Shown here one piece after another: positions 1 to 64,000 of a stretch of 64,000 bases of DNA. Where the stretch lies: NCBI GenBank assembly GCA_030680175.1, contig JAUXWO010000111.1, positions 65,145 through 129,144 on the forward strand, written 5' to 3'. The stretch's first letter is position 1; the number at the start of each line of letters is the position of its first letter. Below the pieces are notes generated by a model. It saw only the letters and a list, made by a program, of their open reading frames with translations. It was not told the origin of the DNA and ran no database searches. A program made the translations under genes and the position numbers. The stretch comes from Vicinamibacterales bacterium. GTDB lineage: Bacteria > Acidobacteriota > Vicinamibacteria > Vicinamibacterales > UBA2999.

Positions 1-2
1 GC

Positions 3-206
3 GAGGGCGACTTCGGCCGCCGGTGCCTCGCCGCGTTCGAGCGCTCCGAGATCCGGAAGCAGGGGTTCCTCGACAACGCCTACTTCACCGATCTCCTCAC
101 CCGGCAGATCGACGGGCGGGGCGGCTACAGCTTCCACCTGTGGACCGTGCTCAACGCGGTGCTGTGGCACGCCTCCTGGATCGAAGGACGCGAAGACTGC
201 CTATGA
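3..206 (+). CDS. Asparagine synthase-like amidotransferase, C-terminal fragment (5' end outside window)
   Basis: The frame is open from the window edge to TGA at 204-206. The translation ...GGYSFHLWTVLNAVLWHASWIEGREDCL resembles the C-terminal tails of the complete AsnB paralogs here (e.g. RRLLIWSLLNLETWCETFL, GLWGLLNVELWAQTFL). Its stop overlaps the next start (ATGA). It is absent from the ORF track because it has no start codon. Confidence 0.45.
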   Translation, partial: EGDFGRRCLAAFERSEIRKQGFLDNAYFTDLLTRQIDGRGGYSFHLWTVLNAVLWHASWIEGREDCL

Positions 207-1180
207 GCGATACCCGCACGGACGTCCCCGAGATCAGCGTCGTGCTCCCGGTCTACAACGAAGCGGACGGCTTGCGCACGCTGTACGACCGGCTCGTCGG
301 CGTGCTCGACGGCTTCGGCCGGAGCTACGAGATCATCTTCGTCAACGACGGGAGCCGCGACGGGTCGTGGGCCGGCATCATGGCGCTGGCCAACGCCGAT
401 CCGCGCGTGTGCGGCGTGAACCTGAGCCGCAACTTTGGCCACCAGATCGCCATCACGGCGGGCATGGACCTGAGCCGCGGCCGCACCGTCGTGGTGATGG
501 ACTCGGACCTGCAGGATCCGCCGGAGCTCATCCCCGAGCTGTACGCGAAGTACGCGGACGGCTTCGACGTGGCGTACGCCCAGCGGCGGACGCGCGACGG
601 CGAGACGCGGTTCAAGAAGCTGACGGCCAAGCTCTTCTACCGCCTGATCCGCCGCATGACGTCGATCGACATCCCGGTGGACACGGGCGACTTCCGCCTG
701 ATGTCCCGGCGCGTGGTCGACGACCTGAAGCGGCTGCACGAGCACAGCCGGTTCGTCCGCGGCCTCGTGACCTGGGTGGGCTACAACCAGGCCCCCGTGT
801 TCTACGACCGCAAGCCGCGCTACGGCGGCGTGACGAAGTACCCGTTCGCGAAGATGCTGCGCTTCGCCATCGACGGGATCACGGGCTTCTCGAGCGAGCC
901 GCTGCGGTTCGGGTCGCACGCGGGGCTGCTGTTCGCGATGGCGAGCCTCGCCCTGATGATCGGGTTCATGGTCTACAAGCTGGCGGGCGGGCAGGGCCTC
1001 GTCCCGGGCTGGACCTCGCTCATCGTCGTGCTCCTGTTCCTCGGCGGCGTCCAGTTGCTGGCCGTCGGCATCCTGGGCGAGTACATCGGGCGCATCTACG
1101 ACGAGGTCAAGCGCCGCCCGCTGTACCTCGTCCGCGACGCCGTCAACATCGACGCGCCCGAGCGTCCACCCCACGGCTGA
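203..1180 (+). CDS. Glycosyltransferase family 2, polyprenyl-phosphate sugar synthase type (ArnC/GtrB/DPM1-like), paralog 1
   Basis: ORF 23..1180 trimmed to Met61 (MSDTRTDVPEISVVLPVYNE). GT-A motifs VVLPVYNE, FVNDGSRDGS and MDSDLQDPPE are present. Two C-terminal TM helices are followed by the GEYIGRIYDEVKRRPLY tail typical of this subfamily. ATGA overlap with the upstream stop. Confidence 0.85.
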   Translation: MSDTRTDVPEISVVLPVYNEADGLRTLYDRLVGVLDGFGRSYEIIFVNDGSRDGSWAGIMALANADPRVCGVNLSRNFGHQIAITAGMDLSRGRTVVVMDSDLQDPPELIPELYAKYADGFDVAYAQRRTRDGETRFKKLTAKLFYRLIRRMTSIDIPVDTGDFRLMSRRVVDDLKRLHEHSRFVRGLVTWVGYNQAPVFYDRKPRYGGVTKYPFAKMLRFAIDGITGFSSEPLRFGSHAGLLFAMASLALMIGFMVYKLAGGQGLVPGWTSLIVVLLFLGGVQLLAVGILGEYIGRIYDEVKRRPLYLVRDAVNIDAPERPPHG

Positions 1181-1191
1181 GCCTGCCCGAG

Positions 1192-1878
1192 ATGGAATCG
1201 TTCGATCACTACGCGCCGGGCTACGAAGACAAGCTCCGCGATCCCCTGCGGGATCGCTTCGCCGGTGGTGCCCAGTTCTTCATCGATCAGAAGTGCAAGA
1301 TCGTCCGCGGGCGGCTGCCCGCGCCGGCCGGGCGCCGGCTGCGCCTGCTCGACGCCGGGTGCGGCCAGGGGACCGCGTTTGCGGCCTTCGGCCCCGGCAT
1401 CAAGGTGTTCGGGTCCGACGTGTCGCTGCCGATGCTCGGCGAGGCGGTCGCCCGCGGCCCGGTCGTCGCGCAGGAGCCCTACGACCTGCCCTTTGCCGAC
1501 GGCACCTTCGACGCGGTCTACGCGTTCTGCATCTACCACCACATCCCCGATGAGCACCACGTCAGGCACCTGCGGGAGCTGCGCCGCGTCGTCGCGCCCG
1601 GCGGCGAGGTGATGGTGTTCGAACACAACCCCTACAACCCGGTGACCGCGCGGATCTTCAAGCGCGCGCCCGTCGACGAGGGGTGCCACATGATTGCGCC
1701 GCCCGTCCTGCGCGAGACGTTCCGCCAGGCCGGGTTCGACGACCTCGAGCAGGGGTACTGCCTGTTCGTCCCCGAGCCGCTGCAGCCGGTGCTCGGCTGG
1801 ATCGAGCCGCGACTGGCCTGGCTGCCGCTCGGCGGCCAGTACTTCGTCGCGGGTCGCAAGGGAAGCCCCGCCCGATGA
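1192..1878 (+). CDS. Class I SAM-dependent methyltransferase
   Basis: ORF 367..1878 trimmed to MESFDHYAPGY at 1192. Motif I LLDAGCGQGT, then FDAVYAFCIYHHI and APGGEVMVFEHN. Confidence 0.8.
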   Translation: MESFDHYAPGYEDKLRDPLRDRFAGGAQFFIDQKCKIVRGRLPAPAGRRLRLLDAGCGQGTAFAAFGPGIKVFGSDVSLPMLGEAVARGPVVAQEPYDLPFADGTFDAVYAFCIYHHIPDEHHVRHLRELRRVVAPGGEVMVFEHNPYNPVTARIFKRAPVDEGCHMIAPPVLRETFRQAGFDDLEQGYCLFVPEPLQPVLGWIEPRLAWLPLGGQYFVAGRKGSPAR

Positions 1879-4499
1879 TGCCGATCCGGCTGCCACGTCC
1901 GACTCGAACCGCGATCGCGAACGCGTGTCTCGAAGCCGCGCTCGTGTGCGTCGTGTGCCTCGGGGCGTATCAGGTGGCGTTTCGCCAGGTCGACGCGGTC
2001 CACCAGGCGTCGCTGATCGACTGGGAGGTCAGGCCGGCGATCATGATGGCCTGCGGGTACGGCTTCTCGGAGCCCGCCGAGCGCACCACCGTCGTCTCGG
2101 AGTTCACCACCCGCGCGCGGGAGTCGGTCGGCTGTGAGGAGTTTGCCGGGGCCGGTACGCCCGGACCGGCCGTCTCCATCGCCAACGCCAACCGCTATTC
2201 CATCTACGGTGCGGCGCTGGCCATGCGCATCGGCGGCGTGTCCTGGCGCACGCTGGATGCCTATCTCTCCGTCCTCTTCGCGCTGTCGATGGCGTTCGTG
2301 TACGGCCTGTTCCGACAGGCGACCGGACGGACCGTCGCGCTTGCCGGCGTGGCCGCGCTCGTCTGCTCGCCGATGCTGATGGAGATCGCGTCACTGCGGG
2401 ACTTCATCAAGCTGCCCTGCTTCACGGCCCTGTGGCTCGTCCTGGCGTGGGTGATTCGCCGAGGCCTGGCGGACGGTGCGCGTGCAACGCTGCTCCCGAT
2501 GGCCGTCGCCGGCGCGCTCATCGGGATCGGCATCGGCCTGCGCATGGACGCGCTGGTGCTCGCGCCCGTCTTCGTGCTCGCGGTGATTCTCGGCGTGCCC
2601 GGATTCGGCCGGCCCGACCTGCTGCGAAAGGGCGCCGCCACGGCGCTGTTCGTGGTGGCGTTCCTGATCGCGGGCAACCCGATCCTGCGGTCGCTGTCGT
2701 CGGGGTCCAACTTCCCGCACTTCGTCGTGCTGGGCGCCATGGAGCCATTCGACCGCGGCCTCAGCATCGATCGGGCGCCCTATGACGTCGGGGCGCTCTA
2801 CGCGGATGGGTTCGCGTGGACGGTGATCGCGTCGCACGGCATCTACGCCCAGGGGGCGCGGCTCCCGATCCTGCTGGGCTCGCCGGAGTACGACCGCGTC
2901 GGCATGGGCCTGCTGCGCGAGCTCGGCCTGCAATTCCCGGCGGACGTGATCGCGCGCGCCCTCGGGGCGACGCAGCAGCTCTTCCGGTTCCCGTTCGACC
3001 GGCGCCTGCGGGAGGGCGTGCGGTGGCTGCCCGCGTTCCAGGACGCGCCGTGGAGCGCGACGGTCGTCGAGTGGCGCGCACGGGCGCTCGGGTTCTTCGA
3101 GGGGCGGGAGGTGGCGGCCGCGCTGTTCGTCCTGGCCCTCGCCTCGGCGTTCCACTGGCGGCTGGGCCCCATCGGGCTCGTGCTGGCGCTGCTGCTCTGC
3201 GGGTACTCGATGCTGCAGTTCTCGCGGCGTCACATGTTCCATCTCGATGTCATCCCCATCTTCATGACGATCCTCGCGGTCTCGCTGCCCGTCACGCTGG
3301 CCGTGCGCCTGGTCGTGGCGTTCCGGCAGGGCCGCACGGAGGGATGGCAGGCCGTGCGCAGTCACGGCCGCCGGATGGCGATCGGCCTGGCGGTCGTGCT
3401 CCTGCTGCTGGCCGCCCTGGGGGGCACGCTGCGGGCGGCACAGGCATGGCAGCAGGCCTCCGTGTCCCGGCTCATGACGGCGACCCTGCGCGCCGAGTGG
3501 ACTCCGGCGGCCGTGCACGAGGAATCGCTGGCCCCGTTCATCACCCGGAACGGGGACCCGCTCGCGACGTGGCAGCAGCTGTATCACGCGCGTCCGGACC
3601 TCTGGCGCGACGCGACGCTCCTGCGCGTCGACGGCGTCGTGCCCCTCGGCGAGGAACCCCTCGGATCCGGCGACCTCCAGCAGCAGTACTTCCGGGTCAT
3701 CCTCGAGCCTCGCTGCGACGCGCGCCGCGTCTCCATCGGCCTGACGTACTCCGGCGCCATCGACAGCTTCGACTCGCGGTACACGCGCGTGTACCAGGCG
3801 CGCGTGTCGGACGAAGGCCACACGGAGCTGCTCGTGCCCGTCTACTACCACCTCGGGACGAACTGGACCCGCTTCGACGGGTTCGGCGTGCCGGCGGCGC
3901 AGCGCGCCTGCGTGACGCAGGTGCTCAGGGCGCGCGATCCGGCGGCGCTGCCGATGCCGGTGATGAGCGCCGTCCTGGAGCCTGGGTGGCAGGACCGCCC
4001 GCTGTTTCAGCGGTTGCGCCAGCGGCCGCAGGTGACGGCGGCCGGGACCGCCGTGGACCCGCACCCCGACGACCCGGAGGTGCGGCGCTCCGGCTGGCGC
4101 AGGGACGGCGTCGTTCCGCTCGCGCACGAGGTCCCCCCGCTCGATACGTGGGGGCTCGGAGAGCATGTGACCGTCACCCCGACACCGTCGGGCTTCGAGG
4201 TGCGGGGCAACGACGTGCCGTCCGGCTACCAGCTCGTGGGCCCGCTCATTGCCGTCGAGCCGCGCCAGGTGCTGGCGATCCAGATCATCGGGGCCGTCAA
4301 GACGGGCGAGATGTGCGTCGGCGTCCTGGACGGCGCCCAGCAGCGGTGGTTGATGTCGCCGACCGATGCCAGGATCGGGCTGTTGACGGACACGGCAGAC
4401 GAGACGCATGTGCGGATCGTCTTCTCCAATTGCGCCCATCCGCCGGGGACCTTCGAGGTCCGTGCCGTGACATACGAGACGTTTCCCCGTGAAGAGTGA
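1875..4499 (+). CDS. Large polytopic membrane protein, family A paralog 1 (GT-C-like; putative periplasmic glycosyltransferase/polymerase) with C-terminal GYQ-RW module
   Basis: ORF 1683..4499 trimmed to ATG 1875 (ATGA overlap). About 874 aa; the N-terminal ~560 aa has many hydrophobic segments. Shares motifs PAIMMACGYGF, SLRDFIKLP and LQFSRRHMFHL with CDS 48299 and 50262. The last ~115 aa carry the GYQ...RW module. The biochemical function is inferred only. Confidence 0.55.
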   Translation: MMPIRLPRPTRTAIANACLEAALVCVVCLGAYQVAFRQVDAVHQASLIDWEVRPAIMMACGYGFSEPAERTTVVSEFTTRARESVGCEEFAGAGTPGPAVSIANANRYSIYGAALAMRIGGVSWRTLDAYLSVLFALSMAFVYGLFRQATGRTVALAGVAALVCSPMLMEIASLRDFIKLPCFTALWLVLAWVIRRGLADGARATLLPMAVAGALIGIGIGLRMDALVLAPVFVLAVILGVPGFGRPDLLRKGAATALFVVAFLIAGNPILRSLSSGSNFPHFVVLGAMEPFDRGLSIDRAPYDVGALYADGFAWTVIASHGIYAQGARLPILLGSPEYDRVGMGLLRELGLQFPADVIARALGATQQLFRFPFDRRLREGVRWLPAFQDAPWSATVVEWRARALGFFEGREVAAALFVLALASAFHWRLGPIGLVLALLLCGYSMLQFSRRHMFHLDVIPIFMTILAVSLPVTLAVRLVVAFRQGRTEGWQAVRSHGRRMAIGLAVVLLLLAALGGTLRAAQAWQQASVSRLMTATLRAEWTPAAVHEESLAPFITRNGDPLATWQQLYHARPDLWRDATLLRVDGVVPLGEEPLGSGDLQQQYFRVILEPRCDARRVSIGLTYSGAIDSFDSRYTRVYQARVSDEGHTELLVPVYYHLGTNWTRFDGFGVPAAQRACVTQVLRARDPAALPMPVMSAVLEPGWQDRPLFQRLRQRPQVTAAGTAVDPHPDDPEVRRSGWRRDGVVPLAHEVPPLDTWGLGEHVTVTPTPSGFEVRGNDVPSGYQLVGPLIAVEPRQVLAIQIIGAVKTGEMCVGVLDGAQQRWLMSPTDARIGLLTDTADETHVRIVFSNCAHPPGTFEVRAVTYETFPREE

Positions 4500-5613
4500 A
4501 CCCCTCGCGACCGCCGGCCCCGTGACCGAGCGCACGATCATCCACGTCGTCGGCGCGCGGCCGAACTTCATGAAGATCGCGCCCCTGATGGAGGCGATGC
4601 GGGCCGAGCCGCGGTTCCGGCAGGTGCTCGTCAACACCGGGCAGCACTACGACGAGAAGATGGCAGGCGGGTTCTTCCGCGAACTCAAGCTGCCCACCCC
4701 CGACCGTGACCTGGGCGTCGGCTCCGGCACGCACGCCGTCCAGACGGCGAAGGTGATGGTGGCGTTCGAGGACGCCTGCCTCGAACTGAAGCCGGACCTT
4801 GTTGTCGTGGTCGGCGACGTCAACTCGACGATGGCGGCCACGCTGGTGGCGGCGAAGCTGGGCATTCGCGTCGCGCACGTCGAAGCCGGGCTGCGCAGCG
4901 GCGACCGCACGATGCCCGAGGAGATCAACCGGATCGTCACCGACCGGCTCGCGGATCTTCTGTTGACCCCGTCGCGGGACGGCGACGAGCACCTGCTGGC
5001 CGAAGGGGTCCCCCCCGAGCGCATCCGGTTCGTCGGCAACATCATGATCGACACGCTGCACCGGCACCTGCCGATGGCCACCTTCGATCGCATCCGCGAC
5101 CGGGTGCCGGTCGAGCCGGGGCAGTACGCGGTGCTGACGCTGCACCGCCCGTCGAACGTCGATCACCCGGCGACGTTCGAGAGCATCCTCGCCGCGCTCC
5201 GCGACATCGCCCGCGACCTGCCCATCGTGTTTCCGGTGCACCCGCGCACCCGCGCGCGCATGGCCGAATTCGGCATCGACACGGGCGCCGGCGGGTTCGT
5301 CCTGACCGAGCCGCTCGGCTACATCGACTTCCTGAGCCTCACGTCGCATGCCCGGCTCATCCTGACCGACTCCGGCGGGCTGCAGGAAGAGTCCACCGCG
5401 CTCGGCATCCCGTGCCTGACGCTGCGGGAGAACACGGAGCGCCCCGTCACCATCACGCACGGGACGAACCAGCTCGTCGGGACGCGCACCGAGGACATCC
5501 TCGCGGGCTACCGTCGCGCGACGACGGGGGCGGTGCCGGAGGGGAAGCCGGAGCTCTGGGACGGACGGACGGCGGAGCGCATCACCGGCGTGTTCCGGGA
5601 GTTCCTCCGCTAG
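4489..5613 (+). CDS. wecB: UDP-N-acetylglucosamine 2-epimerase (non-hydrolysing), copy 1
   Basis: Motifs IIHVVGARPNFMKIAPL, VNTGQHYD, HVEAGLRS and DSGGLQEE. The 374-aa length is typical of the family. Confidence 0.9.
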   Translation: MKSEPLATAGPVTERTIIHVVGARPNFMKIAPLMEAMRAEPRFRQVLVNTGQHYDEKMAGGFFRELKLPTPDRDLGVGSGTHAVQTAKVMVAFEDACLELKPDLVVVVGDVNSTMAATLVAAKLGIRVAHVEAGLRSGDRTMPEEINRIVTDRLADLLLTPSRDGDEHLLAEGVPPERIRFVGNIMIDTLHRHLPMATFDRIRDRVPVEPGQYAVLTLHRPSNVDHPATFESILAALRDIARDLPIVFPVHPRTRARMAEFGIDTGAGGFVLTEPLGYIDFLSLTSHARLILTDSGGLQEESTALGIPCLTLRENTERPVTITHGTNQLVGTRTEDILAGYRRATTGAVPEGKPELWDGRTAERITGVFREFLR

Positions 5614-5705
5614 GTGGGATCGCGTCTGCGCGCGGTGGCCCTGACGCTCGGTCGTCTGGATATCGTCCGACCGGATGGCGTCGTCGCGCCGCTGGAGTGG
5701 CGCCG

Positions 5706-7781
5706 GTGACGCCCGCTCGAGCGCTCGCACTGGCCGGCAAGCTCTTCACGAAGCCGCCCGCCTACACGCTGATGCGCGCGCGGCAGGAGGCGGCGCGGGT
5801 GCTGTGGCGGCCGTGGACGCGGGTGCGGCCGGCGCTGTTCGACGAGCGGGCGTTCCTGCGCACGGTGGGGGCGGCCTCCGTCGATGCGTACTGGGAGGCG
5901 CGCGCGGCCGCACCCTTCTTCCTGAACCCGTCCGACCGCGACGGGTGGGCGGAGGCGTTCCGGGCGCGCTGGCCCGGCGCGCAGGCGGAGATCGTCGACG
6001 CCGCCGCACGCGTGCTGCGTCACGAGTTCGACCTGCTGGGGTCGGGCCCGAAGGCGCTTGGCCCACGGTTGCCGTGGCACGAGGACTTCAAGACCGGGCG
6101 CGTGTGGCCGCTGCAGTACAGCCCCGATATCGAGTTCTCCGAACTGGACAAGCCCACCGACGTCAAGGTGCCATGGGAGCTGAGCCGCTGCCAGCACGTC
6201 GGCGTGCTCGGCCAGGCGTACTGGCTGACCGGCGACGAGCGCTACGCGCAGGAGTACGTCGACGAGATCACGGACTGGATCGCGCGCAATCCGTGGGGGC
6301 ACGGCGTCAACTGGATCTGCGCGATGGACGTCGCCCTCCGCGCGGTCAACTGGATCTGGGGCTTCCACTTCTTCGCGGGCAGCCGCGCGTGTGCCGACCC
6401 GGCGTTTCGCGGCGCGCTGCTCCGGAGCCTCCACCTCCACGGCGAGTGGGTGGCGTCTCATCTGGAGAAGGGGCCGGTCAACGGCAACCACTATCTCTCC
6501 GACGGCGTGGGGCTCGTGTTTCTCGGCACGTTCTTCGACGGCGTGGGCGCGGCGGGCCGGTGGCTCGAGACCGGGCGCGCGATCGTCCTCGACGAGATGC
6601 TCGTCCAGGTCACGGCGGACGGCGTGGACTTCGAGGCGTCCACCGCGTATCACCGGCTCGTGATGGAGTTGTTTCTCACGGCGTACCTCCGGCTCCGCCA
6701 CTACGGGGAGACGATTCCCGACGCGCAGTGGACGAGGCTCGAGCGCATGGCGGCGTTCGTCGAGGCGTACGTGAAGCCGGACGGACTGGCGCCGCTCGTC
6801 GGGGATGCCGATGACGGGCGCGTGCAGATCCTGGGGCGGCAGGCGATCGGCGACCATCGGTACCTGCTGTCGACATGCGCCGTGCTCTTCGGCCGCGGCG
6901 ACTTCAAGCGCGGCGCCGGTGGCTTCCACGAAGAATCGTTCTGGATGCTTGGCCCCGCGGGAGCGGACGCGTTCGACGCGCTGGCGGAGGGGCCTGGCGT
7001 ACCGGCGTCGGCAGGCTTTGCCGAGGGGGGCTACTACGTGCTGCGCGACGGCGCCACGCACGTCTTCATCGACTGCGCTGACGTCGGCATGCGGGGGATT
7101 GGCGGACACGGGCACAACGACATCCTGTCGTTCGAGCTGGTGCTCGATGGCGTGCCGGTGGTGACCGACTGCGGAGCCTACCTGTATACTGCGTCGAGGG
7201 AGTGGCGGAACCGGTTTCGCAGCACGGCGTTCCACGCGACGATCCAGGTGGATGGCGAGGAAGTGAATCGCTTTCTCGGGCCCGACGCGCTGTGGCAACT
7301 CCACGCCGATGCGACACCCGACGCGGTGTCCTTCCGGACCGGCCCCGGCGGCGCGCGCGTCCGGGGCGCCCATCTCGGCTACCAGCGGCTGCCGTCCCCC
7401 GTTCGCGTCCAGCGTGACGTGGCGCTCGCGGCCGGCGCGCCGGCGGTGTTCGTGGCCGATGTCCTCGAAGGAGAGGGCCGGCACCGCGTGACGTGGCGCT
7501 TTCCATTGCCGCCCGACCTCGAACCCGTCGTCGACGGGCACGACGTGCGGCTCGCCCGTGGGGCGGCGGAGCGCTGGGTGCTGCCCGTGCGGGGGCACCA
7601 GGGACTCGTCTGGAAGGTCGAGGCCGGCTGGGTCTCGCCGAGCTACGGCGTGCGGCACGAGACGCGCGTGCTGAGACTGGAGGGCGACCTGCAGCTGCCG
7701 CACCGCCTGACGTTGCTGTTTACTACGCGCTGGCGATCCGCACACGAGCGGTCCGCCGATCTCGAGGGACTCGCGGGCTGA
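5706..7781 (+). CDS. Heparinase II/III-like protein, copy 1 (no signal peptide)
   Basis: ORF 5412..7781 trimmed to GTG 5706 (alternative GTG at 5697). Motifs VKVPWELSRCQH, GVNWICAMDVALRAVNW, NGNHYLSDGVGL, FEASTAYHRLV and GHGHNDILSFEL are typical of the heparinase II/III family. The N-terminus is not hydrophobic. Confidence 0.75.
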   Translation: MTPARALALAGKLFTKPPAYTLMRARQEAARVLWRPWTRVRPALFDERAFLRTVGAASVDAYWEARAAAPFFLNPSDRDGWAEAFRARWPGAQAEIVDAAARVLRHEFDLLGSGPKALGPRLPWHEDFKTGRVWPLQYSPDIEFSELDKPTDVKVPWELSRCQHVGVLGQAYWLTGDERYAQEYVDEITDWIARNPWGHGVNWICAMDVALRAVNWIWGFHFFAGSRACADPAFRGALLRSLHLHGEWVASHLEKGPVNGNHYLSDGVGLVFLGTFFDGVGAAGRWLETGRAIVLDEMLVQVTADGVDFEASTAYHRLVMELFLTAYLRLRHYGETIPDAQWTRLERMAAFVEAYVKPDGLAPLVGDADDGRVQILGRQAIGDHRYLLSTCAVLFGRGDFKRGAGGFHEESFWMLGPAGADAFDALAEGPGVPASAGFAEGGYYVLRDGATHVFIDCADVGMRGIGGHGHNDILSFELVLDGVPVVTDCGAYLYTASREWRNRFRSTAFHATIQVDGEEVNRFLGPDALWQLHADATPDAVSFRTGPGGARVRGAHLGYQRLPSPVRVQRDVALAAGAPAVFVADVLEGEGRHRVTWRFPLPPDLEPVVDGHDVRLARGAAERWVLPVRGHQGLVWKVEAGWVSPSYGVRHETRVLRLEGDLQLPHRLTLLFTTRWRSAHERSADLEGLAG

Positions 7782-7835
7782 GGCCTGCGGCACGCGCCTC
7801 GTTCGTCACTGTTCCGGTCCGAAGACACACCTCCC

Positions 7836-10487
7836 ATGCGACAGGTTCTTCTCAACAGCCACGGCGCCGTCGTGGCGCGCGTGCCCCGGCCCACCGTGGA
7901 GCCGGGCACCGTGCTCGTCCGCGTCCACTATTCGCTCATCTCCGTCGGCACCGAGATCGCGCCGCTGCGCTCCACGCTGACCGCGCCGGACGTCACCTCG
8001 GTCGAGAAGGGGATGGCGTACGCGAGCCTCGCGCAGCACTACTTCAGGGCGAGCCTCAGGGATCCACGGAAGGCGGCCTCGCGCCTGAAGCAGATCGCGC
8101 GCCGGCAGATTGCGGCGATGCGCCCCCCCGAGACGCCCGCGCCGGTGCCCGCCGTGGCGCTGGGCCGCGCCGAGTGGACGAAGGCCAGCGAGACCGCCAC
8201 GCTGACCGCGACGGGCGACCGCGTCGAGGTCGTCACCGACAGCACCCCGGCCGGCTACCAGGTGATGTCGCAGGTCTTCGCGGTGCCGGAGGGGCAGGTT
8301 GCCCTCGTGCGCGTGCGCGGCACGATCGAGGGCGGTCCCATCGCCATCGGCCTGCTCAACGATGCGCGCGACCGCTGGCTGCTGACGCGAACCTACGAGC
8401 CCGGTGACTTCGAGGACCAGCTCGTCTGCGAGGCCGGCGCGTCGCCGCAGATCACCGTGGTGGTGACGACGGCCAGCGCCGGCAGGCCCGTGAGGGTCGC
8501 GCTCGATCGTGCGGAGGTGGCGCTGGCCCCGCCCACCGTGGGCGGCCTGCCGCACAGCGAGCTGAACGACACCGGCTGGAACGTCGGCTACTCGGTGGCG
8601 GGCGAGGTGGTGGCCGTGGGACAGGGCATCACGGACCTGGCGCCAGGGGACCTCGTCGCGTGCGCGGGCGCCGGCCAGGCGAACCATGCCGACTACGTGG
8701 TCGTCCGCCGCAACCTCGTGGCGCGCCTGCCGAAGGGCTGCCCGGTGGACATGGCGGCGTCGACGACGATCGGCGCCATCGCGCTCCAGGGCGTGCGCCG
8801 CGCGGCGCCCGAACTCGGCGACCGCATCGCCGTCGTCGGGCTCGGCCTCATCGGCCAGATCACGGTGCAGCTCCTGAAGGCGAACGGCTGCAAGGTGATC
8901 GGCCTCGACCTGGACCCGGGGCGCGTGGCGCGGGCGCGCGAGCGCGGCATGGACGCCGGCGCCAGCGACCCGGCGGAGTTCCTCGGGCTCGTGCGCGACC
9001 TGACGGGCGGGCAGGGGGCCGACCGGACGATCCTGACGGCGGCCACGAAGTCCGACGCCGTGATCAACCTCGGCATGGACGTCACGCGCCGCCGTGGCGC
9101 CGTCATCATCGTCGGCGACGTGTCGCTCAACGTGAAGCGCGAGGTGTTCTACCGCAAGGAGATCGACCTGTTGATGAGCACGTCGTACGGGCCCGGCCGG
9201 TACGACGCCTCGTACGAGGTCGAGGGACGCGACTATCCCTACGCCTACGTGCGGTGGACGCAGAACCGCAACATGCAGGCGTATCTCGAGCTCGTCGCGT
9301 CGGGCCAGCTGCAGATCCAGCCGCTCATCGATCGCGTGATCTCCATCGACGAGACGCCGTCCGCGTACAAGGAGCTGGCGAAGGGCGGCCAGGCGTTGCC
9401 CATGGGCGTGCTCATCCGCTACCCGGACGATGCGCGCGACCTGCCGGAGGCGCTGGATGCGCCGCGGATCACGATCCGGGGGCACCGGCCGCCGCCGGAC
9501 GGCGTGATCAACTACGCGCTCGTCGGCGCCGGCGGGTTCGGGACCGGCATGCTCGTGCCGCAGATGAAGAAGCGGCGCGACCGCTTCTTCCTCCGCGGTG
9601 TGGTCAGTCGCGGATCGGCGGCGTCGGGCAACTTCGCGCGCGAGCACCAGGTCGAGGTGCTCACCACCGACTACGGCGCGATCCTGGCCGATCCGGGCTT
9701 TCACCTCGTCGTGCTCGCCACGCGGCACGACAAGCACGCCGATCAGGTCGTGCGCGGCCTCGAGGCCGGCAAGCACGTGTTCGTCGAGAAGCCGCTGGCC
9801 CTCTCGTGGGAGGAACTCGACCGGGTCGTCGGGACGTACCGCGGCCTCGAGCAGCCGCCGCTGCTGCTTGTCGGGTTCAACCGGCGCTTCTCGCCCGCGG
9901 TGCAGGCGATCAAGGCCGCCACGGCGAACCGCCGCGCCCCCCTCGTCGTCAACTACCGGCTCCACGCCGGCTACCTGCCGCCGGATCACTGGGTACACGG
10001 GCCGGAAGGCGGCGGGCGCAACGTGGGCGAGGCCTGCCACATGTACGATGTGTTCAGGTGCCTGACGGGGGCGCCGGTGCAGTCGGTGACGGCCACCGCG
10101 ATCGATCCTGGCACCTTGCCGTACTTCCGCAACGACAACTTCGCGGCGACGATCGGCTACGCCGACGGCAGCGTCTGCACGCTGACCTATACGTCGCTCG
10201 GGCCGAAGCAGGGGCTCGGCAAGGAGTACATCGAGGTGTTCAGCGACGGCGAGGCGTACATCGTCGACGACTTCAAGAAGCTGACGAAGACGAGCGATCA
10301 GTCCGTGCTGTGGCAGAGCAGCGAGGCCGACAAGGGCCACCGCGACGAGCTGAGCCAGTTCGGAGACGCGATCGCCGCCGGCGCACCGTCGCCAATCCCG
10401 TTCGACGAACTCGTCGAGACATCGGCACTGGCGCTGCGCATCGAGGACCTGCTGCACGGACGCATCGACGACGGGGAGGGGGCCTAG
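7836..10487 (+). CDS. Bi-domain oxidoreductase (MDR/zinc-ADH-like half + Gfo/Idh/MocA half) carrying an inserted ~125-aa GYQ-RW module
   Basis: N-terminal half: VLVRVHYSLISVGTE ... GYSVAGEVVAVG, with Rossmann motif VVGLGLIGQITVQLL. Second half: Rossmann motif YALVGAGGFGTGMLVPQM and HVFVEKPLAL (Gfo/Idh/MocA). Residues ~108-232 form an extra segment between the GroES-like strands. Confidence 0.8.
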   Translation: MRQVLLNSHGAVVARVPRPTVEPGTVLVRVHYSLISVGTEIAPLRSTLTAPDVTSVEKGMAYASLAQHYFRASLRDPRKAASRLKQIARRQIAAMRPPETPAPVPAVALGRAEWTKASETATLTATGDRVEVVTDSTPAGYQVMSQVFAVPEGQVALVRVRGTIEGGPIAIGLLNDARDRWLLTRTYEPGDFEDQLVCEAGASPQITVVVTTASAGRPVRVALDRAEVALAPPTVGGLPHSELNDTGWNVGYSVAGEVVAVGQGITDLAPGDLVACAGAGQANHADYVVVRRNLVARLPKGCPVDMAASTTIGAIALQGVRRAAPELGDRIAVVGLGLIGQITVQLLKANGCKVIGLDLDPGRVARARERGMDAGASDPAEFLGLVRDLTGGQGADRTILTAATKSDAVINLGMDVTRRRGAVIIVGDVSLNVKREVFYRKEIDLLMSTSYGPGRYDASYEVEGRDYPYAYVRWTQNRNMQAYLELVASGQLQIQPLIDRVISIDETPSAYKELAKGGQALPMGVLIRYPDDARDLPEALDAPRITIRGHRPPPDGVINYALVGAGGFGTGMLVPQMKKRRDRFFLRGVVSRGSAASGNFAREHQVEVLTTDYGAILADPGFHLVVLATRHDKHADQVVRGLEAGKHVFVEKPLALSWEELDRVVGTYRGLEQPPLLLVGFNRRFSPAVQAIKAATANRRAPLVVNYRLHAGYLPPDHWVHGPEGGGRNVGEACHMYDVFRCLTGAPVQSVTATAIDPGTLPYFRNDNFAATIGYADGSVCTLTYTSLGPKQGLGKEYIEVFSDGEAYIVDDFKKLTKTSDQSVLWQSSEADKGHRDELSQFGDAIAAGAPSPIPFDELVETSALALRIEDLLHGRIDDGEGA

Positions 10488-10488
10488 C

Positions 10489-13164
10489 GTGCGCTGCCTG
10501 TATCTGACGGCGGGCGGCGACGTCGGCATCGTCGACGAGCCGAGGCTCGCGACGACGACCGAGCGGCACAAGATCGAGCTGCCGGCGCCGGCCTCGCTCA
10601 TGCCGGGGCCGCCGCTGCGGCTGCTGGACCAGGATCCCTCGCTGGCGGGCGTCATCGTGGAGATGACGCTCGGCTTCGCGCCGCGCGCGACCCTGCGCCT
10701 GGCCCGCGAGGTGCTGCGCCGGGGCCGGCGGGTGTGGCTCCACTGGCCCACGGAGACGGCCGTGGAGTGTGTCGACGACGAGCGGCTCGCGAGCCACTGG
10801 CGGCACTGGGTGTTCATCGTGGCGGGGTTCGCCCGCCAGCGGCTGGCGGGCGCCGTCGCCGTCACGCTGGGCCGCATCGCCGCGCGGCTGCCGGGCCGGC
10901 TGAAGCGCCTGATTCCGGCGCGCTTCCACTTCGTGGATACCTGGGCCAGCGACTGCCGCGTGGCGGAGTTGACGGCGCTGCTGGACACGATGGCGCCGGT
11001 CCCGCTGACCCGGGTCGAGCCCGGCGCGTCCGTGGCGGTGCCCGGGACCGGCGCGTATCTCCGGACGGACTTCTGGGCGCGCATCGACTCGGGGGGCAGC
11101 TACGGCCACACGTGCTATGTCGCCAAGGAACTGGCCGCGACGAGTGACGGGTTCGTGTGCTTCATGGCGCATCGGTACTCGCTGCTGGACGAGTACGGCC
11201 TGACGCAGGTGGCGCTGCCGCCGCCGCCGGGCGACGCCACGGAGGACGTCATCGTGAACGCCACCGCGCACTACATGGTGGCGCTCAGGCCCGCGTTCGA
11301 GATCCTGCGCCCGGCGTACATCTACGAGCGGCTCTGCCTGGGCAACTATGCGGGCGCCCTGCTGAGCCGCCAGCTCGGCATCCCGTACATCGCGGAGTAC
11401 AACGGCTCCGAGATCTCGATGCGCCGCAGCTTCGACGGCGTCGGCTATCAGTACGAGCGCGAGTACCTGCTCGCCGAGGCGGTCGCGTTTCGCCAGGCCA
11501 CGATGATCTCCGTCGTGTCCGAGGAAGTCGGCGCGTCGCTCATCGCGCGCGGCGTCGATCCCCGGAAGATCCTCGTGAACCCCAACGGGGCCGACCTCAC
11601 GGCGTATGCGCCCGCGTCTCCGGCGCTGAAGGCCGAGGTGCGGGCCGAGGCGGGACTGGACGCGGACGCGCCCGTGGTTGGCTTCACCGGCACCTTCGGG
11701 GGGTGGCACGGCATCGACGTGCTCGCCGCCGCCCTGCCGCGCCTCTGCGCGCGCGTGCCACGGGCACAGTTCCTCCTGATCGGCGACGGCAACTACAAGC
11801 ACGTCATCGACAAGGCCATCGCCGAACACCAGCTCCAGACGCGCGTGCGCTGCACGGGGCGCGTGCCGCAGGCCGAGGGGGCGAGGCTGCTCAAGGCGTG
11901 CGATCTGTACGTCTCGCCGCACAGCAGCCACATGGTCGACAGCAAGTTCTTCGGCTCGCCGACGAAGATCTTCGAGTACATGGCCATGGGCGGCGGCATC
12001 GTCGCCAGTGACCTCGAGCAGATCGGCCAGGTGCTGTCGCCGGCGCTCAGGGCCGGGGATCTCGCCGATCAGGCGACGACCGCCGGTGAGGCGCGCGCCG
12101 TGCTCTGCGAGCCGGGCAACGTCGACGAGTTCGTGGAGGCGGTCGCCGGCCTCCTGGCCCGGCCCGACCTCTGGCCGGGGCTCGGGCAGAACGCCCGGCG
12201 TGCCGTCGAGCAGCACTACTCGTGGGCGCGCCATGTCGCCCGGCTGTGGCCGTTTCTCGCCGGCGCCACGGCGGAGGCCGCCCCCGTCGATCCGCCGCGC
12301 GAGCGCGCGGCGGCCGCCCCGGCCGCCGACGAGGCCCCGGCCGGCATCGAGACCGGCGATCGGTACAAGGACGAGGTGCAGCGGCAGTGGGACAACGATC
12401 CCGCCGGCTCGCACTACGTCAAGGAGGCCCGGCCGCACACGCTCGACTGGTTCCGGGAGGTCGAGGCGTACCGCTACGATGAGTACGCGCCGTGGATGGC
12501 CGAGACCATGGAGTTCGCGCGTCACGCGGGGGAGCGCGTCCTGGAGATCGGCGCCGGCATCGGCACCGACCACGTGCAGTTCGCGATCAATGGCGCGATC
12601 ACGACCGACATCGACCTGTCGTCAGGACACCTCGAACTCGCGAAGGAGAACTTCAGGCTGCGCGGCCTGCAGGGCACCTTCGTCCACCACGACGCCGAGC
12701 GGCTCCCCTTCGACGACGACACGTTCGACGTCGTCTACAGCAACGGCGTCATCCATCACACGCCGAACACCTATGACGTCGTGCGCGAGATCCGCCGTGT
12801 GCTCCGGCCCGGCGGCAAGGCGATCGTCATGGTCTACGCCGAGAACTCCCTGCACTACTGGCGCAATCTCGTCTGGGCCATCGGCATCAGGGAGCACGCG
12901 CTGCAGCAGCAGTCCATGGGCGACATCATGTCGCGCTCCGTGGAGCGGTCCGACAACGCCGCGGCGCGGCCCCTGGTGAAGGTGTACACCCCGGCGCGGC
13001 TTCGCCAGTTGTTCGGGGGATTCGACGGGATCGAGATCGTGCAGCGGCAGATGGTCGCCGCCGAGAAGCCGCGGCTGCTGCGCTGGGTCCCGCTGCCGGC
13101 CCTCGGGCAGTGGATGGGCTGGAACCTGGTCATCAAGGCGCGCAAGCCGGGAGGCGCCCGCTGA
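10489..13164 (+). CDS. Fusion protein: N-terminal extension + GT4 (GT-B) glycosyltransferase + C-terminal class I SAM methyltransferase
   Basis: GT-B region: GGSYGHTCYVAKEL, EYNGSE, GFTGTFGGWHGIDVL and FGSPTKIFEYMAMGGGIVAS. An Ala/Pro-rich linker follows. Methyltransferase motifs: VLEIGAGIGTD, FDVVYSNGVIHHTP and LRPGGKAIVMVY. Confidence 0.8.
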   Translation: MRCLYLTAGGDVGIVDEPRLATTTERHKIELPAPASLMPGPPLRLLDQDPSLAGVIVEMTLGFAPRATLRLAREVLRRGRRVWLHWPTETAVECVDDERLASHWRHWVFIVAGFARQRLAGAVAVTLGRIAARLPGRLKRLIPARFHFVDTWASDCRVAELTALLDTMAPVPLTRVEPGASVAVPGTGAYLRTDFWARIDSGGSYGHTCYVAKELAATSDGFVCFMAHRYSLLDEYGLTQVALPPPPGDATEDVIVNATAHYMVALRPAFEILRPAYIYERLCLGNYAGALLSRQLGIPYIAEYNGSEISMRRSFDGVGYQYEREYLLAEAVAFRQATMISVVSEEVGASLIARGVDPRKILVNPNGADLTAYAPASPALKAEVRAEAGLDADAPVVGFTGTFGGWHGIDVLAAALPRLCARVPRAQFLLIGDGNYKHVIDKAIAEHQLQTRVRCTGRVPQAEGARLLKACDLYVSPHSSHMVDSKFFGSPTKIFEYMAMGGGIVASDLEQIGQVLSPALRAGDLADQATTAGEARAVLCEPGNVDEFVEAVAGLLARPDLWPGLGQNARRAVEQHYSWARHVARLWPFLAGATAEAAPVDPPRERAAAAPAADEAPAGIETGDRYKDEVQRQWDNDPAGSHYVKEARPHTLDWFREVEAYRYDEYAPWMAETMEFARHAGERVLEIGAGIGTDHVQFAINGAITTDIDLSSGHLELAKENFRLRGLQGTFVHHDAERLPFDDDTFDVVYSNGVIHHTPNTYDVVREIRRVLRPGGKAIVMVYAENSLHYWRNLVWAIGIREHALQQQSMGDIMSRSVERSDNAAARPLVKVYTPARLRQLFGGFDGIEIVQRQMVAAEKPRLLRWVPLPALGQWMGWNLVIKARKPGGAR

Positions 13165-13898
13165 GCGCCGTCGTCTTCGGACGGATCCGCGACATCGACG
13201 CCAGCGCGCCGGCCACGTGGCAGGACGGCCGCGCCTTCCTGACGTTCGACATCGACTGGGCGCACGACGAGGTGCTGGCCGACACGATCGCGATCGTGGA
13301 GCGGGCGGGCGTGTCCGCGACCTGGTTCGTGACGCACGACACGCCGCTGCTCGAGCGCCTGCGTGAGAATCCCGCGTTCGAGCTCGGCATCCATCCGAAC
13401 TTCAACTTCCTGCTGAACGGCGACGCGAGGAACGGCGCGAGCGCCGAGGCCGTCGTGGACGGCCTGCTCCGGATCGTGCCGGACGCGGTGAGCGTGCGCA
13501 GCCACTCCACGATGGTGAGCACGCCACTGCTGGCGCTCTTCGCGAGGAAGGGCCTGCGGTTCGACTGCAACCTGTTCGTGCCGCACACCGCCGGCATCGC
13601 CCTCCGGCCGTGGGCCAACTGGACCGGGGTGACGATGGTGCCGTACTGCTGGGAGGACGATGTGGCGTTCCTGAGCGGAGATACCGCGGACACGGCGTCG
13701 GTGGCGAGGGCAGGCGGCCTTCGCGTGTTCGACTTCCATCCCATCCATGTGTTCCTGAACACCGACGCGGCGGAGCGCTACGACCTGGCCCGGGCCTCGC
13801 TCGGAGATCCCGGGGCGCTTCGGGCGCACCGCCTCGCGGACACCACCGTCGGGACGCACGCGGCGTTGACGCGGCTGCTGGAGGCCGCCACGGCATGA
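13110..13898 (+). CDS. Polysaccharide deacetylase-like protein (WbmS-type); start uncertain
   Basis: Motifs FLTFDIDWAHDEVLADTIAIVERAGVSATWFVTH and GIHPNFN. ATG 13110 would overlap the upstream gene by 55 nt. An in-frame CTG at 13161 would instead give a CTGA overlap. Confidence 0.55.
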   Translation: MDGLEPGHQGAQAGRRPLSAVVFGRIRDIDASAPATWQDGRAFLTFDIDWAHDEVLADTIAIVERAGVSATWFVTHDTPLLERLRENPAFELGIHPNFNFLLNGDARNGASAEAVVDGLLRIVPDAVSVRSHSTMVSTPLLALFARKGLRFDCNLFVPHTAGIALRPWANWTGVTMVPYCWEDDVAFLSGDTADTASVARAGGLRVFDFHPIHVFLNTDAAERYDLARASLGDPGALRAHRLADTTVGTHAALTRLLEAATA

Positions 13899-14818
13899 GG
13901 CTGGCGGTCATCGGGCGGACCGAAGTGCTGCACGCGGCCGCAGAGCATCTGCGCGCGGAGGGACACGAGGTGGTGCTCGTGGCGACGGCCCGGGAGGCGC
14001 CGGAGTCGGCGATGGCCGTCCAGGAGTTCGACGCCTACGCCGCGTCGATTGGCGCGCGCTTCCTGGCCTCGGCGCGCGCGAACGACCTCGTCGCCGCGCT
14101 CGACGCCGCCGGACCGATCGACGTCGGCGTCAGCCTGAACTACCCGGCGGTGATTCCACAGGCGGTCATCGACCGGCCTCGCCTGGGCATCCTCAACGCG
14201 CACGGCGGCGACCTGCCTCGCTATCGCGGCAACGCCTGCCAGGCCTGGGCGATCCTGAATGGCGAGCCGCGCGTGGCGCTGTGCGTCCACCGCATGGTCG
14301 GGGGCGTGGTGGACGCCGGCGACATCGTCGCGCGCGAGTACCTGCCGATCGATCTGCGGACGACGATCACGGATGTGGTCGCCTGGATGTCGGCCCGGAC
14401 GCCTGTGTTGTTCGCCGACGCCATCGCGCGGCTGGCCGGGAATCCGGCGTTCTGTCTCGAGCGGCAGTCGGAGGATCCGGCGGACGCGCTGCGGTGCTAT
14501 CCACGCCGCCCCGAGGATGCCCGCATCGACTGGCGTCAGCCGGTCGTGCCCATCGTCCGCCTGGTGAACGCCAGCACGTTCCCGTACGCGGGGGCCTTCT
14601 GCGAGTTCGAGGGGGCGCGCGTCGTCGTGCGGTCCGCGGCGCCGGTGGTCGACGGCGAGCGGTATCTCGCCGTGCCCGGTCAGATCACGCGGATCGACGA
14701 CGCGGGCATCGACGTCGCCGCCGGCGACGGGAAGGTGCGGCTCACGGCGATCGAGATCGAGGGCGTGGCGGTCTCGCCGCGGGCCCTCGCGCGTTCCATC
14801 CGCCAGCGGTTCAGCTGA
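13895..14818 (+). CDS. Formyltransferase (Fmt/ArnA-N-like; probable sugar N-formyltransferase)
   Basis: ORF 13610..14818 trimmed to MRLAVIGRTE at 13895 (ATGA overlap). The formyltransferase core is GILNAHGGDLPRYRGNACQAWAI, followed by an Fmt-like C-terminal region. Confidence 0.75.
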   Translation: MRLAVIGRTEVLHAAAEHLRAEGHEVVLVATAREAPESAMAVQEFDAYAASIGARFLASARANDLVAALDAAGPIDVGVSLNYPAVIPQAVIDRPRLGILNAHGGDLPRYRGNACQAWAILNGEPRVALCVHRMVGGVVDAGDIVAREYLPIDLRTTITDVVAWMSARTPVLFADAIARLAGNPAFCLERQSEDPADALRCYPRRPEDARIDWRQPVVPIVRLVNASTFPYAGAFCEFEGARVVVRSAAPVVDGERYLAVPGQITRIDDAGIDVAAGDGKVRLTAIEIEGVAVSPRALARSIRQRFS

Positions 14819-14821
14819 GTC

Positions 14822-16810
14822 ATGTGGTCCCGCCTTCGACACCTGCTCCGGCTGCGCGCCGACACGACCGCGCTCGCGACGCCGCCGCCCCCGGCGCCCG
14901 TGCGCTGGGCGCCGCCGGCCGGATGGATCGCGCGGCGCCGGACGCACACCGCCGCATATGCCGGCCTGGACGCCGATGGCGTCGCACGGGCGCGGGCCCT
15001 CGCGCCTGCGGCGGCGCGCCGCGTCCTCGAGGCGGCGGCGCGGGCGCTCCGCCACGAGTTCGACCTGCTCGGCAGCGGCCCCTTCGTGCCGGTCGATCCC
15101 GATCGCCCGGTCCGCGAGGGCTATCAGCCGATCGACTGGTATCTCGACCCCGTGCGGCACCTGCGCTTCCCCAGGGGCGTGCCCCACACGGAGTGGAGGC
15201 TCTACGAGATGCGGCCCGGCAACGCCGACGTCAAGTACCCCTGGGAGCTGGCGCGGTGCCAGCACTGGGTGACGCTGGGTCAGGCGTGGCGGCTCACAGG
15301 TGACGACCGGTTCGCGCGCGAGATCGTCGACCAGCTCGACGACTTCGTGGAGGCCAACCCGGTCGGCATCGGCATCAACTGGACCTGCACGATGGACGTG
15401 GCGCTCCGCGTCGTGAGCTGGGTGATGGCGCTCGACCTCGTGCGGGACTGCGAAGGCATCGATGAGGCGGCACGGGCCCGCGCGTATACCGCGCTCTTCG
15501 ACCACGGGGTGTTCATCCGCGGCAATCTGGAGAACACCTACGAGGTCACGAGCAACCATTTCCTGAGCAACGTTCTCGGGCTGTGGTTCCTGGCGGCTGC
15601 GTTCGAGGACCTGCCGGACGGGCAGGCGTGGGGGGCGTTCGCACGCGAGGCGCTCGAGGCCGAGATCGACGTCCAGGTGCTGCCCGATGGCGCCGACTTC
15701 GAGTCGTCCGTGCCGTATCACCGGCTCGTCGCGGAACTGTTCCTCGGTGGCGCCCGGCTGGCCGACCATCGCGGACAGCCGCTTTCGGCGCACTACCGGG
15801 CGCGCGTGCGTGACATGATCGCGTATCTGGCCGGGGTGCAGCGGCCGGACGGGCTGATGCCGCAATCGGGCGATGCCGATGACGGACGGCTGCACGTGAT
15901 GGGCGGGACGGGGATGACGACGCCGCAGGATCCGAGACACCTGTTCGGACCGGCGGCGGTGATGTTCGACGAGCCGGCATGGCTCGCCGCGGGCGGCGAG
16001 GCCGGTGTGTGGGAGGCCGCCTGGTGGGGGCTGCCGCTGCCGGCGGCCGTGCCCGACGAGGGGCGGCTGCCTCCGGTCACGCGGCTCTTCCCGGACGCCG
16101 GCCACGCGGTCGTGCGGGACGACGGTCTCTACTTGCTCATCACCAACAGCATCGTCGGCACGAAGGGGTTCGGCAATCACAAGCACCACGACCAGCTGGG
16201 CTTCGAGTACCACGTCGGCGGCGTGCCGGTCGTCGTCGACCCCGGGAGCTACGTCTACACGTCCGATGCGGCGGCACGGAACCTGTTCCGGAGCACGCGC
16301 TATCACAGCACGCTGTCCGTGGACGGCGAGGAGCAGCACGAGATGAATCCCGAATGGCTGTTCCGGCTGTTCGAGCAGGGGCACGCCGAGCATCTCTCGT
16401 TTGGCGAGGCCGGCGGCTGGGTGGAGTACCGCGGACGTCACGTCGGCTACACGCGCCTGCCGGCCCCTGTGACGCACGAGCGCCGGATCCGGCTCCAGCG
16501 TGCGACCGGCCGCCTGGAGATCGAGGATGTCCTCAGCGGGAGCGGCACGCACGCCCTGGCGTGGCACTTCCATCTCGCGCCCGGCGTCGAGGCTTCGGTG
16601 GCTGGCGGTAGCGCGCGTCTGGCGACCGGCGCCGGGACGGTCCTGCTGGCCTGGCCGTCCGGCGTGGACGCACGGGTCAGCGACGCCTGGGAGTCGCCGT
16701 CGTACGGCGTGCGTCGCGCCTGCCGCGCCGTGGACCTGTCCGCCGAGGTCTCCCTGCACGGCGACGCCGTGTTCCGCTTCACCATGGCGCCGGAGGCGCA
16801 CGCCTCGTGA
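14822..16810 (+). CDS. Heparinase II/III-like protein, copy 2 (no signal peptide)
   Basis: Motifs VKYPWELARCQH, GINWTCTMDVALRVVSW, TSNHFLSNVLGL, FESSVPYHRLV and GFGNHKHHDQLGFEY. Clear paralog of 5706..7781. Confidence 0.75.
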   Translation: MWSRLRHLLRLRADTTALATPPPPAPVRWAPPAGWIARRRTHTAAYAGLDADGVARARALAPAAARRVLEAAARALRHEFDLLGSGPFVPVDPDRPVREGYQPIDWYLDPVRHLRFPRGVPHTEWRLYEMRPGNADVKYPWELARCQHWVTLGQAWRLTGDDRFAREIVDQLDDFVEANPVGIGINWTCTMDVALRVVSWVMALDLVRDCEGIDEAARARAYTALFDHGVFIRGNLENTYEVTSNHFLSNVLGLWFLAAAFEDLPDGQAWGAFAREALEAEIDVQVLPDGADFESSVPYHRLVAELFLGGARLADHRGQPLSAHYRARVRDMIAYLAGVQRPDGLMPQSGDADDGRLHVMGGTGMTTPQDPRHLFGPAAVMFDEPAWLAAGGEAGVWEAAWWGLPLPAAVPDEGRLPPVTRLFPDAGHAVVRDDGLYLLITNSIVGTKGFGNHKHHDQLGFEYHVGGVPVVVDPGSYVYTSDAAARNLFRSTRYHSTLSVDGEEQHEMNPEWLFRLFEQGHAEHLSFGEAGGWVEYRGRHVGYTRLPAPVTHERRIRLQRATGRLEIEDVLSGSGTHALAWHFHLAPGVEASVAGGSARLATGAGTVLLAWPSGVDARVSDAWESPSYGVRRACRAVDLSAEVSLHGDAVFRFTMAPEAHAS

Positions 16811-17628
16811 GCAACCCCGTGGCAGTGCTGTCGACGGCATCGGTGGAGAGCGCCCGCGTCATCGTGGCCAACCGCGGGCTGCTGGCCGCGATCACGCGGG
16901 TCGAACTGCAGAAGAAGTACGCCGGGTCGGTGCTGGGGCTCGGGTGGGTCTTCCTGCAGCCGGCGCTCCTGCTGTCGGTCTACCTGTTCATCTATCTGGT
17001 GGTCTTCCAGGTGCGTTTTCCGGGGTTCAGCACGTTTGACTACGTGTTGTATGTCTTCTGCGGGCTCGTCCCGTACTTCGGCTTCATGGAGGCGCTCACG
17101 ACGGGGGGGCTGTCGATCCGGCAGAACATCCACCTCGTGAAGAACGTGATGCTGCCGATTGAACTCGTGCCGGTGCGGGCGGTGCTGGTGGGGATGATGA
17201 GCCAGTTCGTGAGCCTGGCGATCGTGCTGCTGATGCTGGCCGCGTCGGGGAAGCTGACGCCGCACGTGCTGTGGCTGCCGCTCGTCGTCGTGCTGCAGGT
17301 GCTGCTCCTCATCGGGCTGACGTGGATCCTGTCAAGCCTCACCGTGGCGCTGCCGGATGTGACGTATTTCGTGAACCTCTTCGTGTTCCTGCTGATGTTC
17401 CTGTCGCCCATCGGCTTCAAGCCGGACATGGTGCCGGCGAACTTCCAGTGGGTGATCTACCTCAACCCTGTCTACTACATGATCGAGGCCTACCGGGATA
17501 GCATGCTGAACGGCACGTGGCCGGATCTGTTTGATTTCACCGTGTACGCCGCCGGCTCGTTGGGGGCGTTCGCCGCGGGGGCGGCGTTCTTCAGGGCGTT
17601 CAAGGGCGTGCTGGTCGACTACGAATGA
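16807..17628 (+). CDS. ABC-2 type polysaccharide export permease (Wzm/TagG-like)
   Basis: 273 aa with about six hydrophobic segments. The N-terminal LQKKYAGSVLGLGWVFLQP signature is that of ABC-2 exporters. GTGA overlap with the upstream gene. Confidence 0.8.
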   Translation: MSNPVAVLSTASVESARVIVANRGLLAAITRVELQKKYAGSVLGLGWVFLQPALLLSVYLFIYLVVFQVRFPGFSTFDYVLYVFCGLVPYFGFMEALTTGGLSIRQNIHLVKNVMLPIELVPVRAVLVGMMSQFVSLAIVLLMLAASGKLTPHVLWLPLVVVLQVLLLIGLTWILSSLTVALPDVTYFVNLFVFLLMFLSPIGFKPDMVPANFQWVIYLNPVYYMIEAYRDSMLNGTWPDLFDFTVYAAGSLGAFAAGAAFFRAFKGVLVDYE

Positions 17629-18704
17629 CGAAGGTCCTGTCGATCGTCGGCGCCCGGCCGCAGTTCATCAAGGCGGCCCCCGTCCATCGCGCGCTCGCCG
17701 CGCGCTGCCAGGTGGTCCAGGTGCACACCGGGCAGCACTACGACGACAACATGTCGGCCGTGTTCTTCCGCGAGCTCGGCCTGCCCGCGCCGGACATCGA
17801 CCTCGGGGTGGGGTCGGGTTCGCACGCCAGGCAGACCGCGGCCATGCTGGAGCGGCTCGAACCCGTGTTGACGGCTGAACGCCCGGACTGGGTCGTGATC
17901 TACGGCGACACCAACTCGACGCTGGCCGCGGCGATCACGGCCGCGAAGCTCACGATGCCCGTCGCGCACGTCGAGGCCGGCCTGCGCAGCTTCAACCGTG
18001 CCATGCCGGAGGAGCAGAACCGCCTGGTAGCGGACCACCTGTCGTCGCTGCTCTTCTGCCCGACCGAGGCGGCGGTGTCGCACCTCAAGGCCGAGGGCAT
18101 CACCGCGGGTGTGCACCTGGTGGGCGATGTCATGGAGGAAGCGCTGGCCGACGCGGTCGTCCGCGCCCGCCAGGAATCGACCGCCATCGAGCGGCTCGGG
18201 CTGGGCAGGAGCCGCTATGCGGTGGCGACCGTGCACCGGGCCGAGAACACCGACAGCCCGGAGCGCCTCGCCGGGATCCTCGCCGCCTTGAACCAGCTGC
18301 GGGACACCGTGGTCTTCCCGGTGCACCCACGCACCCGCAAGGCGATCGACGCCCTCGACTGGACGCCCGGCGCGCACGTGCGGATGGTCGACCCGCAGGG
18401 CTATCTGGACATGGTGCAGCTCGTCTCCGGCGCGAGCCTGGTGCTCACCGATTCCGGCGGCCTGCAGAAGGAGGCATGCTGGATGGGTGTCCCCTGCGTC
18501 ACGCTGCGCGACGAGACGGAGTGGGAAGAGACGGTGAGCCGCGGATGGAACGTGCTCGCCGGCGCCGACACCACCCGCATCGTCACCGCCGCGCGGACGA
18601 TCAAGGCGCCGTCCCCGTGGCCCCCGGCGCGCGGCGCCGGCAGCCCGTCGGCCGAGATCGCCCGGCTCCTGCTGGGAGAGACACAGCGCAGCGTGACAGC
18701 GTGA
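17625..18704 (+). CDS. wecB: UDP-N-acetylglucosamine 2-epimerase (non-hydrolysing), copy 2
   Basis: Motifs VLSIVGARPQFIKAAPV, HTGQHYD, HVEAGLRSFN and DSGGLQKEA. ATGA overlap with the permease gene. Confidence 0.9.
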   Translation: MTKVLSIVGARPQFIKAAPVHRALAARCQVVQVHTGQHYDDNMSAVFFRELGLPAPDIDLGVGSGSHARQTAAMLERLEPVLTAERPDWVVIYGDTNSTLAAAITAAKLTMPVAHVEAGLRSFNRAMPEEQNRLVADHLSSLLFCPTEAAVSHLKAEGITAGVHLVGDVMEEALADAVVRARQESTAIERLGLGRSRYAVATVHRAENTDSPERLAGILAALNQLRDTVVFPVHPRTRKAIDALDWTPGAHVRMVDPQGYLDMVQLVSGASLVLTDSGGLQKEACWMGVPCVTLRDETEWEETVSRGWNVLAGADTTRIVTAARTIKAPSPWPPARGAGSPSAEIARLLLGETQRSVTA

Positions 18705-18711
18705 CATTACT

Positions 18712-18760
18712 GAAAGCCGAAAGCCGAAGGCTGATAGCCGATAGCCGATAGCCGATAGCG
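18712..18760. repeat. Heptanucleotide tandem array A: GAAAGCC x2, GAAGGCT, GATAGCC x3, GATAGCG
   Basis: Read directly from the sequence. Coordinates are anchored by the stop codon at 18702-18704 and the ATG at 18771. TAG triplets at 18735, 18742 and 18749 fall in all three frames. Confidence 0.95.
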
Positions 18761-18770
18761 AAGAAACGAT

Positions 18771-19733
18771 ATGGACCTCAACGGGAAGAAAGTGATGTTG
18801 ATCGGAGGAGCCGGGCTCGTGGGCTCCCACGTCGTGGACAAGCTGCTCGCGCAGCCGGTGGCCGAGATTGTCGTCTTCGACAACTTCGTGCGCGGCACAC
18901 GCGAGAACCTGGCGGCGGCCGCCCGCGACCCGCGCGTGCGGATCGTCGAAGGCTCGATGACCGACCGCGACGGGCTGCGTCGCGCGATGGAGGGCGTCGA
19001 CGGGGTCTTTCTGCTGGCCTCGCTGTGGCTCGGTGAGTGCGTGAACGAGCCGCGCAGCGCGTGGGAAGTGAACGTCATGGGCTCGTGGAACGTGGTCGAG
19101 GCCTGCCGCGAGCTCGGCATCCAGCGCATCGTCTACTCGTCGTCGGCATCCGTCTACGGCAATGCCGTCGTCACGCCGATGACCGAGGAGCACCCGTTCA
19201 ACAACCGCACGACGTACGGCGCCACCAAGATCGCGATCGAGCAGATGCTGCGCGCGATGTACGAGCAGCACAAGCTGCCCTACGTCGGGTTCCGCTACAT
19301 GAACATCTACGGCGTGCGGATGGACTACGAGGGCACCTACGTCAGCGTGATCATGAAGGTGCTCGACAAGCTGTTCGCCGGGGAGCGCCCCGTGATCTTC
19401 GGCGACGGCTCGCAGGTGTACGACTTCATCGACGTCGAGGACGTGGCGGACGCGAACGTGCTGGCCATGCAGGCCGACTGCGTGGATGAGCAGTTCAACA
19501 TCGGCATGGGCGTCGGCACCTCCATCAACGACCTCGTCGGCATGCTGATCGAGCTGACGGGCTCCTCGCTGACCCCCGAGTACCGGGCCGAGGCCCAGAG
19601 CTTCGTGACCCACCGCATCGGAAGCACCGAGAAGGCCGAGCGGCTCATCGGCTTCAAGGCCACGACGCCCCTGCGTGAAGGGCTGCGCAAGGTCGTGGCA
19701 TGGCGGATGGCCCAGCGGGGCATCCACGCATGA
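18771..19733 (+). CDS. NAD-dependent epimerase/dehydratase (extended SDR)
   Basis: GGAGLVGSHVVDKLL (GxxGxxG) and YGATKIAIEQM (YxxxK). Confidence 0.85.
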   Translation: MDLNGKKVMLIGGAGLVGSHVVDKLLAQPVAEIVVFDNFVRGTRENLAAAARDPRVRIVEGSMTDRDGLRRAMEGVDGVFLLASLWLGECVNEPRSAWEVNVMGSWNVVEACRELGIQRIVYSSSASVYGNAVVTPMTEEHPFNNRTTYGATKIAIEQMLRAMYEQHKLPYVGFRYMNIYGVRMDYEGTYVSVIMKVLDKLFAGERPVIFGDGSQVYDFIDVEDVADANVLAMQADCVDEQFNIGMGVGTSINDLVGMLIELTGSSLTPEYRAEAQSFVTHRIGSTEKAERLIGFKATTPLREGLRKVVAWRMAQRGIHA

Positions 19734-20590
19734 TCTGGATCGTCCTGCCTGCCTACAACGAAGCGCAGGCGCTGCCGAAGCTGCTGCCCAGGCTCGACGC
19801 CGTCCTGCGCGAGCGCGGGCATGACTACCGGCTGGTCGTCGTCGACGATGGGAGCTCGGACGCGACCCCGGAGATCCTGGAGGGCTTCCGCGCCACGCTG
19901 CCCCTCGACATCGTCACCCATCCCATCAACCGGGGACTCGGCGAGACGGAGCGCGACGGCTTCGAGTACGTGGCGACACACTGCGCGCCGGACGATGTGA
20001 TCGTGCGGGTGGAGGGCGACGACACACACGACCCGGCGTACATCTTCGTCCTGCTGGAGAAGCTCGCGAGCGGCTTCGACGTGGTCAACACGTCGCGCTT
20101 TCAGCCGGGCGGCGCGCAGCGTGGCGTCAGCACGTACCGCGCCTTCATCAGCCGGTGCGCGAACCTGTTCATGAAGGTGATGTTCCCGATCCCCGGGCTC
20201 TGGGACTTCTCGTGCGGCTTCCGCGCCTACCGCGCCCGCGTGATCATCGATGCCGTCCGGGTGTTCGGCGACGACTTCGTCCAGTTGCGCGGCATGGGCT
20301 TCACGTCGACGCTCGAGATGGTCGTGAAGTTGAGCCTGCTCGGGTGCCGGTTCGCGGAGGTGCCCTTCGTCCTTCGCTACGACATGAAGGAGAGCGGCAG
20401 CAAGATGGTCGGGAGCATCACGACCCTCGGCTACCTGCTGATGGCGCTGCTCTATCACTGGCCGTTCGGCGGGTGGCGCAGCCGCTATCGCGGCCTCGCG
20501 GCGATGTACCGCCAGGACCCCGAGGCCGCGGTCGCCAAGTATCAGAAATCACAGTTGCCGAGACAGACGGCCAGCGGCATCCGTCTCTAA
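19730..20590 (+). CDS. Glycosyltransferase family 2, DPM1/Ppm1-like polyprenyl-phosphate glycosyltransferase, paralog 2
   Basis: ORF 19700..20590 trimmed to MIWIVLPAYNEAQAL at 19730 (ATGA overlap). Motifs VVVDDGSSDATPE and VEGDDTHDP, plus a single C-terminal hydrophobic segment. Confidence 0.8.
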   Translation: MIWIVLPAYNEAQALPKLLPRLDAVLRERGHDYRLVVVDDGSSDATPEILEGFRATLPLDIVTHPINRGLGETERDGFEYVATHCAPDDVIVRVEGDDTHDPAYIFVLLEKLASGFDVVNTSRFQPGGAQRGVSTYRAFISRCANLFMKVMFPIPGLWDFSCGFRAYRARVIIDAVRVFGDDFVQLRGMGFTSTLEMVVKLSLLGCRFAEVPFVLRYDMKESGSKMVGSITTLGYLLMALLYHWPFGGWRSRYRGLAAMYRQDPEAAVAKYQKSQLPRQTASGIRL

Positions 20591-20592
20591 GC

Positions 20593-20633
20593 CACGACCC
20601 ACGACCCACGACCCACTACCACTACCCACTACC
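20593..20633. repeat. Heptanucleotide tandem array B: CACGACC x3, CACTAC, CACTACC x2
   Basis: Read directly from the sequence between TAA 20588-20590 and ATG 20638. One unit is 6 nt long. Confidence 0.9.
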
Positions 20634-20637
20634 CAGC

Positions 20638-22539
20638 ATGTGCGGCATTTGCGGCATCCTCGAGCGTGACCCGGCCCGGCCGGTTGATGAGGCGCGCCTG
20701 CGCGGCATGACCGAGGCGCTGCACCATCGTGGTCCCGACGACCAGGATGTGCACGTGGATGGGGGGCTCGGGCTTGGCCATCGGCGGCTGAGCATCATCG
20801 ACCTCTCCGACGCCGGGCGTCAGCCGATGTCCACGCCCGATGGCCGTCTGTGGATCGTCCTGAACGGCGAGATCTACAACTACCGCGAACTCCGCGTGGA
20901 ACTCGAGGCCGCGGGCTGCCGGTTCCGGTCGCAGACCGACACCGAGGTGCTGCTGCACCTGTTCGATCGCGAGGGACCGGAGGGGCTCCGCAAGCTGATC
21001 GGCATGTTCGCGTTCGCGATCTGGGATGCGCGGGCACGCCGCCTGTTCGCCGCGCGGGATCACTTCGGCGTCAAGCCGTTCTACTACGCCGCGACGGGTG
21101 ATCGATTCGTATTTGCCTCGGAGATCAAGGCCCTGGTCGGCCCCGGTGGCGTGCCCGCCGAGCTGAATCAGGCGGGCCTGGCCGACTACGTCACGTTCCA
21201 GTTCACGCTCGACGACAAGACGCTCTTCAAGGGCGTGCGCAAGCTGATGCCCGGCCACTACCTGGTGGTCGAGCCCGGCGGCGACCCGGTGGTGCGGAAG
21301 TACTGGGACGTCAGCTTCGAGGTGGACACCCATCACACCGAGGCGTACTTCCAGCAGCGGCTCCGGGAGCTGCTCGACGATTCGATCCGGCTGCAGCTGC
21401 GCGCGGACGTGCCGATCGGCGCGCACCTGAGCGGCGGGCTCGACTCGACGACCGTGACGTGTCTGGCCGCCGGGACCGGGGCGCGTCCGTTCCATACGTT
21501 CAGCGGCGGGTTCGCCGACGGCCCGGCGTTCGACGAGACGCGCTACGCGCGGATCGCCGCCGCCGAGGCCGGCACGGTGCATCACGAGGTGTTCCCGACG
21601 GCGGCCGACTTCGTGGAGCAGATGCCGCGCCTGGCCTACGCGATGGATGAACCGGCGGCCGGTCCGGGACTGTTCCCGCAGTACGCCGTCTCGAAGCTCG
21701 CGGCCCAGCACGTGAAGGTGGTGCTCGGCGGGCAGGGCGGCGACGAGATCTTCGGCGGCTACACGCGGTACCTGGTCGCGTACCTCGAGGCCTGCATCAA
21801 GGGCGGGATCGAAGGCTCCCAGGAAGACCACCGCTACATCGTCACCTTCGAGTCGATCCTGCCGAACCTGGCGCAGTTGCGCGGCTATGAACCGATGCTG
21901 CGGCAGTTCATGGCCGAGGGCCTGTTCGACAGCCAGGAGCACCGCTACTTCCGCCTCGTGGACCGCAGCGCCGACATGCTCGGCGCGCTCGATGGCGCGG
22001 CCTGGGAGCAGATGACGCAGGGGTACCGGCCGTTCGAGGCGTTCCAGGCGGTGTTCGACGCGCCCGAGTGCCATTCGCTCATCAACAAGATGACGCGCTT
22101 CGACCTGAAGACGCTGCTGCCGGCGCTGCTGCAGGTCGAGGACCGCACCAGCATGTCGGTGTCGCTCGAATCCCGCGTGCCGCTGCTCGACCATCGCATC
22201 GTGGAGCTCGTGGCGTCGATGCCGCCGATGGTGAAGTTCAAGGGCGGCCGGTCGAAGCACGTCTTCCGCGAGGTGGTCGCGGGGATTGTGCCGGACGAGA
22301 TCTACAAGCGCACCGACAAGATGGGCTTCCCCGTGCCCCTCAACCGCTGGTACCGCGAGGAGCCGGTGCGTGGCTTCGTGCGCGACGTGCTGCTCGGACG
22401 CGCGGCGCGCGAGCGCGGCCTCGTGCGTCCGGACCGGGTCGAGGCGATGCTCGACAGCGAGCGCGACTACGGGCGCGGCCTGTGGGGCCTCCTGAACGTC
22501 GAATTGTGGGCGCAGACCTTCCTTGATGCACACCGCTGA
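20638..22539 (+). CDS. Asparagine synthase (glutamine-hydrolysing)-like amidotransferase
   Basis: ORF 20155..22539 trimmed to MCGICGIL (Ntn-type Cys2). Motifs HRGPDD, RLSIIDLS, LNGEIYNY and the PP-loop SGGLDSTTV. Confidence 0.9.
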   Translation: MCGICGILERDPARPVDEARLRGMTEALHHRGPDDQDVHVDGGLGLGHRRLSIIDLSDAGRQPMSTPDGRLWIVLNGEIYNYRELRVELEAAGCRFRSQTDTEVLLHLFDREGPEGLRKLIGMFAFAIWDARARRLFAARDHFGVKPFYYAATGDRFVFASEIKALVGPGGVPAELNQAGLADYVTFQFTLDDKTLFKGVRKLMPGHYLVVEPGGDPVVRKYWDVSFEVDTHHTEAYFQQRLRELLDDSIRLQLRADVPIGAHLSGGLDSTTVTCLAAGTGARPFHTFSGGFADGPAFDETRYARIAAAEAGTVHHEVFPTAADFVEQMPRLAYAMDEPAAGPGLFPQYAVSKLAAQHVKVVLGGQGGDEIFGGYTRYLVAYLEACIKGGIEGSQEDHRYIVTFESILPNLAQLRGYEPMLRQFMAEGLFDSQEHRYFRLVDRSADMLGALDGAAWEQMTQGYRPFEAFQAVFDAPECHSLINKMTRFDLKTLLPALLQVEDRTSMSVSLESRVPLLDHRIVELVASMPPMVKFKGGRSKHVFREVVAGIVPDEIYKRTDKMGFPVPLNRWYREEPVRGFVRDVLLGRAARERGLVRPDRVEAMLDSERDYGRGLWGLLNVELWAQTFLDAHR

Positions 22540-24208
22540 CGCGCTCGGCGCGCAGGTCGAGGCCGCGGCCGCGCGGGCCCTTGGCGAGCAGGATGCGAAT
22601 CCGCATTCGGCCACCGCGGGCTGCTTCGACCGCCGGTACTGGGCGTGGAAGCTCGTTGACTTCCCGGAAGCCACGTTCCAGCGGCTCGTGCTCCCGCTGG
22701 CCACGCTGTACCGGGACCCCGCCAGCCGCTATCACGGGCAGCCGGAAGTGCTGGCCGCCGTGCGCGCGGGCCTCGCGTACGTCACGCGCATTCAGCACGG
22801 CAACGGATCCTTCGATCAGGCGTTTCCGTTCGAGCAGAGCTACGGCGCCACGGCGTTCCTGCTGTCGCCCATCCTCGAGGCCGCGCGCCTCGTGGACGAG
22901 CACCTGACGCCGGCGGAGCGTGCCGCCATCGAGGGGACGGGACGACGGGCCGCCGAGTTCCTGTGCGGACACGAGGAGCGCCACGGCGTCATCGCGAACC
23001 ACCTGGCGGGGGCCGCGTGGTCCCTTGTCGTGGCGGCCGACCGGTTCCGCGAGCCGCGCTACGAGGAGGCGGCGTCTCGACTGGTGGCCTTCCTGCTCGA
23101 GCGCCAGTCCCCGGAGGGGTGGTGGCCGGAGTACGACGGCGCCGACCCCGGCTACCAGACGCTGTGCGTTGACTACCTGAGCGCCATCGCCGAGCGGCGG
23201 CCGTCGGAGGCGCTGGCGCGCGCGCTCGATCGGGCCGTGGAGTTCCTGCAGTGGTTCGTCCATCCGGACGGGACCTTCGGCGGCGTCTACGGCAGCCGGC
23301 GGACGTCGCTTGTCTACCTCGCCGGGCTGGCGCGCCTCGCGCCGCGTTCGGCACCGGCGGCCGCGATGTGCCGCGCGCTGGCCGCGGCCATGGCCCGCGG
23401 CGACCTCGCGGGGCCTGCCAGCGTGGACGCCGGCAACCTGGCCCCGATGCTCACGAGCACGGCGATGGCCCTGCCGCTGCTGGCGGCCGCTGGCGCGTCG
23501 GATGCGAGCCTGCCGTGCGAACGCACCGAAGTCGTCGCGGATTTCACGTCGGCAGGCCTCCACATCCGAGGGACCGCGCACTACTACGCGGTCTGCGGCG
23601 TGGCCAATGGCGGCACGCTCACCGTGTTCGCCGGCGAACCCCGCCGGCTCGTGCTCGACGATGGCGGCTACGTGGCAGAGATGGAGGACGGCGCGCGCGC
23701 CTCGACCCAGGCCACGCGCCGTGAACAGCCGGCGACAGTCGAGCAGGAGCGCATCGAGCTGACCGTGCCGTTCGTGCGCATGCCGTCGGCGCTCCCGACG
23801 CCGGGGCGGTTCGTCGCGTTGCGCCTGCTGAACCTGACGCTCATGCGCAGCATCGCGGCCGGCAACTGGGTGAAGCGGCGGCTCGTCGGGCTGTTGATGG
23901 CGGGTGGCGACGAGGTGGCCCTGACGCTGACCCGGCGCATCACGTTCGGCGCGGAGGCGGTCGAGGTCACGGACCGCATCGAGAGTCCCGGGAACCTGGC
24001 ATTGCGCGCGCTGACAGGCGGGCAGCCGTTCTCGAGCATTCACATGGCCTCCGCAGGGTACTTTCACGGTGCGCGCCTCGGCACGGCGCGCCCGGCCACG
24101 GTCGTGGACCTCGAGCGGCTGTCGCGCGAGGGCGTGGTCGAGCTGACCACCCGTGTCGATGTGGTGCCGGGCACCGAAAACCGATCGCCGACAGCCGATA
24201 GCCGGTAG
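22526..24208 (+). CDS. Hypothetical protein; predicted alpha/alpha-toroid N-half and beta-rich C-half (lyase-like architecture inferred)
   Basis: Long ORF that overlaps the upstream stop by 14 nt. Repeated motifs HGNGSFDQAFPFEQSYGATAF, SPEGWWPEYDGADPGYQTLC and HPDGTFGGVYGSR suggest toroid repeats. No named family is recognised. The last ~10 codons lie inside array C. Confidence 0.5.
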   Translation: MHTADALGAQVEAAAARALGEQDANPHSATAGCFDRRYWAWKLVDFPEATFQRLVLPLATLYRDPASRYHGQPEVLAAVRAGLAYVTRIQHGNGSFDQAFPFEQSYGATAFLLSPILEAARLVDEHLTPAERAAIEGTGRRAAEFLCGHEERHGVIANHLAGAAWSLVVAADRFREPRYEEAASRLVAFLLERQSPEGWWPEYDGADPGYQTLCVDYLSAIAERRPSEALARALDRAVEFLQWFVHPDGTFGGVYGSRRTSLVYLAGLARLAPRSAPAAAMCRALAAAMARGDLAGPASVDAGNLAPMLTSTAMALPLLAAAGASDASLPCERTEVVADFTSAGLHIRGTAHYYAVCGVANGGTLTVFAGEPRRLVLDDGGYVAEMEDGARASTQATRREQPATVEQERIELTVPFVRMPSALPTPGRFVALRLLNLTLMRSIAAGNWVKRRLVGLLMAGGDEVALTLTRRITFGAEAVEVTDRIESPGNLALRALTGGQPFSSIHMASAGYFHGARLGTARPATVVDLERLSREGVVELTTRVDVVPGTENRSPTADSR

Positions 24209-24245
24209 CCGAAAGCCGAAAGCCGAAAGCCGAAAGCCGAAAATG
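24176..24245. repeat. Heptanucleotide tandem array C: GAAAACC GATCGCC GACAGCC GATAGCC GGTAGCC GAAAGCC x4 GAAAATG
   Basis: Read directly from the sequence. It contains the upstream stop (TAG 24206-24208) and ends with the downstream ATG (24243-24245). Confidence 0.95.
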
Positions 24246-25187
24246 CCCGCCCTGCCTGGCGCCATCTCGAGTGACATCGACACGCTGCACTCCCTCTACA
24301 AGGGGCACGGGCTGCGGCGTGACGGGTACACCTACGCGGAGATGGCCATTGGCCTCGAGAACTTCTCGCGGTTCCTCGAGCCGTACGGCGTCAAGGCCAC
24401 GCTGTTCATGGTGGGGCACGATTTCCTGCAGCCGCAGAATCACGCGCCGATCCGCGCGGTCGCGGACGAGGGCCACGAGATCGCGAACCACTCGATGACG
24501 CACGCGCAGGGCTTCCGGTTGCTGCCGCCCGCGGAGATGGAGCGGGAAGTGGCCGGCATGGAAGAGGCATGCGAGGCGCTGCTGGGCCGGCGCCCGACGG
24601 GCTTTCGGTCGCCGGGCTGGAACATCGGCGACCAGGCGATCGAGATCCTCATGCGCCGCGGGTATGCCTACGACTCGTCGGTGCACCCCACGTCGCTGAT
24701 GCCGCTCTTTAAGCTGCTGCACTGGCGGAACACCACGCAGCGGACGGGCGGGGACCGCACGGCGATGGGGCAGCTCGACTACATGTGCGCGCCGATCTCG
24801 CCGTACCGGTCGTCGCGCGCGCACCTGCGCCAACGCGGCGCCGACGGCATCGTGGAACTGCCCGTTACCGTCGTGCCGGTGATCCGGCTGCCGTTCTGGG
24901 CCACCTTTCTGCTGGCGACGGGACTCGGGCCCTTCACCGCCAGCCTGGCGCTGCTGCGATCGTTCGGCGTGCCCGTGCAGTTCCAATTCCACCTGTCCGA
25001 CTTCGTCGACTTCAACCACCCGGAGTTCGCCGACCAGGTGCCGCGTCCGGGAGACGGCGTCTACGTCCCGCAGGCCCTGTGGACGCCGCTCGAGGCCAAG
25101 CGCGAGATCTTCACGCGGGCGATGGACCGGCTCGCCGAGCACTACACCTTCACGACGCTCGCGCAGTGGGCGGAGGGCGTGGCGTGA
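24243..25187 (+). CDS. Polysaccharide deacetylase (CE4 / NodB-homology domain)
   Basis: ORF 24153..25187 trimmed to MPALPGAISSDIDT at 24243. Motifs ATLFMVGHDF, HEIANHSMTH and GFRSPGW. Confidence 0.8.
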   Translation: MPALPGAISSDIDTLHSLYKGHGLRRDGYTYAEMAIGLENFSRFLEPYGVKATLFMVGHDFLQPQNHAPIRAVADEGHEIANHSMTHAQGFRLLPPAEMEREVAGMEEACEALLGRRPTGFRSPGWNIGDQAIEILMRRGYAYDSSVHPTSLMPLFKLLHWRNTTQRTGGDRTAMGQLDYMCAPISPYRSSRAHLRQRGADGIVELPVTVVPVIRLPFWATFLLATGLGPFTASLALLRSFGVPVQFQFHLSDFVDFNHPEFADQVPRPGDGVYVPQALWTPLEAKREIFTRAMDRLAEHYTFTTLAQWAEGVA

Positions 25188-26395
25188 TCCCGCGCCTTCG
25201 CCCCGCGTTCGGCCTCGGCGAGCTGACCGCCGCGATCCGGCCGGGATCGCCGGCGGACGTCGAGGCGTTCGAGCGCGACTTCGCCGCGCGGTTCGAGGCC
25301 GCCGAGGGGGTGGCGTTCCCGTACGGCCGCGCCGCGCTGGCCGCCTTCCTGCAGGCCGTGGGCCTGAAGGACGCCGAGGTGATCGCGCCGTCCTACACGT
25401 GCGTGGTCGTGCAGCATGCCACGGTGCTCAGCGGCAACGTGCCGCGCTTCGTGGACAACACGCTGACCGACTACAACATGGACCTCGACCAGGTGGCCGC
25501 GGCGATCTCGGAGCGCACCGGCGCGATCGTGGCCACGCACCTGTTCGGCTTTCCGCTGGACCTCGATCGGCTGCACGCGATCGTGCGCGACGCCGAGCAG
25601 CGCTTCGGGCGAAAGATCTGGGTGATTCAGGATTGCGCCCACTCGTTCGGCGCACGGTGGCAGGGACGGCTGGTGTGCCGCGAAGGCGACACGGCGCTCT
25701 TCGGGCTGAACATCAGCAAGGTGCTGTCGTCGATTTTCGGAGGCATGCTGACGTTCAACGACGCGGCGCTGGCGGCGACGGTGCGCGCCTGGCGGGACGC
25801 CCACCTCACGCCAGCTGGCGGGCTGAAGCCGGCCCTCCGGCTCGCGTACCTCGCCGCCACCTATCCGGCGTTTCACAGCCTCCCCTACGGGTTCGTGCAC
25901 TGGCTGCAGTACAAGACGTCCGTGCTCGACCGGCTGACGAAGGCGTACCATCTCGATGAGGCCATCCGGTTCCCGCCGGACGCCGGGGAGCGGATGCTGC
26001 CGATCGAGGCGCGGGTGGGGCGCGTGCAGCTGGCGAAGTACGACGCCCTCGTCGCCGCGCGCCGCGCGAACGCGGCGCACTACACCGAGGCGCTTCAGGG
26101 GATTCCCGGCTGGGTGCTGCCGCCGCTCGTGGAGGGGGCGACGTGGTCGCACTACCCCGTGCGCGTCCCCGACCGGGACGCGGCGGTGCGCCACTTCGCC
26201 GGGCACGGGGTGCATGTCGGCGAGGTCGTGGAGTACAGCGTCGCGCACCTGCCGTCCTACGCCCAATGGGCGGCCGGGCAGGAGCTGCCCAACGCGCTTC
26301 TCTGCAGCCGCCACATGATCAACCTGCCCGTGCACCCGCAGCTGACGGAAGCGGAGCGCGCGCGGGTGGTCGCTGCTGCGCGGGGCAGGGCGTAG
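25184..26395 (+). CDS. DegT/DnrJ/EryC1/StrS-family aminotransferase, copy 1
   Basis: Starts at GTG 25184 (GTGA overlap). Motifs FPYGRAALAAFLQAVGL, VIQDCAHSFGA and FGLNISKVLSS (candidate PLP lysine). Confidence 0.8.
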   Translation: MIPRLRPAFGLGELTAAIRPGSPADVEAFERDFAARFEAAEGVAFPYGRAALAAFLQAVGLKDAEVIAPSYTCVVVQHATVLSGNVPRFVDNTLTDYNMDLDQVAAAISERTGAIVATHLFGFPLDLDRLHAIVRDAEQRFGRKIWVIQDCAHSFGARWQGRLVCREGDTALFGLNISKVLSSIFGGMLTFNDAALAATVRAWRDAHLTPAGGLKPALRLAYLAATYPAFHSLPYGFVHWLQYKTSVLDRLTKAYHLDEAIRFPPDAGERMLPIEARVGRVQLAKYDALVAARRANAAHYTEALQGIPGWVLPPLVEGATWSHYPVRVPDRDAAVRHFAGHGVHVGEVVEYSVAHLPSYAQWAAGQELPNALLCSRHMINLPVHPQLTEAERARVVAAARGRA

Positions 26396-26455
26396 TTCTT
26401 AGTCTTTAGTTCTTAGTCTTTAGTTCTGAGTTCTGAGTTCTGAGTTCTGAGTTCC
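26393..26455. repeat. Heptanucleotide tandem array D: TAGTTCT TAGTCTT TAGTTCT TAGTCTT TAGTTCT GAGTTCT x3 GAGTTCC
   Basis: Read directly from the sequence. The first triplet is the TAG stop of the upstream aminotransferase. TAG triplets at 26393, 26400 and 26407 fall in all three frames. Confidence 0.95.
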
Positions 26456-26512
26456 CGGTTGGTTCTTGGGTCTGGAAACGCGTAGCCAAAGGAACGCGGT
26501 TGGGGCTGAGCC

Positions 26513-26875
26513 GTGCAGGATCACCGGCAGCTTGACGTCTGGCACCGCGCGATGGCGTACGCGACGGACGTCTACAAGTTCACTTCTGGCTTGCCGGTCG
26601 AGGAGAGATACAATCTCATGATCCAGATCCGCAAGGCGGTCGTCTCTGTGCCTCTGAACATCGCTGAGGGCGCCGGTGCGACGACGGGCGCGGAGTTCAG
26701 CCGGTTTCTGGGTTATGCGTACCGGTCCGCCAAAGAGGTTGTGACCTGTCTGGAGTTGTGCCAGCGCCTGTATCCGGAAGTCGGCGCGTCCACCCGTCCC
26801 GCCCTGATTGACGAGGGTGAACAGATCGCACGGATGACGCGCGCATTGATGCAACGCCTGAACACTCCGCACTAA
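26513..26875 (+). CDS. Four-helix-bundle protein (23S rRNA intervening-sequence protein / Avd family, PF05635-TIGR02436 type)
   Basis: 120 aa. The sequence LDVWHRAMAYATDVYKFTSGLPVEERYNLMIQIRKAVVSVPLNIAEGAG...FSRFLGYAYRSAKEV matches the family signature. It has visibly more A/T-ending codons than its neighbours. Confidence 0.9.
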   Translation: MQDHRQLDVWHRAMAYATDVYKFTSGLPVEERYNLMIQIRKAVVSVPLNIAEGAGATTGAEFSRFLGYAYRSAKEVVTCLELCQRLYPEVGASTRPALIDEGEQIARMTRALMQRLNTPH

Positions 26876-26921
26876 TAACTAATAACCAATAACTAATAAC
26901 TAACAACTAATAACTAACAAC
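26873..26921. repeat. Heptanucleotide tandem array E: TAATAAC x2, CAATAAC, TAATAAC, TAACAAC, TAATAAC, TAACAAC
   Basis: Read directly from the sequence. The first triplet is the TAA stop of the four-helix-bundle gene. The array ends 4 nt before ATG 26926. TAA triplets fall in all three frames. Confidence 0.95.
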
Positions 26922-26925
26922 CTCC

Positions 26926-28101
26926 ATGCACATCCCCATCACCAAGCCCGTCTTCGGCGCTGAAGAGCGCGAGGCCGTTCTGCGCCCGCTCGAGACCGGC
27001 TGGGTCGTGCAGGGCCCGTTCGTGGCGGAGTTCGAGGGCAAGTTCCGCGCGTTCAGCGGGGCGGATCACGCCGTGGCGGCCAGCTCCTGCACGACCGCGA
27101 TGCACATCGCCGTGGCGGCGCTCGGCCTGAAGCCGGGCGACGAGGTCATCGTGCCGGCCTTCACGTGGGTCTCGACGCCGAACGTGGTCGAGTACATGCA
27201 CGCGCGGCCCGTGTTCTGCGATGTGGACCTCGACACCTTCAACCTGAACCTCGAGCACGCCGCCTCGCTCGTGACGTCGCGCACGGTGGGGATCCTGCCG
27301 GTGCACCTCTTCGGCCTGTGCGCCGACATGGACGGGGTGCTGGATCTGGCGCGTCGTCACGGCCTCTGGGTCGTGGAGGACGCGGCGTGCGGGTTCAACG
27401 CCTGGTACAAGGGCCGCCACGCCGGGGTCTTCGGCGACGCGGGCTGCTTCAGCTTCCATCCCCGGAAGGCCATCACGACGGGCGAGGGGGGAATGATCAC
27501 GACGGCGAACGCGGAGCTGGCCGGGCGGTCGCGGTCGCTGCGGGACCATGGCGCCTCACGCTCGGACCTCGCGCGTCACACGGCCTCGGCAGCCTTCCTG
27601 CTGGCCGACTACGATCAGCTCGGGTTCAACTTCCGGATGACGGACCTGCAGGCGGCGGTCGGCTGCGCGCAGATGGACCGCGCGCCGTGGATCGGCGTGG
27701 AGCGGACGCGTGTGGCCCGGGAGTACGATCGCGCGCTGGCGGATCTGGCATGGCTGGCGCTGCCGCGGGTGCCGGACGGGTACGCGCATGGCTACCAGGC
27801 CTACGTGTGCCTCTTCCAGCCGGAGCCGCCGTCGTTGGATAACGTCGATCGACTCCACGCGTGGCGGAACCGGCTGATGACGCGGCTCGAGGAGCGCGGC
27901 ATCGCGACGCGGCAGGGGACGCATGCGCCGGTGCTGCAGGGGTTCTACAGGACGAAGTACGGATTCGCGCCGGCGGACTTCCCGCACGCGACGATCGCCG
28001 ACCGGCTGTCGCTGGCGCTGCCGCTCTATCCCGGCATGACCGGCGAGGAGCAGGCGTACGTCGTGACCGAGCTGCGGCAGGCGTGTGATGCGACGCGGTA
28101 G
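26926..28101 (+). CDS. DegT/DnrJ/EryC1/StrS-family aminotransferase, copy 2
   Basis: Motifs ITKPVFGAEEREAV, AASSCTTAMHIAVAALG, VVEDAACGF and FSFHPRKAITTGEGG. Confidence 0.9.
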   Translation: MHIPITKPVFGAEEREAVLRPLETGWVVQGPFVAEFEGKFRAFSGADHAVAASSCTTAMHIAVAALGLKPGDEVIVPAFTWVSTPNVVEYMHARPVFCDVDLDTFNLNLEHAASLVTSRTVGILPVHLFGLCADMDGVLDLARRHGLWVVEDAACGFNAWYKGRHAGVFGDAGCFSFHPRKAITTGEGGMITTANAELAGRSRSLRDHGASRSDLARHTASAAFLLADYDQLGFNFRMTDLQAAVGCAQMDRAPWIGVERTRVAREYDRALADLAWLALPRVPDGYAHGYQAYVCLFQPEPPSLDNVDRLHAWRNRLMTRLEERGIATRQGTHAPVLQGFYRTKYGFAPADFPHATIADRLSLALPLYPGMTGEEQAYVVTELRQACDATR

Positions 28102-28112
28102 GGTGAACTGAC

Positions 28113-29987
28113 ATGTGCGGCATCGCCGGATTCTTCGCGCTCGACGGCCAGCCCGCCTCGCCGGTCGTGCTGCGCCGGATGACCGACGCCGTGGCGCATC
28201 GCGGCCCCGACGGCGAGGGCGTGTACACGGACGGGGCGCTTGGCTTCGGGCACCGGCGCCTCGCGATCATCGATCTGTCCCCGGCCGGGCACCAGCCCAT
28301 GCAGTCGTCGGACGGCCGGTACGTCATCACCTACAACGGCGAGGTCTACAACTTCCAGGAACTGCGCGTCGAGCTCGAGGCGCTCGGGTGGCCGTTCCAC
28401 TCGCGCACGGATACCGAGGTGCTGCTGCACGCCTATGCGCAGTGGGGCCCGCGTGCGGTCGAGCGCTTCAACGGGATGTTCGCGCTGGCGATCTGGGACC
28501 GCCAGGAGCGGCGGCTGTTCCTCGCGCGCGATCGCTACGGCATCAAGCCGCTCTACTACGCCTGGGCCGGCAGGACCTTTGTGTTCGGATCCGAGGTGAA
28601 GTCGCTGCTCGAGCACCCCGGCATGGACGCCGCCCTCGATCAGGAAGCCCTCGTCGAGTACCTCACGTTCCAGAACTACGTCACGCCGCGCACGCTGTTC
28701 GCCGGCGTGCGGCTGCTCCCGGCCGGGACGCACCTGACGCTGACGGCGGGCGACGGCGACGCCCCCGCCCCCGTCCAGTACTGGGACTTCGACTTCCGGG
28801 AGCCCGAGACGCCGGGCGACGATCGCGAGTACGCGGAGGAGCTGGACCGGCTGTTCCGGCAGGCCGTGCGCCGGCAGCTCGTGAGCGACGTCGACGTGGG
28901 CGCCTACCTGAGCGGCGGCATCGACTCGGGCTCGATCACGGCCGTCGCGGCCGCCGAGCTGCCGCGGCTCAAGACCTTCACGTGCGGCTTCGACCTGAGC
29001 TCCGCCTCGGGCCTCGAACTCGGCTTCGACGAGCGCGCCAGGGCCGAGCGGATGTCGTATCTGTTCGGCACCGAGCAGTACGAGATGGTGCTCAAGGCCG
29101 GCGACATGGAGCACGTGATGCCGCGCCTCGTGCGGCACCTCGAGGAGCCGCGGATCGGACAGAGCTACCCCAACTACTACGTGGCGCAGCTGGCCTCGAA
29201 GTTCGTCAAGGTCGTGCTGTCGGGGTCGGGTGGGGACGAACTCTTCGGCGGCTACCCGTGGCGGTACGCGCGCGCGCTGGCGAGCGACGACTTCGAGGGC
29301 TACGTCGATCAGTACTACGCCCACTGGCATCGCCTGATGCCGAACACGGTGCTCCACGACGTGCTGCAGCCGATCTGGCCCGACGTCAAGCACGTGTGGA
29401 CGCGCGATCTCTTCCGCCAGGTGTTCCCGGCAGACGTGTCGCGCCTCGAGACCCCCGAGGCCTGCATCAACCACTCGCTCTACTTCGAGGCGCGCACCTT
29501 CCTGCACGGCGTGCTGCTCGTCGAGGACAAGCTGAGCATGGCGCACGGCCTCGAGACGCGCGTGCCGTTCCTGGACAACGATCTCGTGGACTTCGCCATG
29601 CGCGTGCCGGTGCGGTTGAAGCTGGCGAACCTGGCCGAGACGGTGACCTTCAACGAGAACGAAACGGGCCGGAAGACGGAGCAGTACTACGGCCGGACGC
29701 GCGACGGCAAGCTGCTGATGCGGCAGGTCATGGCGCGGTACGTGCCGGCCGAGGTCAGCGAGGGCGACAAGCAGGGCTTCTCCGCGCCGGATGCGAGCTG
29801 GTTCAAGGGCGAGAGCATCGACTACGTGCAGCGCCGCCTGCTGCAGGGGCGCCCGCGCATCTACGACTACCTGGACCGGCCGACCGTTGAGCGCCTCGTC
29901 CACGAGCATACGAGCGGCGCGCGCAACCGCCGCCTGCTGATCTGGTCCCTGTTGAACCTCGAGACCTGGTGCGAGACCTTCCTGTGA
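28113..29987 (+). CDS. Asparagine synthase (glutamine-hydrolysing)-like amidotransferase
   Basis: Motifs MCGIAGFF, HRGPDGEG, RLAIIDLS, YNGEVYNF and the PP-loop SGGIDSGSI. Confidence 0.9.
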   Translation: MCGIAGFFALDGQPASPVVLRRMTDAVAHRGPDGEGVYTDGALGFGHRRLAIIDLSPAGHQPMQSSDGRYVITYNGEVYNFQELRVELEALGWPFHSRTDTEVLLHAYAQWGPRAVERFNGMFALAIWDRQERRLFLARDRYGIKPLYYAWAGRTFVFGSEVKSLLEHPGMDAALDQEALVEYLTFQNYVTPRTLFAGVRLLPAGTHLTLTAGDGDAPAPVQYWDFDFREPETPGDDREYAEELDRLFRQAVRRQLVSDVDVGAYLSGGIDSGSITAVAAAELPRLKTFTCGFDLSSASGLELGFDERARAERMSYLFGTEQYEMVLKAGDMEHVMPRLVRHLEEPRIGQSYPNYYVAQLASKFVKVVLSGSGGDELFGGYPWRYARALASDDFEGYVDQYYAHWHRLMPNTVLHDVLQPIWPDVKHVWTRDLFRQVFPADVSRLETPEACINHSLYFEARTFLHGVLLVEDKLSMAHGLETRVPFLDNDLVDFAMRVPVRLKLANLAETVTFNENETGRKTEQYYGRTRDGKLLMRQVMARYVPAEVSEGDKQGFSAPDASWFKGESIDYVQRRLLQGRPRIYDYLDRPTVERLVHEHTSGARNRRLLIWSLLNLETWCETFL

Positions 29988-30727
29988 GTGCCGCCCAGTA
30001 CGAGGACTTCACGGAGGCCGCGTATCGCGGGCTGGTCGCCGAGGCGCGCCAGCGCTACACCTGCCTGTCGTTCGAGGAGGCCGCCGCGGCCGAGTCCGGC
30101 GTGCTCTGGCGGCACGACATCGACATCTCGGTACACCGCGCGCTCGCCCTCGCGAAGATCGAGCACGAGGCCGGCCTCCAGGCCACGGTGTTCGTGCACC
30201 TGCACAGCCGCTTCTATAACGCCTTCGAAGGCGACATCGCTGGCCGCCTCCGCGCGATCGCGGATCTCGGCCACCTGATGGGCTTGCACTTCGATCCCCA
30301 CGCGCACGCGCTGGCGCCAGGTGACGCCGTCGCCCTCGAGCGCGCCGTCGCGGCCGAGGCCGCGGCGCTGCAGTCGCTCGCCGGCGTCACGCCCGTCGCC
30401 GTCTCGCTGCACGACCCCGACCTGCGGGGGTGGGAGACGATGGACGCGGAGCGGCTGGGGGGGCTGCCGAACGCGTACGGCCGGACGATCAAGGCGCGGT
30501 TCGCCTACTGCTCCGACTCCAACGGCTACTGGCGCTTCACGCCGCTGGCCGACGCCCTGACGGCGGGCCACGCGCGCCTCCATGTGCTGACCCATCCCGA
30601 GTGGTGGGTCCCGGACGCGATGCCGCCCCGCGCGCGCATCCAGCGGGCCATCGACGGACGGGCCGCCGCCGTCGCCCGCACCTACGACGAGATCCTGGCG
30701 GCGATCGCCCGCGAGAACCTGCACTGA
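29984..30727 (+). CDS. Polysaccharide deacetylase-like protein (divergent; tentative)
   Basis: Start placed at GTG 29984 (GTGA overlap); the ORF track starts at 29969. LWRHDIDISVHRALALAKIEHEAGLQATVFV resembles divergent deacetylase-fold proteins of O-antigen loci. The family assignment is tentative. Confidence 0.45.
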   Translation: MSAAQYEDFTEAAYRGLVAEARQRYTCLSFEEAAAAESGVLWRHDIDISVHRALALAKIEHEAGLQATVFVHLHSRFYNAFEGDIAGRLRAIADLGHLMGLHFDPHAHALAPGDAVALERAVAAEAAALQSLAGVTPVAVSLHDPDLRGWETMDAERLGGLPNAYGRTIKARFAYCSDSNGYWRFTPLADALTAGHARLHVLTHPEWWVPDAMPPRARIQRAIDGRAAAVARTYDEILAAIARENLH

Positions 30728-32463
30728 TGAGTATCCCTTCGGGCCGTGTGATTCTCGGTCTTTCCTACAGCTACGACTCCGGCGCCGCCCTCCTTGTCGA
30801 CGGCCGCATCGTCGCGGCGGTCAACGAAGAGCGGATGAACCGCGAGAAGTGCTACGCGGGCTTCCCCGCGCTGGCCATCGCCGAGTGCCTGCGCATCGCC
30901 GGCCTCACGGCCGGGGACATCGAGCGCGTCGCGGTCGGCGGGCTGATGAACTTCCCGTACGAGAGCGGGCTCACCACCGGGGCCAGTGCCCGGTACCAGC
31001 TCTCGAACCTGCTGTCGCGCCTTGGGCTGCTGCGGCTCCTCATCGGCACGCTCCCGTTCGCCTACGCCCTGCGCGCGTTCTTCGGAAACCGCTTCAACCC
31101 GGTGTTCAACCGGCACGCGGAGCTCACCTCGCGGCTGGCCGGCATGGGCATCACGGCCCCGGTGGCGTACTTCGATCACCATCTGTGCCACAACGCGGGC
31201 GCCTACTACGCATCCGGCATCGACCGCTGCCACGCGGTGTCGATCGACGCCTTCGGCGACTGCTTCTCGTCGCGGATCTATGCGTGCGAGGGCGGCCGGA
31301 TGCAGCTGCGGAAGACCGTGCCCGCGTACCACTCGCCGGCGCATCACTACGCCTACGTGACGGCGCTGCTCGGGTTCACGCCGACGCGGCACGAGGGCAA
31401 GGTGACGGGGCTGGCGGCGTTCGGCGACCCGACAGAGACGGCGCGTATCCTGGGCGAGCGCATCGCGTACTCGGCGTCGCGCCGGTCGCCGTTCGTGCGC
31501 GGCCTCTACCAGCGCCCGGAAGTGGAGTACCTGCGCACGGCGCTCGCCGGCTTCTCGCGCGAGGACATCGCCGCGGGCGTGCAGCAGGTGCTCGAGGACG
31601 TGGCGACGCGCTATCTCCGCGACAACGTGCCGGACATTCCGTCGACGTCGATCGTGCTGAGCGGCGGGGTCGCGGCCAACGTGCGGCTGAACCAGAAGAT
31701 CCGCGACCTCGGCTTCCGCGACGTGTTCGTGTTTCCGCACATGGGCGATGGCGGCCTGGCGGCGGGCGCCTGCTACGCGGCCAACGCTGGTGCCACGGGT
31801 ACGTCGCGCAACCAGCCGATCACTGACGTCTACCTCGGGTCCGGCTACACCGACACCGAGATCGAGGCCGCCCTCCAGGCGAGCGGCTTCGAGTGGCATC
31901 GCGCCGGGCAGGTCGAGCGGGAGGTGGCAGAGCAGGTGGCCGCGGGGAAGATCGTGGCGCGGTTCGCCGGGCGCATGGAGTACGGGCCGCGCGCGCTCTG
32001 CAACCGGTCCATCCTCTACAAGGCCGATGATCCGGAAGTGAACACCTGGCTGAACCACCGGCTGAAGCGCACGGAATTCATGCCGTTCGCCCCGGTGCTG
32101 CTTGCCGAGGACGCACCGCGCTTCCTGAAGGACTACGACGAGGCGCGCGCGATCGCGGCGCGCTACATGACCGTCACCTACGACGTCACGGATCTCTGCA
32201 AGGCGCAGGCGGCCGCGATCGTCCACGTCGACGGCACGGCGCGTCCGCAGATCGTCCACGAGGCCACGAACCCGTCGATGCACGGCATCCTTACCGAGTA
32301 CAAGCGTCTGCGCGGGTTCTCGGTGATGGTCAACACCAGCTTCAACATGCACGAGGAGCCCATCATCCGCACGCCGGAGGAGGCCGTCGAGTCGGTGAAG
32401 CAGGCGGGCCTCGACGTGCTGGCGATCGGCCCCTACATGGCCTTCAACAGGGTCGAGGCGTGA
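30727..32463 (+). CDS. Carbamoyltransferase (NodU/CmcH family)
   Basis: ORF 30430..32463 trimmed to MSIPSGRVILGLSYSYDSGAALLVDGRIVAAVNEERMNREK. Later motifs are HMGDGGLAAGA and NTSFNMHEEPII. Confidence 0.85.
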   Translation: MSIPSGRVILGLSYSYDSGAALLVDGRIVAAVNEERMNREKCYAGFPALAIAECLRIAGLTAGDIERVAVGGLMNFPYESGLTTGASARYQLSNLLSRLGLLRLLIGTLPFAYALRAFFGNRFNPVFNRHAELTSRLAGMGITAPVAYFDHHLCHNAGAYYASGIDRCHAVSIDAFGDCFSSRIYACEGGRMQLRKTVPAYHSPAHHYAYVTALLGFTPTRHEGKVTGLAAFGDPTETARILGERIAYSASRRSPFVRGLYQRPEVEYLRTALAGFSREDIAAGVQQVLEDVATRYLRDNVPDIPSTSIVLSGGVAANVRLNQKIRDLGFRDVFVFPHMGDGGLAAGACYAANAGATGTSRNQPITDVYLGSGYTDTEIEAALQASGFEWHRAGQVEREVAEQVAAGKIVARFAGRMEYGPRALCNRSILYKADDPEVNTWLNHRLKRTEFMPFAPVLLAEDAPRFLKDYDEARAIAARYMTVTYDVTDLCKAQAAAIVHVDGTARPQIVHEATNPSMHGILTEYKRLRGFSVMVNTSFNMHEEPIIRTPEEAVESVKQAGLDVLAIGPYMAFNRVEA

Positions 32464-33503
32464 GCCGCGTCGAGACGCGTGGCTGGACCGCCGGCGACGA
32501 GCCGGAGGTGGAGCGCTTCGTCGCGGGCCACCCGGAGGGGCTCGTGTACTACCTGCCGGCGTTTCGCCGCTACCTGCTGGCGGTGGCTGGCGGCGAGTGC
32601 CGGTCGCGGCTCGCCTTCGAGGACGGGCGGCTCACCGGCGTGCTGCCGGTGCTCGTGCTGAAGGGCGCCCATGGGGATATCCTGAACAGCCAGCCGTTCT
32701 TCGGGAGCAACGGGGGCGTGCTGGCGACCACAGCGGCGGCCGAGACGGCCTTGCGCGGCGAGTACGAGCGGATGGCCGCGGCGTGCGCCGCCGCGACGTG
32801 GGTGTCGCATCCGTTCACGGACGTGACGGCGCCGGCGCACGACATCACCGACGAACGGATCGCGCAGTGGACGGATCTCGGCGGTGGGGAGGCGGGCCTG
32901 ATGGCGGTCATCGAACCCTCGGCGCGCCGCAACATCCAGAAGGCCCGGGCCGAAGGCGTCGTGGTGCGCGAGGCGGCCGATGCGCTGCCGTTTCTCGAGG
33001 CCACGCATCGCGAGAACATGGCGGCGATCGGCGGGCGGGCGAAGCCGGCGGCCTTCTTCTCCGCGCTCGGAGAGACGATGACGTTCGGGCGGGACTGGCG
33101 GTTGTACGTGGCGGAGCGGTTGGGCGAGCCGCTGGCGGCGCTCCTGACGTTCGAGGCGGCGCGCACGGTCGAGTACGTCATGCCGGTGGTGAAGGAGCCG
33201 GCGCGGCCGCTCCAGCCGACCGCCGCCGTCCTGGCCCACGCGATGGGGGACGCCGCGGCGCGCGGGTTCACGCGGTGGAACTGGGGGGGCACGTGGCTCA
33301 CCCAGGAAGGCGTGTACCGCTTCAAGAAGAAGTGGGGCGCCCGGGAGCGCCGGTACCAGTACTTCGTGACGGTGAACGACCGCTCGCTGCTGTCGCGTGG
33401 CGCAGCGGAGCTCTCTGCCGCGTACCCCTGGTACTTCACGGTCCCCTTCGGCGCCCTGGCGCCGGCAGCCCTGAGCGGAGTCGAAGGGCAGGAGCAGACA
33501 TGA
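32460..33503 (+). CDS. FemAB-like / GNAT-fold acyl- or aminoacyl-transferase
   Basis: 347 aa with a GTGA overlap. The C-terminal NWGGTWLTQEGVYRFKKKWGA motif resembles FemAB/BioF2-like acetyltransferase domains. Confidence 0.55.
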   Translation: MSRVETRGWTAGDEPEVERFVAGHPEGLVYYLPAFRRYLLAVAGGECRSRLAFEDGRLTGVLPVLVLKGAHGDILNSQPFFGSNGGVLATTAAAETALRGEYERMAAACAAATWVSHPFTDVTAPAHDITDERIAQWTDLGGGEAGLMAVIEPSARRNIQKARAEGVVVREAADALPFLEATHRENMAAIGGRAKPAAFFSALGETMTFGRDWRLYVAERLGEPLAALLTFEAARTVEYVMPVVKEPARPLQPTAAVLAHAMGDAAARGFTRWNWGGTWLTQEGVYRFKKKWGARERRYQYFVTVNDRSLLSRGAAELSAAYPWYFTVPFGALAPAALSGVEGQEQT

Positions 33504-34156
33504 GCAAGGTCGTCGTCTTCGGCACGGGCAGCTTCGCGGAGCTGGTGCACTACTACCTGACCCACGACAGCGAGCACGAGGTGGTGGCCTTCACGGCCAG
33601 CGCTGACCACGTCACCACCGACACGTTTGCGGGCCTGCCGCTCGTGCCGTTCGAGGAGGTGACGCGGCTGTACCCTCCGGACACCCATGCCATGTACGTG
33701 GCGGTCGGCTACCGCCAGGTGAACCGCGTTCGCGCCGGCCTCTACGCCGAGGCCAAGGCGAAGGGCTACACGCTCGTCTCCTGGGTCAGCTCGCGGTGCA
33801 CGAACTACGCGGCGAGCATCGGCGACAACTGCTTCATCTTCGAGGACAACACGCTCCAGCCCTTCGTGACGATCGGCAACGACGTGGTACTCTGGAGCGG
33901 CAATCACATCGGCCACCACAGCACGGTCGGCGACCACTGCTACATCACGTCGCACGTGGTGGTGTCCGGGCACTGCCACGTGGAACCGTACTGCTTCCTC
34001 GGGGTGAATGCGACGCTGCGCGACAGCATCACAGTGGCCGAGTCGTGCGTGATCGGCGCGGGCGCCCTCATCATGAAATCAACGACCCCGAAGCAGGTCT
34101 ACCTGGGCGAGCGGACGAAGCCGTACGCGAAGTCCAGCGACCAGATCAACCTATGA
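33500..34156 (+). CDS. Sugar N/O-acetyltransferase, NeuD/PglD family (left-handed beta-helix)
   Basis: Trimmed to MSKVVVFGTGSFAELV at 33500 (ATGA overlap). Hexapeptide repeats: IGDNCFIFEDNTLQPFVTIGNDVVLWSGNHIGHHSTVGDHCYITSHVVVSGHCHV. Confidence 0.85.
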   Translation: MSKVVVFGTGSFAELVHYYLTHDSEHEVVAFTASADHVTTDTFAGLPLVPFEEVTRLYPPDTHAMYVAVGYRQVNRVRAGLYAEAKAKGYTLVSWVSSRCTNYAASIGDNCFIFEDNTLQPFVTIGNDVVLWSGNHIGHHSTVGDHCYITSHVVVSGHCHVEPYCFLGVNATLRDSITVAESCVIGAGALIMKSTTPKQVYLGERTKPYAKSSDQINL

Positions 34157-34806
34157 GCGCACCGCCAGACGACTCGTCGATCCCGAAAACGCTGGACGGG
34201 ATCCGGGATCTGTACACCGGGAACCTCGCCGAACACGGCGTGAATTCGAAGAGCGTGGGATGGCGCGACGAGGCGACGCACCTGCTGCGTTTCGACCGTC
34301 TTGCGCGCCTCGTCAACCCCACCGTGCCGTTCACCGTGAACGACTGGGGGTGCGGCTACGGCGCGATGTGCGTCGACTTCGAGCAGCGGTTCGGCGCCGC
34401 GATGACGGGGTTCACCGGCTACGACATTTCGCGGGAGATGCTCGACGCGGCGCGCGCCGCGGTGCGCACGCCCGGCGCGCGGTTCGTGCACGGCTCCGAC
34501 GTCACCGAGGAGGCCGATTACACGTTCGTGTCCGGCACGTTCAACGTGAAGCTCGAGTCCACGGACGCCGAGTGGGCGGCCTACGTGACGTCGCGTCTCG
34601 AGGCGCTCTGGGCGGTCTCGCGCCGCGGCCTGGCGTTCAACCTGCTCACGAGCTATGTGGACTGGAAGGAGCCCCACCTCTTCTACGGCGACCCCCGCGA
34701 CTTCTTCGATGTCTGCAAACGCCGGCTGTCGAAGTACGTCACGCTGCTGCACGACACGCCGCTCTATGAGTGGACGATCCTCGTGCACCGGGAACCCGGC
34801 GCATGA
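34153..34806 (+). CDS. Class I SAM-dependent methyltransferase
   Basis: Trimmed to MSAPPDDSSIP at 34153 (ATGA overlap). Motif I is VNDWGCGYGAM. 217 aa. Confidence 0.65.
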   Translation: MSAPPDDSSIPKTLDGIRDLYTGNLAEHGVNSKSVGWRDEATHLLRFDRLARLVNPTVPFTVNDWGCGYGAMCVDFEQRFGAAMTGFTGYDISREMLDAARAAVRTPGARFVHGSDVTEEADYTFVSGTFNVKLESTDAEWAAYVTSRLEALWAVSRRGLAFNLLTSYVDWKEPHLFYGDPRDFFDVCKRRLSKYVTLLHDTPLYEWTILVHREPGA

Positions 34807-35549
34807 GCATGGCCAGCGGACGGGAGTCCGGCCCGGCGCCCGCGCTGACGGTCGTCATCCCCGCCTTCAACGAGGCGGCGAACGTCGAGCCGGTGGTCGC
34901 CGAGACGCTCGAGGTCCTGCGCGGCACGCCCTGGCTCGCCGGGTTCGAGCTCGTGCTCGTCGACGACGGGAGCCGGGACGGCACGGGCGAGGTGATGGAC
35001 CGGCTGGCGGCCGCGCACAGCGAAGTCGTCGTGGCCCATCACCAGGCGAATCGCGGCTTCGGCGCGGCGCTGACCACCGGCTACCGGCGCAGCCGGGGCG
35101 ATGCGGTCACCTTCATCACCGCGGACGGTGAGATTGGCGTCGACCAGCCGCTGCGCCTCGTCAGGGAGATGGGCGACCGTGACCTGATGTTGAGCGGACG
35201 GGTTCGGTCGGTGGGCGCGGGGCGCGGATTCCTCACGTGGGGCGTCAACTGGACGTCCCGCATCATCCTGGGCTTCTGGCCCGACGACTCCGTGGGGATC
35301 TACGTGGTGCGGGGGGACGTGCTGCGGCGCATTCCGTTGCACTCCACCACCGGGCTGGCCAACCTCGAGATTCTGCTTTACTGCCGGGCGCACCGCCTGA
35401 ACATCGCCATGTCGGGCGTCACCGAGGCGAAGCCGCGGCTGAGCGGCGAGTCGAAGGTCACCAACCTCCGGACGATCGTCAAGACGCTCTGGGAGATGCT
35501 CAAGCTGCGCGTCCGGACCCGGGGCGAGCAAGAGGAGGGCGGACGATGA
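34803..35549 (+). CDS. Glycosyltransferase family 2, DPM1-like, paralog 3
   Basis: Trimmed to MSMASGRESG at 34803 (ATGA overlap). Motifs LTVVIPAFNEAANV, LVDDGSRDGT and FITADGE. Confidence 0.8.
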   Translation: MSMASGRESGPAPALTVVIPAFNEAANVEPVVAETLEVLRGTPWLAGFELVLVDDGSRDGTGEVMDRLAAAHSEVVVAHHQANRGFGAALTTGYRRSRGDAVTFITADGEIGVDQPLRLVREMGDRDLMLSGRVRSVGAGRGFLTWGVNWTSRIILGFWPDDSVGIYVVRGDVLRRIPLHSTTGLANLEILLYCRAHRLNIAMSGVTEAKPRLSGESKVTNLRTIVKTLWEMLKLRVRTRGEQEEGGR

Positions 35550-36106
35550 CCGCGCAGGCAAAGAAGCGGAAGGCGGCACCGCTGGCCGCCAGTGCGCCGC
35601 GCGTGGGGCTGACGCCCATCACGCGCGACGACGCGCCGCAGTTGTTCCGCTGGATCAACGACCGTGACCTCGTCCGCTTCAACTCGGCATACCAGCCGGT
35701 CCACGAGCCGACCCACATGCAGTGGCTGGAAGGGCTCACGCAGCGTACGGACCTCGTGGCCTTCGCCATCCGGATCCGTCGCACCGGGCGCCTGATCGGC
35801 GTGTGTCAGCTGACCGCGATCAGCCGTGTGCATCGTTCGGCGGAGTTGCAGATTCGCCTGGGTGACGCGGCGGCGCGCGGGCGTGGCTACGGCAGTGAGG
35901 CCGTGCGCCTGCTGCTGGACCACGCCTTCCACGATCTCAACCTGCATCGTGTCTCACTGCAGGTGTTCGACACCAATGCCGCCGCCATCCGCACCTACGA
36001 GCGCGCGGGCTTCCGGCATGAGGGCCGGCTGCGTGACGCCGCCTTCATCGGCGGTGAGTACGTGGACGTGCGGCTGATGGGCATCCTGCGTGAGGAGGCC
36101 GTCTGA
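35546..36106 (+). CDS. GNAT N-acetyltransferase (RimJ/RimL-like)
   Basis: Trimmed to MTAQAKKRK at 35546 (ATGA overlap). Motifs RGRGYGSEAVRLLLDHAF and IRTYERAGFRHEGRLR. Confidence 0.85.
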   Translation: MTAQAKKRKAAPLAASAPRVGLTPITRDDAPQLFRWINDRDLVRFNSAYQPVHEPTHMQWLEGLTQRTDLVAFAIRIRRTGRLIGVCQLTAISRVHRSAELQIRLGDAAARGRGYGSEAVRLLLDHAFHDLNLHRVSLQVFDTNAAAIRTYERAGFRHEGRLRDAAFIGGEYVDVRLMGILREEAV

Positions 36107-36849
36107 GCGAAGGACCGCGCCCGGCGGGTGGCCGGGTCGTAGCCATCCATCAGCCCAATGTCTTTCCCTGGCTGGGTTACTTCAACAAGATCGCCCGGTC
36201 GGACGTCTTCATCGTCCTGGACCATGTGCAGTTCCCGAAGTCCCGCCCTGGCAGCTGGACGAACCGCGTGCAGCTGGCGGTCAACGGCGCGCCCCACTGG
36301 GTGACGGTGCCCGTCAGTCGCGCCTTCGAGGGCGTGCGGCGGATCGACGAGATCCGCATCGACGACAGCACCCCCTGGCGGCGCAAGCTCCTCCAGCTCC
36401 TGCGCTCGAGTTATGGCCGCGCCGGCCACTTCCCCGAGGTCTTTCCCGTGGTTGAGTCCTGTGTGATGGACGGGGCGCCACTGCTGGCCGACTACAACCT
36501 CGGCGCGATCACCGCCATCGCCGCGCGGATCGGCGTGCCGACGGCGCACTGCGTGCGAAGCTCGACGCTGGGCGTCGAGGGTGCGAAGACGGACCTGCTC
36601 GTCTCGCTCGTGCGGCGCGTCGGCGGCACCGCGTATCTGGCCGGTGGCGGGGCGGGCGGCTACCAGGACGACGGGTGCTTTCAGGCGGCGGGGATCGACG
36701 TGCAGTACCAGGACTACACGCCGGCGCCATACCCGCAGCGCGGCCGGGATACGTTCCTGCCCGGCCTCTCCGTGCTCGATGCGTTGTTTCACTGCGGATT
36801 CGCCGCGACCGGGCGGCTCGCGCGCGGCGTCGACGGAGGTGCAGGGTGA
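36103..36849 (+). CDS. WbqC-family protein, copy 1; apparent non-canonical CTG start
   Basis: The ORF track starts at GTG 36226. However, 41 upstream in-frame codons (…RVVAIHQPNVFPWLGYFNKIARSDVFIVLDH) align with the N-terminus of WbqC copy 2 (TLGIMQPYFLPYLGYWQLLARVDAFVVYDN). Between the frame stop at 36091 and 36226, the only start-like codons are CTGs, at 36103 and 36172. Only CTG 36103, within CTGA, retains the conserved N-terminus. Confidence 0.65.
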   Translation: MSEGPRPAGGRVVAIHQPNVFPWLGYFNKIARSDVFIVLDHVQFPKSRPGSWTNRVQLAVNGAPHWVTVPVSRAFEGVRRIDEIRIDDSTPWRRKLLQLLRSSYGRAGHFPEVFPVVESCVMDGAPLLADYNLGAITAIAARIGVPTAHCVRSSTLGVEGAKTDLLVSLVRRVGGTAYLAGGGAGGYQDDGCFQAAGIDVQYQDYTPAPYPQRGRDTFLPGLSVLDALFHCGFAATGRLARGVDGGAG

Positions 36850-37871
36850 GCGGCCCGGCACCCTCCACCCGCCGGCCGCCGCCGTGGCGCGTGGTGCTCG
36901 CCTTCGCCATCGGCATCGTCCTGCTGGCGCTCGCGGTGCGTCAGGTGGACTGGGCGCAGGTGCTGCAGGCCCTGCGCGGCGTATCGCCGCTGTGGCTGGT
37001 CGGCGGCGCCGCGGGGTTTGCAGCCACGCACGTCATGCTGGCGCTCCGGTGGCGCGCGCTCGTGGAGTCGGACGAGCCGATCCCCGTCGCGGATGCGTTC
37101 GACTTCGTGATGATTGGCGCGGCTGCAGGGCTGGTGCTGCCGGCCCGCCTGAACGACGTGGCCCGTGCCGTGGCCGCCGGGCGTTACCATGCGCTCAGCG
37201 CCAGCCGGCTGCTCGGCACGATCGTCGTCGAGCGGCTGCTCGACGTGGTGGCGATCCTCGGGTTTGGCGTCGCGTTGTCGGCCCTGATGCGGATCCCGCC
37301 GTTTGTTCAGGGGGCGCTGACGACGTTGTTCGCCGCGGCGGTCGCGGCCACCGTGGTGCTCTGGCTTGGCGAGAATGGCCCGCTGGGGATGATCGCGCGT
37401 GGCGTGGCGCGGTGGCGCGGCCCGTTGTCGCGCACCCTGCCCGTCTTCATGCGCTTCCTGGCCGGCGTCGGGGTCATGCGGCAGCCGCGGCGCCTGCCCG
37501 TGGCGCTCGGGGCCGCGATCGGCGCGTGGCTGTGCTCGGCGGTGGCCGCCACCTGCAACGTGGCCGCGTTCGGCTTCGACGTGCCCTGGTACGCTGGCGC
37601 GTTCGTCGTGCTCGTCATCAACCTCGGCGGGATCATCCCGGCGCCGCCCGCCGGTGTCGGGGTCTACCACTACCTGGCGATGCTGGCCCTGTCGCCGTGG
37701 GTCGAGGATTCGAGCGCGGCGTTCGCCTTCGCCCTCGTGGCGCACGCCTCATCGTTCGCCAGTACGCTGGTGCTGGGCAGTGCCAGCCTGGCGCGCAAGG
37801 GCATGTCACTGGCCGGGCTGCGGCGCATGGCCGCAGCGGGCGCCGACGCCGCCGATGGACGCCACGGATGA
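36846..37871 (+). CDS. Polytopic membrane protein, flippase-like (LPG-synthase-TM/UPF0104-type) domain
   Basis: Starts at GTG 36846 (GTGA overlap). About 8 hydrophobic segments. The overall pattern resembles 'flippase-like domain' proteins. Motif-level call only. Confidence 0.6.
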   Translation: MSGPAPSTRRPPPWRVVLAFAIGIVLLALAVRQVDWAQVLQALRGVSPLWLVGGAAGFAATHVMLALRWRALVESDEPIPVADAFDFVMIGAAAGLVLPARLNDVARAVAAGRYHALSASRLLGTIVVERLLDVVAILGFGVALSALMRIPPFVQGALTTLFAAAVAATVVLWLGENGPLGMIARGVARWRGPLSRTLPVFMRFLAGVGVMRQPRRLPVALGAAIGAWLCSAVAATCNVAAFGFDVPWYAGAFVVLVINLGGIIPAPPAGVGVYHYLAMLALSPWVEDSSAAFAFALVAHASSFASTLVLGSASLARKGMSLAGLRRMAAAGADAADGRHG

Positions 37872-39789
37872 CCTCATGAGTCGAAACGACATGCGCATGT
37901 CCGCGCCCGGGGATCGACGCCGGACGGCCGCCATCGTGGCCGGTCTGGCCGCGCTGCTGGCCGCCAATCTCTTCCTTCGCCACGTCCTCGAGGACGCGCC
38001 ACGCTACCTCTACTCGTTCCTCGACACGTTCTATCCGAACGAGGTGCCGGTCATCTTCGGCGAGCTGCCCCGATGGCGGCTGCTGCTGCCGCTCAGGGAG
38101 CTGACGGGGGCGTGGGCGGCGACCACGCTGCTCACGACCTGGCTCGTCGAACGCGTGCTGTCGCCCGCGGGCGCCTGGTATCTCTTCAATGCCGCGTCGA
38201 TCCTCGTCGCGTTTGGCACGTCGTGGGTCCTCTTCCGGTCGGCGGTCTTCAGCTTCACCTTCGCGATCGCGATCGGCTTCGGTACGCACTACTACCACGC
38301 CTACGCGGTCACCGGGGGCATCGCGTCATACCTGCTGATCTCGTACAACATGCTGCTGCTCTTCACGTTCGCGCAGCTCGTGCGCGGCGCCGGCCCGCGC
38401 CCGCTGTGGGGGGCGGCGTTTGCGGGCGCGATGCTGCTGAACTTCATCGGGTACGAGGGCTGGCTCGACGTCCTCGTGGCCGTGTGGGTGGCGAGCCCGC
38501 TCGTGTACCTCGGACTCCGGCGGATGTCGTGCGACGCGGAGGCGCGGCGCCTCGTCACGATGACGGCGCTCCTGACCGCCATCGGCGTCGTCTACGTCGT
38601 CATGAAGGTCACCCTCGGGTTCGGCCAGACTCAGGGGTCTGAATCGGACGTGGTGTTCAACTACGACCGGCTCTGGCCCGTCGTCGATGACGTCGTGTCG
38701 AACGCGTTCACGCATGCGTACATGAGCGTCAGCAACTTCCTGCCACCGTCGCTGGCCGGGGCGTCGGCGATGTACCGGCTCGGCCCCGACTACCTGATCG
38801 ACGCGCAGCACGGGTACCACGACCAGTTCCTCTACCTCGTGCCGATGCACCAGGTCTTCCACTGGCGCTACTTCGCGGGCGTGGCCGTCACGCTGCTGGT
38901 GGGGGGGCTCGGCCTCGTGGCGCTTCGGTTCTGGCGTGAGCCGTCGCCGTGGCTCCTCGCCCTCGGGGTGTTTCTGGTGCTGGCGCTCGTGGCCGGACCG
39001 ACGCACACGCTCATCAAGTTCCGTCCGATGAAGGCGATGCCCGTCATGACGTACCACATCACCGTGGGCGTCATCGGCATGTCGCTGGCCATCGCGTGGC
39101 TGACGACGACGCTCTTCCGGCGGTGGCAGGGGCGGCCTCGTGCCGCGGTGTGGGTGGCGGCGGTCTGGGTGTTCATCCTGTATGGCGCGCTCGAGCGGCC
39201 GGCCTATCTGGCCCACATGTCAGCGCAGGTGGGGCTCGGGGAAGGCATCTACCCGAACCCGATGCGTGCGCTGGTGGAGCGTCTGGGGTGGACGTACGAC
39301 GCTCCGCGAGGCCTCGCGGCCTACCGGCTTGCCCCGTACCGCGCCGACGCCGTCCAGGCACAGGCACGAGCCGTGCTCGGGCCGCTGCCGGGCCCCCTGC
39401 CACCGCTGTCGGAGTGGCAGGCGCCCGGAGGGGCGACCGTGACCGAGGTGACCGGCGGCGTGCGCGTGGACGGAGATGCGACGCAGTTCGGATATCAGTT
39501 GATGAGCCCTTCCGTTGGCGTGGCCCCGGGCACCACTTATCTCTTCCGGGTGCGCTACGACGTGGAAGCCGGGCGCGTGTGCGCTGGCATCCTCACCGGG
39601 GATCAGCAGCGGTGGGTGGTGCCGCCCGATGGAAGCGCCCCGGAGTACCTGTTCACGGCGGGCGACTACGACGCGGTGCGCGTGGTGCTGGCCAACTGCC
39701 ATGCCGTCGACGTCGGCAACCTGCCAACGCGCGCGACGGTGCGGGGAGGCTCCTACGCCATCCTGACGGCGCCTGGAGTGTCACCGTGA
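37855..39789 (+). CDS. Large polytopic membrane protein, family B paralog 1 (GT-C-like) with C-terminal GYQ-RW module
   Basis: ORF 37399..39789 trimmed to ATG 37855 (alternative ATG at 37876). The N-terminal ~480 aa are multi-TM. The C-terminus reads FGYQLMSPSVGV...GRVCAGILTGDQQRWVV...LANC. Confidence 0.55.
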   Translation: MDATDDLMSRNDMRMSAPGDRRRTAAIVAGLAALLAANLFLRHVLEDAPRYLYSFLDTFYPNEVPVIFGELPRWRLLLPLRELTGAWAATTLLTTWLVERVLSPAGAWYLFNAASILVAFGTSWVLFRSAVFSFTFAIAIGFGTHYYHAYAVTGGIASYLLISYNMLLLFTFAQLVRGAGPRPLWGAAFAGAMLLNFIGYEGWLDVLVAVWVASPLVYLGLRRMSCDAEARRLVTMTALLTAIGVVYVVMKVTLGFGQTQGSESDVVFNYDRLWPVVDDVVSNAFTHAYMSVSNFLPPSLAGASAMYRLGPDYLIDAQHGYHDQFLYLVPMHQVFHWRYFAGVAVTLLVGGLGLVALRFWREPSPWLLALGVFLVLALVAGPTHTLIKFRPMKAMPVMTYHITVGVIGMSLAIAWLTTTLFRRWQGRPRAAVWVAAVWVFILYGALERPAYLAHMSAQVGLGEGIYPNPMRALVERLGWTYDAPRGLAAYRLAPYRADAVQAQARAVLGPLPGPLPPLSEWQAPGGATVTEVTGGVRVDGDATQFGYQLMSPSVGVAPGTTYLFRVRYDVEAGRVCAGILTGDQQRWVVPPDGSAPEYLFTAGDYDAVRVVLANCHAVDVGNLPTRATVRGGSYAILTAPGVSP

Positions 39790-42356
39790 GCCCGTCGTCC
39801 CGGGCGCGGGTGATGCACGGGCTGGTCTGGCTGCCGGTGCTCGCGTACGCGCTGGTCGTCGGCCGGCAGTTCTTCCACTACGCCGATGCGGCCATCTCTC
39901 TGGCCAGCGATGATGGGGTCGGGAACATCGCCTACGCCCTTGCCACGGAAGGGCGGTACGGGTTCCTGAGCAGTCCTATCCTCGCGGGCCTTCCCCGCGA
40001 CGACGGTCTCTTCAGCTACGGGCCGTTCTACTTCTACGCTGGCGCCGCGCTCATCTGGCTGTTCGGCTACAACCTGATGCTGCTCCGCTTCATCCACCTG
40101 GCCGTGGTGCTGGCGATCGCCGCCGCCGCACGGCGGTGGTTCGGTTCGGCGGCCGGTGGCGCGGCGGGCGCGTTCGCGGCGATCGGCCTGCTGATGGCGT
40201 TCGAGCGCGCGCAGTGGCCGATGGTGCGACCCGACAGCATGGTGTCGCTCTTCGCGGTGGTGCTGGTCATCAGCGCCGGCCTCGCCATCCGGACGGGCGC
40301 CGGGCGCTACTGGTGCATCGCCGGATTGGCGGGCGCGTGCGGCGCGTTCACGCACCTCGTGGCCTGGAGCCTCGTGCCGGCGGTCGCGGCGATCCTCGTG
40401 CTGGGCCTCCTCGTCGACGCGCGTGACGAGGAGGGACGGTGGCGGCGTCCCGTGCGTGTCTGGTTTCCGCTGGCGCTGACGGCCGCCGGGGGCCTTGCGG
40501 GGACGTTCCTCTTCTATGCCTCGTTCGGGTTCCGATTCGCCGAGCAGTGGCATTTCCTGCTGGACTACCAGCGCTTCACCGGCAGCATGGGCGGCGGCGC
40601 GTCTCCCGGGTTCCTGGCCCTCGTGCTGGCGCATTTCGAGCAGGCCTATTGGTATCTGCCGTACCCGCTCGCCTACGGCGTCTGGGCGACGCTGGCTGCG
40701 GCCGTCGTCGTCGTGCCGGCCGTGCTCGTGTTCGATCGCGGGCCGCGGCGTCGCGAGACGCTGGCCTGGGTCGGCCCCCCCACCGTCGTCTGGGTCGGCT
40801 ATCTCCTCAGCCTCGGCACGTACAACAACTTTCATGCCGGCTACGCGATGCTGAACCAGGTGATGTGGCTGTGGACGGGCGCCGCGCTCGTCGCTGCCGG
40901 CCTGGCCGGGGTCCGCGTTCGGCCCGCGCTCGGGGTGATGGCGGAGAGGCTCGCGTGGACGACGGCAGTGCTGCTGGGCATCGGCATGCTCACGGTGCTG
41001 GCGGCGCGTACGGACTTCCGCGCGCTCGATGCCGCGGCGCGAACGCCGGCCCGCGAGTACAGCGAGCGCGTGCTCCACGCGCTGCCGGTCCGCGCGCGTG
41101 CCTGGGGGTCGGTGGAGCTCGGCATCGAGCATCCGAGCCGCATCCAGCTGGTCCAGTTCTGGGACGCGATTCGCGTGGTCGAGGCGATCGACCCGCCGCG
41201 CCGGCCGCCGCTGGCGCCCGACTATCTGGTGTGGGGGCACGTGGAGAACGGGGGCAGCACGCGCGAAGTGCTCGCGATGGCCGACCGGGAGGCGCACGGC
41301 GTCGACGGGCGCGAGATCCATGTGGGGCCGCAGCGGCTGCTCGATGCGTTCCCGGACGCGCGCTACACGCTCGTGTCCCTCGTGGCTGCGCCGCCCTACG
41401 GGGTCACGCGCGTCTATGCGTGGGCGGGCGGGGCGCACGCGTTCTCGAGGCCGCTGCTGAGCGTCTTCGATCCAATCGCCCGTCAGTGGAGCAGTGCCGC
41501 GGGACCTGCGGTCCCAGTGGAACTGCAGGAGTCGGCGCCCGCCACGCTCCGCATCGGTGTCGAGCCGGCCGCCCCGGCGCGTCAGGCGAGGCAGACCCTC
41601 CGGGGCGAACTACCTCCAGGCCACTACCTCCTGCGCATCGCGATGGCACCAGACGGCGGCGGCGGTGACGCGGTCGTCGTGCTGGCGTCTACGGCGGCGG
41701 AGATCACCGAGGACATCACGGACGCGCGGCGCGGCGTGGACGCCAGCCCTCGGTTTGCCGGCGAGCCGGCCGTGTATCTCGTCCACCGGCACCCCGGAGG
41801 GCCGCTGTACGTGAGCCAGTTCGGCACGGGGCCGTCCGCCATCGTCGGGGTCGAGGCGATGTCGATTCTGGCGCTGCCTGACTACGCCGGACTCCGGCGC
41901 GCGCCGGTCGAGCACCCGCTCCCGGCCTCGAGCTGGACGGCCGCGTTTCCGGCCCTCTCGGTGAGCCCGGCTGGCACCGGGAACGCGTCGGTGCGCGGCG
42001 ATGAGACGCAGTTCGGCTATCAGGCGTACGGCCCCAGGATCCCGGTCCAGCGCGGTCTGCGCGTGCGGATTCGCCCGGCGATCACGATTCAGGCCGGACG
42101 CGCCTGCTTCGGCGTGCTCGACGGCACGGAAGAGCGGTGGCTCGTGGCGCCGGATGCCTTGCTCCCCGAGTACGAGTTCGTTGTCAACGACAGCGCGACG
42201 GTCAAGCCCGTGCTCGCCAACTGCAACGGCACGCCCGAGGGCATCGTCCCGACGGAGGCGACGATTGGCGACGGCAGTTACGCGCTCTGGCCCGAGCGGG
42301 AGGGCCTGTACGTCGACGAGTTGATGCGCGAGTTCCGCAATGCGACGCCCCGGTAG
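39786..42356 (+). CDS. Large polytopic membrane protein, family B paralog 2 (ArnT/PMT_2-like GT-C) with C-terminal GYQ-RW module
   Basis: Starts at GTG 39786 (GTGA overlap). The first TM segment is followed by an acidic loop, SDDGVGNIAYALATEGRYGF. The TM block LLRFIHLAVVLAIAAAARRWFG...MVRPDS resembles PMT_2/ArnT spacing. The C-terminus reads FGYQAYGPRIPV...GRACFGVLDGTEERWLV...LANC. Confidence 0.55.
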   Translation: MSPSSRARVMHGLVWLPVLAYALVVGRQFFHYADAAISLASDDGVGNIAYALATEGRYGFLSSPILAGLPRDDGLFSYGPFYFYAGAALIWLFGYNLMLLRFIHLAVVLAIAAAARRWFGSAAGGAAGAFAAIGLLMAFERAQWPMVRPDSMVSLFAVVLVISAGLAIRTGAGRYWCIAGLAGACGAFTHLVAWSLVPAVAAILVLGLLVDARDEEGRWRRPVRVWFPLALTAAGGLAGTFLFYASFGFRFAEQWHFLLDYQRFTGSMGGGASPGFLALVLAHFEQAYWYLPYPLAYGVWATLAAAVVVVPAVLVFDRGPRRRETLAWVGPPTVVWVGYLLSLGTYNNFHAGYAMLNQVMWLWTGAALVAAGLAGVRVRPALGVMAERLAWTTAVLLGIGMLTVLAARTDFRALDAAARTPAREYSERVLHALPVRARAWGSVELGIEHPSRIQLVQFWDAIRVVEAIDPPRRPPLAPDYLVWGHVENGGSTREVLAMADREAHGVDGREIHVGPQRLLDAFPDARYTLVSLVAAPPYGVTRVYAWAGGAHAFSRPLLSVFDPIARQWSSAAGPAVPVELQESAPATLRIGVEPAAPARQARQTLRGELPPGHYLLRIAMAPDGGGGDAVVVLASTAAEITEDITDARRGVDASPRFAGEPAVYLVHRHPGGPLYVSQFGTGPSAIVGVEAMSILALPDYAGLRRAPVEHPLPASSWTAAFPALSVSPAGTGNASVRGDETQFGYQAYGPRIPVQRGLRVRIRPAITIQAGRACFGVLDGTEERWLVAPDALLPEYEFVVNDSATVKPVLANCNGTPEGIVPTEATIGDGSYALWPEREGLYVDELMREFRNATPR

Positions 42357-42362
42357 CCCACG

Positions 42363-42776
42363 ATGTTGCCCGACGCCGTGACCGCGCTCATCAGGGAGGA
42401 ACAGGCCCGTTCGGGAGGACGGTTCATCGCCCGTCCGGACCTCGACGCCTATCTGGACAAGCTTGGCCGGCACGCCGACGCGCTCATCGACCTGCGCGCA
42501 GGACGCTGCCTCGGGGTCGTCGCGTACTACGCCAACGATGTCGAGAGCCGGCGGGCGTTCATCCCACTTGTCCTCGTGGCGCCGGACGCGCGAGGGCAGG
42601 GGCTCGCGGGCCTGCTCGTCGGTGGCGTGCTCGACCTCTGCCGTGCGCGGGGGTTCACCCGCTGCGGACTGGAAGTGCGCGCCGACAACCGTGCCGCCCT
42701 GTCCGCCTACCGCCGCCTCGGGTTCGAGATGGTCCGCGAACGTGAGGGGATCCTGCTGATGGAGGTCGCCCTTTGA
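42363..42776 (+). CDS. GNAT N-acetyltransferase
   Basis: Motifs VLVAPDARGQGLAGLLVGGVLDLCRARGF and ALSAYRRLGFEMV. Confidence 0.85.
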   Translation: MLPDAVTALIREEQARSGGRFIARPDLDAYLDKLGRHADALIDLRAGRCLGVVAYYANDVESRRAFIPLVLVAPDARGQGLAGLLVGGVLDLCRARGFTRCGLEVRADNRAALSAYRRLGFEMVREREGILLMEVAL

Positions 42777-43738
42777 CGTACCAGTGGACCAAGCTCGGAC
42801 GCGTCTTCGACCCCGCATCGCGCCCCCGGCCCGAGTGGCTCCGCGAGTTTGCGCAGGCGCCGGCCACGCTCGTGCTCGACGACGTCGTGCGCGTCTACTT
42901 CTCGTGCCGTCCCGGACCGGACGCCGAGGGACGGTACGTGAGTCACGCGGCGTACGTGGATCTGAACCGCCGCGACCTGTTCGAGGAGGTCGGTCTGTCG
43001 CCAGAGCCCGTGCTCCCGCTCGGCGGCCTCGGGACGTTCGACGAGTTCGGCACCTATCCCACGTCGGTGGTCCGCCATGGTGACCAGGTGTGGGCGTACT
43101 ACGGCGGATGGACGCGCTGCATCTCGGTGCCGTTCGACGTGGCCATCGGCCGCGCGGTCAGCCACGATGGCGGCCGCACCTTCGAGAAGGCGGGGCGCGG
43201 CCCCGTGCTCGGCGCGTCGCTCGGGGAGCCGTTCATCATGAGCGGCCCGAAGATCCGGCGGTTCGGGGACCGCTGGTATCTCTTCTACATCGCCGGCGTG
43301 AAGTGGATTCCGACGGGGAGCCGCGCCGAACCCGTCTACCGCATCCGGATGGCGACGTCGGACGACGGCGTGACCTGGACGCGTCACGGCCGCGAACTCA
43401 TTCCGCCCCGGATCGAACCTGACGAGTGCCAGGCCAGCCCGGACGTGATCGAAGCCGGCGGCCGGTACCACATGTTCTTTTGCTACCGCCACAGCCTCGA
43501 CTTCCGCAACCGCGACCGCGGCTACCGGATCGGCTATGCCTCGTCGACCGACCTGGTGCACTGGGAGCGCGACGATGCGCGCGCGGGGCTGGGGGTGTCG
43601 GCGGAGGGCTGGGACTCCGAGATGGTGAGCTACCCGCACGTGTTCGTGCTCGACGGCGTCACCTGGATGTTCTATCTGGGCAACCAGGTGGGCCGGCACG
43701 GCTTCGGGCTGGCACGGCTCGAGGGGAGCCTCGCGTGA
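42773..43738 (+). CDS. Predicted five-bladed beta-propeller protein (GH32/43/130-like), paralog 1; no signal peptide
   Basis: TTG start within a TTGA overlap. Repeated blade-like motifs: VRVYFS, GTFDEFGTYPTSVV, AIGRAVSHDGGRTFEK, RMATSDDGVTWTR, GYASSTDLVHWERD and FYLGNQVGRHGFGLA. The fold is inferred. Confidence 0.5.
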   Translation: MTYQWTKLGRVFDPASRPRPEWLREFAQAPATLVLDDVVRVYFSCRPGPDAEGRYVSHAAYVDLNRRDLFEEVGLSPEPVLPLGGLGTFDEFGTYPTSVVRHGDQVWAYYGGWTRCISVPFDVAIGRAVSHDGGRTFEKAGRGPVLGASLGEPFIMSGPKIRRFGDRWYLFYIAGVKWIPTGSRAEPVYRIRMATSDDGVTWTRHGRELIPPRIEPDECQASPDVIEAGGRYHMFFCYRHSLDFRNRDRGYRIGYASSTDLVHWERDDARAGLGVSAEGWDSEMVSYPHVFVLDGVTWMFYLGNQVGRHGFGLARLEGSLA

Positions 43739-44691
43739 AGTGGGTGAAGCGGGGGCTCTTGTTCAACCCCGAAGAACACCGGCTGCCGGCCGGGTGCACC
43801 GGCTTCGCGCAGTCGCCGCAGGCGCTCGTCTGCGACGACCACGTGCGGATCTACTTCTCGACGCGGCGGGCCGAGTCCGGCGGCCAGTTCCTGAGCCATG
43901 TGGCGTGGGTCGACGTGGACCGCGAGGTCCGCACGATCCTCCGGGTCGGCGAACGGACGGCGCTGCCGCTCGGCGGGCTTGGCTGCTTCGACGAGCACGG
44001 CATTTTCCCGTTCAACGTCGTGCGGGATGGCGACGCGGTGCGCGCCTACACCTGCGGGTGGAGCCGGCGCGTCTCCGTCCCGGTGGAGACGGCCATCGGA
44101 CTCGCCGTCAGCCGTGACGGGGGAGAGACGTTCGAGCGCACCGGCCGCGGGCCGGTGATGGGGCCGACGCCAGACGAGCCGTTCCTGGTGGGCGATCCGT
44201 TCGTGCTCAGGCACGAGGGACGCTGGCACATGTGGTACATCTACGGCACGGCGTGGGCGCCGGGTGGGCCGGCCGATCCAGGTCCCGCGCGCGTCTACAA
44301 GATCGCCTACGCCTCGTCCCCTGACGGACTGTCCTGGGAGCGCGACGCGCGTGCCATCGTGCCCAGCCGCGTGGGCGACGACGAGTGCCAGGCGCTCCCG
44401 ACGGTCTTCGCGTGTGACGGACGCTGGCACATGTACTTCTGCTATCGTCATGCCACCGACTTTCGCACGAACCCCGCGCGCGCCTACCGTCTCGGCTACG
44501 CGTGGTCCGAGAACCTGCGCGAGTGGGTGCGCGACGATGCCTCGGCGGGCATCGACGTCTCGGCGTCCGGGTGGGATGCGGAGATGCAGTGCTACCCGCA
44601 CGTGTTCTGGTGCGGGGACACGGCGTTCCTGCTGTACAACGGCAATGCGTTCGGCCGCGCCGGATTCGGCGTGGCCGTGCTGGAGCACTAG
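43735..44691 (+). CDS. Predicted five-bladed beta-propeller protein, paralog 2
   Basis: Starts at GTG 43735 (GTGA overlap). Collinear with paralog 1: VRIYFS, GCFDEHGIFPFNVV, AIGLAVSRDGGETFER, AYASSPDGLSWERD and LYNGNAFGRAGFGVA. Confidence 0.5.
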   Translation: MKWVKRGLLFNPEEHRLPAGCTGFAQSPQALVCDDHVRIYFSTRRAESGGQFLSHVAWVDVDREVRTILRVGERTALPLGGLGCFDEHGIFPFNVVRDGDAVRAYTCGWSRRVSVPVETAIGLAVSRDGGETFERTGRGPVMGPTPDEPFLVGDPFVLRHEGRWHMWYIYGTAWAPGGPADPGPARVYKIAYASSPDGLSWERDARAIVPSRVGDDECQALPTVFACDGRWHMYFCYRHATDFRTNPARAYRLGYAWSENLREWVRDDASAGIDVSASGWDAEMQCYPHVFWCGDTAFLLYNGNAFGRAGFGVAVLEH

Positions 44692-44800
44692 TGGGGTGTA
44701 GCTACGAACGCACTGGCGTGCCGCGCCGTTGGCGCGACACGGAATTCATCGTCGAAGGCTTGTCTAGCGCACCACCGATTCAGTTGATACAGTCCGTTAG

Positions 44801-45553
44801 ATGAGTGCACCCGAGCGCGACTACGACCGCGAATTGCGGGACACGCCCGACCACAAGTACGCCTACACGTTCGACCTCGACGTGATGCACCCGTTCATGC
44901 TGCGCTCGTTCGAGCCGTTCTGCGGCGACGGCAGCGTGCTCGAACTCGGCAGCTACACGGGGGAGTTCACGGGCCGCCTGGCCGGGCGGTTCACGGACAT
45001 CACCTGCGTCGAGGCCTCCGGGGAGGCGGTGGCGCAGGCGCGGGCGCGGCTGGGAGACCGGGCGCGAATCGTGCACGGCACCTTCGAGTCCGTGCGGCTC
45101 GAGCGCCGGTTCGACCACATCGTGCTGACCCACGTGCTGGAGCACCTCGACGACCCGGTGGGTGTCCTGCGGCGTGTCAACGACGAGTGGCTCAACGAGC
45201 GGGGGCGGCTGTTCCTGGTGTGCCCGAATGGCAACGCCGCGTCGCGGCAGATCGCGGTGCGGATGGGCCTCATCCCGCACAATGCGGCGATCACGCCGGC
45301 CGAGCGCGAGCACGGACACCGGATCACCTACACGCTCGACACGCTCGAGCGCGACGCCCGCGCGGCGGGCCTGCGCGTCGTGCACCGCTCCGGGATCTTC
45401 TTCAAGGCGCTGGCGAACTTCCAGTGGGACCGGCTGCTGGCGACCGACATCATCTCGACGGAGTACCTCGAGGGGTGCTACCAGCTCGGGCACGTCTACC
45501 CGGACTTGTGCTCGAGCATCTTCCTGGTGTGCGAGCGTGGGGAGGCGGCCTGA
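44801..45553 (+). CDS. Class I SAM-dependent methyltransferase
   Basis: Motifs VLELGSYTGEFTGRLA, IVLTHVLEHLDDP and GRLFLVCPN. Confidence 0.8.
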   Translation: MSAPERDYDRELRDTPDHKYAYTFDLDVMHPFMLRSFEPFCGDGSVLELGSYTGEFTGRLAGRFTDITCVEASGEAVAQARARLGDRARIVHGTFESVRLERRFDHIVLTHVLEHLDDPVGVLRRVNDEWLNERGRLFLVCPNGNAASRQIAVRMGLIPHNAAITPAEREHGHRITYTLDTLERDARAAGLRVVHRSGIFFKALANFQWDRLLATDIISTEYLEGCYQLGHVYPDLCSSIFLVCERGEAA

Positions 45554-45559
45554 TCCCGC

Positions 45560-46264
45560 ATGACGCTGGGGATCATGCAGCCGTACTTCCTGCCGTACCT
45601 CGGCTACTGGCAGCTGCTGGCGCGGGTGGACGCCTTCGTCGTGTACGACAACATCCAGTACACGAAGAAGGGCTGGATCAACCGGAACCGCTACCTCCGG
45701 GATGGCGAGCCGGCGTGGTTCACCGTGCCGCTGAAGAAGGCGTCGGACTATCTCGATGTGCGCGAGCGCGAGGTGGCGCCGGACTTCGATCGCGCCAAGC
45801 TCCTGCGCGCGCTGGCGTCGAGCTACCGCACGGCGCCGCAGTTCGACGCGGTGTTCCCGCTGGTCGAGCGCGTGGTGCGCGCGCCGAAGGCCCATCTTTT
45901 CGACTACGTCCACCACAGCCTGATCGAGACTGCGGCGTTCCTCGGCGTCGCCACGCCGATCGTCGTCTCGTCCACCGTGGCCATCGACCATACGCTGGCG
46001 GCGGAGCGCAGGGTGCTGGCGCTCTGCGAGGCGATCGGCGCGGAGGCCTATCTCAACCCGGTCGGCGGGCAGGCGCTGTACTCGGCCGCGGCGTTCGCGG
46101 CCCGAGGCGTGCGGCTCCAGTTCCTGCGCCCGCAGCTGCGCGAGTATCCGCAGTGCGGGCGCCCTTTTGTGCCAGGCCTGTCGATTCTCGACGTGCTGAT
46201 GTTCAACTCCCGGGACACCGTGCGGGAGATGCTGAAAGAGTGTGATGTCCTCTCCGCGGTTTAG
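45560..46264 (+). CDS. WbqC-family protein, copy 2
   Basis: The N-terminus MTLGIMQPYFLPYLGYWQLL...QYTKKGWINRNR is the characteristic WbqC N-terminus. Confidence 0.8.
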   Translation: MTLGIMQPYFLPYLGYWQLLARVDAFVVYDNIQYTKKGWINRNRYLRDGEPAWFTVPLKKASDYLDVREREVAPDFDRAKLLRALASSYRTAPQFDAVFPLVERVVRAPKAHLFDYVHHSLIETAAFLGVATPIVVSSTVAIDHTLAAERRVLALCEAIGAEAYLNPVGGQALYSAAAFAARGVRLQFLRPQLREYPQCGRPFVPGLSILDVLMFNSRDTVREMLKECDVLSAV

Positions 46265-47375
46265 CGAGCCCATCTACGTGACTCGGCCGCTGCTGCCGCC
46301 GCTCGACGCCGTGCAGGCGCGGCTGGCGGAGGTGTGGACGGCGCGCTGGCTGACCAACGACGGTGCGCAGACGGTCGCGCTGACCGAGGCCATCGCCGGC
46401 CATCTCGGCGCGCCCCACGTGTCGCTCTTCAACAACGGCACGATCGCGCTGCTGGCCGCCGTGCGTGCGCTGGGGCTCACCGGCGAGGTCATCACGACGC
46501 CCTTCACGTTTCCGGCCACGCCGCACGCCGTGTCGTGGAGCGGCGCGACGCCGGTCTTCGCGGACATCGATCCGGTCACGATGACGCTCGATCCGGTGGC
46601 CGTCGAAGCGCTGGTGACCCCACGGACGACCGGCATCCTCGCCGTCCACGTCTACGGCATTCCCTGCGACGTGCGCGGCCTGCAGACGGTCGCGGATCGC
46701 CACGGCCTGAAGGTGATCTACGACGCGGCCCACGCATTCGGGACGACGATCGATGGCGTGGGAATCGGGACCTTCGGGGATGCGTCGATGTTCAGCTTTC
46801 ACGCGACGAAGCTGTTCCACACCGCGGAAGGCGGCGCGCTCGCCTGCCGCGACCCGGAGACCAGGGCGCTCGTCGACCAGCTCAAGAACTTCGGCATCCT
46901 CAACCAGGAGGAGGTCGGGCCGGTCGGCATCAACGGCAAGATGAACGAGCTGCAGGCCGCGCTCGGGCTGGCCGTACTCGACTGCGTGCCCGAGGAGTTG
47001 CGCAAGCGCCAGGCGATCATCGCCCGGTACCGCGAGCGGCTGGCCGGCGTGTCAGGCGTCACGCTGATGCCCGAGCCGTCCGGCGTGCGGAGCAGCGGCC
47101 AGTACTTCGTGATTCGCATCGACGCGCAGGCGTTCGGCCGCTCGCGCGACGAGGTGCACGAGGCCTTCAAGCGCGAGAACGTGATGACGCGGAAGTACTT
47201 CTTTCCGCTGTGCACGGACTATGCCTGTTACCGCGATCTGCCCTCGGCCGCACCCGGGCGCCTGCCCGTGGCGGGCCGGGTCGTGCAGGAGGTGCTCTGC
47301 CTGCCGCTCTACGGCACCCTGGCGCTGGACGATGTCGACGCCATCTGCGATCTGCTGACTGGTTTCCGGCGGTAG
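46245..47375 (+). CDS. DegT/DnrJ/EryC1/StrS-family aminotransferase, copy 3
   Basis: Starts at ATG 46245 (the ORF track GTG is at 46242). Motifs LFNNGTIALLAAVRALGL, VIYDAAHAFG and FSFHATKLFHTAEGG. Confidence 0.9.
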   Translation: MSSPRFSEPIYVTRPLLPPLDAVQARLAEVWTARWLTNDGAQTVALTEAIAGHLGAPHVSLFNNGTIALLAAVRALGLTGEVITTPFTFPATPHAVSWSGATPVFADIDPVTMTLDPVAVEALVTPRTTGILAVHVYGIPCDVRGLQTVADRHGLKVIYDAAHAFGTTIDGVGIGTFGDASMFSFHATKLFHTAEGGALACRDPETRALVDQLKNFGILNQEEVGPVGINGKMNELQAALGLAVLDCVPEELRKRQAIIARYRERLAGVSGVTLMPEPSGVRSSGQYFVIRIDAQAFGRSRDEVHEAFKRENVMTRKYFFPLCTDYACYRDLPSAAPGRLPVAGRVVQEVLCLPLYGTLALDDVDAICDLLTGFRR

Positions 47376-47377
47376 CC

Positions 47378-48298
47378 ATGCCCACACTGTCCTTCGTCAT
47401 TCCCGTCTACCGGAACGAGCGTGCGGTCACGCTGACCTACCAGAAACTCTGCGCGATGCAGGCGGCGGACCTCCCCGGCTACGACCGCGAGTTCGTCTTC
47501 GTGGACGACGGGTCGGACGATGGGTCGCTGCAGGAACTGCTCGGGCTTCGGGCCGGCGACCCGACGGTGCGGGTCGTCTCCTTCACCCGGAACTTCGGCC
47601 AGATGGCGGCGATCCTGGCCGGGCTGAAGCACGCCACCGGCGACCTGGTGCTGCACCTGTCAGCCGATCTGCAGGATCCGGTCGAGCTGATCCCCCAGAT
47701 GGTGCGCGCGCACGAGGCTGGGCATGAACTGGTCGTGGCGTATCGTCAGAGCCGCGAGGACAGCTGGACGGCGCGGATCACGTCGCGCCTGTTCTACGGC
47801 CTGGTCCGGCTGTCGTTTCCGCAGATGCCGCCCGGCGGGTTCGACTACGTCTTGATGGACCGGCGTGTCGTCGACGCGTTCAACCAAGTGGAGGTCCGGA
47901 ACCGCTTCTTCCAGGGCGACCTGCTGTGGCTTGGCTACCGCACGACGTTTCTGCCCTACACACGGGCGAGACGCGAGATCGGGCGGTCGCAGTACAACTT
48001 CTGGAAGCGGCTGAAGAACTCGCTGGATGCGGTCCTGGACGCGTCGTTCCTGCCGATTCGCGCCATCAGCCTGGCGGGCGTGTTCACGGCGCTCGTCGGG
48101 TTCGCGTACGCGTTGAACATCATCTACTACCGGCTGGTGCATGGCGCGCCGTTCCAGGGGTGGGCGCCCATCATGGTGGTCACCCTGGTCATCGGCGGCG
48201 TCATCATGATGATGCTGGGCATCATCGGCGAGTACGTCTGGCGCATCTTCGACGAAGTGCGCCGCAAGCCGAACTACGTCATCCGCGACATCTACTGA
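47378..48298 (+). CDS. Glycosyltransferase family 2, polyprenyl-phosphate sugar synthase type (ArnC/GtrB-like), paralog 4
   Basis: Trimmed to MPTLSFVIPVYRNE at 47378. Motifs FVDDGSDDGS and LSADLQDP. Two C-terminal TM helices are followed by a GEYVWRIFDEVRRKPNY tail. Confidence 0.85.
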   Translation: MPTLSFVIPVYRNERAVTLTYQKLCAMQAADLPGYDREFVFVDDGSDDGSLQELLGLRAGDPTVRVVSFTRNFGQMAAILAGLKHATGDLVLHLSADLQDPVELIPQMVRAHEAGHELVVAYRQSREDSWTARITSRLFYGLVRLSFPQMPPGGFDYVLMDRRVVDAFNQVEVRNRFFQGDLLWLGYRTTFLPYTRARREIGRSQYNFWKRLKNSLDAVLDASFLPIRAISLAGVFTALVGFAYALNIIYYRLVHGAPFQGWAPIMVVTLVIGGVIMMMLGIIGEYVWRIFDEVRRKPNYVIRDIY

Positions 48299-50272
48299 GT
48301 GCGTACCTTCGTCCGCCGCGAAGCCGTGTGGGTGGCGCTCCTCGTGGTCTGTGCCGCCGCCTGGGGCGCGAGCTACGTGCAGCGCTGGCGAGACGCCGGA
48401 CGGGCGCAGAGTTTCTACCAGGAGTACTTCGAGCCGGCGGTCATGATTGGGTGCGGCCGCGGGTTTGTCGCCGCGGAGGTCACGCCCGCGGAGGTCAAGG
48501 CGTTCCTCGAGCAGCGGGCCGATGCGGTGGACTGTGCCGCGCTTCCAGACGGCATGCCCGTCGTATCGACCGGCCTGTACCAATACGCATGGTTCTACCT
48601 GATGTGGATGGTCGGCGCGTTCTGGATGATGGCGGGAGTGTCGTGGAGCGGGCTCGTGCCCCTGTTCGGCGCCCTCTTCGCGGTCGTGATCGGCCTCGCG
48701 TACGCGATTGTCCGGCTGGTGGTTCCGCCATCGGTGGCGTGGGTGGCGGCGGCGGGGCTCATGGCCTCGTCGCTGCATCTCGAGAACCTGCCTCACCTGC
48801 GCGACTACGCGAAGGCCCCCTTCGTGCTTGGCCTCCTGCTCATTCTCTTCGCCATCGTCCGGCGGCCCACTCCGTTCAGAGTGATCGCGTTGTCGGGCCT
48901 GTACGGCCTGGTACTCGGTATTGGCTACGGCGTTCGGACCGACTTCCTCGCGCACATCCCGCTGCTGCCAATGGCGGTGCTGGTGTTCGTGCCGGGATTC
49001 GACGCGCGGGCGTTGGCCGCAAAGGCGGCCGCGCTCGTCGCGGCGGCCGTGATGTTCGTCGTCGCGTCGTGGCCAGTCGTGTCCTATGTCGTGAATCAGG
49101 GCGGCTGCCAGTGGCACGTGGCGCTCGTGGGGCTCGACCACCAGTTCACCAGGGATCTCGGCGTCGCGCCGTCGTACTACCAGTGGATCTCGCGCTCGTC
49201 GGACGAGTACGTGCACGCCGCCGTGAACGGCTTCGCCTACCGGACCGAGGGCGCGGCGCCCGTTCCGTACTGCTCGGCGGAATACGACCGCGCGTCGGGC
49301 CGGTACCTCGCGTCCATCGCGACCGCGTTCCCGGCGGACGTGCTCACCCGCGCCTACGCCTCGACGCTCCGAATCATCGACCTGCCGCTCTTCCAGTGGA
49401 CGGCGGGGCCTGGCGCCGAGCGCAGCACGGTGGGCCATGCCATGACGTACTTCGTCGGAACGGCGCGGCTCGCGACGATGGCGGCGGTGCTGGCGCTCGG
49501 CGCCTGGAGCTGGAGGGTGGGGTTGTTCGCGCTCGCCATCGTGCTCTACTGCGGCGCCTACCCGTCACTGCAGTTCGGATCGCGGCACTTCTTTCACCTC
49601 GAGTTCATCGGCTGGGGCGCCATCGCTTTCGTCGTGTGGCTCGGCGTCTCGGCGGCGCGGGCATGGCGGGGACGGGAGACGCCGCCCTGGCGCGGCCACG
49701 AGGCGGCGCTCACGCGGCGCGCGGTCCAGTTCGCAACGGTCGCCATTCTCGGCCTGCTGACGCCGCTGTTCATGGCTCGGGTGTACCAGGACGCGAGGTT
49801 CCTGCAGCTTCGGACCGCGTTGCTGGAATCACCACGAGTGCCTGTGGCCATGGCGCCTGACGCTGATGGCGCGTTCCTCCGCGTGTCCGACCAGGCGGCG
49901 CTCGACACAGGGCCGGACGAGACAGGCACCGTCTATCTCGACATCCAGCTCGATCTCGACGCGTGCCCGGAGGGCGTGCCACTCGCCACGCGTTACGAGG
50001 TCGAGAACCCGGTCTTCGACTTCTCGTGGCCGATCCAGCCACAGCCGGCGACGGCCGTGCCCGCGCGTGTGCTCCTGCCGGCATACGAGGGCTTCGCGGG
50101 CCTGGCGCTGAACGGCGCGCCGGCGCGCTGCGTGACGTCGGTGCACCGTGTCCCGTCGGCCGAGCGGCTGCCGCTGCTGCCGATCCTGACGCTGCCGGCC
50201 GAGTGGGAACGACGCCCCGCGCACCAGCGTGTCGGGGGGATGGCACTTCGTCTGGGGTGGTATGGCCTCTGA
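48299..50272 (+). CDS. Large polytopic membrane protein, family A paralog 2 (GT-C-like)
   Basis: The GTG start directly abuts the upstream TGA. Motifs PAVMIGCGRGF, HLRDYAKAPF and LQFGSRHFFHL are shared with 1875..4499 and 50262..52778. Its C-terminal soluble part differs from the GYQ-RW module. Confidence 0.55.
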   Translation: MRTFVRREAVWVALLVVCAAAWGASYVQRWRDAGRAQSFYQEYFEPAVMIGCGRGFVAAEVTPAEVKAFLEQRADAVDCAALPDGMPVVSTGLYQYAWFYLMWMVGAFWMMAGVSWSGLVPLFGALFAVVIGLAYAIVRLVVPPSVAWVAAAGLMASSLHLENLPHLRDYAKAPFVLGLLLILFAIVRRPTPFRVIALSGLYGLVLGIGYGVRTDFLAHIPLLPMAVLVFVPGFDARALAAKAAALVAAAVMFVVASWPVVSYVVNQGGCQWHVALVGLDHQFTRDLGVAPSYYQWISRSSDEYVHAAVNGFAYRTEGAAPVPYCSAEYDRASGRYLASIATAFPADVLTRAYASTLRIIDLPLFQWTAGPGAERSTVGHAMTYFVGTARLATMAAVLALGAWSWRVGLFALAIVLYCGAYPSLQFGSRHFFHLEFIGWGAIAFVVWLGVSAARAWRGRETPPWRGHEAALTRRAVQFATVAILGLLTPLFMARVYQDARFLQLRTALLESPRVPVAMAPDADGAFLRVSDQAALDTGPDETGTVYLDIQLDLDACPEGVPLATRYEVENPVFDFSWPIQPQPATAVPARVLLPAYEGFAGLALNGAPARCVTSVHRVPSAERLPLLPILTLPAEWERRPAHQRVGGMALRLGWYGL

Positions 50273-52778
50273 CCTGCCGGAGGTCGCGGAGCGCCGTGGA
50301 CATCGGCGACGCGCCACGCTCGGAGAGGCGGCGGCCGTGCTCACGCTGGTCGTGGTCGCAATCTGGTATGGCCGCTTCGCGTTCCTCCACCAGGTGACGC
50401 CTCCCGATTACCACTACTTCGGCCCGGCGGTCATGCTCGCGACCGGCCAGGGATTCATGGCGCCATTTCCAGAGGCAGGAACCCCCTTCGGCGCCTTCCT
50501 GTCCGGCGAGGCGTCCGCGCTGAACGCGTCGGAGGCCGTCGCGGAGACCGTGGGGGCACCCGATCAGTTTCACCACTCCATCCGCTATCTGCTGTATGTG
50601 ACCGCCTACTGGTGGCGCCACACGGGCATTTCGTGGGCGGCCCTTGCGGATATCGCCGGAGCGCTGCACGCGCTTGCCGCGCTCGGCGTCTACTTCACGG
50701 CCCGCCTCTTCGTGCCCATGCCGATGGCCCTCGGCGCGGCGCTCTGGATTGCCGTCTCACCCTGGCAGCTGAGCATGGTGGCGCACGTCCGTGACTACTC
50801 GAAGGGCGCCTTCATCGTTGCGGCGCTGCCGTTGATTCTGCTCATGGCGCTGCGGGTGCCCGCGCGCGCCAGGTTTCTCGTCGCGGCGGCTGCCGCCGGC
50901 GTCGTGCTCGGCGTCGGGTTCGGGTTCCGGCGGGACATCCTCGTGATGATCCCCATCACCGTGGCCTGCCTGGTCCTGTGCCGCGGGCGGTGGCCATGGA
51001 GCGACGCGCTGAGCAAGCTGCAGGGCGTCGCGACCTTCCTCGCCGCCTTTCTCCTCGTCTCGGCTCCCGTGCTCGTGCCCCTCGTGCAAGGGGGATCGCA
51101 CACCATGCACGTGATCCTCCTCGGTCATGCCCCCGGCTTCGACCGCGCGCTGGGGATCGACGCCCCGGGGTATCGCGCCCTGCCGTTCTACGACGACGGC
51201 TACGCCGGGATGGTGGTGGACGCGCACAACGCGGCCGTGGGGGGAGCGCCGATCCTGACCAATCCGTCGGTGGAGTACGACGCGGCGGGTCAACGGCTGA
51301 TGCTGGCGCTGCTCCGGCACTTCCCGGCGGACATCTTCGTGCGCGCGCTGGGGGCGGGGAACACCATCCTCAACATGCCCTTCGCGAGCCCGGATCCCGT
51401 GTTCCTGACGCGTCCGCTCCCGCTGGCGGACGCGACGGCGCGCCTCCATGCCGGGCTGTATGCGCTGAACGGCCTCGGGGGGTGGCTCGGCGCGGCCTTC
51501 GTCGTCCTCGCCACGCTCGCGGGCCTGCGCGAGGGACTGCTCGCCGGTCTGCTGGTCCTGGTCCTGACGGGATACTCCTCCCTGCAGTTCGACTTGCGAC
51601 ACTACTTCCACTTGCAGGTCGTGCCTGTCATCGTGCTGGTCGTCCTCGCGTGGGCCGTCATGCGTGGTGTCGTGGCCCTGGTTGACCGTCGCGGTGCGGT
51701 GGCACCAACCGGGCTCCGTGTGGTCAACCGGCGCCGCCTCGCGGGCCATGCGACCGCAGGTGTCGTGGTCGTGCTGCTGCTCACGGCGGTGCCCCTGTCC
51801 GCGCTCCGCCTGTATCAGGGGCGGCACGTGACAGGCCTTGTGGAGGCGTACCTTCGGGGGCCGCGGATACCCGTCGTGACCGAACCGGTGGCGCTCGGGC
51901 AGGGGGCGACGCTGCTCGAGTGGCGTGACGCGCCTCCGGAGATGCACGCCGGATCCGGCCAGCGCTCGGCACACTACCTGGCGGAGTTTCGCGGAGGGCA
52001 GGCCCCCGTGACGGTCGCCGTCCGCTATCGCCCGAACGCCGCCGGCGTCGACTTCTCGCGCGTGATCGCCGTCGCCCCTGGCGAGGGGACGACGCGGGTG
52101 GGCTTTCAGGCGTTCGACCTGCCCGGGATCGCCGAGTTCATCGGGGTGGAAGTGGGCCCCGAGGCGCGCGACAGGCTCATGGGCCTCTACCGGGTCTCGG
52201 ACGGCGGACCGGCGCAGCTGCCGCTCGACATATCGTTGCCTCCCGACTGGACGGAGCGGAGGCTCTATCAGCGTCTTCGTGCCGAGCCGGCCGATCCTCG
52301 GGCGTTCGTGCCCCAGCAGGTGGTGTGTGCCGCCGACCACGGCTGTCACGGCCGTCTCGGCGCGATCGAGGCGTCGACGACGCTCGGGCGCCCGCCCCGT
52401 CAGGAGGACGTGCGAACCATCCACGCTCCGTCGGTCCAGTTGACGGCGAGCGGTCTCGCCGTGGACGGCCGCGCCGAGTCGGAATCGGCGTATCTCGTCG
52501 AGTGGCATCCGGTGTCCTTCGTCCAGGGAGGCACGCTCGTGTGGCGCGGACGGCTCGACGAGGGCGGGTTGCTGGTCGGACTGCTGCACGACGGTCGCTG
52601 GCATTCCCAGGCGACGGTGCGGACGCCGGGGGTGTTCACGATCGTGGTCCCGGTCCCGGCCGGCGGCGAGTACGTGCCGTTGATGACCAACGCGCTGCCG
52701 CCGGGACAGCGTCACATCAGGTTCGCGATCACATCAATGGTGTCGCTGCCGCAGGCGCCCGTCGAGGAGGGACGCTAG
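50262..52778 (+). CDS. Large polytopic membrane protein, family A paralog 3 (GT-C-like) with divergent C-terminal GYQ-RW-like module
   Basis: ORF 50229..52778 trimmed to ATG 50262. Motifs PAVMLATGQGF, HVRDYSKGAF and LQFDLRHYFHL. The C-terminus ...GGLLVGLLHDGRWHSQ... matches the module only weakly. Confidence 0.55.
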   Translation: MASDLPEVAERRGHRRRATLGEAAAVLTLVVVAIWYGRFAFLHQVTPPDYHYFGPAVMLATGQGFMAPFPEAGTPFGAFLSGEASALNASEAVAETVGAPDQFHHSIRYLLYVTAYWWRHTGISWAALADIAGALHALAALGVYFTARLFVPMPMALGAALWIAVSPWQLSMVAHVRDYSKGAFIVAALPLILLMALRVPARARFLVAAAAAGVVLGVGFGFRRDILVMIPITVACLVLCRGRWPWSDALSKLQGVATFLAAFLLVSAPVLVPLVQGGSHTMHVILLGHAPGFDRALGIDAPGYRALPFYDDGYAGMVVDAHNAAVGGAPILTNPSVEYDAAGQRLMLALLRHFPADIFVRALGAGNTILNMPFASPDPVFLTRPLPLADATARLHAGLYALNGLGGWLGAAFVVLATLAGLREGLLAGLLVLVLTGYSSLQFDLRHYFHLQVVPVIVLVVLAWAVMRGVVALVDRRGAVAPTGLRVVNRRRLAGHATAGVVVVLLLTAVPLSALRLYQGRHVTGLVEAYLRGPRIPVVTEPVALGQGATLLEWRDAPPEMHAGSGQRSAHYLAEFRGGQAPVTVAVRYRPNAAGVDFSRVIAVAPGEGTTRVGFQAFDLPGIAEFIGVEVGPEARDRLMGLYRVSDGGPAQLPLDISLPPDWTERRLYQRLRAEPADPRAFVPQQVVCAADHGCHGRLGAIEASTTLGRPPRQEDVRTIHAPSVQLTASGLAVDGRAESESAYLVEWHPVSFVQGGTLVWRGRLDEGGLLVGLLHDGRWHSQATVRTPGVFTIVVPVPAGGEYVPLMTNALPPGQRHIRFAITSMVSLPQAPVEEGR

Positions 52779-52779
52779 C

Positions 52780-54711
52780 ATGTGCGGCATTGCCGGGGCC
52801 CTTGTCTTCGACGCCGGGACATTCACCGTGACGGAGCCCTACCTGTGCGCCATGCGCGACGTGATGGCGCACCGCGGGCCGGACGGTACCGGTTTCTGGA
52901 TCGCACCGAGGGGACAGGTGGGCCTTGCACACCGCCGGCTGTCGATCATCGACCTCAGCGAAACGGCCGCGCAGCCGATGGGCAACGAGGACGGCACGCT
53001 GCAGGTCGTCTTCAACGGCGAGATCTACAACCACGCGGAGATCCGGCGCGACCTCGAGGCCCTCGGCGGGCATCGGTGGCGCACGGACCACTCAGACACC
53101 GAGGTCATCCTCCACGCCTTCGAGACCTGGGGCATCGACTGCCTCCACCGCTTCCGTGGCATGTTCGCGTTCGCGTTGTGGGACGCGCGCGAGAATGAGC
53201 TGTGGCTGGTGCGCGATCGGGTCGGTATCAAGCCGCTCTACTGGTCCGCGCATCATGGGCGCCTCACGTTCGCCTCCGAGATCAAGGCGCTGCTCGAGGA
53301 TCCCGACCAGCCCCGCGCTGTCGATGACGAGGCGCTCTACCACTACCTGTCGTTCCTGACGACGCCGGCGCCGCAGACCCTGTTCGCGGGGATCCGCAAG
53401 CTCCCGGCCGGCACGTGGATGCGCGTGCGGGCGAACGGTGACATCGAGACCAGGAAGTACTGGGACGTGTGGGACCACGTCTCGCCGCTCACGGGCGAAT
53501 CGGAGTCCGCGATCGCCGAGCGCATTCTCGAGACGCTCCGCACCGCCGTCCAGTACCGCAAGGTGAGCGACGTGCCGGTCGGCGTGTTCCTGTCCGGCGG
53601 CATCGACTCGAGCACCAACGCCGCGCTCTTCTCGGAAGGGGAGTCGTCGCGGGTCAAGACCTTCTCGGTGGCCTACCGCGACCAGTTCGCCAGCTATCCA
53701 AGCGAGCTGCCCTACGCCCGGCAGATGGCGGCGCTGGTGGGCGCCGAGCATCACGAGTACCTGATCAGCACCGAGGATCTCCGGTCGTTCCTGCCGCGCA
53801 TGGTGCACCTGCAGGACGAGCCGATCGCCGATCCGGTTTGCGTGCCCGTCTACTACGTGTCAAAGCTGGCGCGGGAGCACGGCGTCACGGTGTGCCAGGT
53901 CGGCGAGGGCGCCGACGAGCTGTTCATCGGTTACCCGAACTGGAAGGCCATTCTCGACCGGCAGGCGTGGGCCGACCTCCCGGGCGCCGGACTGGCGGCC
54001 GCGGCGGCCACGCCGCTGCTTCGAGCGGCGGGGTACGGGCACACCTACCAGTTCGAGGCGATCCGCAGGGCGTCGCAGAGCCAGCCGCTCTTCTGGGGTG
54101 GCGCCGAGGCATTCACCGAAGGCGAGAAGGCGGCCCTGCTTGGCGGCGCCGTGCGCGAGCGGCTCCGCGGAGTGAGCTCCTGGGACGTGATCCGGCCGGT
54201 CCGCCAGCGATTCGAGCAGGCCGCGTGGGACCAGGCGCACGTCAACTGGATGAGCTACGCCGACCTGAACCTTCGCTTGCCGGAGCTCCTGCTGATGCGC
54301 GTCGACAAGATGAGCATGGGGGTGAGCCTCGAGGGGCGCGTGCCGTTCCTCGACCACGAATTCGTGTCGCTCGCCCTCAGCATCCCCTCATCGATGAAGC
54401 TCGGCGGCGGCGAGCTGAAGCACATGCTCAAGCGCGCCGTCCGCGGTCTGATTCCAGACGCGCTGATCGACCGCAGGAAGCAGGGGTTCGGCGTGCCGGT
54501 AAACGAGATGCTGCCGGGGCCGCTCCTGGCGATGGCGCGGGCCGAGGTCGCGCGCTTCACACGCGACACCGGCCTCCTCGACCCGAAGGCCGCCGATCGC
54601 GTCATGACCACGGCCGACGGCTCGAAGGTGTGGTACCTGATGAACCTCGCGATGTGGTGGCGCCACTTCATCGCGCGCGAGCCGCTGGCGCTCGAGGAAG
54701 GCGCGGCATAG
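52780..54711 (+). CDS. Asparagine synthase (glutamine-hydrolysing)-like amidotransferase
   Basis: Motifs MCGIAGAL, HRGPDGTG, RLSIIDLS, FNGEIYNH and the PP-loop SGGIDSSTN. Confidence 0.9.
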   Translation: MCGIAGALVFDAGTFTVTEPYLCAMRDVMAHRGPDGTGFWIAPRGQVGLAHRRLSIIDLSETAAQPMGNEDGTLQVVFNGEIYNHAEIRRDLEALGGHRWRTDHSDTEVILHAFETWGIDCLHRFRGMFAFALWDARENELWLVRDRVGIKPLYWSAHHGRLTFASEIKALLEDPDQPRAVDDEALYHYLSFLTTPAPQTLFAGIRKLPAGTWMRVRANGDIETRKYWDVWDHVSPLTGESESAIAERILETLRTAVQYRKVSDVPVGVFLSGGIDSSTNAALFSEGESSRVKTFSVAYRDQFASYPSELPYARQMAALVGAEHHEYLISTEDLRSFLPRMVHLQDEPIADPVCVPVYYVSKLAREHGVTVCQVGEGADELFIGYPNWKAILDRQAWADLPGAGLAAAAATPLLRAAGYGHTYQFEAIRRASQSQPLFWGGAEAFTEGEKAALLGGAVRERLRGVSSWDVIRPVRQRFEQAAWDQAHVNWMSYADLNLRLPELLLMRVDKMSMGVSLEGRVPFLDHEFVSLALSIPSSMKLGGGELKHMLKRAVRGLIPDALIDRRKQGFGVPVNEMLPGPLLAMARAEVARFTRDTGLLDPKAADRVMTTADGSKVWYLMNLAMWWRHFIAREPLALEEGAA

Positions 54712-54720
54712 GATCACGCC

Positions 54721-55533
54721 ATGAACCCTGAGTACGCCGGCGCCCGCGCACGCGAATACGACCACGGGATGGACGTGCTGTTCCAGACCTTCGGTGTGGA
54801 CGAGGCCGCGCTGCGGGAGGAGATGGTCGCGCTGCTCCGCCTCCCGCAAGGCGCGCGCATTCTGGAGACAGGATGCGGGACCGGCAGGGATACGGTCCAT
54901 CTGGCCACCAGGGCCGGTGTCGTGTATGCGACCGACCTGTCGCCGGACATGATCCAGGTGGGCCGCGCACGCCTGGCGGAGGCGGGCGCCACCGCCGCGT
55001 CTGTCCGGCACCTCGTCGCGGACGCGACCGCGTTGCCGTTCTCGGATGGCAGCTTCGATGCCGCGTACCACTTCGGCGGGCTCAACCTCTTTCCCGACGT
55101 CCGGCGGGGCCTTGCCGAGATGGCGCGGGTGGTGAAGGTCGGGGGCCGCGTCGTGTGCGGCGACGAGGGCGTGGCGCCGTGGCTCACCGAGAGCGAATTC
55201 GGGAAGATCCTCGTCAACTCCAATCCGTTCTACCGCCATCAGGCCCCGCTCCACCTGCTCCCCGTGGCCGCGCGGGACGTGGCCTGCCGCTGGATCCTGG
55301 GCGGGGCCTTCTACCTCCTGGACTTCACCGTCGGCCAGGGCGAACCTCCGCTCGATCTCGACGTGGAGTTTCCCGGGGCCAGGGGGGGGTCCCACCGCAC
55401 GCGCTACTACGGACGGCTGGACGGCGTGTCGCCGGACCTCAGGCAGCAGGTCATGACACGGGCGGCCGCCGACGGCCTGTCGCTCACCGCGTGGCTCGAG
55501 AAGGCGCTCGCGGAGAAACTCGCGGGCCGCTGA
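54721..55533 (+). CDS. Class I SAM-dependent methyltransferase with C-terminal ribbon-helix-helix-like tail
   Basis: Methyltransferase motifs ILETGCGTGRD, FDAAYHFGGLNLFPD and KVGGRVV. The last ~40 aa (YYGRLDGVSPDLRQQVMTRAAADGLSLTAWLEKALAEKL) follow an RHH strand-helix-helix pattern. Confidence 0.7.
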   Translation: MNPEYAGARAREYDHGMDVLFQTFGVDEAALREEMVALLRLPQGARILETGCGTGRDTVHLATRAGVVYATDLSPDMIQVGRARLAEAGATAASVRHLVADATALPFSDGSFDAAYHFGGLNLFPDVRRGLAEMARVVKVGGRVVCGDEGVAPWLTESEFGKILVNSNPFYRHQAPLHLLPVAARDVACRWILGGAFYLLDFTVGQGEPPLDLDVEFPGARGGSHRTRYYGRLDGVSPDLRQQVMTRAAADGLSLTAWLEKALAEKLAGR

Positions 55534-55537
55534 GACG

Positions 55538-56473
55538 ATGAGCGTGCCGATGACACCGATGACCTGGGAGAAGCACGGGCTGATCTTCCGTCCCGACCCC
55601 TCGCGGCCGTGGATGCGGAGCCACGCCGCCGTGCCCACACCGCTGCAACTGGACGGCAGTCTGTACCGCGTCTACTTCTCGAGCCGCGACGAGCGGAACC
55701 GATCGCACGTGGGCTTCTTCGAGATCGACCTTGCCTCGCCGGAGCGGATCCTGGCAGTGTCGCCGGAGCCCGTTCTTGCGCCGGGTCCGACCGGATGCTT
55801 CGACGCCGACGGCATCTATGCCGAGTCCGTCGTGCGGGTGGGCGACGAGGTGCGGCTCTACACGATCGGCGTGACCACGGGGCACACACCGCCGCTCTTC
55901 TACGCGGCCATCGGCCTGGCGACGAGCCGGGATGGCGGCGCGACGTTCGCCAGGCACAGCGCCGCGCCGATCATGGGGCGCTCTGCGCACGATCCCTGCC
56001 TCGTGACCGCGCCCTTCGTCCTCCGGGACGGGGACCGCTGGCGCATGTGGTACGTCTCCGGGACCTCATGGACGGAGGAGACGCACGGATGGCAGTCGCA
56101 CTACCACGTGAAGTACGCCGAGTCGGCGGACGGCGTGACGTGGCTGCGCGACGGGCACAACTGCATCGCGCCGCAGGACCCGCGCGAGAACAACATCGCG
56201 CGGCTGTGGGTGGTCCCCGACGGGGAAGGCTACCGGGGGTGGTACTCGGTCAACGCCGGCGAGGGCTACCGGCTGGGGTACGCGGAGTCGCGCGACGGAT
56301 ACGACTGGAGGCGTCTGGATCATCTGACGGGGATCGCGTTGTCCCCCGACGGCTGGGACGCGCAGGCGCAGGCATATCCGGCGGTGGTCCGTCACGGCGA
56401 CCGTTGGTTCATGTTCTACAACGGCAACGGGTTCGGCCGCGACGGGGTCGGCCTGGCGATCGCGCCCGCGTGA
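55538..56473 (+). CDS. Predicted five-bladed beta-propeller protein, paralog 3
   Basis: Collinear with 42773 and 43735: YRVYFSS, GCFDADGIYAESVV, AIGLATSRDGGATFAR, KYAESADGVTWLRD, GYAESRDGYDWRR and FYNGNGFGRDGVGLA. Confidence 0.5.
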   Translation: MSVPMTPMTWEKHGLIFRPDPSRPWMRSHAAVPTPLQLDGSLYRVYFSSRDERNRSHVGFFEIDLASPERILAVSPEPVLAPGPTGCFDADGIYAESVVRVGDEVRLYTIGVTTGHTPPLFYAAIGLATSRDGGATFARHSAAPIMGRSAHDPCLVTAPFVLRDGDRWRMWYVSGTSWTEETHGWQSHYHVKYAESADGVTWLRDGHNCIAPQDPRENNIARLWVVPDGEGYRGWYSVNAGEGYRLGYAESRDGYDWRRLDHLTGIALSPDGWDAQAQAYPAVVRHGDRWFMFYNGNGFGRDGVGLAIAPA

Positions 56474-58092
56474 ACACCCTCCTCACGATCGTGCGTCACG
56501 GCGCCCCGGCGCCGGCGCCCCGGTCCGGCGAGACCGTGATCACGACGGACGAGTTGAAGGCGTGGATCCGGTCGGGCCGTGTGGTCTCCGGCGTGCGCGG
56601 CTACGACGCCGTCAGGCTGTTCACCGACAGGGTGGGCGCGCTCGGTCGTCCGCTGCCTGCGGCCCTGGCCGCACGATGGCTCTCGCGGGGGCCGTGCTAC
56701 GCCGAGGACGCCGACGGCGGCACGCGTGACCTGTCGTTCGATTTGCTGGCGCGGTGGACCGTGCGGCTCCTGGCCGAGCCGATGATGCGCCGCGCCTTCA
56801 TCAGGCAGATCGAGGCGGAGGTGATCCGGCTCGAGCGGGACGCCGAGGGGCCTGGGGCGGCGGCCTTCGACCGCGCGCGGGCGCCGCTCTACCTGCGCGC
56901 CGATCTCAGCTTCGGCTTGAAGGCCGGGGGATCCGTCGGCCACACCGCCGGGGTCATCAACCATCTGGGTGATGTCGCGGGCCCGCCGATCGTCATCACG
57001 TCGGACCGCGTGCCGACGATCCGTCGGGACGTGGAGGCGCACACCATCGATCCGGACGAGGCGTTCTGGAACTTCCAGGAGCTGCCGTCGTTCGTGATGA
57101 ACCGGACGCTCGCTCGAGAAGCCGACGACATCGTCAACGAACGGCCGCTGGCCTTCATCTACCAGCGCTACACGGTGAACGGCTACGCCGCCGTGCAGCT
57201 CGCGCGCCGCTGGAAGGTGCCGCTCGTCACCGAGTACAACGGGTCGGAGGTGTGGGTGGCCCGTCACTGGGGGCGGCCGCTTCGCTACGAGGCGCTGTCG
57301 GCGCGGATCGAACGCCTGAACCTGCACGCCGCACATCTCGTCTCGGTGGTCAGCGAGCCTCTGGCCGACGAAGTGAGGGCGCTCGGCGTGGACCCCCGCC
57401 GTGTGCTCGTGAACCCGAACGGCGTGGACCCCGATCGATACACCCCGGATCTCGACGGTGGTCCGGTGCGCGCGCGCCTCGGTCTGGGCGACCGCACGGT
57501 AATCGGGTTCATCGGCACCTTCGGTCCCTGGCACGGCGCCGAGGTGCTCGCGGAGGCCTTCGTCTCGCTGCTCCGTTCGCGCCCTGATCTGCGTGACCGC
57601 GTGCGCCTGCTCTGGATCGGCGACGGCGTGACGCTGCCGCGCGTGCGCGCCATCGTCGAGCAGGGGGGCGTGGCGGAGGCATGCGTCTTCACCGGGCTCG
57701 TGCCCCAGGAGGAGGGGCCGTCACACCTGGCCGCGTGCGACATCTTCGCGTCCCCCCACGTCCCGAATGCGGACGGCTCCCCGTTCTTCGGATCGCCGAC
57801 AAAGCTGTTCGAGTACATGGCGATGGGACGGGGCATCGTGGCCTCGTCGCTCGATCAGATTGCGGATGTACTCGAGGACGGCCGCACGGCGCTGCTGACG
57901 ACGCCCGGGGATGCCGACGCGCTTGCGGCCGGACTCACCCGTCTCGTGGACGCCCCGGGACTGCGCAACGCCTTGGGCGCGGCGGCGCGGGAAACGGCGC
58001 TGGCACGCTACACCTGGCGGGCGCACGTGCAGCGCACGGCGGAGGCCCTCGCGGCTCTCGTTCCGACGCGCGTCCCGGCGGGCGCGCCGTGA
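56470..58092 (+). CDS. GT4 (GT-B) glycosyltransferase with N-terminal extension; paralog of the GT domain of 10489..13164
   Basis: Starts at GTG 56470 (GTGA overlap). Motifs GGSVGHTAGVINHL, EYNGSE, GFIGTFGPWHGAEVL and FGSPTKLFEYMAMGRGIVAS. Confidence 0.85.
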   Translation: MNTLLTIVRHGAPAPAPRSGETVITTDELKAWIRSGRVVSGVRGYDAVRLFTDRVGALGRPLPAALAARWLSRGPCYAEDADGGTRDLSFDLLARWTVRLLAEPMMRRAFIRQIEAEVIRLERDAEGPGAAAFDRARAPLYLRADLSFGLKAGGSVGHTAGVINHLGDVAGPPIVITSDRVPTIRRDVEAHTIDPDEAFWNFQELPSFVMNRTLAREADDIVNERPLAFIYQRYTVNGYAAVQLARRWKVPLVTEYNGSEVWVARHWGRPLRYEALSARIERLNLHAAHLVSVVSEPLADEVRALGVDPRRVLVNPNGVDPDRYTPDLDGGPVRARLGLGDRTVIGFIGTFGPWHGAEVLAEAFVSLLRSRPDLRDRVRLLWIGDGVTLPRVRAIVEQGGVAEACVFTGLVPQEEGPSHLAACDIFASPHVPNADGSPFFGSPTKLFEYMAMGRGIVASSLDQIADVLEDGRTALLTTPGDADALAAGLTRLVDAPGLRNALGAAARETALARYTWRAHVQRTAEALAALVPTRVPAGAP

Positions 58093-59399
58093 GGCCCGAG
58101 ACGGCCGGGCGCCTCCTCGCCATCTCCTGGGAGATGCCGCCGCTCTCGGGCCCGCGCGCGGTCCAGGTCACGCGGACGCTCGTCGAACTCGGCCTCCGCG
58201 GCTGGCGCTCGCGCGTCGTCTGCTTCGGGCCGCGGTCGACGCGCTACCAGCAGGACTTCACGCTCGATGTCGAGGCCGTGTCCGAGGGCGTCGTGCGGCT
58301 CGTGCGCGTGGCCTCCCCCGAGGAGGCGTTCTTTTTCCGGGCGCTGTGGCGTCTGGTCCCGCCGGTCAAGCATCTGCCCGACGAGAAGCGCGTGTGGGTG
58401 CCGCGCGCGCTGGCCGCGGCGAGACGGCTCCTCGCCGAGGAACCCACGGACGTGATCGTCAGCTTCGCGCGGCCCTGGTCGGACCATCTCGTGGGGCTGC
58501 AGCTGCACCGCGAGACCGGGCTGCCCTGGGTGGCGCACTTCTCGGACCCGTGGGTGGACAACCCCTACGAGCGCGGCCCGGCCTGGCAGCGCCGCCGGTG
58601 TGCGGCGATGGAGCGAGCGGTCATCGAGGCGGCGACGCAGGTGGCGTTCGTCAACCGTCAGACGGCTGACCGCGTCATGGCGAAGTACCCGGACGCCTGG
58701 CGGTCGAGGGTCCACGTCGTGCCGCAGGGCTTCGAGCCCAGGCCGGCCGCGGTCTCGCGGGTCACAGGGCGTTCCGTGACCGAGGCCGCAGGGCTTGCCC
58801 TGAGCGAGCCCGAAGGGCGAGTCGAAGGGCTGCGCATCGTCTACACGGGGCGCTTCTACGATGGCATCCGCACGCCGGAGGCGTTCCTGCAGGCGCTGGC
58901 GGCGCTTCACCGCGAGGCCTCGCTCGACGGGAGGCTGACCGTCGAGTTCGTGGGCGCGGGCATGGACGGCTACGAGCGCCGCGCGCGCGAACTTGGAGTG
59001 GATGGGCTGGTGCGCTTCGCAGGCCGCATGCCGCCCGAGGCGGCGCAGCAAGCGGCCGCCGGCGCGGACGTGCTCCTCGTCATCGATGCCCCCAGTGACG
59101 GCCCCAGCCTCTTCCTGCCGAGCAAGCTCGTCGACTACCTGCCGCTGCGCGTCCCCATCCTCGGCATCACGCCGCCCGAGGGGCCGACGGCCGATCTGCT
59201 CGCGGCGCTTGGCTATCCCGTGGTGGCGCCGGACGATGTCGCGGGCATCGGGCGGGCACTCGCCCAGCTGCTCGACGCGCAGGCGGCAGGCACGCTCCGC
59301 GCGTCGGCGCAGCATGACGAGGTGTCTGCCGCCTACGACATCCGGGAGACGACCCGTGCGTTCGCGGAGGTCCTCGACACCGCGCGAGGCGCCCGGTGA
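58089..59399 (+). CDS. Glycosyltransferase, GT-B fold (GT4-like)
   Basis: Starts at GTG 58089 (GTGA overlap). Motifs RIVYTGRFYDG, VRFAGRMP and LPSKLVDYLPLRVPILG. Confidence 0.7.
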   Translation: MRPETAGRLLAISWEMPPLSGPRAVQVTRTLVELGLRGWRSRVVCFGPRSTRYQQDFTLDVEAVSEGVVRLVRVASPEEAFFFRALWRLVPPVKHLPDEKRVWVPRALAAARRLLAEEPTDVIVSFARPWSDHLVGLQLHRETGLPWVAHFSDPWVDNPYERGPAWQRRRCAAMERAVIEAATQVAFVNRQTADRVMAKYPDAWRSRVHVVPQGFEPRPAAVSRVTGRSVTEAAGLALSEPEGRVEGLRIVYTGRFYDGIRTPEAFLQALAALHREASLDGRLTVEFVGAGMDGYERRARELGVDGLVRFAGRMPPEAAQQAAAGADVLLVIDAPSDGPSLFLPSKLVDYLPLRVPILGITPPEGPTADLLAALGYPVVAPDDVAGIGRALAQLLDAQAAGTLRASAQHDEVSAAYDIRETTRAFAEVLDTARGAR

Positions 59400-60580
59400 C
59401 CACGCCGGCGGGCCGCGGCGGCGTGCTGATGGTGACGGGGGCGTACCTGCCTGAGCTGAGCGGCGGCGGCCTCCAGTGCCGGACGATGATCCATGCGCTC
59501 CGCGAGACGATGCGCTTCGAGGTGCTGACGACGTGCACGGACCCGGCGCTGCCCGGTCACGAGATCGTCGAGGGCATTCCGGTGACCCGCGTGTTCGTCG
59601 ACGTCCGGCGCTGGCGCACCAAGGTCGCGGCGCTCGTCCGTGTCACGCGCTTCTTCATCCGCCATCACGCGCGGTTCGCCGTCGTGCACCTGCACGGCTA
59701 CTCGCAGAAATCCGCCGCGATCATCCTGCTGGCCCGCCTCTTCGGGAAGAAAACCGTCCTGACGATTCACACGGCCGGGCATGATGAGGCGTCCGGTGCG
59801 CGCGCCATGGGGCGCGTGGCCTCCTGGGGCTACGGCCAGGTGGACCGCTACGTGGCCATCAGCACGCGGCTCGCGCGGAACTACCTGGAGGCGGGCCTGC
59901 CGCCCGAGCGCCTGCACGTGGCGCCCAACGGCCTCGACATCACGCGCTTTCGTCCGCCGGAGGCCGGCGAGTGTGAGGAAGCACTCCACGCCCTCGGTCT
60001 ACGAGACGACGTGCGATGGATCCTGTTCGTGGGGTTCTTCTCACGCGAGAAGGCGCCGGACGTGTTGTTTGAGGCGTGGCTGCGTCTGCGGGAGACGGAG
60101 TCGACGCCCACGGGCCTCCTGCTCGTCGGCGCCACGGAGGGCGTGTACCACGAGGTGGATGCGACACTGGCGCGCGACATTCAGGCACGGGCCGCGGCGC
60201 TGGGCCTGACGGATCTCGTGCGCATCACCGGCCCGCGGGCGGACATCGAGCGCGCCTACCACGCGGCGGACGTCCTCGCGATGCCCTCGACGCGCGAGGC
60301 CTTCGGGATGGTGCTGGTCGAGGCGATGGCCTCCGGCCTGCCCGTGGTTGCCACCCGGCTCGAGGGGGTCACCGACGAGATCGTGGAGGACGGCGTCACA
60401 GGGTGGCTGGTGCCGCCCCGCGATCCCGAGGCGTTGTCCGAGGTGCTGGCGCGTGTGTGCGCGGACTCGGCCGCGGCCCAGGCAATGGGCGCCCGCGGCC
60501 GAGAGGCCGTCGTCGCGAGGTACGGCCTCGAGGCCGCGCGCACCCGCTGGCTCTCCCTCTACCGGGGTCTGGCACCGTGA
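59396..60580 (+). CDS. GT4 (GT-B) glycosyltransferase
   Basis: GTG start within a GTGA overlap. Motifs LMVTGAYLPELSGGG, FVGFFSREKAPD and MPSTREAFGMVLVEAMASGLPVVATRLEGVTDEIVEDGVTGWLV (E-x7-E region). Confidence 0.9.
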   Translation: MTTPAGRGGVLMVTGAYLPELSGGGLQCRTMIHALRETMRFEVLTTCTDPALPGHEIVEGIPVTRVFVDVRRWRTKVAALVRVTRFFIRHHARFAVVHLHGYSQKSAAIILLARLFGKKTVLTIHTAGHDEASGARAMGRVASWGYGQVDRYVAISTRLARNYLEAGLPPERLHVAPNGLDITRFRPPEAGECEEALHALGLRDDVRWILFVGFFSREKAPDVLFEAWLRLRETESTPTGLLLVGATEGVYHEVDATLARDIQARAAALGLTDLVRITGPRADIERAYHAADVLAMPSTREAFGMVLVEAMASGLPVVATRLEGVTDEIVEDGVTGWLVPPRDPEALSEVLARVCADSAAAQAMGARGREAVVARYGLEAARTRWLSLYRGLAP

Positions 60581-60731
60581 CATCGAAAACGGCGCAGGAT
60601 CTGCCACATCACGGGGGCTGTGGGCTCGTGCCTGTGCATGGACGTGGCGGGTGCCGACCCTGGGATATCCACCCCCCCGCCCCCCCTGTGGCAGAATCTG
60701 CGCCTTTTTCGATGTCACGGTGCCAGACCCC
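60564..60731. repeat. 44-bp imperfect inverted repeat (41/44 matches) with an 80-nt spacer; candidate long RNA stem / terminator / MITE-like element
   Basis: The left arm (60564-60607) is ggggtctggcaccgtgacatcgaaaacggcgcaggatctgccac. The right arm (60688-60731) is gtggcagaatctgcgcctttttcgatgtcacggtgccagacccc. The mirrored peptide APFSMSRCQTP appears in ORF-track entries on both strands, which supports the repeat. The left arm covers the last 5 codons plus the stop of 59396..60580. The right arm ends 5 nt before ATG 60737. Confidence 0.9.
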
Positions 60732-60736
60732 ATAGA

Positions 60737-62587
60737 ATGACCGTAGTGCGCCGCCCCGACATCGTCTGTATCTCGTCCATCGACTGGGACTTCATCTGGC
60801 AGGGCCACCAGGAGATCATGTCCCGGCTCGCGGCCGAGGGGCATCGGGTCCTCTTCGTCGAGAACACGGGCGTCCGCCCGCCGCGCCTGAGCGACCTGCC
60901 GCGCCTGCGGCATCGCCTGACCAACTGGCGGCGCGGCACCAAGGGCTTCCGCGAGGAGCGGCCCAACCTGTTCGTCCAGTCCCCGCTCGTGCTGCCGCTG
61001 CCGTACTCGCGCGTGGCCCGTTGGGTGAACCGGATGGTGATGGTCCGCGGGCTGAACCGCTGGATGCGCGCCATCGGCTTCTCCCGCCCGATCGTCTGGA
61101 CGTTCCTGCCGACGCCGCTGGCGCGCGAGGTGATCGCGGCGCTCGACCCCGCGCTCACCGTCTACTACTGCATCGACGACCTGGCTTCGAGTTCGCCGGA
61201 GGCGCGCCGCATCGCCGCCAGCGAGCGACAGCTCTTCCGCGATGCCGACCTGGTGTTCGTGACGTCCGAGAAGCTGCGCGCGCGCGCGGCCGAGGACAGC
61301 GAGCGTGTGCACCTCTTCCCGTTCGGCGTGAACCTGGCGGCGTTCGAGCAGGTCCGCACCGAGGACGCCCCGATCCCGGAGGATCTGGCGGCGCTCCCGA
61401 GACCGGTGGCGGGGTATGTCGGCGGGCTCCACCAGTGGGTGGATCAGGATCTGCTCGCGGCTGTCGCCGAGCGCCTGCCGGACGTAAGCTTCGCCCTCGT
61501 CGGCCCGGCGCAGGTGGACGTGTCCCGCCTCGCACGCCTGCCGAACGTGCACCTGCTCGGCCAGCGTGCGCACGCGGAGGTGCCGCGTTATGTGAAGGGC
61601 TTCGATGTCGGCCTCGTGCCGTACCGCATCACCGAGTACACCGCCAACGTCTACCCGACGAAGCTGAACGAGTACCTGGTGATGGGCACGCCCGTGGTCG
61701 CGACCGATCTCGCGGAGATCCGGCGCTTCAACGCCGAGCACGGCGATGTTGTCTCGATCGGCACGACCCCCGACGAGTACGCCGCGGCCATTCGCCGCGC
61801 GATCGCCGGTGCACCGGCCGCGGAGGTCGCGCGCCGGATCGAGGTCGCCGAATCGAACAGCTGGGAGCGCCGCCTCGACGCGATGCGGACGCTGATCGAC
61901 GAGGCGCTGACCGTGCGCGAGGCCAGCCGGCCGGACTGGGAGGGACGGCTGCGCCGGCTCTACTCCGGGGCACGGCGGCGCACGGTCGAGGGTCTGGCCG
62001 CACTGCTGGTGGCGTACCTGCTCGTGTTCCACACGCCGCTCGTCTGGTGGCTCGCGTCGCCGCTCACCGTGACCGCCCCGCCTCAGCCCGCCGACGCGAT
62101 CGTCGTCTTCGCCGGGGGCGTGGGGGAGTCGGGGCGCGCCGGCGGAGGATTCCAGGAGCGCGTGACGCAGGCCGTCGAGCTCTACAAGGCGGGCTACGCC
62201 CCGCGCGTGGTCTTCTCGTCGGGCTTCGTCTTCACGATGCGCGAGGCCGAGGTGATGCGCGCGGTCGCCGAGGCCAACGGCGTCCCGCGTGACGCGATCG
62301 TGCTCGAGGAGCGCGCCGCCAACACGTACGAGAACGTCGCGTTCACCCAGGACATCCTCGAGGCGCGTGGCTGGCGCCGCATCCTGCTCGTGAGCTCCCC
62401 GTACCATATGCGCCGCGCGCTCCTCACGTGGCGTCACGTCGCGCCCGGGACCGAGGTGGTGCCGGCGCCGGTGCCCGAGAGCCAGTTCTACGCACGCGAC
62501 GGCTGGGGCATCTCCCTCGAGCAGATCCGCGGCCTGATCCACGAGTACGCCGCGATCCCGTACTACTGGTGGCGCGGCTGGCTGTAA
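60737..62587 (+). CDS. Fusion protein: GT-B glycosyltransferase + TM segment + YdcF/ElyC (DUF218) domain
   Basis: ORF 60620..62587 trimmed to MTVVRRPDIVCISSIDWDFIWQGHQ at 60737. GT-B C-terminal motif: NVYPTKLNEYLVMGTPVVAT. Hydrophobic segment: LAALLVAYLLVFHTPLVWWLA. DUF218 signature: ADAIVVFAGG...VVFSSG...ANTYENV...ILLVSSPYHMRRA. Confidence 0.8.
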   Translation: MTVVRRPDIVCISSIDWDFIWQGHQEIMSRLAAEGHRVLFVENTGVRPPRLSDLPRLRHRLTNWRRGTKGFREERPNLFVQSPLVLPLPYSRVARWVNRMVMVRGLNRWMRAIGFSRPIVWTFLPTPLAREVIAALDPALTVYYCIDDLASSSPEARRIAASERQLFRDADLVFVTSEKLRARAAEDSERVHLFPFGVNLAAFEQVRTEDAPIPEDLAALPRPVAGYVGGLHQWVDQDLLAAVAERLPDVSFALVGPAQVDVSRLARLPNVHLLGQRAHAEVPRYVKGFDVGLVPYRITEYTANVYPTKLNEYLVMGTPVVATDLAEIRRFNAEHGDVVSIGTTPDEYAAAIRRAIAGAPAAEVARRIEVAESNSWERRLDAMRTLIDEALTVREASRPDWEGRLRRLYSGARRRTVEGLAALLVAYLLVFHTPLVWWLASPLTVTAPPQPADAIVVFAGGVGESGRAGGGFQERVTQAVELYKAGYAPRVVFSSGFVFTMREAEVMRAVAEANGVPRDAIVLEERAANTYENVAFTQDILEARGWRRILLVSSPYHMRRALLTWRHVAPGTEVVPAPVPESQFYARDGWGISLEQIRGLIHEYAAIPYYWWRGWL

Positions 62588-63804
62588 GCGCGGCGATCCG
62601 GAAGGCGGTCCTCATCGGCCTGCCGGCGCTGCTGGCCGCCCTGATCATCTCCATGGCGCTCGTGGAAGCCTGGGTGCGCCTGCAGTGGGACGATCAGCGT
62701 GGACGTCCCGGCTTCTACCTGAGCGATCCGGTGCTCGGCCAGCGTCTCTCGCCCGGCTACGACGGATGGTTCGCCGGGGTCCCGGTGCGCGTCAACCGCC
62801 TGGGGTTCCGCGACGACCGGGACTACGCCGTGGAGAAGGCCCCAGGGGTGTTCCGCATCCTCGTCCTCGGCGACTCGGTGACCTTCGGGCACGGCACGAG
62901 CGGCGACACGACGTATCCCCACCTCCTCGAACAACGCCTGCGCGCGTGGCAGCCGGATGTCGCGTGGGAGGTGTGGAACCTCGGCGTGCCCGGCTACGCG
63001 ACGAGCCAGGAGCTCGCCTATCTGCGACAGGTCGCCGATGAATGGCGCCCCGACCTCGTCGTCGTCGGGTTCTTCCAGAATGACCTGACCGGCAACGAGC
63101 CCGAGGGAGCGCCATCGGTGTCGCGCCGCGCCCGGAGCGCCGTGCAGCGCGTGATGCAACGCCACCTCTACTCGTACGAGTTCTACAAGCGGGCGTACCT
63201 CACGTTGCGGTGGCGCCTGCTGACCGACGAGACGGGCCGGGAGCGGCTCGAGCATCTCGTCAACGAGGAGGCGCAACTCGGGCGGCAGGACTTCGCCGGC
63301 GAGCGTGGATCCACGGCGCTGACGCCGGTCGAGATCGTCGACGAGGACGAGGTCGCGCGCTTCCGGTGCGAGAGCCAGCTGATGCCCGACCTGCGGCGGG
63401 CCGAGACCCTGCGCGCAAGGCTGGCGCAGCCGGATGTGGGCATCCGCGCGTGGACGGATGCGGTGCGCGGCTTCCACGATCTGGCGCGCGAGTCCACGTA
63501 CCCGATCGTGTTCTTCATCAACATGGCGCCCGAAGCCTGCCCCGAGGCCGACCGTTTCTTCGATGGCGGCACGCTGGCGTTCGACGACCTGCTGCAGGAG
63601 ATCCTCGGCGCGGGCGCACCGGTGGTCAGCAGCGCCCGTGCGTTCCTGCGGTACCGCCCGTCGGAGATGCCAGGGGCGTCCGGCCACGCCGTCGGCAACG
63701 CGAACCAGGTCAAGGCCGGCGTCCTGTTCGACTACCTGGTGGCGCACGTCCTGGAGCGCGGCGAGATCCCGGACGGTCGCGCTGGCGACGAGCGGCGTCC
63801 ATGA
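62569..63804 (+). CDS. SGNH/GDSL-family hydrolase with N-terminal membrane anchor
   Basis: ORF 62428..63804 trimmed to GTG 62569, which keeps the hydrophobic segment AVLIGLPALLAALIISMALV. Block I is FRILVLGDSVTFGHG, followed by NLGVPGY and VVVGFFQNDL. Confidence 0.75.
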   Translation: MARLAVSAAIRKAVLIGLPALLAALIISMALVEAWVRLQWDDQRGRPGFYLSDPVLGQRLSPGYDGWFAGVPVRVNRLGFRDDRDYAVEKAPGVFRILVLGDSVTFGHGTSGDTTYPHLLEQRLRAWQPDVAWEVWNLGVPGYATSQELAYLRQVADEWRPDLVVVGFFQNDLTGNEPEGAPSVSRRARSAVQRVMQRHLYSYEFYKRAYLTLRWRLLTDETGRERLEHLVNEEAQLGRQDFAGERGSTALTPVEIVDEDEVARFRCESQLMPDLRRAETLRARLAQPDVGIRAWTDAVRGFHDLARESTYPIVFFINMAPEACPEADRFFDGGTLAFDDLLQEILGAGAPVVSSARAFLRYRPSEMPGASGHAVGNANQVKAGVLFDYLVAHVLERGEIPDGRAGDERRP

Positions 63805-63835
63805 CTCTCGTACGGACGAGCGGCGACTAAAGACG

Positions 63836-64000
63836 ATGTGTGGCATCTGCGGAGAACTGAGCCTCGAGTCAGGCCGGCCGGTGGCCGGGACGGCCATGCG
63901 CGCGATGGCGGACACGCTCGCGCATCGGGGACCGGACCACGCTGCGACGTTCCTGTCCGCGGATGGCGCCGCCGGCCTGGGCTTCCGCCGGCTGAGCATC
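63836..64000 (+). CDS. Asparagine synthase-like amidotransferase, N-terminal fragment (3' end outside window)
   Basis: ATG 63836 is followed by MCGICGELSLESG...LAHRGPDH...GLGFRRLSI, the same Ntn-amidotransferase signature as the three full copies. The frame is open to the window end. Confidence 0.8.
   Translation, partial: MCGICGELSLESGRPVAGTAMRAMADTLAHRGPDHAATFLSADGAAGLGFRRLSI

Follow-up and report, generated by a model that had tools for sequence, protein, structure and literature searches.

The present study identifies residues 105 to 237 of OX, a bi-domain oxidoreductase, as a discrete and real domain that carries no name so far and that is, by sequence comparison, homologous to the C-termini of three membrane proteins (M1, M2, and M3) encoded in the same window, i.e., the whole stretch of 64,000 nucleotides of Vicinamibacterales DNA analyzed here (Table 1). 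One undescribed β-jelly-roll family of ~125 to 130 residues would thereby serve enzymes on the cytoplasmic and on the periplasmic face of the inner membrane. Our main reading, to which we assign a probability of roughly 0.55, is that the module is a carbohydrate-binding module (CBM)-like domain that holds the enzymes of a polysaccharide pathway on their glycan or lipid-linked intermediate, on both sides of the membrane.

Table 1. Positions, in the window, of the module copies, their host proteins, and neighboring genes.
Feature	Position	Strand	Basis or remark
M1, ~11-TM membrane protein, 874 aa	1875..4499	+	weak PMT_2; hydropathy
M1 module copy, C-terminal, Cys pair (MCVGVL, SNC)	4122..4496	+	HMM
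UDP-GlcNAc 2-epimerase	4489..5613	+	Pfam; synteny with insert-bearing oxidoreductases
Heparinase II/III-like protein, longest ORF	5412..7781	+	Pfam, synteny; directly upstream of OX
OX, bi-domain oxidoreductase, 883 aa	7836..10487	+	Zn-less MDR/ADH domain and Gfo/Idh/MocA domain
Lead-in, helical, Pro-rich, OX residues 41-104	7956..8147	+	lies between GTE and module
Inserted module, OX residues 105-237	8148..8546	+	HMM envelope; 11-strand β-sandwich
GT4 glycosyltransferase fused to methyltransferase	10489..13164	+	Pfam, synteny; directly downstream of OX
ABC-2 (Wzm-type) permease	16807..17628	+	Pfam, synteny
M2, ~9-TM membrane protein, 637 aa	37876..39789	+	own family, no Pfam match
M2 module copy, C-terminal, with Cys pair	39388..39780	+	HMM
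M3, GT-C-fold membrane glycosyltransferase, 856 aa	39786..42356	+	AF2, Foldseek
M3 module copy, near C-terminus, with Cys pair	41907..42308	+	HMM, BLASTP
Third M1/M4 paralogue, 657 aa, ends without module	48299..50272	+	HMM, phmmer
M4, membrane part paralogous to M1, 849 aa	50229..52778	+	phmmer
M4 module copy, fifth, divergent, C-terminal	52353..52772	+	family-wide HMM, phmmer, envelope

The four GYQ motifs from which the original prediction started were verified at codon starts 8253 (OX), 4224 (M1), 39490 (M2), and 42015 (M3), with G-x4-G-[VIL]-L and R-W-[LV] downstream at the claimed spacing. Beyond the motifs, BLASTP and HMM comparisons showed that the OX segment is common to the C-termini (~125 residues) of all three membrane proteins. 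Pairwise BLASTP gave E values of 3e-12 (OX-M1), 3e-11 (OX-M2), 8e-7 (OX-M3), and 2e-30 (M2-M3), the M3 copy being 43% identical to the M2 copy. An HMM built from oxidoreductase copies only matched M1 (4e-8), M2 (1e-6), and M3 (0.012), independent reciprocal HMMs reached a best E of 3e-15, and hhalign of the three membrane families paired the module alone (E 5.5e-22, 3.3e-33, and 2.9e-28). Since these matches are significant, the similarity reflects homology and not a generic β pattern. In a six-frame translation of the window, just the OX, M1, M2, and M3 ORFs matched the narrow HMM. The copy at the end of M4, which lacks GYQ and retains GLL...W, was undetected by the narrow 4-sequence and 21-sequence HMMs; the weaker fourth membrane-protein copy is nevertheless real, as the family-wide HMM detected it among the window's ORFs (E 8e-6) and phmmer connected the M4 C-terminus transitively to second-domain copies of other family members (E 6e-20 to 2e-10).

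The modules cluster by host protein and not by genome, with 31 to 74% identity among OX copies and 54% among M1 copies. This grouping rules out homogenization or co-adaptation of copies within one genome, and so offers no hint that copies have adapted jointly to a ligand particular to one genome. That no known domain could be named for the module was borne out: no copy has a Pfam or NCBIfam match, no existing CBM model of Pfam matches, and no significant PDB match came from sequence searches with profiles of either the module or the three membrane families. One PDB sequence match was marginal (8xmz, a porphyran-binding CBM, E 0.77), and the same structure is also among the fold matches.

OX is 100% identical to the NCBI entry 'MAG: bi-domain-containing oxidoreductase [Vicinamibacterales bacterium]' and joins, in a single chain, an ADH/MDR Rossmann domain at the N-terminus and, after it, a Gfo/Idh/MocA domain, with Pfam matches to ADH_N (residues 248-299), ADH_zinc_N (339-457), GFO_IDH_MocA (558-667), and also GFO_IDH_MocA_C. 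Hydropathy revealed neither a TM segment nor a signal peptide. The insert does split the GroES-like half of the MDR domain, as the ADH_N match restarts only at residue 248, which corresponds to profile position 34. Comparison of orthologues with and without the insert, as the original prediction had proposed, showed that GTE and (L)GYS lie ~205 residues apart in OX, whereas the canonical ~700-aa enzymes hold ~50 unrelated residues at this site and thus keep the uninterrupted GroES-like lobe that OX lacks. In alignment with these ~700-aa homologues, the OX lead-in is longer than, and unlike, the canonical ~50-aa segment; its mean identity among OX homologues is 58.6%. GTE and GYS correspond in alignment to the regions around Cys46 and His67 of classical MDR dehydrogenases, where these regions line the substrate cleft. 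On the cytoplasmic side, the module would interrupt a loop on the surface of the GroES-like lobe, between the two motifs.

The insert is present in 119 of 119 full-length (~880-aa) OX homologues among the matches listed, from Acidobacteriota, Alphaproteobacteria, and Gammaproteobacteria, and absent from the canonical ~700-aa relatives. The ~880-aa oxidoreductases form their own subfamily set off by the insert, and the annotation of these 'bi-domain oxidoreductases' should be corrected to three-domain proteins. Within 117 homologues, the module diverges faster than the OX core (52.6% versus 72.2% identity). In the same set, its signature residues (W114, Y141-Q142, G167, G172, L174, W181, and V209) are at least 97% conserved, and about 14 module positions reach this level.

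The AlphaFold2 model of the OX module is an 11-strand β-sandwich with a pLDDT of 92.4 and a pTM of 0.85. Its best Foldseek matches in the PDB are mostly CBMs, namely CBM4 (1gui, 2.6e-5), CBM4-2, CBM29, CBM22, and CBM61, with further matches to a GH51 N-terminal domain, arabinanase 8hhv (query TM-score 0.69), and a porphyran-binding CBM. The jelly rolls superimpose with query-normalized TM-scores of 0.5 to 0.69, at modest E values of 1e-5 to 1e-3 and 9 to 17% identity. Non-CBM jelly rolls were matched as well (MAM, the ephrin-receptor LBD, Cry domain III, and Ena fibres), C1q/TNF proteins were not found among the best 50 fold matches, and none of the 21 aligned copies matched C1q. A distant family member, P0157, gave a marginal Pfam C1q match at 24.9 bits. 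The model thus points to a CBM4/22/29-like jelly roll, a fold that by itself is no proof of sugar binding. As in CBMs, the module is a contiguous unit within carbohydrate-active enzymes, here GT-C-like proteins, GT4 transferases, and a sugar oxidoreductase.

An exhaustive profile search recovered 736 protein clusters (50% identity) among 1.84 billion representatives, which makes the domain very rare. The far more extreme rarity suggested by a word-indexed profile search (9 fragments) was a sensitivity artefact, as judged by the exhaustive search and the full-length OX searches. The insert had been called cluster-specific; with these 736 clusters and its presence throughout the ~880-aa OX subfamily, it is instead part of a domain family that is unnamed yet fairly widespread. 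Its hosts include three unrelated families of GT-C-like membrane proteins, GT4 transferases, methyltransferases, radical-SAM/SPASM enzymes that sit in a polysaccharide cluster and carry the module between the core and SPASM domains, and secreted arrays of 2 to 4 or more tandem copies. Tandem occurrence is typical of CBMs. The signature W, YQ, G, G.L, W is retained across 226 domain instances in these unrelated hosts. Judging from host architectures, routine use of the domain probably extends to both compartments, since it is fused to cytoplasmic GT4 transferases, methyltransferases, and radical-SAM enzymes and also occurs in proteins with a signal peptide, and with this the topological puzzle posed by a copy inside a soluble oxidoreductase dissolves.

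The membrane hosts had been regarded as GT-C enzymes, and this holds for M3 by its modeled fold and, weakly, for M1. The M3 model (AF2 pLDDT 87.5) has 11 TM helices followed by a soluble C-terminal region of ~450 aa, and Foldseek matched it to AftD and EmbC (best), STT3, ArnT, AglB, ALG9/12, DPY19, and PglB; D42-D43 after TM1 is invariant in 32 homologues. Among the membrane hosts, the modeling assigns the GT-C fold to M3 only. M1 matches Pfam PMT_2 weakly (27.7 bits against a cut-off of 26.1) and is named glycosyltransferase family 39 by NCBI (MDP1571598.1), whereas searches of Pfam and NCBIfam returned nothing for M2, M3, or M4. The cores of M1 and M4 are related (phmmer 1.5e-47), and their third paralogue ends without a module, which makes the module an optional appendage. 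On the periplasmic side, the module would end M3 with its GT-C fold, the paralogues M1 and M4 (GT39/PMT), and the untyped M2.

The proposed periplasmic location of these C-terminal copies is indeed predicted. The 11 helices of M3 and the Arg-rich loops on alternate sides suggest that its N-terminus lies inside and its C-terminus outside, and the TM counts that hydropathy yields are odd for M1 and M2 as well. In addition, a Cys66/Cys109 pair is confined to GT-C-type C-terminal copies, and cytoplasmic copies are without it; among representative domains, both cysteines occur in 78, one in 2, and neither in 125. As a simple marker of the periplasm, the pair is weakened by its absence from the signal-peptide tandem arrays and from 19 of the 50 TM-linked copies, and it seems to mark a clade as much as a compartment.

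Around insert-bearing oxidoreductases, the order of epimerase, heparinase II/III-like gene, GT4-methyltransferase, and ABC-2 permease is kept, and the Wzm-type permease indicates an ABC-transporter-dependent polysaccharide pathway. In the window, the true start of the heparinase II/III-like ORF is probably near 5610, and the M2 start codon overlaps the upstream stop (ATGA). Extra module copies lie no more than 8 to 10 kb from the insert-bearing oxidoreductase in the window and in loci L001, L003, and L018; no other copy was seen up to 10 kb away in four of the eight loci with an insert, and the neighborhoods of the five canonical-oxidoreductase loci have none (0 of 5).

Nearly all hosts are glycan enzymes, which supports the glycan-binding reading. 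The earlier idea of a shared substrate-binding module likewise fits the modeled CBM-like fold and the clustering of a rare domain in enzymes of the same loci. The module would bind the glycan chain or lipid-linked intermediate of the pathway and so keep the individual tailoring enzymes attached to the polymer. The copy in the cytoplasm would act ahead of export by the ABC transporter, and those on GT-C enzymes once export has taken place, as in EmbC, AftD, and GT136 ORF12. In that case, the ligand would be this chain or intermediate, and OX would act at the polymer or lipid-linked level.

It is unlikely that the jelly roll is instead a docking device that gathers the enzymes of the pathway in a complex at the membrane or oligomerizes each host. 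Such a role would explain why several enzymes of one cluster share so rare a domain, but half of the insert-bearing loci have no partner copy nearby. C1q/TNF jelly rolls trimerize, and one family member has the weak C1q match described above; Ena fibre subunits, too, are among the fold matches. The best of these matches are, however, monomeric CBMs, with C1q/TNF missing from the best 50, and the secreted tandem arrays suit lectin-type avidity better. Docking of OX onto the GT-C C-termini, as originally envisaged, is excluded by topology if these termini are periplasmic as predicted, because a cytoplasmic OX copy could not contact them.

We consider it quite improbable that the β-sandwich binds the membrane surface or the undecaprenyl-(pyro)phosphate head group and thereby recruits soluble enzymes. 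Every host enzyme plausibly works on polyprenol-linked intermediates, C2-like β-sandwiches recruit proteins to membranes elsewhere, and the soluble hosts (oxidoreductase, GT4, methyltransferase, and radical SAM) would gain from recruitment; the polytopic GT-C enzymes, however, are already embedded in the membrane and need no C-terminal tag. Nor do secreted tandem arrays with signal peptides fit, and apart from a weak match to the SEC14L4 GOLD domain, no C2 or lipid-binding domain is among the best fold matches. Very improbable is a tolerated insertion without a specific ligand, a stable mobile β-sandwich kept by history as spacer or scaffold: the site does hold a variable ~50-aa segment in canonical enzymes and the module does evolve faster than the catalytic core, but it is kept across phyla in all the full-length homologues listed, with its ~14 conserved positions and a signature constant in unrelated hosts, and has been recruited repeatedly and independently to glycan enzymes.

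If the module does bind glycan, it would flag enzymes that look like nucleotide-sugar enzymes and really work on polymer, and, for uncultured Acidobacteriota and Proteobacteria, it would help to predict tailoring at the level of the polysaccharide. With more than 700 sequence clusters, a new Pfam/CAZy family would then be warranted. A bolder and doubtful extension is a 'glycan address tag', whereby one module specific for the lipid-linked backbone sits in unrelated enzymes that all act on the same polymer. These would be a cytoplasmic dehydrogenase, radical-SAM/SPASM enzymes, GT4 transferases, and methyltransferases before ABC export, and periplasmic GT-C enzymes after it. Were this true, OX would modify sugars within the assembled polymer and not nucleotide sugars, and the heparinase II/III-like protein, which is invariably its neighbor, would perhaps also modify the assembled polymer.

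A literature search on bi-domain oxidoreductases found no functional study. Canonical members from polysaccharide clusters match OX in having the same two catalytic domains, collinear and 35 to 37% identical, and the same loss of Zn ligands (GTE, GYS). In contrast to the ~205 residues of the OX subfamily, which include the jelly-roll module, the canonical forms from Babeliales, Bacteroidota, and Microcosmobacter loci carry only the ~50 unrelated residues. The module resembles CBM4, CBM22, and CBM29 in its ~130-aa length, tandem occurrence, and attachment to carbohydrate-active enzymes, and 1gui, 1k42, 1gwl, and 4xuo are the best structural matches (query TM-score 0.50 to 0.64, Foldseek probability 1.0). 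It differs from these families in sequence (the 9 to 17% identity noted above), in having biosynthetic hosts and not glycoside hydrolases, and in being often internal and not terminal.

Among GT-C enzymes, mycobacterial EmbC, EmbA, EmbB, and AftD, as well as GT136 ORF12 from Citrobacter youngae O1, have, as here, a β-sandwich after the last GT-C TM helix. The M3 model is closest in the PDB to AftD and EmbC, whereas sequence searches relate the module to no solved structure. The C-terminal domain of EmbC is a CBM (PMC3044687), and the C-terminal CBM of ORF12, which also comes from an ABC-transporter-dependent O-antigen cluster, binds the O-polysaccharide backbone (PMC11127046). In the periplasm, these known GT-C CBMs bind the acceptor polysaccharide (PMC3044687, PMC11127046), whereas glycan binding is here predicted from fold. 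Furthermore, in the same pathway our module is also built into cytoplasmic enzymes, an arrangement unreported for the Emb, AftD, and ORF12 CBMs.

For the cytoplasmic copy, the closest precedent is Wzt, whose cytoplasmic carbohydrate-binding domain recognizes the lipid-linked polymer before export (PMC9445017). Wzt domains are absent from the best 50 fold matches, and no sequence similarity to Wzt was found. Both are cytoplasmic β-sandwiches (a CBM in Wzt) of an ABC-transporter-dependent polysaccharide pathway, and this precedent removes any paradox from a CBM that works in the cytoplasm of such a pathway; the Wzt domain, however, stands at the C-terminus of the ATPase, and the OX module is inserted in a dehydrogenase. 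Thus, while CBMs on periplasmic GT-C enzymes and on the Wzt ATPase are already known, our study adds an unnamed CBM-like family that lies inside the catalytic lobe of a dehydrogenase and within radical-SAM enzymes, and that appears to be reused on both sides of the membrane in one pathway.

The GYQ ... G....G[VIL]L ... RW[LV] pattern, which the original prediction had placed in the bi-domain oxidoreductase OX and at the C-termini of the membrane proteins M1, M2 and M3, is found exactly where it was expected. Pairwise BLASTP gave E values of 3e-12 (OX-M1), 3e-11 (OX-M2), 8e-7 (OX-M3) and 2e-30 (M2-M3), and an HMM of the four copies matched only these four ORFs in a six-frame translation of the window. 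An HMM of the membrane-protein copies alone matched 119 of the 120 oxidoreductase homologues listed (E to 3e-15, Z = 1e6), and the reciprocal HMM of oxidoreductase inserts matched M1 (4e-8), M2 (1e-6) and M3 (0.012). The membrane parts of the M1-, M2- and M3-type proteins have no detectable mutual relationship by sequence; in profile-profile comparison of the three families the C-terminal module alone aligned (E = 5.5e-22, 3.3e-33 and 2.9e-28). The similarity among the copies exceeds chance and reflects homology rather than a generic beta pattern.

The weaker copy suspected at ~52430-52775, the C-terminus of M4, was not matched by the narrow HMM. It was detected by a family-wide HMM (E = 8e-6 against the window's ORFs), and phmmer aligned it, at 6e-20 to 2e-10, with second-domain copies that other members of the family carry. 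We accept it as a divergent member. The cluster holds three M1-type paralogues, related in their membrane parts: M1, M4 and the 48299-50272 protein, which lacks the module. The M2 and M3 genes are adjacent and translationally coupled, with overlapping ATGA and GTGA junctions; their modules, at 43% identity, are the closest pair in the window despite sequence-unrelated membrane parts.

Features of the window (nucleotide positions) and of OX (residues)
Feature	Position	Strand	Remark
GT2 gene	2-1180		directly upstream of M1
M1	1875-4499		
Heparinase II/III-like protein	5412-7781		
OX	7836-10487	+	883 aa
OX lead-in	residues 41-104		helical, Pro-rich
OX module	residues 105-237		
OX linker	after residue 237		short, back to GWNVGYS
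OX ADH_N	residues 248-299		Pfam; starts at profile position 34
OX ADH_zinc_N	residues 339-457		Pfam
OX GFO_IDH_MocA	residues 558-667		Pfam
Heparinase II/III-like protein	14822-16810		
ABC-2 (Wzm-type) permease	16807-17628		
Asn-synthase-type amidotransferases (three)	20155-22539, 28113-29987, 52780-54711	+	
Weak-repeat and beta-propeller proteins	22523-24208, 42773-44691		
DegT-family aminotransferase matches (three)	24785-26395, 26926-28101, 46242-47375	+	last two full-length
M2	37876-39789		
M3	39786-42356		
GT2 gene	46334-48298		directly upstream of M1-type genes
M1-type paralogue	48299-50272		no module
M4	50229-52778		
GT4 ORFs	55609-58092, 57681-59399		long N-terminal extensions
GT4-DUF218 fusion	60620-62587		C-terminal DUF218

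OX is identical to the NCBI protein 'MAG: bi-domain-containing oxidoreductase [Vicinamibacterales bacterium]', and its residues ~41-247 have no Pfam or NCBIfam match. The insertion site was defined by alignment with canonical ~700-aa forms of Babeliales, Bacteroidota and Microcosmobacter genomes. The two are collinear, the distance from GTE to (L)GYS being ~205 residues in the ~880-aa, insert-bearing subfamily versus ~50 in the canonical forms. Together with the truncated start of ADH_N, this bears out that the module interrupts the GroES-like part of the MDR domain. GTE and GYS align with the Cys46-Gly-Thr-Asp and Gly-His67-Glu segments of MDR dehydrogenases, which flank the substrate cleft; therefore, the insert would emerge beside the substrate entrance.

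The module is not, as had been supposed, specific to this cluster. It occurs in 119 of 119 full-length homologues listed (65-84% identical), the sole listed homologue without a match, P0092, being a 752-aa partial. More distant insert-bearing oxidoreductases (50-56% identity) occur in Hyphomicrobiaceae, Amphiplicatus, a gammaproteobacterial MAG and another Pseudomonadota MAG. Inside the subfamily mean identity is 52.6% for the module and 72.2% for the core, so the module changes faster, yet ~14 of its positions are at least 97% conserved, including W114, Y141, Q142, G167, G172, L174 and W181. In an exhaustive HMMER search, 736 of 1.84 billion cluster representatives fell into the family at E<=1e-3 (285 at E<=1e-10); its signature is W10, Y37 (90%), Q38 (82%), G63 (98%), G68 (96%), L70 (91%), W77 (90%) and V105 (81%) over 226 instances. 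Among the best 150 of the 736, the module stands singly at the C-terminus of the three unrelated polytopic families (M1-, M2- and M3-type), precedes GT4 glycosyltransferases in one to three copies, follows a methyltransferase, separates the Radical_SAM core from the SPASM domain in two or three copies (six representatives), and forms tandem arrays, of which several begin with a signal peptide. The radical-SAM/SPASM enzymes (P0175, P0190, P0205, P0242, P0246 and 8001-11201 of database locus L018; ~1000-1400 aa, 2-4 internal copies) are a second case of a module internal to a cytoplasmic enzyme, and one adjoins an insert-bearing oxidoreductase. P0007, a 195-aa metagenome protein in which a MEDS-domain (PF14417) N-terminus is followed by the C-terminal two-thirds of an M1-type module, comes from a 3.3-kb contig and is probably a chimera or a mis-called ORF. 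Modules cluster by host protein, not by genome; the insertion is accordingly an old one and no recent local duplication.

No known domain could be named for the module from sequence, and none was found in Pfam, NCBIfam or PDB sequence searches; Pfam CBM models matched 0 of 21 copies. The AlphaFold2 model of the isolated module (21-sequence alignment) is a confident all-beta fold of 11 strands (pLDDT 92.4, pTM 0.85). Carbohydrate-binding modules predominate among its Foldseek matches in the PDB, namely CBM4 (1gui, E = 2.6e-5), the N-terminal CBM-like domain of a GH51 arabinofuranosidase, CBM4-2, an endo-arabinanase accessory domain (TMq 0.69), CBM29, CBM22, CBM61 and a porphyran-binding CBM, jelly rolls of other kinds (MAM, ephrin-receptor LBD, Cry domain III) being mixed among them. 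The module represents a CBM-like domain family that had not been described before, and it is unusual for such a domain to be inserted internally in cytoplasmic enzymes.

The full-length M3 model (pLDDT 87.5, pTM 0.84) matches the GT-C glycosyltransferases AftD, EmbC, EmbA/B, STT3, ArnT (TMt 0.52), AglB, ALG9/12, DPY19 and PglB. D42-D43, which come straight after TM1 and do not vary among 32 homologues, stand where GT-C enzymes have their catalytic acidic residues. If 11 of the model's helices are taken to span the membrane, the Arg-rich loops (RRW, RT-GA-GR, EEGRWRR, DRGPR-RR, RVR) fall on alternate sides, and the predicted topology is N-in, C-out. By hydropathy, M1 (~11) and M2 (~9) have odd numbers of TM segments; M1 also matches PMT_2 weakly, and its NCBI name is GT39. 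GT2 genes directly precede the M1-type genes, as is usual where a polyprenyl-phosphate sugar synthase is paired with a GT-C transferase. In GT-C-linked copies, cysteines at module positions 66 and 109 co-vary almost perfectly (both in 78 representative domains, one in 2, neither in 125), and every oxidoreductase, GT4, methyltransferase and radical-SAM copy lacks them, which fits a disulfide in an oxidising compartment. The pair is supportive rather than diagnostic, since it is missing also from secreted tandem arrays and from some of the TM-linked copies. Since OX has neither a hydrophobic N-terminus nor a TM segment by hydropathy, the module would thus serve both membrane sides, the GT-C side by prediction. 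The topological puzzle once seen here dissolves, because GT4, methyltransferase and radical-SAM hosts are cytoplasmic and two-sided use is normal for the family.

The window is almost entirely one co-directional plus-strand polysaccharide cluster of ~40 genes. Its GT2 and GT4 transferases, amidotransferases and aminotransferases, the two heparinase II/III-like proteins and the ABC-2 (Wzm) permease are accompanied by two UDP-GlcNAc 2-epimerases, a WbmS-like deacetylase, a formyltransferase, two WbqC-like proteins, a carbamoyltransferase and several methyltransferases. This gene content looks like that of a pathway to an amino-uronic-acid polymer with heavy N-acylation or amidation. No ABC ATPase (Wzt) gene adjoins the permease gene, the next gene being the second epimerase; in related loci GT4-methyltransferase or Asn-synthase genes likewise follow. 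The heparinase-like (polysaccharide-lyase-fold) proteins flank the OX and GT4-methyltransferase pair, an arrangement kept across phyla; a lyase-fold protein in a biosynthetic operon might be a polymer-level epimerase or trimming enzyme. The N-terminal extensions of the two GT4 ORFs (longest reading frame) have no family match. The 22523-24208 and 42773-44691 regions hold one protein with weak prenyltransferase/squalene-hopene-cyclase-like and pectate-lyase-like repeats and two adjacent proteins with weak BNR/GH32/GH43/GH130-like beta-propeller signals, none with a confident family match.

Insert-bearing oxidoreductases recur in the order epimerase, heparinase-like, oxidoreductase, GT4-methyltransferase, heparinase-like, ABC-2 permease. 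Four such loci carry further modules in genes no more than 8-10 kb away: the window, L001 (three proteins), L003 (an M1 orthologue) and L018. In L018 a radical-SAM/SPASM protein holds 3-4 copies and an 886-aa protein 2-3; both adjoin genes for an 887-aa oxidoreductase, a heparinase-like protein, a GT4 and an Asn synthase. None was seen within 10 kb in L006, L014, L015 and L016, or in five canonical-oxidoreductase loci. At ~4 per 10 million representatives the module is rare, and its clustering in these loci is clearly non-random.

The best-supported reading is that the module is a glycan-binding accessory module that holds its host enzyme on the pathway polymer or a lipid-linked intermediate. 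It would work in the cytoplasm, before ABC-transporter export, in OX (which may then act at polymer level) and elsewhere in GT4, methyltransferase and radical-SAM hosts; after export, it would work in periplasmic GT-C enzymes, which would take polyprenyl-phosphate sugar donors from adjacent GT2 enzymes. The original prediction was right in its observation and partly right in its interpretation: of its shared substrate- or carrier-binding module, substrate binding is plausible given the CBM-like fold, and carrier targeting is not favoured. Membrane or lipid-carrier targeting is a rival that leaves copies on integral membrane and secreted proteins unexplained. A docking or oligomerisation domain is another rival; docking, the other suggestion of the original prediction, is not supported, as contact between OX and GT-C termini is topologically excluded given their predicted periplasmic ends, and half of the insert-bearing loci have no partner copy nearby. 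The module's universal retention and conserved signature contradict the remaining rival, a neutral insertion. Glycan binding has a precedent in either compartment: in the periplasm, the CBMs that end EmbC, AftD and GT136 ORF12 and bind acceptor polysaccharide (PMC3044687, PMC11127046); in the cytoplasm, the carbohydrate-binding domain of Wzt (PMC9445017).

Follow-up and report, generated by a model that had tools for sequence, protein, structure and literature searches.

A heptanucleotide tandem array at an operon junction in Vicinamibacterales is probably a lineage-specific intergenic repeat and not a gene-fusion switch

The tandem repeat between a hypothetical "toroid" gene and a CE4 polysaccharide deacetylase gene of a Vicinamibacterales bacterium, here called array C, is probably a lineage-specific intergenic heptanucleotide array of the STRR/TAACTGA kind and not a gene-fusion switch. 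We assign this reading a probability of roughly 0.65. Both genes belong to a sugar-polymer operon of soil Acidobacteria and were analyzed within a window of 64,000 nucleotides, the whole stretch of DNA under study. Five period-7 arrays were located in this window, all of them at stop-to-start junctions of the one operon. The relevant features are:

18710..18765, forward strand: array A, of the unit family of array C (CTGAAAG CCGAAAG ... CCGATAG x3)
20592..20637, forward strand: array B (CCACGAC/CCACTAC), between the glycosyltransferase TAA (20588-20590) and the asparagine synthase ATG (20638)
22526..24208, forward strand: upstream "toroid" gene, encoding a hypothetical protein of 560 aa that is weakly similar to Pec_lyase/Ulvan_lyase_N, at NCBI a Vicinamibacterales MAG protein
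24174..24243, forward strand: array C, ten heptamer units CCGNNNN of the CCGAWAG family (alias AGCCGAW), forward relative to operon transcription
24174..24208, forward strand: units 1-5 of array C, mutually different, encoding most of the 16-aa tail DVVPGTENRSPTADSR and providing the stop
24207..24242, forward strand: perfect period-7 tract of array C, 36 nt, about five units AGCCGAA, a non-coding spacer/leader from TAG to ATG
24243..25187, forward strand: CE4 polysaccharide deacetylase gene, 314 aa, start codon backed by the N-termini of listed homologues
26393..26455, forward strand: array D (TAGTTCT/TAGTCTT/GAGTTCT), its first bases being the TAG that terminates the first DegT gene; 5' arm flanking the four-helix-bundle gene
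26513..26875, forward strand: four-helix-bundle gene (PF05635, 23S_rRNA_IVP), missing from this junction in the relatives L004, L126 and L127
26871..26921, forward strand: array E (ACTAATA, alias TAACTAA), reverse complement of the array D unit; 3' arm

Array C was recovered by TRF with a period of 7, 9.9 copies and a score of 89. Its units are, in order, CCGAAAA, CCGATCG, CCGACAG, CCGATAG, CCGGTAG, four times CCGAAAG, and CCGAAAA. Simulated sequence of 64 kb is expected to hold 0.01 period-7 arrays, against the five observed, and the window has no array at periods 4-6 or 8-12. Array C therefore belongs to the heptanucleotide arrays in the sense of at least three tandem 7-nt units, beyond chance and in a region where period 7 is over-represented. 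It also shares their location, being placed at a gene boundary in forward orientation, ending near a start codon and overlapping a stop. Four of the five arrays end 0-5 nt before the next ATG, including A, B and E. A UDP-GlcNAc 2-epimerase-like gene has its TGA 5 nt ahead of array A, whose end in turn precedes the ATG at 18771 by 5 nt; the four-helix-bundle gene has its TAA stop inside array E, whose end precedes the ATG at 26926 by 4 nt. Arrays A and C have a common unit and a 17-nt identical word. The unit number of array A differs between the window and L126, and an AGCCGAW-type unit occurs at a third junction in L127. An Rfam scan gave no family at any array of the window.

The initial annotation had placed both the stop codon of the upstream gene and the following start codon inside array C, which is correct. 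The in-frame TAG at 24206-24208 lies in unit 5 and ends the ORF 22523/22526..24208, which has its annotated ATG at 22526 and an alternative TTG start at 22523. The last base of unit 10 is the A of the CE4 ATG (24243-24245). Over the coding part of the array the 0-frame reads ACC GAA AAC CGA TCG CCG ACA GCC GAT AGC CGG TAG, and the tail DVVPGTENRSPTADSR follows the conserved family C-terminus ...TTRV of the upstream protein. An additional, out-of-frame TAG is located at 24199 within unit 4 (CCGATAG). Perfect repetition is confined to the units after the TAG, and the periodic runs in units 1-5 are only 12-13 nt long.

Comparison of orthologous loci for unit number, as proposed in the initial annotation, revealed variation: eight complete toroid-CE4 junctions harbor 0, 4, 5, 7 or 10 units. 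There is no array in L003, L004 and L005, whereas L002 has four units, L001 five, the nearest relative L125 seven, and L127 ten like the window. L126 has four units, every one of them after an earlier TGA. A ninth contig (L128) starts inside the array and stands outside the set of complete junctions. More distant relatives have a junction of the form "TGA + 5 nt + ATG". The repeat-encoded tail comprises exactly 16 aa after TTR[V/A] in five array-bearing lineages (81-100% identity), and the post-stop units in these lineages number 0, 0, 2, 5 and 6. A scan of metagenomes with conserved CE4 5' DNA for further junctions gave no match, and an exact-sequence look-up of the CE4 protein gave no record. 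The comparison shows that array C originated within a small clade of Vicinamibacterales, where more distant relatives have TGA + 5 nt + ATG. The array overwrote the old stop and so extended the upstream protein by a repeat-encoded tail of 16 aa, which ends at a unit-borne TAG; a second TAG-bearing unit closes another frame. Since then the coding part has retained its length and decayed by point substitution, and the non-coding part behind the stop has grown and shrunk between 0 and 6 units among the relatives, the tract of about five units in the window being young and perfect. The coding part is kept fixed in the relatives either by selection or by low slippage.

The AGCCGAW unit is not confined to this operon. 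It was found in more than 118 loci of Chloroflexota, Gemmatimonadota, Acidobacteriota, Bacteroidota, Planctomycetota and other phyla. The unit recurs within and among related genomes, and both its number and its sequence vary at the same junction. A restriction of the arrays to polysaccharide loci was rejected, since another Vicinamibacterales MAG has the unit on several contigs, with arrays between unrelated genes for an amidohydrolase, GGT, PfkB and AlaDH. The arrays elsewhere adjoin a start codon in only 17 of 113 cases, and the tight stop/start geometry of array C is not universal for AGCCGAW arrays. Local slippage by itself does not account for the recurrence of one unit in so many phyla, which hints at a common factor or at a mobile origin.

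At the RNA level, array C is unpaired in the centroid fold of positions 24150-24300, and the stem flanking it is not significant (z = -1.57; 13 of 200 shuffles fold as well). A promoter/terminator scan gave neither a promoter-like nor a terminator-like site at array C; the only terminator-like site that it gave, where array D begins, is below chance expectation. A Shine-Dalgarno sequence is missing from most genes of the operon, and a role of array C as a specific substitute for it was rejected for this reason. Expansion and contraction of the array would be driven by replication slippage. By widening the gap between stop and start from 5 to 34 nt, the array may loosen the coupling of termination and reinitiation, and it would provide the deacetylase with an A-rich, unstructured leader devoid of a Shine-Dalgarno sequence. 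Because the perfect tract lies wholly downstream of the TAG, changes of the post-stop units alter no reading frame. Such changes would tune the spacing at most and could alter neither reading frame. The array may in addition be a candidate factor-binding site, because AGCCGAW is also found at further junctions and across many phyla.

A possible though doubtful alternative is that arrays C and A are the surviving 3' arms of, or landing pads for, IVS-like PF05635 cassettes with inverted heptamer arrays, in which case the stop/start geometry would be inherited from the placement of the cassette. An intact cassette of this type, consisting of array D, the four-helix-bundle gene and array E, is present in the same operon. 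In L015, L181 and L193, cassettes have forward AGCCGAN as their 3' arm. The cassettes typically occupy gene boundaries: of 34, 27 have the upstream stop at the 5' arm and 19 have the following start codon no more than 35 nt from the 3' arm. An inverted partner accompanies 41 of the 116 AGCCGAW arrays found elsewhere. However, the remaining 75 have no such partner, which makes an independent origin possible. A reverse-complementary partner array within about 0.7 kb exists for D and E, but array C has none in the window, where no CTWTCGG array occurs and the other four period-7 arrays are not complementary to it. Neither an inverted partner nor a four-helix-bundle remnant was found at the toroid-CE4 junction of the window and six relatives, nor was a PF05635 ORF found there in the window or the orthologous contigs examined.

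The same line of thought can be extended to a tentative general proposal, to which we give a similarly low probability: unpartnered arrays such as C and A might be arms, footprints or landing pads of a widespread, undescribed IVS-like element rather than independent products of slippage. This element would consist of a PF05635 gene between reverse-complementary heptamer arrays and would insert precisely at stop-to-start junctions of operons. If this is true, it would join two puzzles of long standing, the origin and function of STRR/TAACTGA-type arrays and the role of the "S23p"/four-helix-bundle genes, and it would predict that operon mRNAs undergo RNase III-type processing at the arms. Four-helix-bundle genes are only modestly enriched in loci that were selected by their arrays (five genes in 785 kb); the signal is strong only when loci are chosen by protein.

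In a sample selected by protein, PF05635 genes including that at 26513-26875 were flanked by mutually reverse-complementary heptamer arrays in all 30 testable cases. We found no literature linking PF05635 genes to heptamer arrays. The covarying inverted arrays in this protein-selected sample offer a concrete and testable handle on both the repeats and the proteins.

Somewhat less probable still is an expression rheostat, in which the number of perfect AGCCGAA units between TAG and ATG would vary within populations and set the translation of the deacetylase, by analogy with the 7-bp repeats of Haemophilus influenzae hmw1A/hmw2A. The perfect tract does adjoin the ATG, and close relatives have between 0 and 6 post-stop units. 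However, about five perfect units are short for a high slippage rate when compared with the 13-24 perfect units of the hmw1A constructs (PMC8262952). In H. influenzae, moreover, the copy number of the heptanucleotide SSR alters expression from a position between two promoters (PMC8262952), whereas no promoter-like site is present at array C. It also speaks against a rheostat that the bacterium lives freely in soil or sediment and that arrays occur at numerous unrelated junctions.

The initial annotation itself had regarded array C as a contingency locus, in which slipped-strand mispairing ahead of the TAG toggles separate, fused and extended products. We consider this very improbable, although its frame arithmetic for the loss of one unit is right. 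The unit length of 7 nt is not divisible by three, the CE4 frame is free of stops back to 24144 and hence open through the whole array, and in silico deletion of any of units 1-5 creates an in-frame toroid-CE4 fusion. The junction peptides deduced from the sequence are ...TADSRKPKAESRKPKMPALPGAISS and ...SPTADSRKPKAESRKPKMPALPGAISSDIDTLHSLYK. The size of this fusion had been given as about 875 aa and amounts to 885 aa from the TTG at 22523 or 884 aa from the ATG at 22526. The opposite prediction, that gain of one unit leads into a third frame open to about 24498, did not hold: because the TAG at 24199 in unit 4 sits in that frame, any unit duplication leaves a product of 561 aa. An extended product of 653 aa is formed in silico only if two adjacent units including unit 4 or 5 are deleted together.

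The distribution of the repeats further argues against a contingency locus. A perfect or near-perfect tract is absent from the coding sequence, as units 1-5 all differ and the 36-nt perfect tract (24207-24242) follows the stop. Relatives do differ in unit number at the junction, but no frame-shifted or fused alleles were seen among the close ones compared; the coding tail is equally long in five lineages. The CE4 frame of L125, the nearest relative, is interrupted by a second TAG, so that loss of one unit there gives no fusion, and in L127 all three frames are closed. The open back-frame is thus accidental in this genome and does not represent a conserved design. At 70% GC, a run of 33 stop-free codons on this strand has a chance probability of P = 0.745, so that start codons here are by default preceded by an open frame. 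No natural fusion of the two proteins was present among the 390 homologues and representatives listed of about 5,400 significant matches. These comprise toroid homologues of 397-569 aa (120 listed), CE4 homologues of 282-331 aa (120 listed) and CE4 representatives of 110-435 aa whose match begins near the N-terminus (150 listed, from 1.84 billion proteins). Thus, of the proposal that slippage toggles the products and changes the start-codon context, only the second part stands: the unit number varies among relatives and alters the leader and spacing of the CE4 gene. The idea that array C is a gene-fusion switch is not supported.

Two other routes to a joint or extended product were considered. 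Programmed ribosomal frameshifting at array C was rejected, as inspection of the 0-frame revealed no X XXY YYZ site. Readthrough of the TAG at 24206 would append only 21 aa, the next in-frame stop being at 24272.

It is highly improbable that array C or its unit count stems from misassembly of a low-complexity region, because units 1-9 are identical in an independent Logan assembly and six other contigs from different samples have homologous arrays at this junction, although short-read assemblers do break at the tract and the Logan contig of the same strain stops within the 36-nt perfect run, which exceeds the assembler k-mer. As this contig ends inside the run, the count of perfect units rests on one assembly.

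The appearance of a fusion switch thus arises because a 7-nt repeat lies between tightly packed genes in a GC-rich genome with rare off-frame stops. Heptamer arrays at operon junctions, in Vicinamibacterales and in many other phyla, rewrite gene ends, here with a 16-aa tail and a new stop, and change intercistronic spacing. Annotation pipelines and searches for phase variation should expect such look-alikes.

Several known systems resemble array C or its neighbors. The hmw1A/hmw2A repeats likewise consist of tandem 7-nt units upstream of a gene, but array C has about five perfect units inside an operon and no promoter-like site, and H. influenzae is a host-adapted pathogen (PMC8262952). The 23S rRNA intervening sequence of Coxiella burnetii contains an S23p (PF05635) ORF and has complementary termini that form a 28 bp stem cut by RNase III (PMC4990558). 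Arrays D and E, and not C, resemble it in enclosing a PF05635 ORF between complementary termini. Unlike the Coxiella element, the D-4HB-E cassette lies within an operon, flanked by protein-coding genes, and each of its arms consists of tandem heptamers, with a unit that varies by cassette.

The GGGAATC repeats of two Xanthomonas species are mostly found between the same genes and are extensively variable in length and sequence. Their G-rich unit was studied with regard to quadruplex formation; overlap with stop or start codons is not reported as a feature (PMC4692102). Cyanobacterial STRRs and Nostoc heptamers include GACYAAT, present in eight copies at recO (bioRxiv 10.1101/2022.06.06.494920), and GGGGAYT (PMC4692102). 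Like array C, they are intergenic heptamers near promoters or starts, some of them within operons (pecE-pecF). GGGGAYT has been studied as a G-quadruplex former (PMC4692102), whereas AGCCGAA of array C lacks the required G-runs; phylum and unit also differ.

The TAACTGA repeats of Beggiatoaceae, cyanobacteria and Bacteroidetes are in forward orientation, for the most part directly ahead of a start codon, and the stop of the upstream gene is overlapped by 13 sets (MacGregor 2015, PMC4679880). They share with array C the tandem 7-nt units, the orientation and the position just before starts that often lack a Shine-Dalgarno sequence. Both classes further have some sets over the upstream stop, stop triplets within the unit, many loci per genome and a patchy distribution across phyla (PMC4679880). 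Array C differs in its AGCCGAW unit, in belonging to an Acidobacteria genome of 70% GC and in having ten units, compared with 2-6 in the Beggiatoaceae genome (PMC4679880). Only two of its ten units carry a stop, and one frame of the array therefore stays open, unlike in TAACTGA. In the same operon, the TAACTAA unit of array E has a single mismatch to TAACTGA.

Array C lies between a gene for a 560-aa hypothetical protein (here the toroid gene) and a polysaccharide deacetylase gene (CE4). TRF reports it with period 7, 9.9 copies and a score of 89. Its unit 5 holds the TAG at 24206-24208 that ends the upstream ORF 22523/22526..24208, and unit 10 ends with the first base of ATG 24243, the start codon of the 314-aa PF01522 (CE4) deacetylase. 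The NCBI annotation of the source Vicinamibacterales (Acidobacteriota) MAG calls both flanking genes likewise, with 560 aa and 314 aa. The window contains five period-7 arrays and none with periods 4-6 or 8-12 (at least 4 units, at least 85% self-identity), against a chance expectation of 0.01 period-7 arrays per 64 kb in first-order Markov simulations of this 70% GC window. All five are located between 18.7 and 26.9 kb, within one 8-kb stretch, and each occupies a stop-to-start junction of a single polysaccharide operon.

Period-7 arrays of the window and the gene between arrays D and E
18710-18765: array A, unit family that of array C
20592-20637: array B, unit CCACGAC/CCACTAC
24174-24243: array C, ten head-to-tail 7-nt units, CCGAAAA CCGATCG CCGACAG CCGATAG CCGGTAG CCGAAAG CCGAAAG CCGAAAG CCGAAAG CCGAAAA
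26393-26455: array D, unit TTAGTTC, opens with the TAG of the upstream gene
26513-26875: four-helix-bundle gene (PF05635)
26871-26921: array E, unit TAACTAA, includes the TAA of the four-helix-bundle gene

Arrays A, B, C and E terminate 0-5 nt ahead of the next ATG. Neighbouring genes of the syntenic operon overlap or lie a few nucleotides apart in more distant relatives, and the overlapping gene pairs of the operon itself (AsnB/toroid, CE4/DegT) have junctions without an array. Lying 5.4 kb apart in direct orientation, arrays A and C, both of one unit family, have the 17-nt identical word GAAAGCCGAAAGCCGAA in common; recombination between them would remove the genes for the epimerase, the glycosyltransferase, the asparagine synthase and the toroid protein.

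The longest perfect period-7 run in array C (24207-24242, 36 nt) lies wholly 3' of the stop. No two of units 1-5 are alike, and the periodic runs common to them are just 12-13 nt long. Across 22210-24236 the sequence agrees at 100% identity with an independent Logan assembly, which then ends within the perfect run, a tract exceeding the assembler k-mer in length; the exact count of perfect units comes from one assembly. A perfect 10-bp inverted repeat (24153-24162, GTGTCGATGT; 24275-24284, ACATCGACAC) surrounds the array and continues into a predicted stem of about 22 bp, a fold that is not significant (z = -1.57). Its downstream half falls in conserved coding sequence (SDIDTL).

The initial annotation proposed that loss or gain of units in array C toggles separate, fused and extended products. 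Simulation of each single-unit deletion and duplication bore out the first step, as deletion of any of units 1-5 yields an 885-aa fusion of toroid and CE4. The predicted extension by unit gain, in a frame open until about 24498, did not appear: the product stays at 561 aa whichever unit is duplicated, because the +7-shifted frame meets the TAG of unit 4 (CCGATAG) at 24199. A 653-aa product arises only on deletion of two neighbouring units including unit 4 or unit 5, and deletion or duplication of units 6-10 is without effect. The open CE4 frame back through the array is unremarkable. Stretches of 33 codons without a stop make up 74.5% of all on this strand, and the frame of the gene downstream of array B can be read back for 271 codons without a stop; at 70% GC a frameshift near any gene end tends to continue into the neighbouring gene. 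No natural toroid-CE4 fusion was present among the best 120 toroid homologues (397-569 aa, none with PF01522), the best 120 CE4 homologues (282-331 aa) or the best 150 CE4 representatives out of 1.84 billion cluster representatives searched (110-435 aa, with the match starting at most 74 residues from the N-terminus).

The orthologous junctions, on contigs from other genomes or metagenomes (L-handles), were compared for unit number.

Units at orthologous toroid-CE4 junctions
Window (100%): 5 units before the stop, about 5 after
L125 (CE4 identity 91%): same 5 positions as the window before the stop, 2 units after
L126 (CE4 identity 86%): none before, gene ends at a TGA ahead of the array; 4 units after
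L127 (CE4 identity 84%): 4 units before, 6 after
L001 (toroid identity 81%): 5 degenerate CCGNNAG units before, the last an in-frame CCGATAG; then 5 nt and ATG
L002 (toroid identity 81%): 4 degenerate units before, the last an in-frame CCGATAG; then 5 nt and ATG
L003, L004, L005 (toroid identity 68-69%): no array; TGA, 5 nt, ATG

The expected variation in unit number was thus found in part: the non-coding part after the stop ranges from 0 to 6 units, but the repeat-encoded tail after TTR[V/A] is exactly 16 aa in the window, L125, L127, L001 and L002. The number of coding units therefore remained unchanged as the lineages moved apart, down to 81% identity. The CE4 frame is closed by a second TAG in L125, so that unit loss there would leave the genes separate; in L127 each of the three frames is interrupted by a TAG, and in L001 and L002 the CE4 frame would be reached by unit gain, not loss. 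These frames indicate that the fusion potential is not conserved among the relatives. In L127 (1575-1626) the CE4 ATG lies in the frame of the toroid gene with one TAG as the sole in-frame stop between them, so a fusion there would require stop-codon readthrough or a point mutation, not slippage.

The protein ends were examined among the best 120 homologues listed. Toroid homologues that reach the C-terminus end at about ...ELTTRV, save the two closest relatives, the only ones with tails comparable to the 16 aa beyond ...TTRV in the window (DVVPGTENRSPTADSR). CE4 homologues begin 1-9 residues ahead of the conserved GAISSDIDTL, which confirms ATG 24243 as the start, and none has a repeat-encoded N-terminal extension. 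Comparison with relatives shows that array C displaced the ancestral stop, thereby adding the tail; it provides stops for two of the three frames, and the stop-to-start distance is 34 nt compared to 5 nt before. Unit number changes among relatives only in its non-coding part, where replication slippage in the perfect tract would drive the variation. At the RNA level this tract probably forms an unstructured, A-rich leader without a Shine-Dalgarno sequence, which may loosen translational coupling of the two cistrons. The array is unpaired in the predicted centroid fold, and the operon genes in general lack Shine-Dalgarno sequences. Scans of array C for promoter-like and terminator-like sites and for Rfam families found none. 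Binding of a factor is possible since the unit recurs across phyla.

Arrays D and E form a different arrangement. Their units are reverse complements and are predicted to pair around the entire four-helix-bundle ORF (PF05635, 23S_rRNA_IVP, 'S23p'). Inverted arms with other units likewise flank the PF05635 genes of array-selected loci, once in L102 (7544-7961) and twice in L015 (1127-1615 and 5829-6332), and further cassettes occur among L129-L208. Among 80 metagenome loci selected solely by similarity of the four-helix-bundle protein, 69 had both flanks available, with an array upstream in 40, downstream in 38 and on both sides in 30, compared to a background of 0.047 arrays per flank. In all 30 two-armed loci the upstream and downstream units are mutually reverse-complementary (at least 6/7 bases), and the units differ from locus to locus. 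A second pass that re-located genes and arms gave 34 two-armed cassettes; 27 have the stop of a co-directional upstream ORF at the 5' arm, and 19 have the start of a co-directional ORF no more than 35 nt from the 3' arm. The cassette site of the window, a DegT-DegT junction, differs in each relative: L127 (3800-3895) has three TCAGTTN units (reverse complement of TAACTGA) followed by eight AGCCGAR units, L126 (8455-8515) only degenerate heptamers, and L004 (13794-13818) a 25-nt gap. The motif GGTACGAT right after the stop is common to these three and lost in the window.

Forward AGCCGAN arrays are the 3' arms of cassettes in L015, L181 and L193, and 41 of 116 AGCCGAW arrays are accompanied by an inverted partner at most 700 nt away. 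Neither an inverted partner nor a four-helix-bundle remnant was found at array C in the window or the orthologous contigs examined, so that an origin as an orphan cassette arm is only a possibility. Many AGCCGAW arrays elsewhere are 'empty' hairpins, in which a gap of 5-130 nt without an ORF separates the array from its reverse complement (L007, L009, L014, L020, L029, L050, L051, L060, L064, L113, L114, L121). These may be processing sites or cassettes minus their gene.

Three CCGAWAG units in a row occurred at more than 118 loci in a scan of genomes. Those listed belong to Chloroflexota, Gemmatimonadota, Acidobacteriota including other Vicinamibacterales, Bacteroidota, Planctomycetota, Poribacteria and other phyla, and many also carry several period-7 arrays of other units. 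Arrays in one Vicinamibacterales MAG lie at junctions among amidohydrolase, gamma-glutamyltranspeptidase, PfkB kinase and alanine dehydrogenase genes, which rules out specificity for polysaccharide loci. At loci elsewhere the array contains or closely follows the end of a long ORF in 47/113 cases on the CCGAWAG strand versus 27/113 on the opposite strand, with crude gene calls that relied on long ORFs and on GC content at third codon positions.

The inverted arms of the PF05635 cassettes resemble the S23p-bearing intervening sequence of 23S rRNA, in which the inverted termini pair into a stem that RNase III cleaves (PMC4990558); a literature search found no paper linking PF05635 genes with heptamer arrays. 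Array C matches an already described class of intergenic heptamer repeats. GGGAATC repeats of two Xanthomonas species are mostly found between the same genes, with extensive differences in length and sequence (PMC4692102). TAACTGA repeats stand mostly in forward orientation and usually lack a Shine-Dalgarno sequence; their biggest category ends 1 nt ahead of the start codon, and 13 sets overlap the upstream stop. Like array C, they are heptamer repeats at start codons, some of them overlapping the stop of the preceding gene (PMC4679880).

Follow-up and report, generated by a model that had tools for sequence, protein, structure and literature searches.

The pairing of a lipid-phosphate-sugar synthase with a periplasmic GT-C enzyme is well known, and the locus that we describe remains an instance of this known logic. 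In the Streptococcus mutans Pgf system a single GT2, PgfS, is paired with two large membrane proteins, PgfM1 and PgfM2. In the lipid A aminoarabinose system ArnB-ArnC-ArnT, the polytopic transferase ArnT belongs to GT83 (Pfam PMT/PMT_2). The three-component systems (GtrA/GtrB/Gtr*, and ORF15/ORF14/ORF12 of Citrobacter youngae) keep the lipid-phosphate-sugar synthase gene beside a GT-C gene in a surface-polysaccharide locus; ORF12 founded the family GT136 because its sequence resembled none of the GT families then established, and its C-terminal carbohydrate-binding module (CBM) has counterparts on Emb and AftD (PMC11127046). The mycobacterial enzymes EmbA/B/C and AftA/B/D (GT53, GT85 and GT89; GT-CA), which use polyprenyl-monophosphate sugars, comprise multiple GT-C paralogs, some of them in tandem. 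GT-CA enzymes have two helices, JM1 and JM2, in a long loop after TM1, with a conserved catalytic aspartate at the JM1 tip, and AftB combines 11 TM helices with a periplasmic cap (PMC12041299).

Three paralogs beside ArnC-type synthase genes

The window, as we call the whole 64-kb stretch of DNA analysed here, comes from a diderm Acidobacteriota MAG, unlike the mycobacterial Emb/Aft genes. It encodes three large membrane proteins, A (48299..50272, 657 aa), B (50262..52778, 838 aa) and C (1875..4499, 874 aa), all on the + strand, as are their motifs and the neighbouring genes given below. A and B are deposited as hypothetical proteins (NCBI MDP1571635.1 and MDP1571636.1) and C as a 'glycosyltransferase family 39 protein' (MDP1571598.1). 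The three are paralogs, as a first-pass annotation of this DNA had claimed: pairwise BLASTP alignments of ~640-710 columns gave 30% identity for A/B (E 2e-35), 26% for A/C (E 3e-40) and 30% for B/C (E 1e-42). B, which scores 600 bits against the family HMM, has ~150 extra C-terminal residues, and C has two additional C-terminal beta-sandwich domains.

The same annotation had noticed three motifs common to these proteins, PA[VI]M[IML]xxGxGF (motif 1), [SH][LV]RD[FY]xK (motif 2) and LQFxxRHxFHL (motif 3). A six-frame translation of the 64-kb window contained each of them three times, exclusively in A, B and C, with matching order and positions: PAVMIGCGRGF (48434..48466, aa 46-56), HLRDYAK (48794..48814, aa 166-172) and LQFGSRHFFHL (49568..49600, aa 424-434) in A; PAVMLATGQGF (50424..50456), HVRDYSK (50784..50804) and LQFDLRHYFHL (51582..51614) in B; and PAIMMACGYGF (2034..2066), SLRDFIK (2391..2411) and LQFSRRHMFHL (3213..3245) in C.

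The gene arrangement proposed in the first pass was also confirmed. A lies directly downstream of GT2a (47378..48298), an ArnC/GtrB/PgfS-type polyprenyl-phosphate sugar synthase of 306 aa with two C-terminal TM helices (Pfam Glycos_transf_2, 84.7 bits); the TGA stop of GT2a abuts the GTG start of A, and B, which begins at the same ATG as MDP1571636.1, shares its first 11 nt with the end of A. C lies two genes downstream of a second ArnC/PgfS-type synthase, GT2b (203..1180, 325 aa), with a SAM methyltransferase gene (1189..1878) between them; a methyltransferase is likewise placed in related loci. GT2a matched the NCBIfam models PgfS (203 bits) and ArnC (PRK10714, 161 bits) over their full length, both below the equivalog cut-offs, and GT2b scored 270 and 188 bits, respectively. 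PgfS is thus the best NCBIfam model for both, though their scores are far under its cut-off of 500. GT2a is 31% identical to Escherichia coli ArnC over 306 aa (E 7e-49) in an alignment that extends across both C-terminal TM helices, GT2b is likewise a full-length relative of E. coli ArnC, and the two are 36% identical to each other. The synthase component of the three-component systems, a GT2 with C-terminal TM helices, is therefore encoded together with the putative GT-C proteins.

Directly upstream of GT2a lies a gene for a DegT-family sugar aminotransferase (46242..47375; Pfam 328 bits), so that aminotransferase, ArnC-type GT2 and polytopic membrane protein follow each other as in arnB-arnC...arnT. 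Further upstream, synteny assigns to the same conserved module a WbqC-family protein (45560..46264; Pfam 225 bits), a SAM methyltransferase (44801..45553) and two tandem ~320-aa proteins (42773..44691) with weak GH130/GH32-like beta-propeller matches. Unlike the Arn system, the module has no ArnA, ArnD or ArnE/F equivalents, and its aminotransferase is closest not to ArnB (162 bits) but to DesI (323 bits, below the cut-off; PseC, 212 bits), whose model describes a 4-aminotransferase acting on NDP-4-keto-6-deoxyhexose. The three-component systems differ in their sugar, which is glucose or a pentofuranose rather than the amino-deoxyhexose suggested here, in their conserved motifs and in their flippase: on the gene map of the window, gap-free around both modules, neither module contains or adjoins a GtrA, SMR or MATE flippase gene, and the sole flippase-like gene of the window (36891..37871; LPG_synthase_TM / TIGR00374) is part of a different module. 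The remaining gene content, with at least five cytoplasmic GT4s, one GT2, an ABC-2 permease, UDP-GlcNAc 2-epimerases, amidotransferases, a formyltransferase, a carbamoyltransferase and acetyltransferases, is characteristic of a locus for a decorated surface polysaccharide.

Sequence family and predicted fold

A, B and C belong to a large unnamed sequence family of ~2,000 clusters at 50% identity, found in at least eight phyla and with several copies per genome. That the family is unrecognised, as the first-pass annotation stated, holds for A and B, which have no Pfam or NCBIfam match, but not fully for C, which NCBI named as GT39 because it matches Pfam PMT_2 (PF13231) above threshold (27.7 bits, cut-off 26.1). 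PMT_2 exceeded the gathering threshold in only one of the 36 members scanned, namely C; A, B and the 33 others had no PMT_2 match at E up to 0.1, and none of C's relatives listed carries a precomputed PMT_2 domain. Since the threshold is reached by C alone and marginally, we rejected GT39 / PMT_2 membership of the family. Unlike protein O-mannosyltransferases, A, B and C lack a DE motif in loop 1 as well as PMT (PF02366) and MIR domains, and their genomic context is polysaccharide synthesis rather than protein glycosylation. Sequence homology to ArnT (GT83) was not supported either: when the family profiles were compared with E. coli ArnT or an ArnT alignment, hhalign probabilities were 0.1-0.2%, and an hmmsearch of PDB with two family profiles returned nothing at E up to 10. 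There is likewise no sequence similarity to Emb/Aft.

The AlphaFold (AF2) models of A (pLDDT 91.4, pTM 0.91) and C (pLDDT 86.8) nevertheless predict for the family a GT-C fold with CBM-like C-terminal domains. According to DSSP, 11-12 long helices precede the C-terminal beta domain in both models, in agreement with hydropathy and with the ten or more hydrophobic segments seen earlier; the inferred TM count is similar to that of AftB. In Foldseek searches against PDB, the 16 best matches of A were all GT-C enzymes (AglB, STT3, ALG3, EmbA/B, AftA and PimE) spanning at least six CAZy families, followed at lower ranks by Pmt1/2/4, DPY19 and AftB. Most of these GT-C matches had probabilities of 0.9-1.0 and several Emb and AftA/AftB chains 0.3-0.9, whereas non-GT-C membrane proteins, transporters included, did not exceed 0.2. 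The membrane part of C matched STT3, ArnT (CmArnT, 5ezm; probability 0.98, 15% identity), AftB (0.99), DPY19, AftA and Pmt1, and its C-terminal domains matched CBM6 (probability 1.0, TM 0.61), CBM15 (0.99) and CBM22. For the membrane parts of both models only GT-C enzymes were found at high probability. The structural similarity has E ~1e-3 with global TM-scores of 0.2-0.42, and the GT-C likeness is therefore at the level of fold only. With these matches, and with the GT2 association described below, the earlier suggestion of a GT-C-like family is largely supported; neither high-probability matches of the membrane parts to non-GT proteins nor a lack of GT2 association was found.

Topology and conserved residues

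The long loop after TM1 contains two short helices, 45-51 and 64-70 in A and 49-59 and 72-78 in C, which in the models fit the JM1/JM2 feature of GT-CA enzymes. Motif 1 of A forms the predicted juxtamembrane helix JM1, with E45 at its tip. We infer that this first loop is periplasmic from the positive N-terminus and from a conserved, co-varying cysteine pair in EL1, C52/C79, that 93% of members possess; the two cysteines usually disappear jointly, as expected of a periplasmic disulfide. Exactly one hydrophobic helix separates each conserved polar motif from a K/R-rich loop (N-terminus, 189-193, 235-245 and 457-470), a spacing by which EL1, RD..K, RxD, the 120-aa loop, QF..RH and the C-terminal domain would share a periplasmic location.

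Residue conservation was computed over 302 family members. The motif core residues are conserved in 98-100% of them (R168, D169 and K172 of motif 2 in 98-99%, R429 and H430 of motif 3 in 99-100%). At the JM1 tip, a glutamate occupies position 45 in 49% and position 43 in 29% of members, and 22%, including B, have an acid at neither; B also lacks the EL1 cysteine pair. The acidic motif in the first extracytoplasmic loop that the first pass had anticipated is thus present in 78% of members and missing from the rest, and where present it is a glutamate, not the aspartate that is invariant in JM1 of Emb/Aft. Across the family the canonical acid of JM1 is conserved only in part, and a putatively periplasmic signature, RD..K / RxD / D / DxxxR / RH, is retained. 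The invariant D169, D215, D302 and D347 are alternative candidates for the catalytic acid, and R168, K172, R213, R351, R429 and H430 are invariant basic residues. Of 75 genome-encoded members, 63 retain all ten residues of the charged signature.

Distribution and proposed function

The co-occurrence of family genes with ArnC-like GT2 genes, a check suggested in the first-pass annotation, was counted over 36 loci, each 15 kb or longer: 22 had an ArnC-like GT2 no more than 10 kb from a family gene, and in 17 the distance was 3 kb or less. The linkage holds across phyla: it was seen in Acidobacteriota, Beta-, Gamma- and Deltaproteobacteria-type MAGs, Oligoflexia, Chloroflexia and one Bacillota MAG, and was mostly absent from Hydrogenedentota (seen in one of eight loci) and Nitrospirota (in none of four). 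The nearby GT2 is often inside a methyltransferase-WbqC-aminotransferase-GT2 module; Acidobacteriota keep the order MTase-WbqC-DegT-GT2-(MTase)-family gene, and in Desulfobulbaceae, Gamma- and Betaproteobacteria and Oligoflexia the module recurs in rearranged form. Tandem paralogs, which set the family apart from the three-component systems, are the rule in Acidobacteriota.

We consider it probable that A, B and C are GT-C-fold integral-membrane glycosyltransferases of a large unnamed family, acting in an undecaprenyl-phosphate (Und-P)-sugar pathway. Most likely, the family enzymes transfer a modified 4-amino-6-deoxyhexose from Und-P onto a periplasmic polysaccharide. In such a pathway, cytoplasmic enzymes of the module (DegT 4-aminotransferase, WbqC, methyltransferase and GNAT, with a 4,6-dehydratase elsewhere in the cluster) would make a nucleotide-activated, N-modified 4-amino-4,6-dideoxyhexose, the ArnC-type GT2 would move the amino-deoxy sugar to Und-P, and a flippase would bring the lipid-linked sugar across the membrane. 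The family proteins, with their conserved polar residues facing the periplasm, would then pass the sugar to the polysaccharide that the remaining genes of the 64-kb cluster produce, which their CBM-like beta domains may hold; these domains point to a polysaccharide acceptor and not, as in the Arn system, to lipid A. Donor and acceptor are putative assignments, as are the catalytic residues and the topology, and the paralogs may either use different acceptor sites or work in concert.

In soil, Acidobacteriota (Vicinamibacterales included) rank among the most abundant bacteria, and hardly any work has been done on their surface polysaccharides. Thousands of genes are labelled 'hypothetical' or mislabelled GT39 because the family has neither a Pfam/NCBIfam model nor a characterised member. 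With the family defined, annotation would improve and attention would be drawn to a conserved lipid-linked amino-deoxy-sugar pathway. If a single member were characterised, a new CAZy GT family would probably follow, as happened with GT136, and these enzymes would offer a test of GT-C catalysis that dispenses with the canonical JM1 aspartate.

Two other readings of these proteins place them outside an Und-P-sugar transferase pathway. They could be GT-C-related enzymes of oligosaccharyltransferase, polymerase or ligase type that use undecaprenyl-diphosphate-linked oligosaccharides and move whole repeat units instead of single Und-P sugars. The best Foldseek matches, AglB and STT3, are indeed oligosaccharyltransferases that use diphosphate-linked donors, the many invariant basic residues could bind a diphosphate, many Hydrogenedentota and Nitrospirota loci have no nearby GT2, and in Bradyrhizobium sp. 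LTSP885 the family member follows a Wzy_C-like gene in a locus where no ArnC-like GT2 was found (10 kb upstream and ~2.5 kb downstream). We nevertheless regard this as quite unlikely: different phyla share the start-stop coupling to ArnC-type GT2s, enzymes that produce monophosphate-linked monosaccharides, no WaaL, Wzy or SEDS structure is among the 50 Foldseek matches listed, inspection of the sequences revealed no WWDxG-type motif, and arrays of two or more full-length paralogs better fit linkage-specific monosaccharide transferases. It is far less probable that the proteins are non-enzymes, such as scaffolds, polymer exporters or the missing Und-P-sugar flippase, even though the modules lack a dedicated flippase gene and one Hydrogenedentes member follows a MacAB-TolC-type operon. 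Transporter structures reach only low Foldseek probabilities, the invariant polar residues are all on one, predicted periplasmic, side with CBM-like domains attached, and retention of the charged signature is typical of an active site.

Polymerisation outside the cytoplasm, after the manner of mycobacterial Emb/Aft, is another possible role of the tandem paralogs, which would build a homopolymer or long amino-deoxy-sugar branches from Und-P donors with a different linkage for each paralog. Several paralogs are indeed present per locus or genome (three in the window, runs of three full-length copies in loci L008, L012, L017 and L061, and, with their loci pooled, at least 6-7 family ORFs or fragments in some Acidobacteriota MAGs), CBM-like C-terminal domains are shared with EmbA/B/C and AftD (PMC11127046), and the window encodes two different Und-P-sugar synthases. 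However, the cytoplasmic GT4s, the GT2 and the ABC-2 permease of the cluster suffice for a conventional backbone, and sequence does not separate polymerisation from single side-chain addition, so that we hold a polymerising system to be rather unlikely. In its broadest form, still a long shot though a slightly better one, the idea would make the family a new GT-C lineage in which the periplasmic RD..K / RxD / D302 / D347xxxR / RH residues replace the JM1 aspartate as the active site and tandem paralogs form an extracytoplasmic assembly line that polymerises or multiply branches an amino-deoxy sugar from Und-P donors. The paralogs would then work jointly, A and B being translationally coupled and B lacking both the JM1 acid and the disulfide, and soil Acidobacteriota would commonly possess a Gram-negative equivalent of the arabinan machinery formed by Emb/Aft in mycobacteria.

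A paralogous family within a surface-polysaccharide locus

The window has a G+C content of 70% and carries about 48 genes, every one on the + strand; the Pfam annotation of nearly all of them identifies it as a single very large surface-polysaccharide locus. Besides the two ArnC-type polyprenyl-phosphate sugar synthases, GT2a (47378..48298) and GT2b (203..1180), Pfam finds five GT4s, three further GT2s, one ABC-2 permease, two UDP-GlcNAc 2-epimerases, one 4,6-dehydratase/epimerase, three DegT aminotransferases, three Asn-synthase-type amidotransferases, formyl-, carbamoyl-, hexapeptide- and GNAT-type transferases, two polysaccharide deacetylases and two heparinase II/III-like proteins. The redundancy of the cluster is unusual and its orientation strictly co-directional, with two WbqC genes and at least six methyltransferase domains; a methyltransferase domain is fused to a GT4 at 10489..13164. 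The ABC-2 (Wzm-like) permease gene (16804..17628), which neighbours a heparinase II/III-like gene and a UDP-GlcNAc 2-epimerase gene, has no adjoining ABC ATPase gene.

The three large membrane-protein ORFs singled out by the first-pass annotation are present on the + strand: A (657 aa, 48299..50272), B (838 aa, 50262..52778) and C (874 aa, 1875..4499). A matches MDP1571635.1, from a MAG of the Vicinamibacterales (Acidobacteriota), at 100% identity. The placement of A and B directly behind GT2a proved correct, with the GTG start of A abutting the TGA stop of GT2a, and the ATG start of B (that of the NCBI record) giving an 11-nt overlap with the end of A; C is indeed two genes after GT2b, with one methyltransferase gene in between. 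As judged from pairwise identities of 26-30% over ~640-710 alignment columns (E 2e-35 to 1e-42), A, B and C are true paralogs. The three motifs said to recur in the same order do so; when the window is translated in all six frames, each is found three times and no more, always in A, B and C. GT2a and GT2b share 36% identity, and each aligns over its full length with the ArnC and PgfS models of NCBIfam; GT2a is 31% identical to Escherichia coli ArnC (E 7e-49), in an alignment that covers both C-terminal transmembrane (TM) helices.

The description of the family as unrecognised held for A and B, which gave no Pfam and no NCBIfam match, but not entirely for C, which has no NCBIfam match either but just reaches Pfam PMT_2 (27.7 bits; gathering cut-off 26.1) and hence bears the NCBI name 'glycosyltransferase family 39 protein'. 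Among the 36 members of the A-type family alignment (A1) scanned with Pfam, only C matched PMT_2, and none of the relatives of C listed, including one 71% identical, has a precomputed PMT_2 domain. With A and B blank and PMT_2 confined to C, the family is effectively unmodelled. It is large: 1.84 billion cluster representatives, searched with a family profile, yielded 2,056 proteins at E <=1e-3 and 1,285 at E <=1e-30, and 66 loci with family genes turned up among the GTDB species representatives. The hosts are Acidobacteriota, Hydrogenedentota, Nitrospirota, Nitrospinaceae, Desulfobulbaceae, Planctomycetota, Chloroflexia, Beta-, Gamma- and Alphaproteobacteria, Oligoflexia and one Bacillota MAG; Bradyrhizobium sp. 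LTSP885 is the sole cultured isolate among the 66 loci.

Predicted fold, topology and conserved residues

Searches by sequence did not connect the family to any known structure. The profiles of A1 and of the C-type alignment (A2), run with hmmsearch over the whole PDB up to E 10, had no match, and the PMT_2-matching segment of C gave only chance matches in the PDB (phmmer). Neither A1 against E. coli ArnT nor the 302-sequence family alignment against an ArnT alignment reached significance in hhalign (probability <=0.2% in both), the ArnT profile of the latter being shallow (relatives >=76% identical). Membership of GT83 (ArnT) or GT39 is thus unsupported by sequence, given these comparisons and a PMT_2 match in C only.

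The AlphaFold2 models built with the family alignments are confident (A, pLDDT 91.4, pTM 0.91; C, pLDDT 86.8, pTM 0.81) and have a predicted GT-C fold, in line with the proposal of the first-pass annotation. The best 16 Foldseek matches of A in the PDB are all GT-C proteins (AglB, STT3, ALG3, EmbA/EmbB, AftA, PimE), followed by Pmt1/2/4, DPY19 and AftB; GT-C match probabilities are mostly 0.9-1.0, with several Emb and AftA/AftB chains at 0.3-0.9. Transporters, which would speak against the proposal, appear along with receptors and complex I subunits at probabilities of <=0.2 only. Matches to the membrane part of C are STT3, ArnT (5ezm, probability 0.98), AftB (0.99), DPY19, AftA and Pmt1. The Foldseek scores are modest (E ~1e-3, global TM-score 0.2-0.42); the low TM-scores are unsurprising, because what GT-C families have in common is mainly the N-terminal module of TM1-7 with the juxtamembrane helices JM1 and JM2 (PMC12041299). 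We take the structural similarity as fold-level evidence, short of proving homology. In both models the long loop after TM1 contains two short helices; helix seven or eight is followed by a ~120-residue loop, and four further TM helices precede a C-terminal beta domain. C has additional C-terminal domains, which resemble carbohydrate-binding modules (CBM6 5fui, probability 1.0, TM 0.61; CBM15 1gny, 0.99; CBM22), and CBM-type modules are also found in Emb, AftD and GT136 ORF12 (PMC11127046).

Fourteen polar residues (numbered as in A) are near-invariant in the 302 full-length members: R139, S157, R168, D169, K172, R213, D215, H273, D302, D347, R351, R429, H430 and H433. Ten of them make up a signature, R168-D169-K172-R213-D215-D302-D347-R351-R429-H430, that 63 of the 75 genome-encoded members retain in full, across phyla. 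The N-terminus and the loops 189-193, 235-245 and 457-470 have many K/R and few D/E residues, and we infer that they are cytoplasmic. Exactly one hydrophobic helix separates every conserved motif from a loop of this kind. By parity, RD..K, RxD and QF..RH..FH would all be periplasmic, together with the first loop, the big loop and the C-terminal domain. The first loop contains a cysteine pair, C52/C79 (codons 48452..48454 and 48533..48535 of the + strand), that is found in 93% of the 302 members, each cysteine in 92-95%; both are missing from B and 13 others, and one alone occurs in just 8. Loss as a pair makes the pattern fit a periplasmic disulfide.

The suggestion of an acidic residue in the first loop was borne out in part: a glutamate stands at the tip of JM1 (position 45) in A-type proteins and two residues before that position in C-type ones, but 22% of the 302 members, B included, have neither. 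As this acid is a glutamate and is missing in part of the family, the canonical GT-CA catalytic aspartate does not appear to be an invariant of the family; D169, D215, D302 and D347 are candidate alternative catalytic acids.

Gene neighbourhood and proposed role

The linkage to GT2 genes extends to other genomes. In 22 of the 36 loci of >=15 kb an ArnC-like GT2 (>=100 bits) lies within 10 kb of a family gene, and in 17 within 3 kb; the chance expectation would be a few per cent, a rough guess from an assumed few such GT2 genes in a genome. The association is found in 13/14 loci of Acidobacteriota, 1/8 of Hydrogenedentota and 0/4 of Nitrospirota. One Hydrogenedentes MAG (L031, 4040..12001) has a family member directly after an OEP-HlyD-ABC-MacB tripartite exporter operon, with no GT2 module, a hint that the Hydrogenedentota branch has another genomic setting.

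One module is found again around homologs of just 40% identity: two GH130-like genes, methyltransferase, WbqC, DegT and ArnC-like GT2, then an optional methyltransferase or GDSL protein and finally one to several family genes. The module is reordered in Desulfobulbaceae (L026), Gammaproteobacteria (L036, L037), Betaproteobacteria (L042, L048) and Oligoflexia (L029). Paralogs often stand in tandem: L008, L012, L017 and L061 each have three full-length family genes in a row, and the fetched loci of some Acidobacteriota MAGs add up to at least 6-7 family ORFs or fragments per MAG. The tandem GH130-like pair is a constant upstream part of the MTase-WbqC-DegT-GT2 module in several phyla; in the window, three proteins of ~315-320 aa (42773..44691 and 55538..56473) match GH130 beta-1,2-mannobiose phosphorylase and GH32 beta-propellers, and do so just weakly. 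A literature search on WbqC function yielded nothing informative.

We propose that the cytoplasmic enzymes of the module would produce a nucleotide sugar, which GT2a or GT2b would put onto undecaprenyl phosphate (Und-P). For the DegT beside GT2a, DesI (4-aminotransferase on NDP-4-keto-6-deoxyhexose) is the nearest model and ArnB a weaker match, so the donor is likely an N-modified 4-amino-4,6-dideoxyhexose. The Und-P-linked sugar would then cross the membrane by a flippase, none being encoded adjacent, and A, B and C, probably with some division of labour, would move it in the periplasm onto the polysaccharide made by the cluster, the presumed acceptor, held by the CBM-like domains. Of this scheme, the analysis shows the fold, the CBM-like domains and the gene linkage, whereas donor, acceptor, catalytic residues and the division of labour between paralogs are deduced. 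A small flippase gene was sought in the sole sizeable intergenic gap (26396..26925) and none was found; the gap holds a 23S_rRNA_IVP four-helix-bundle protein gene (26513..26875, + strand, 120 aa; PF05635, 91.9 bits), where a drop in G+C to 0.56-0.63, against 0.70 elsewhere, suggests an insertion.

Two other readings would also be GT-C chemistry, and both are in our view improbable: an Emb/Aft-like periplasmic polymerising system, with which the CBM-like domains would agree, and use of Und-PP-linked donors, for which AglB and STT3 among the nearest folds would speak but the coupling to ArnC-type GT2 genes speaks against. That the proteins are non-enzymatic is unlikely, with a polar signature kept across phyla. 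Transfer from an Und-P-linked sugar follows the same logic as ArnB/ArnC/ArnT and as the three-component Gtr and GT136 systems (PMC11127046); an adjacent flippase, a defining component of three-component systems, is missing beside these modules. For this reason, and with GT83 and GT39 unsupported by sequence, we file A, B and C as a new sequence family within GT-C, outside any named family. The initial observation is confirmed and its GT-C reading supported. The general mechanism is already familiar; what is added is an uncharacterised GT-C-like family that is large, spans phyla, keeps a distinctive signature and comes with a conserved module for donor synthesis.

A second pair of large membrane proteins

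The segment 34845..42356 may be a third lipid-linked-sugar module. It contains a short GT2 with weak NCBIfam matches only (PgaC/IcaA best, the polyprenyl-P-GalNAc synthase PpgS among them), followed by a GNAT, the second WbqC and a flippase-like LPG_synthase_TM protein (36891..37871, + strand; TIGR00374 above cut-off). Two polytopic membrane proteins without Pfam or NCBIfam match come next on the + strand, TM614 (614 aa, 37945..39789) and TM848 (848 aa, 39810..42356). As further paralogs of A, B and C they were rejected, having no family HMM match at E up to 10 and no significant hhalign result; they may represent another unrecognised GT-C-like family. C, TM614 and TM848 have in common a C-terminal domain of ~90-120 aa (G[YF]Q...C.G[VI]L.G..[QE]RW...NC), at 4250..4499, 39400..39789 and 41950..42356 (all +), respectively, with identities of 35% for C/TM614 (E 2e-16), 33% for C/TM848 (E 1e-13) and 43% for TM614/TM848 (E 2e-29). 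The likeness to C is confined to this domain, the rest of both proteins being unrelated to it. A shuffled module with one ligand common to all three proteins is suggested by the shared domain. Alongside family genes, TM848 homologs are found in four other loci (L011, L032, L042 and L061).
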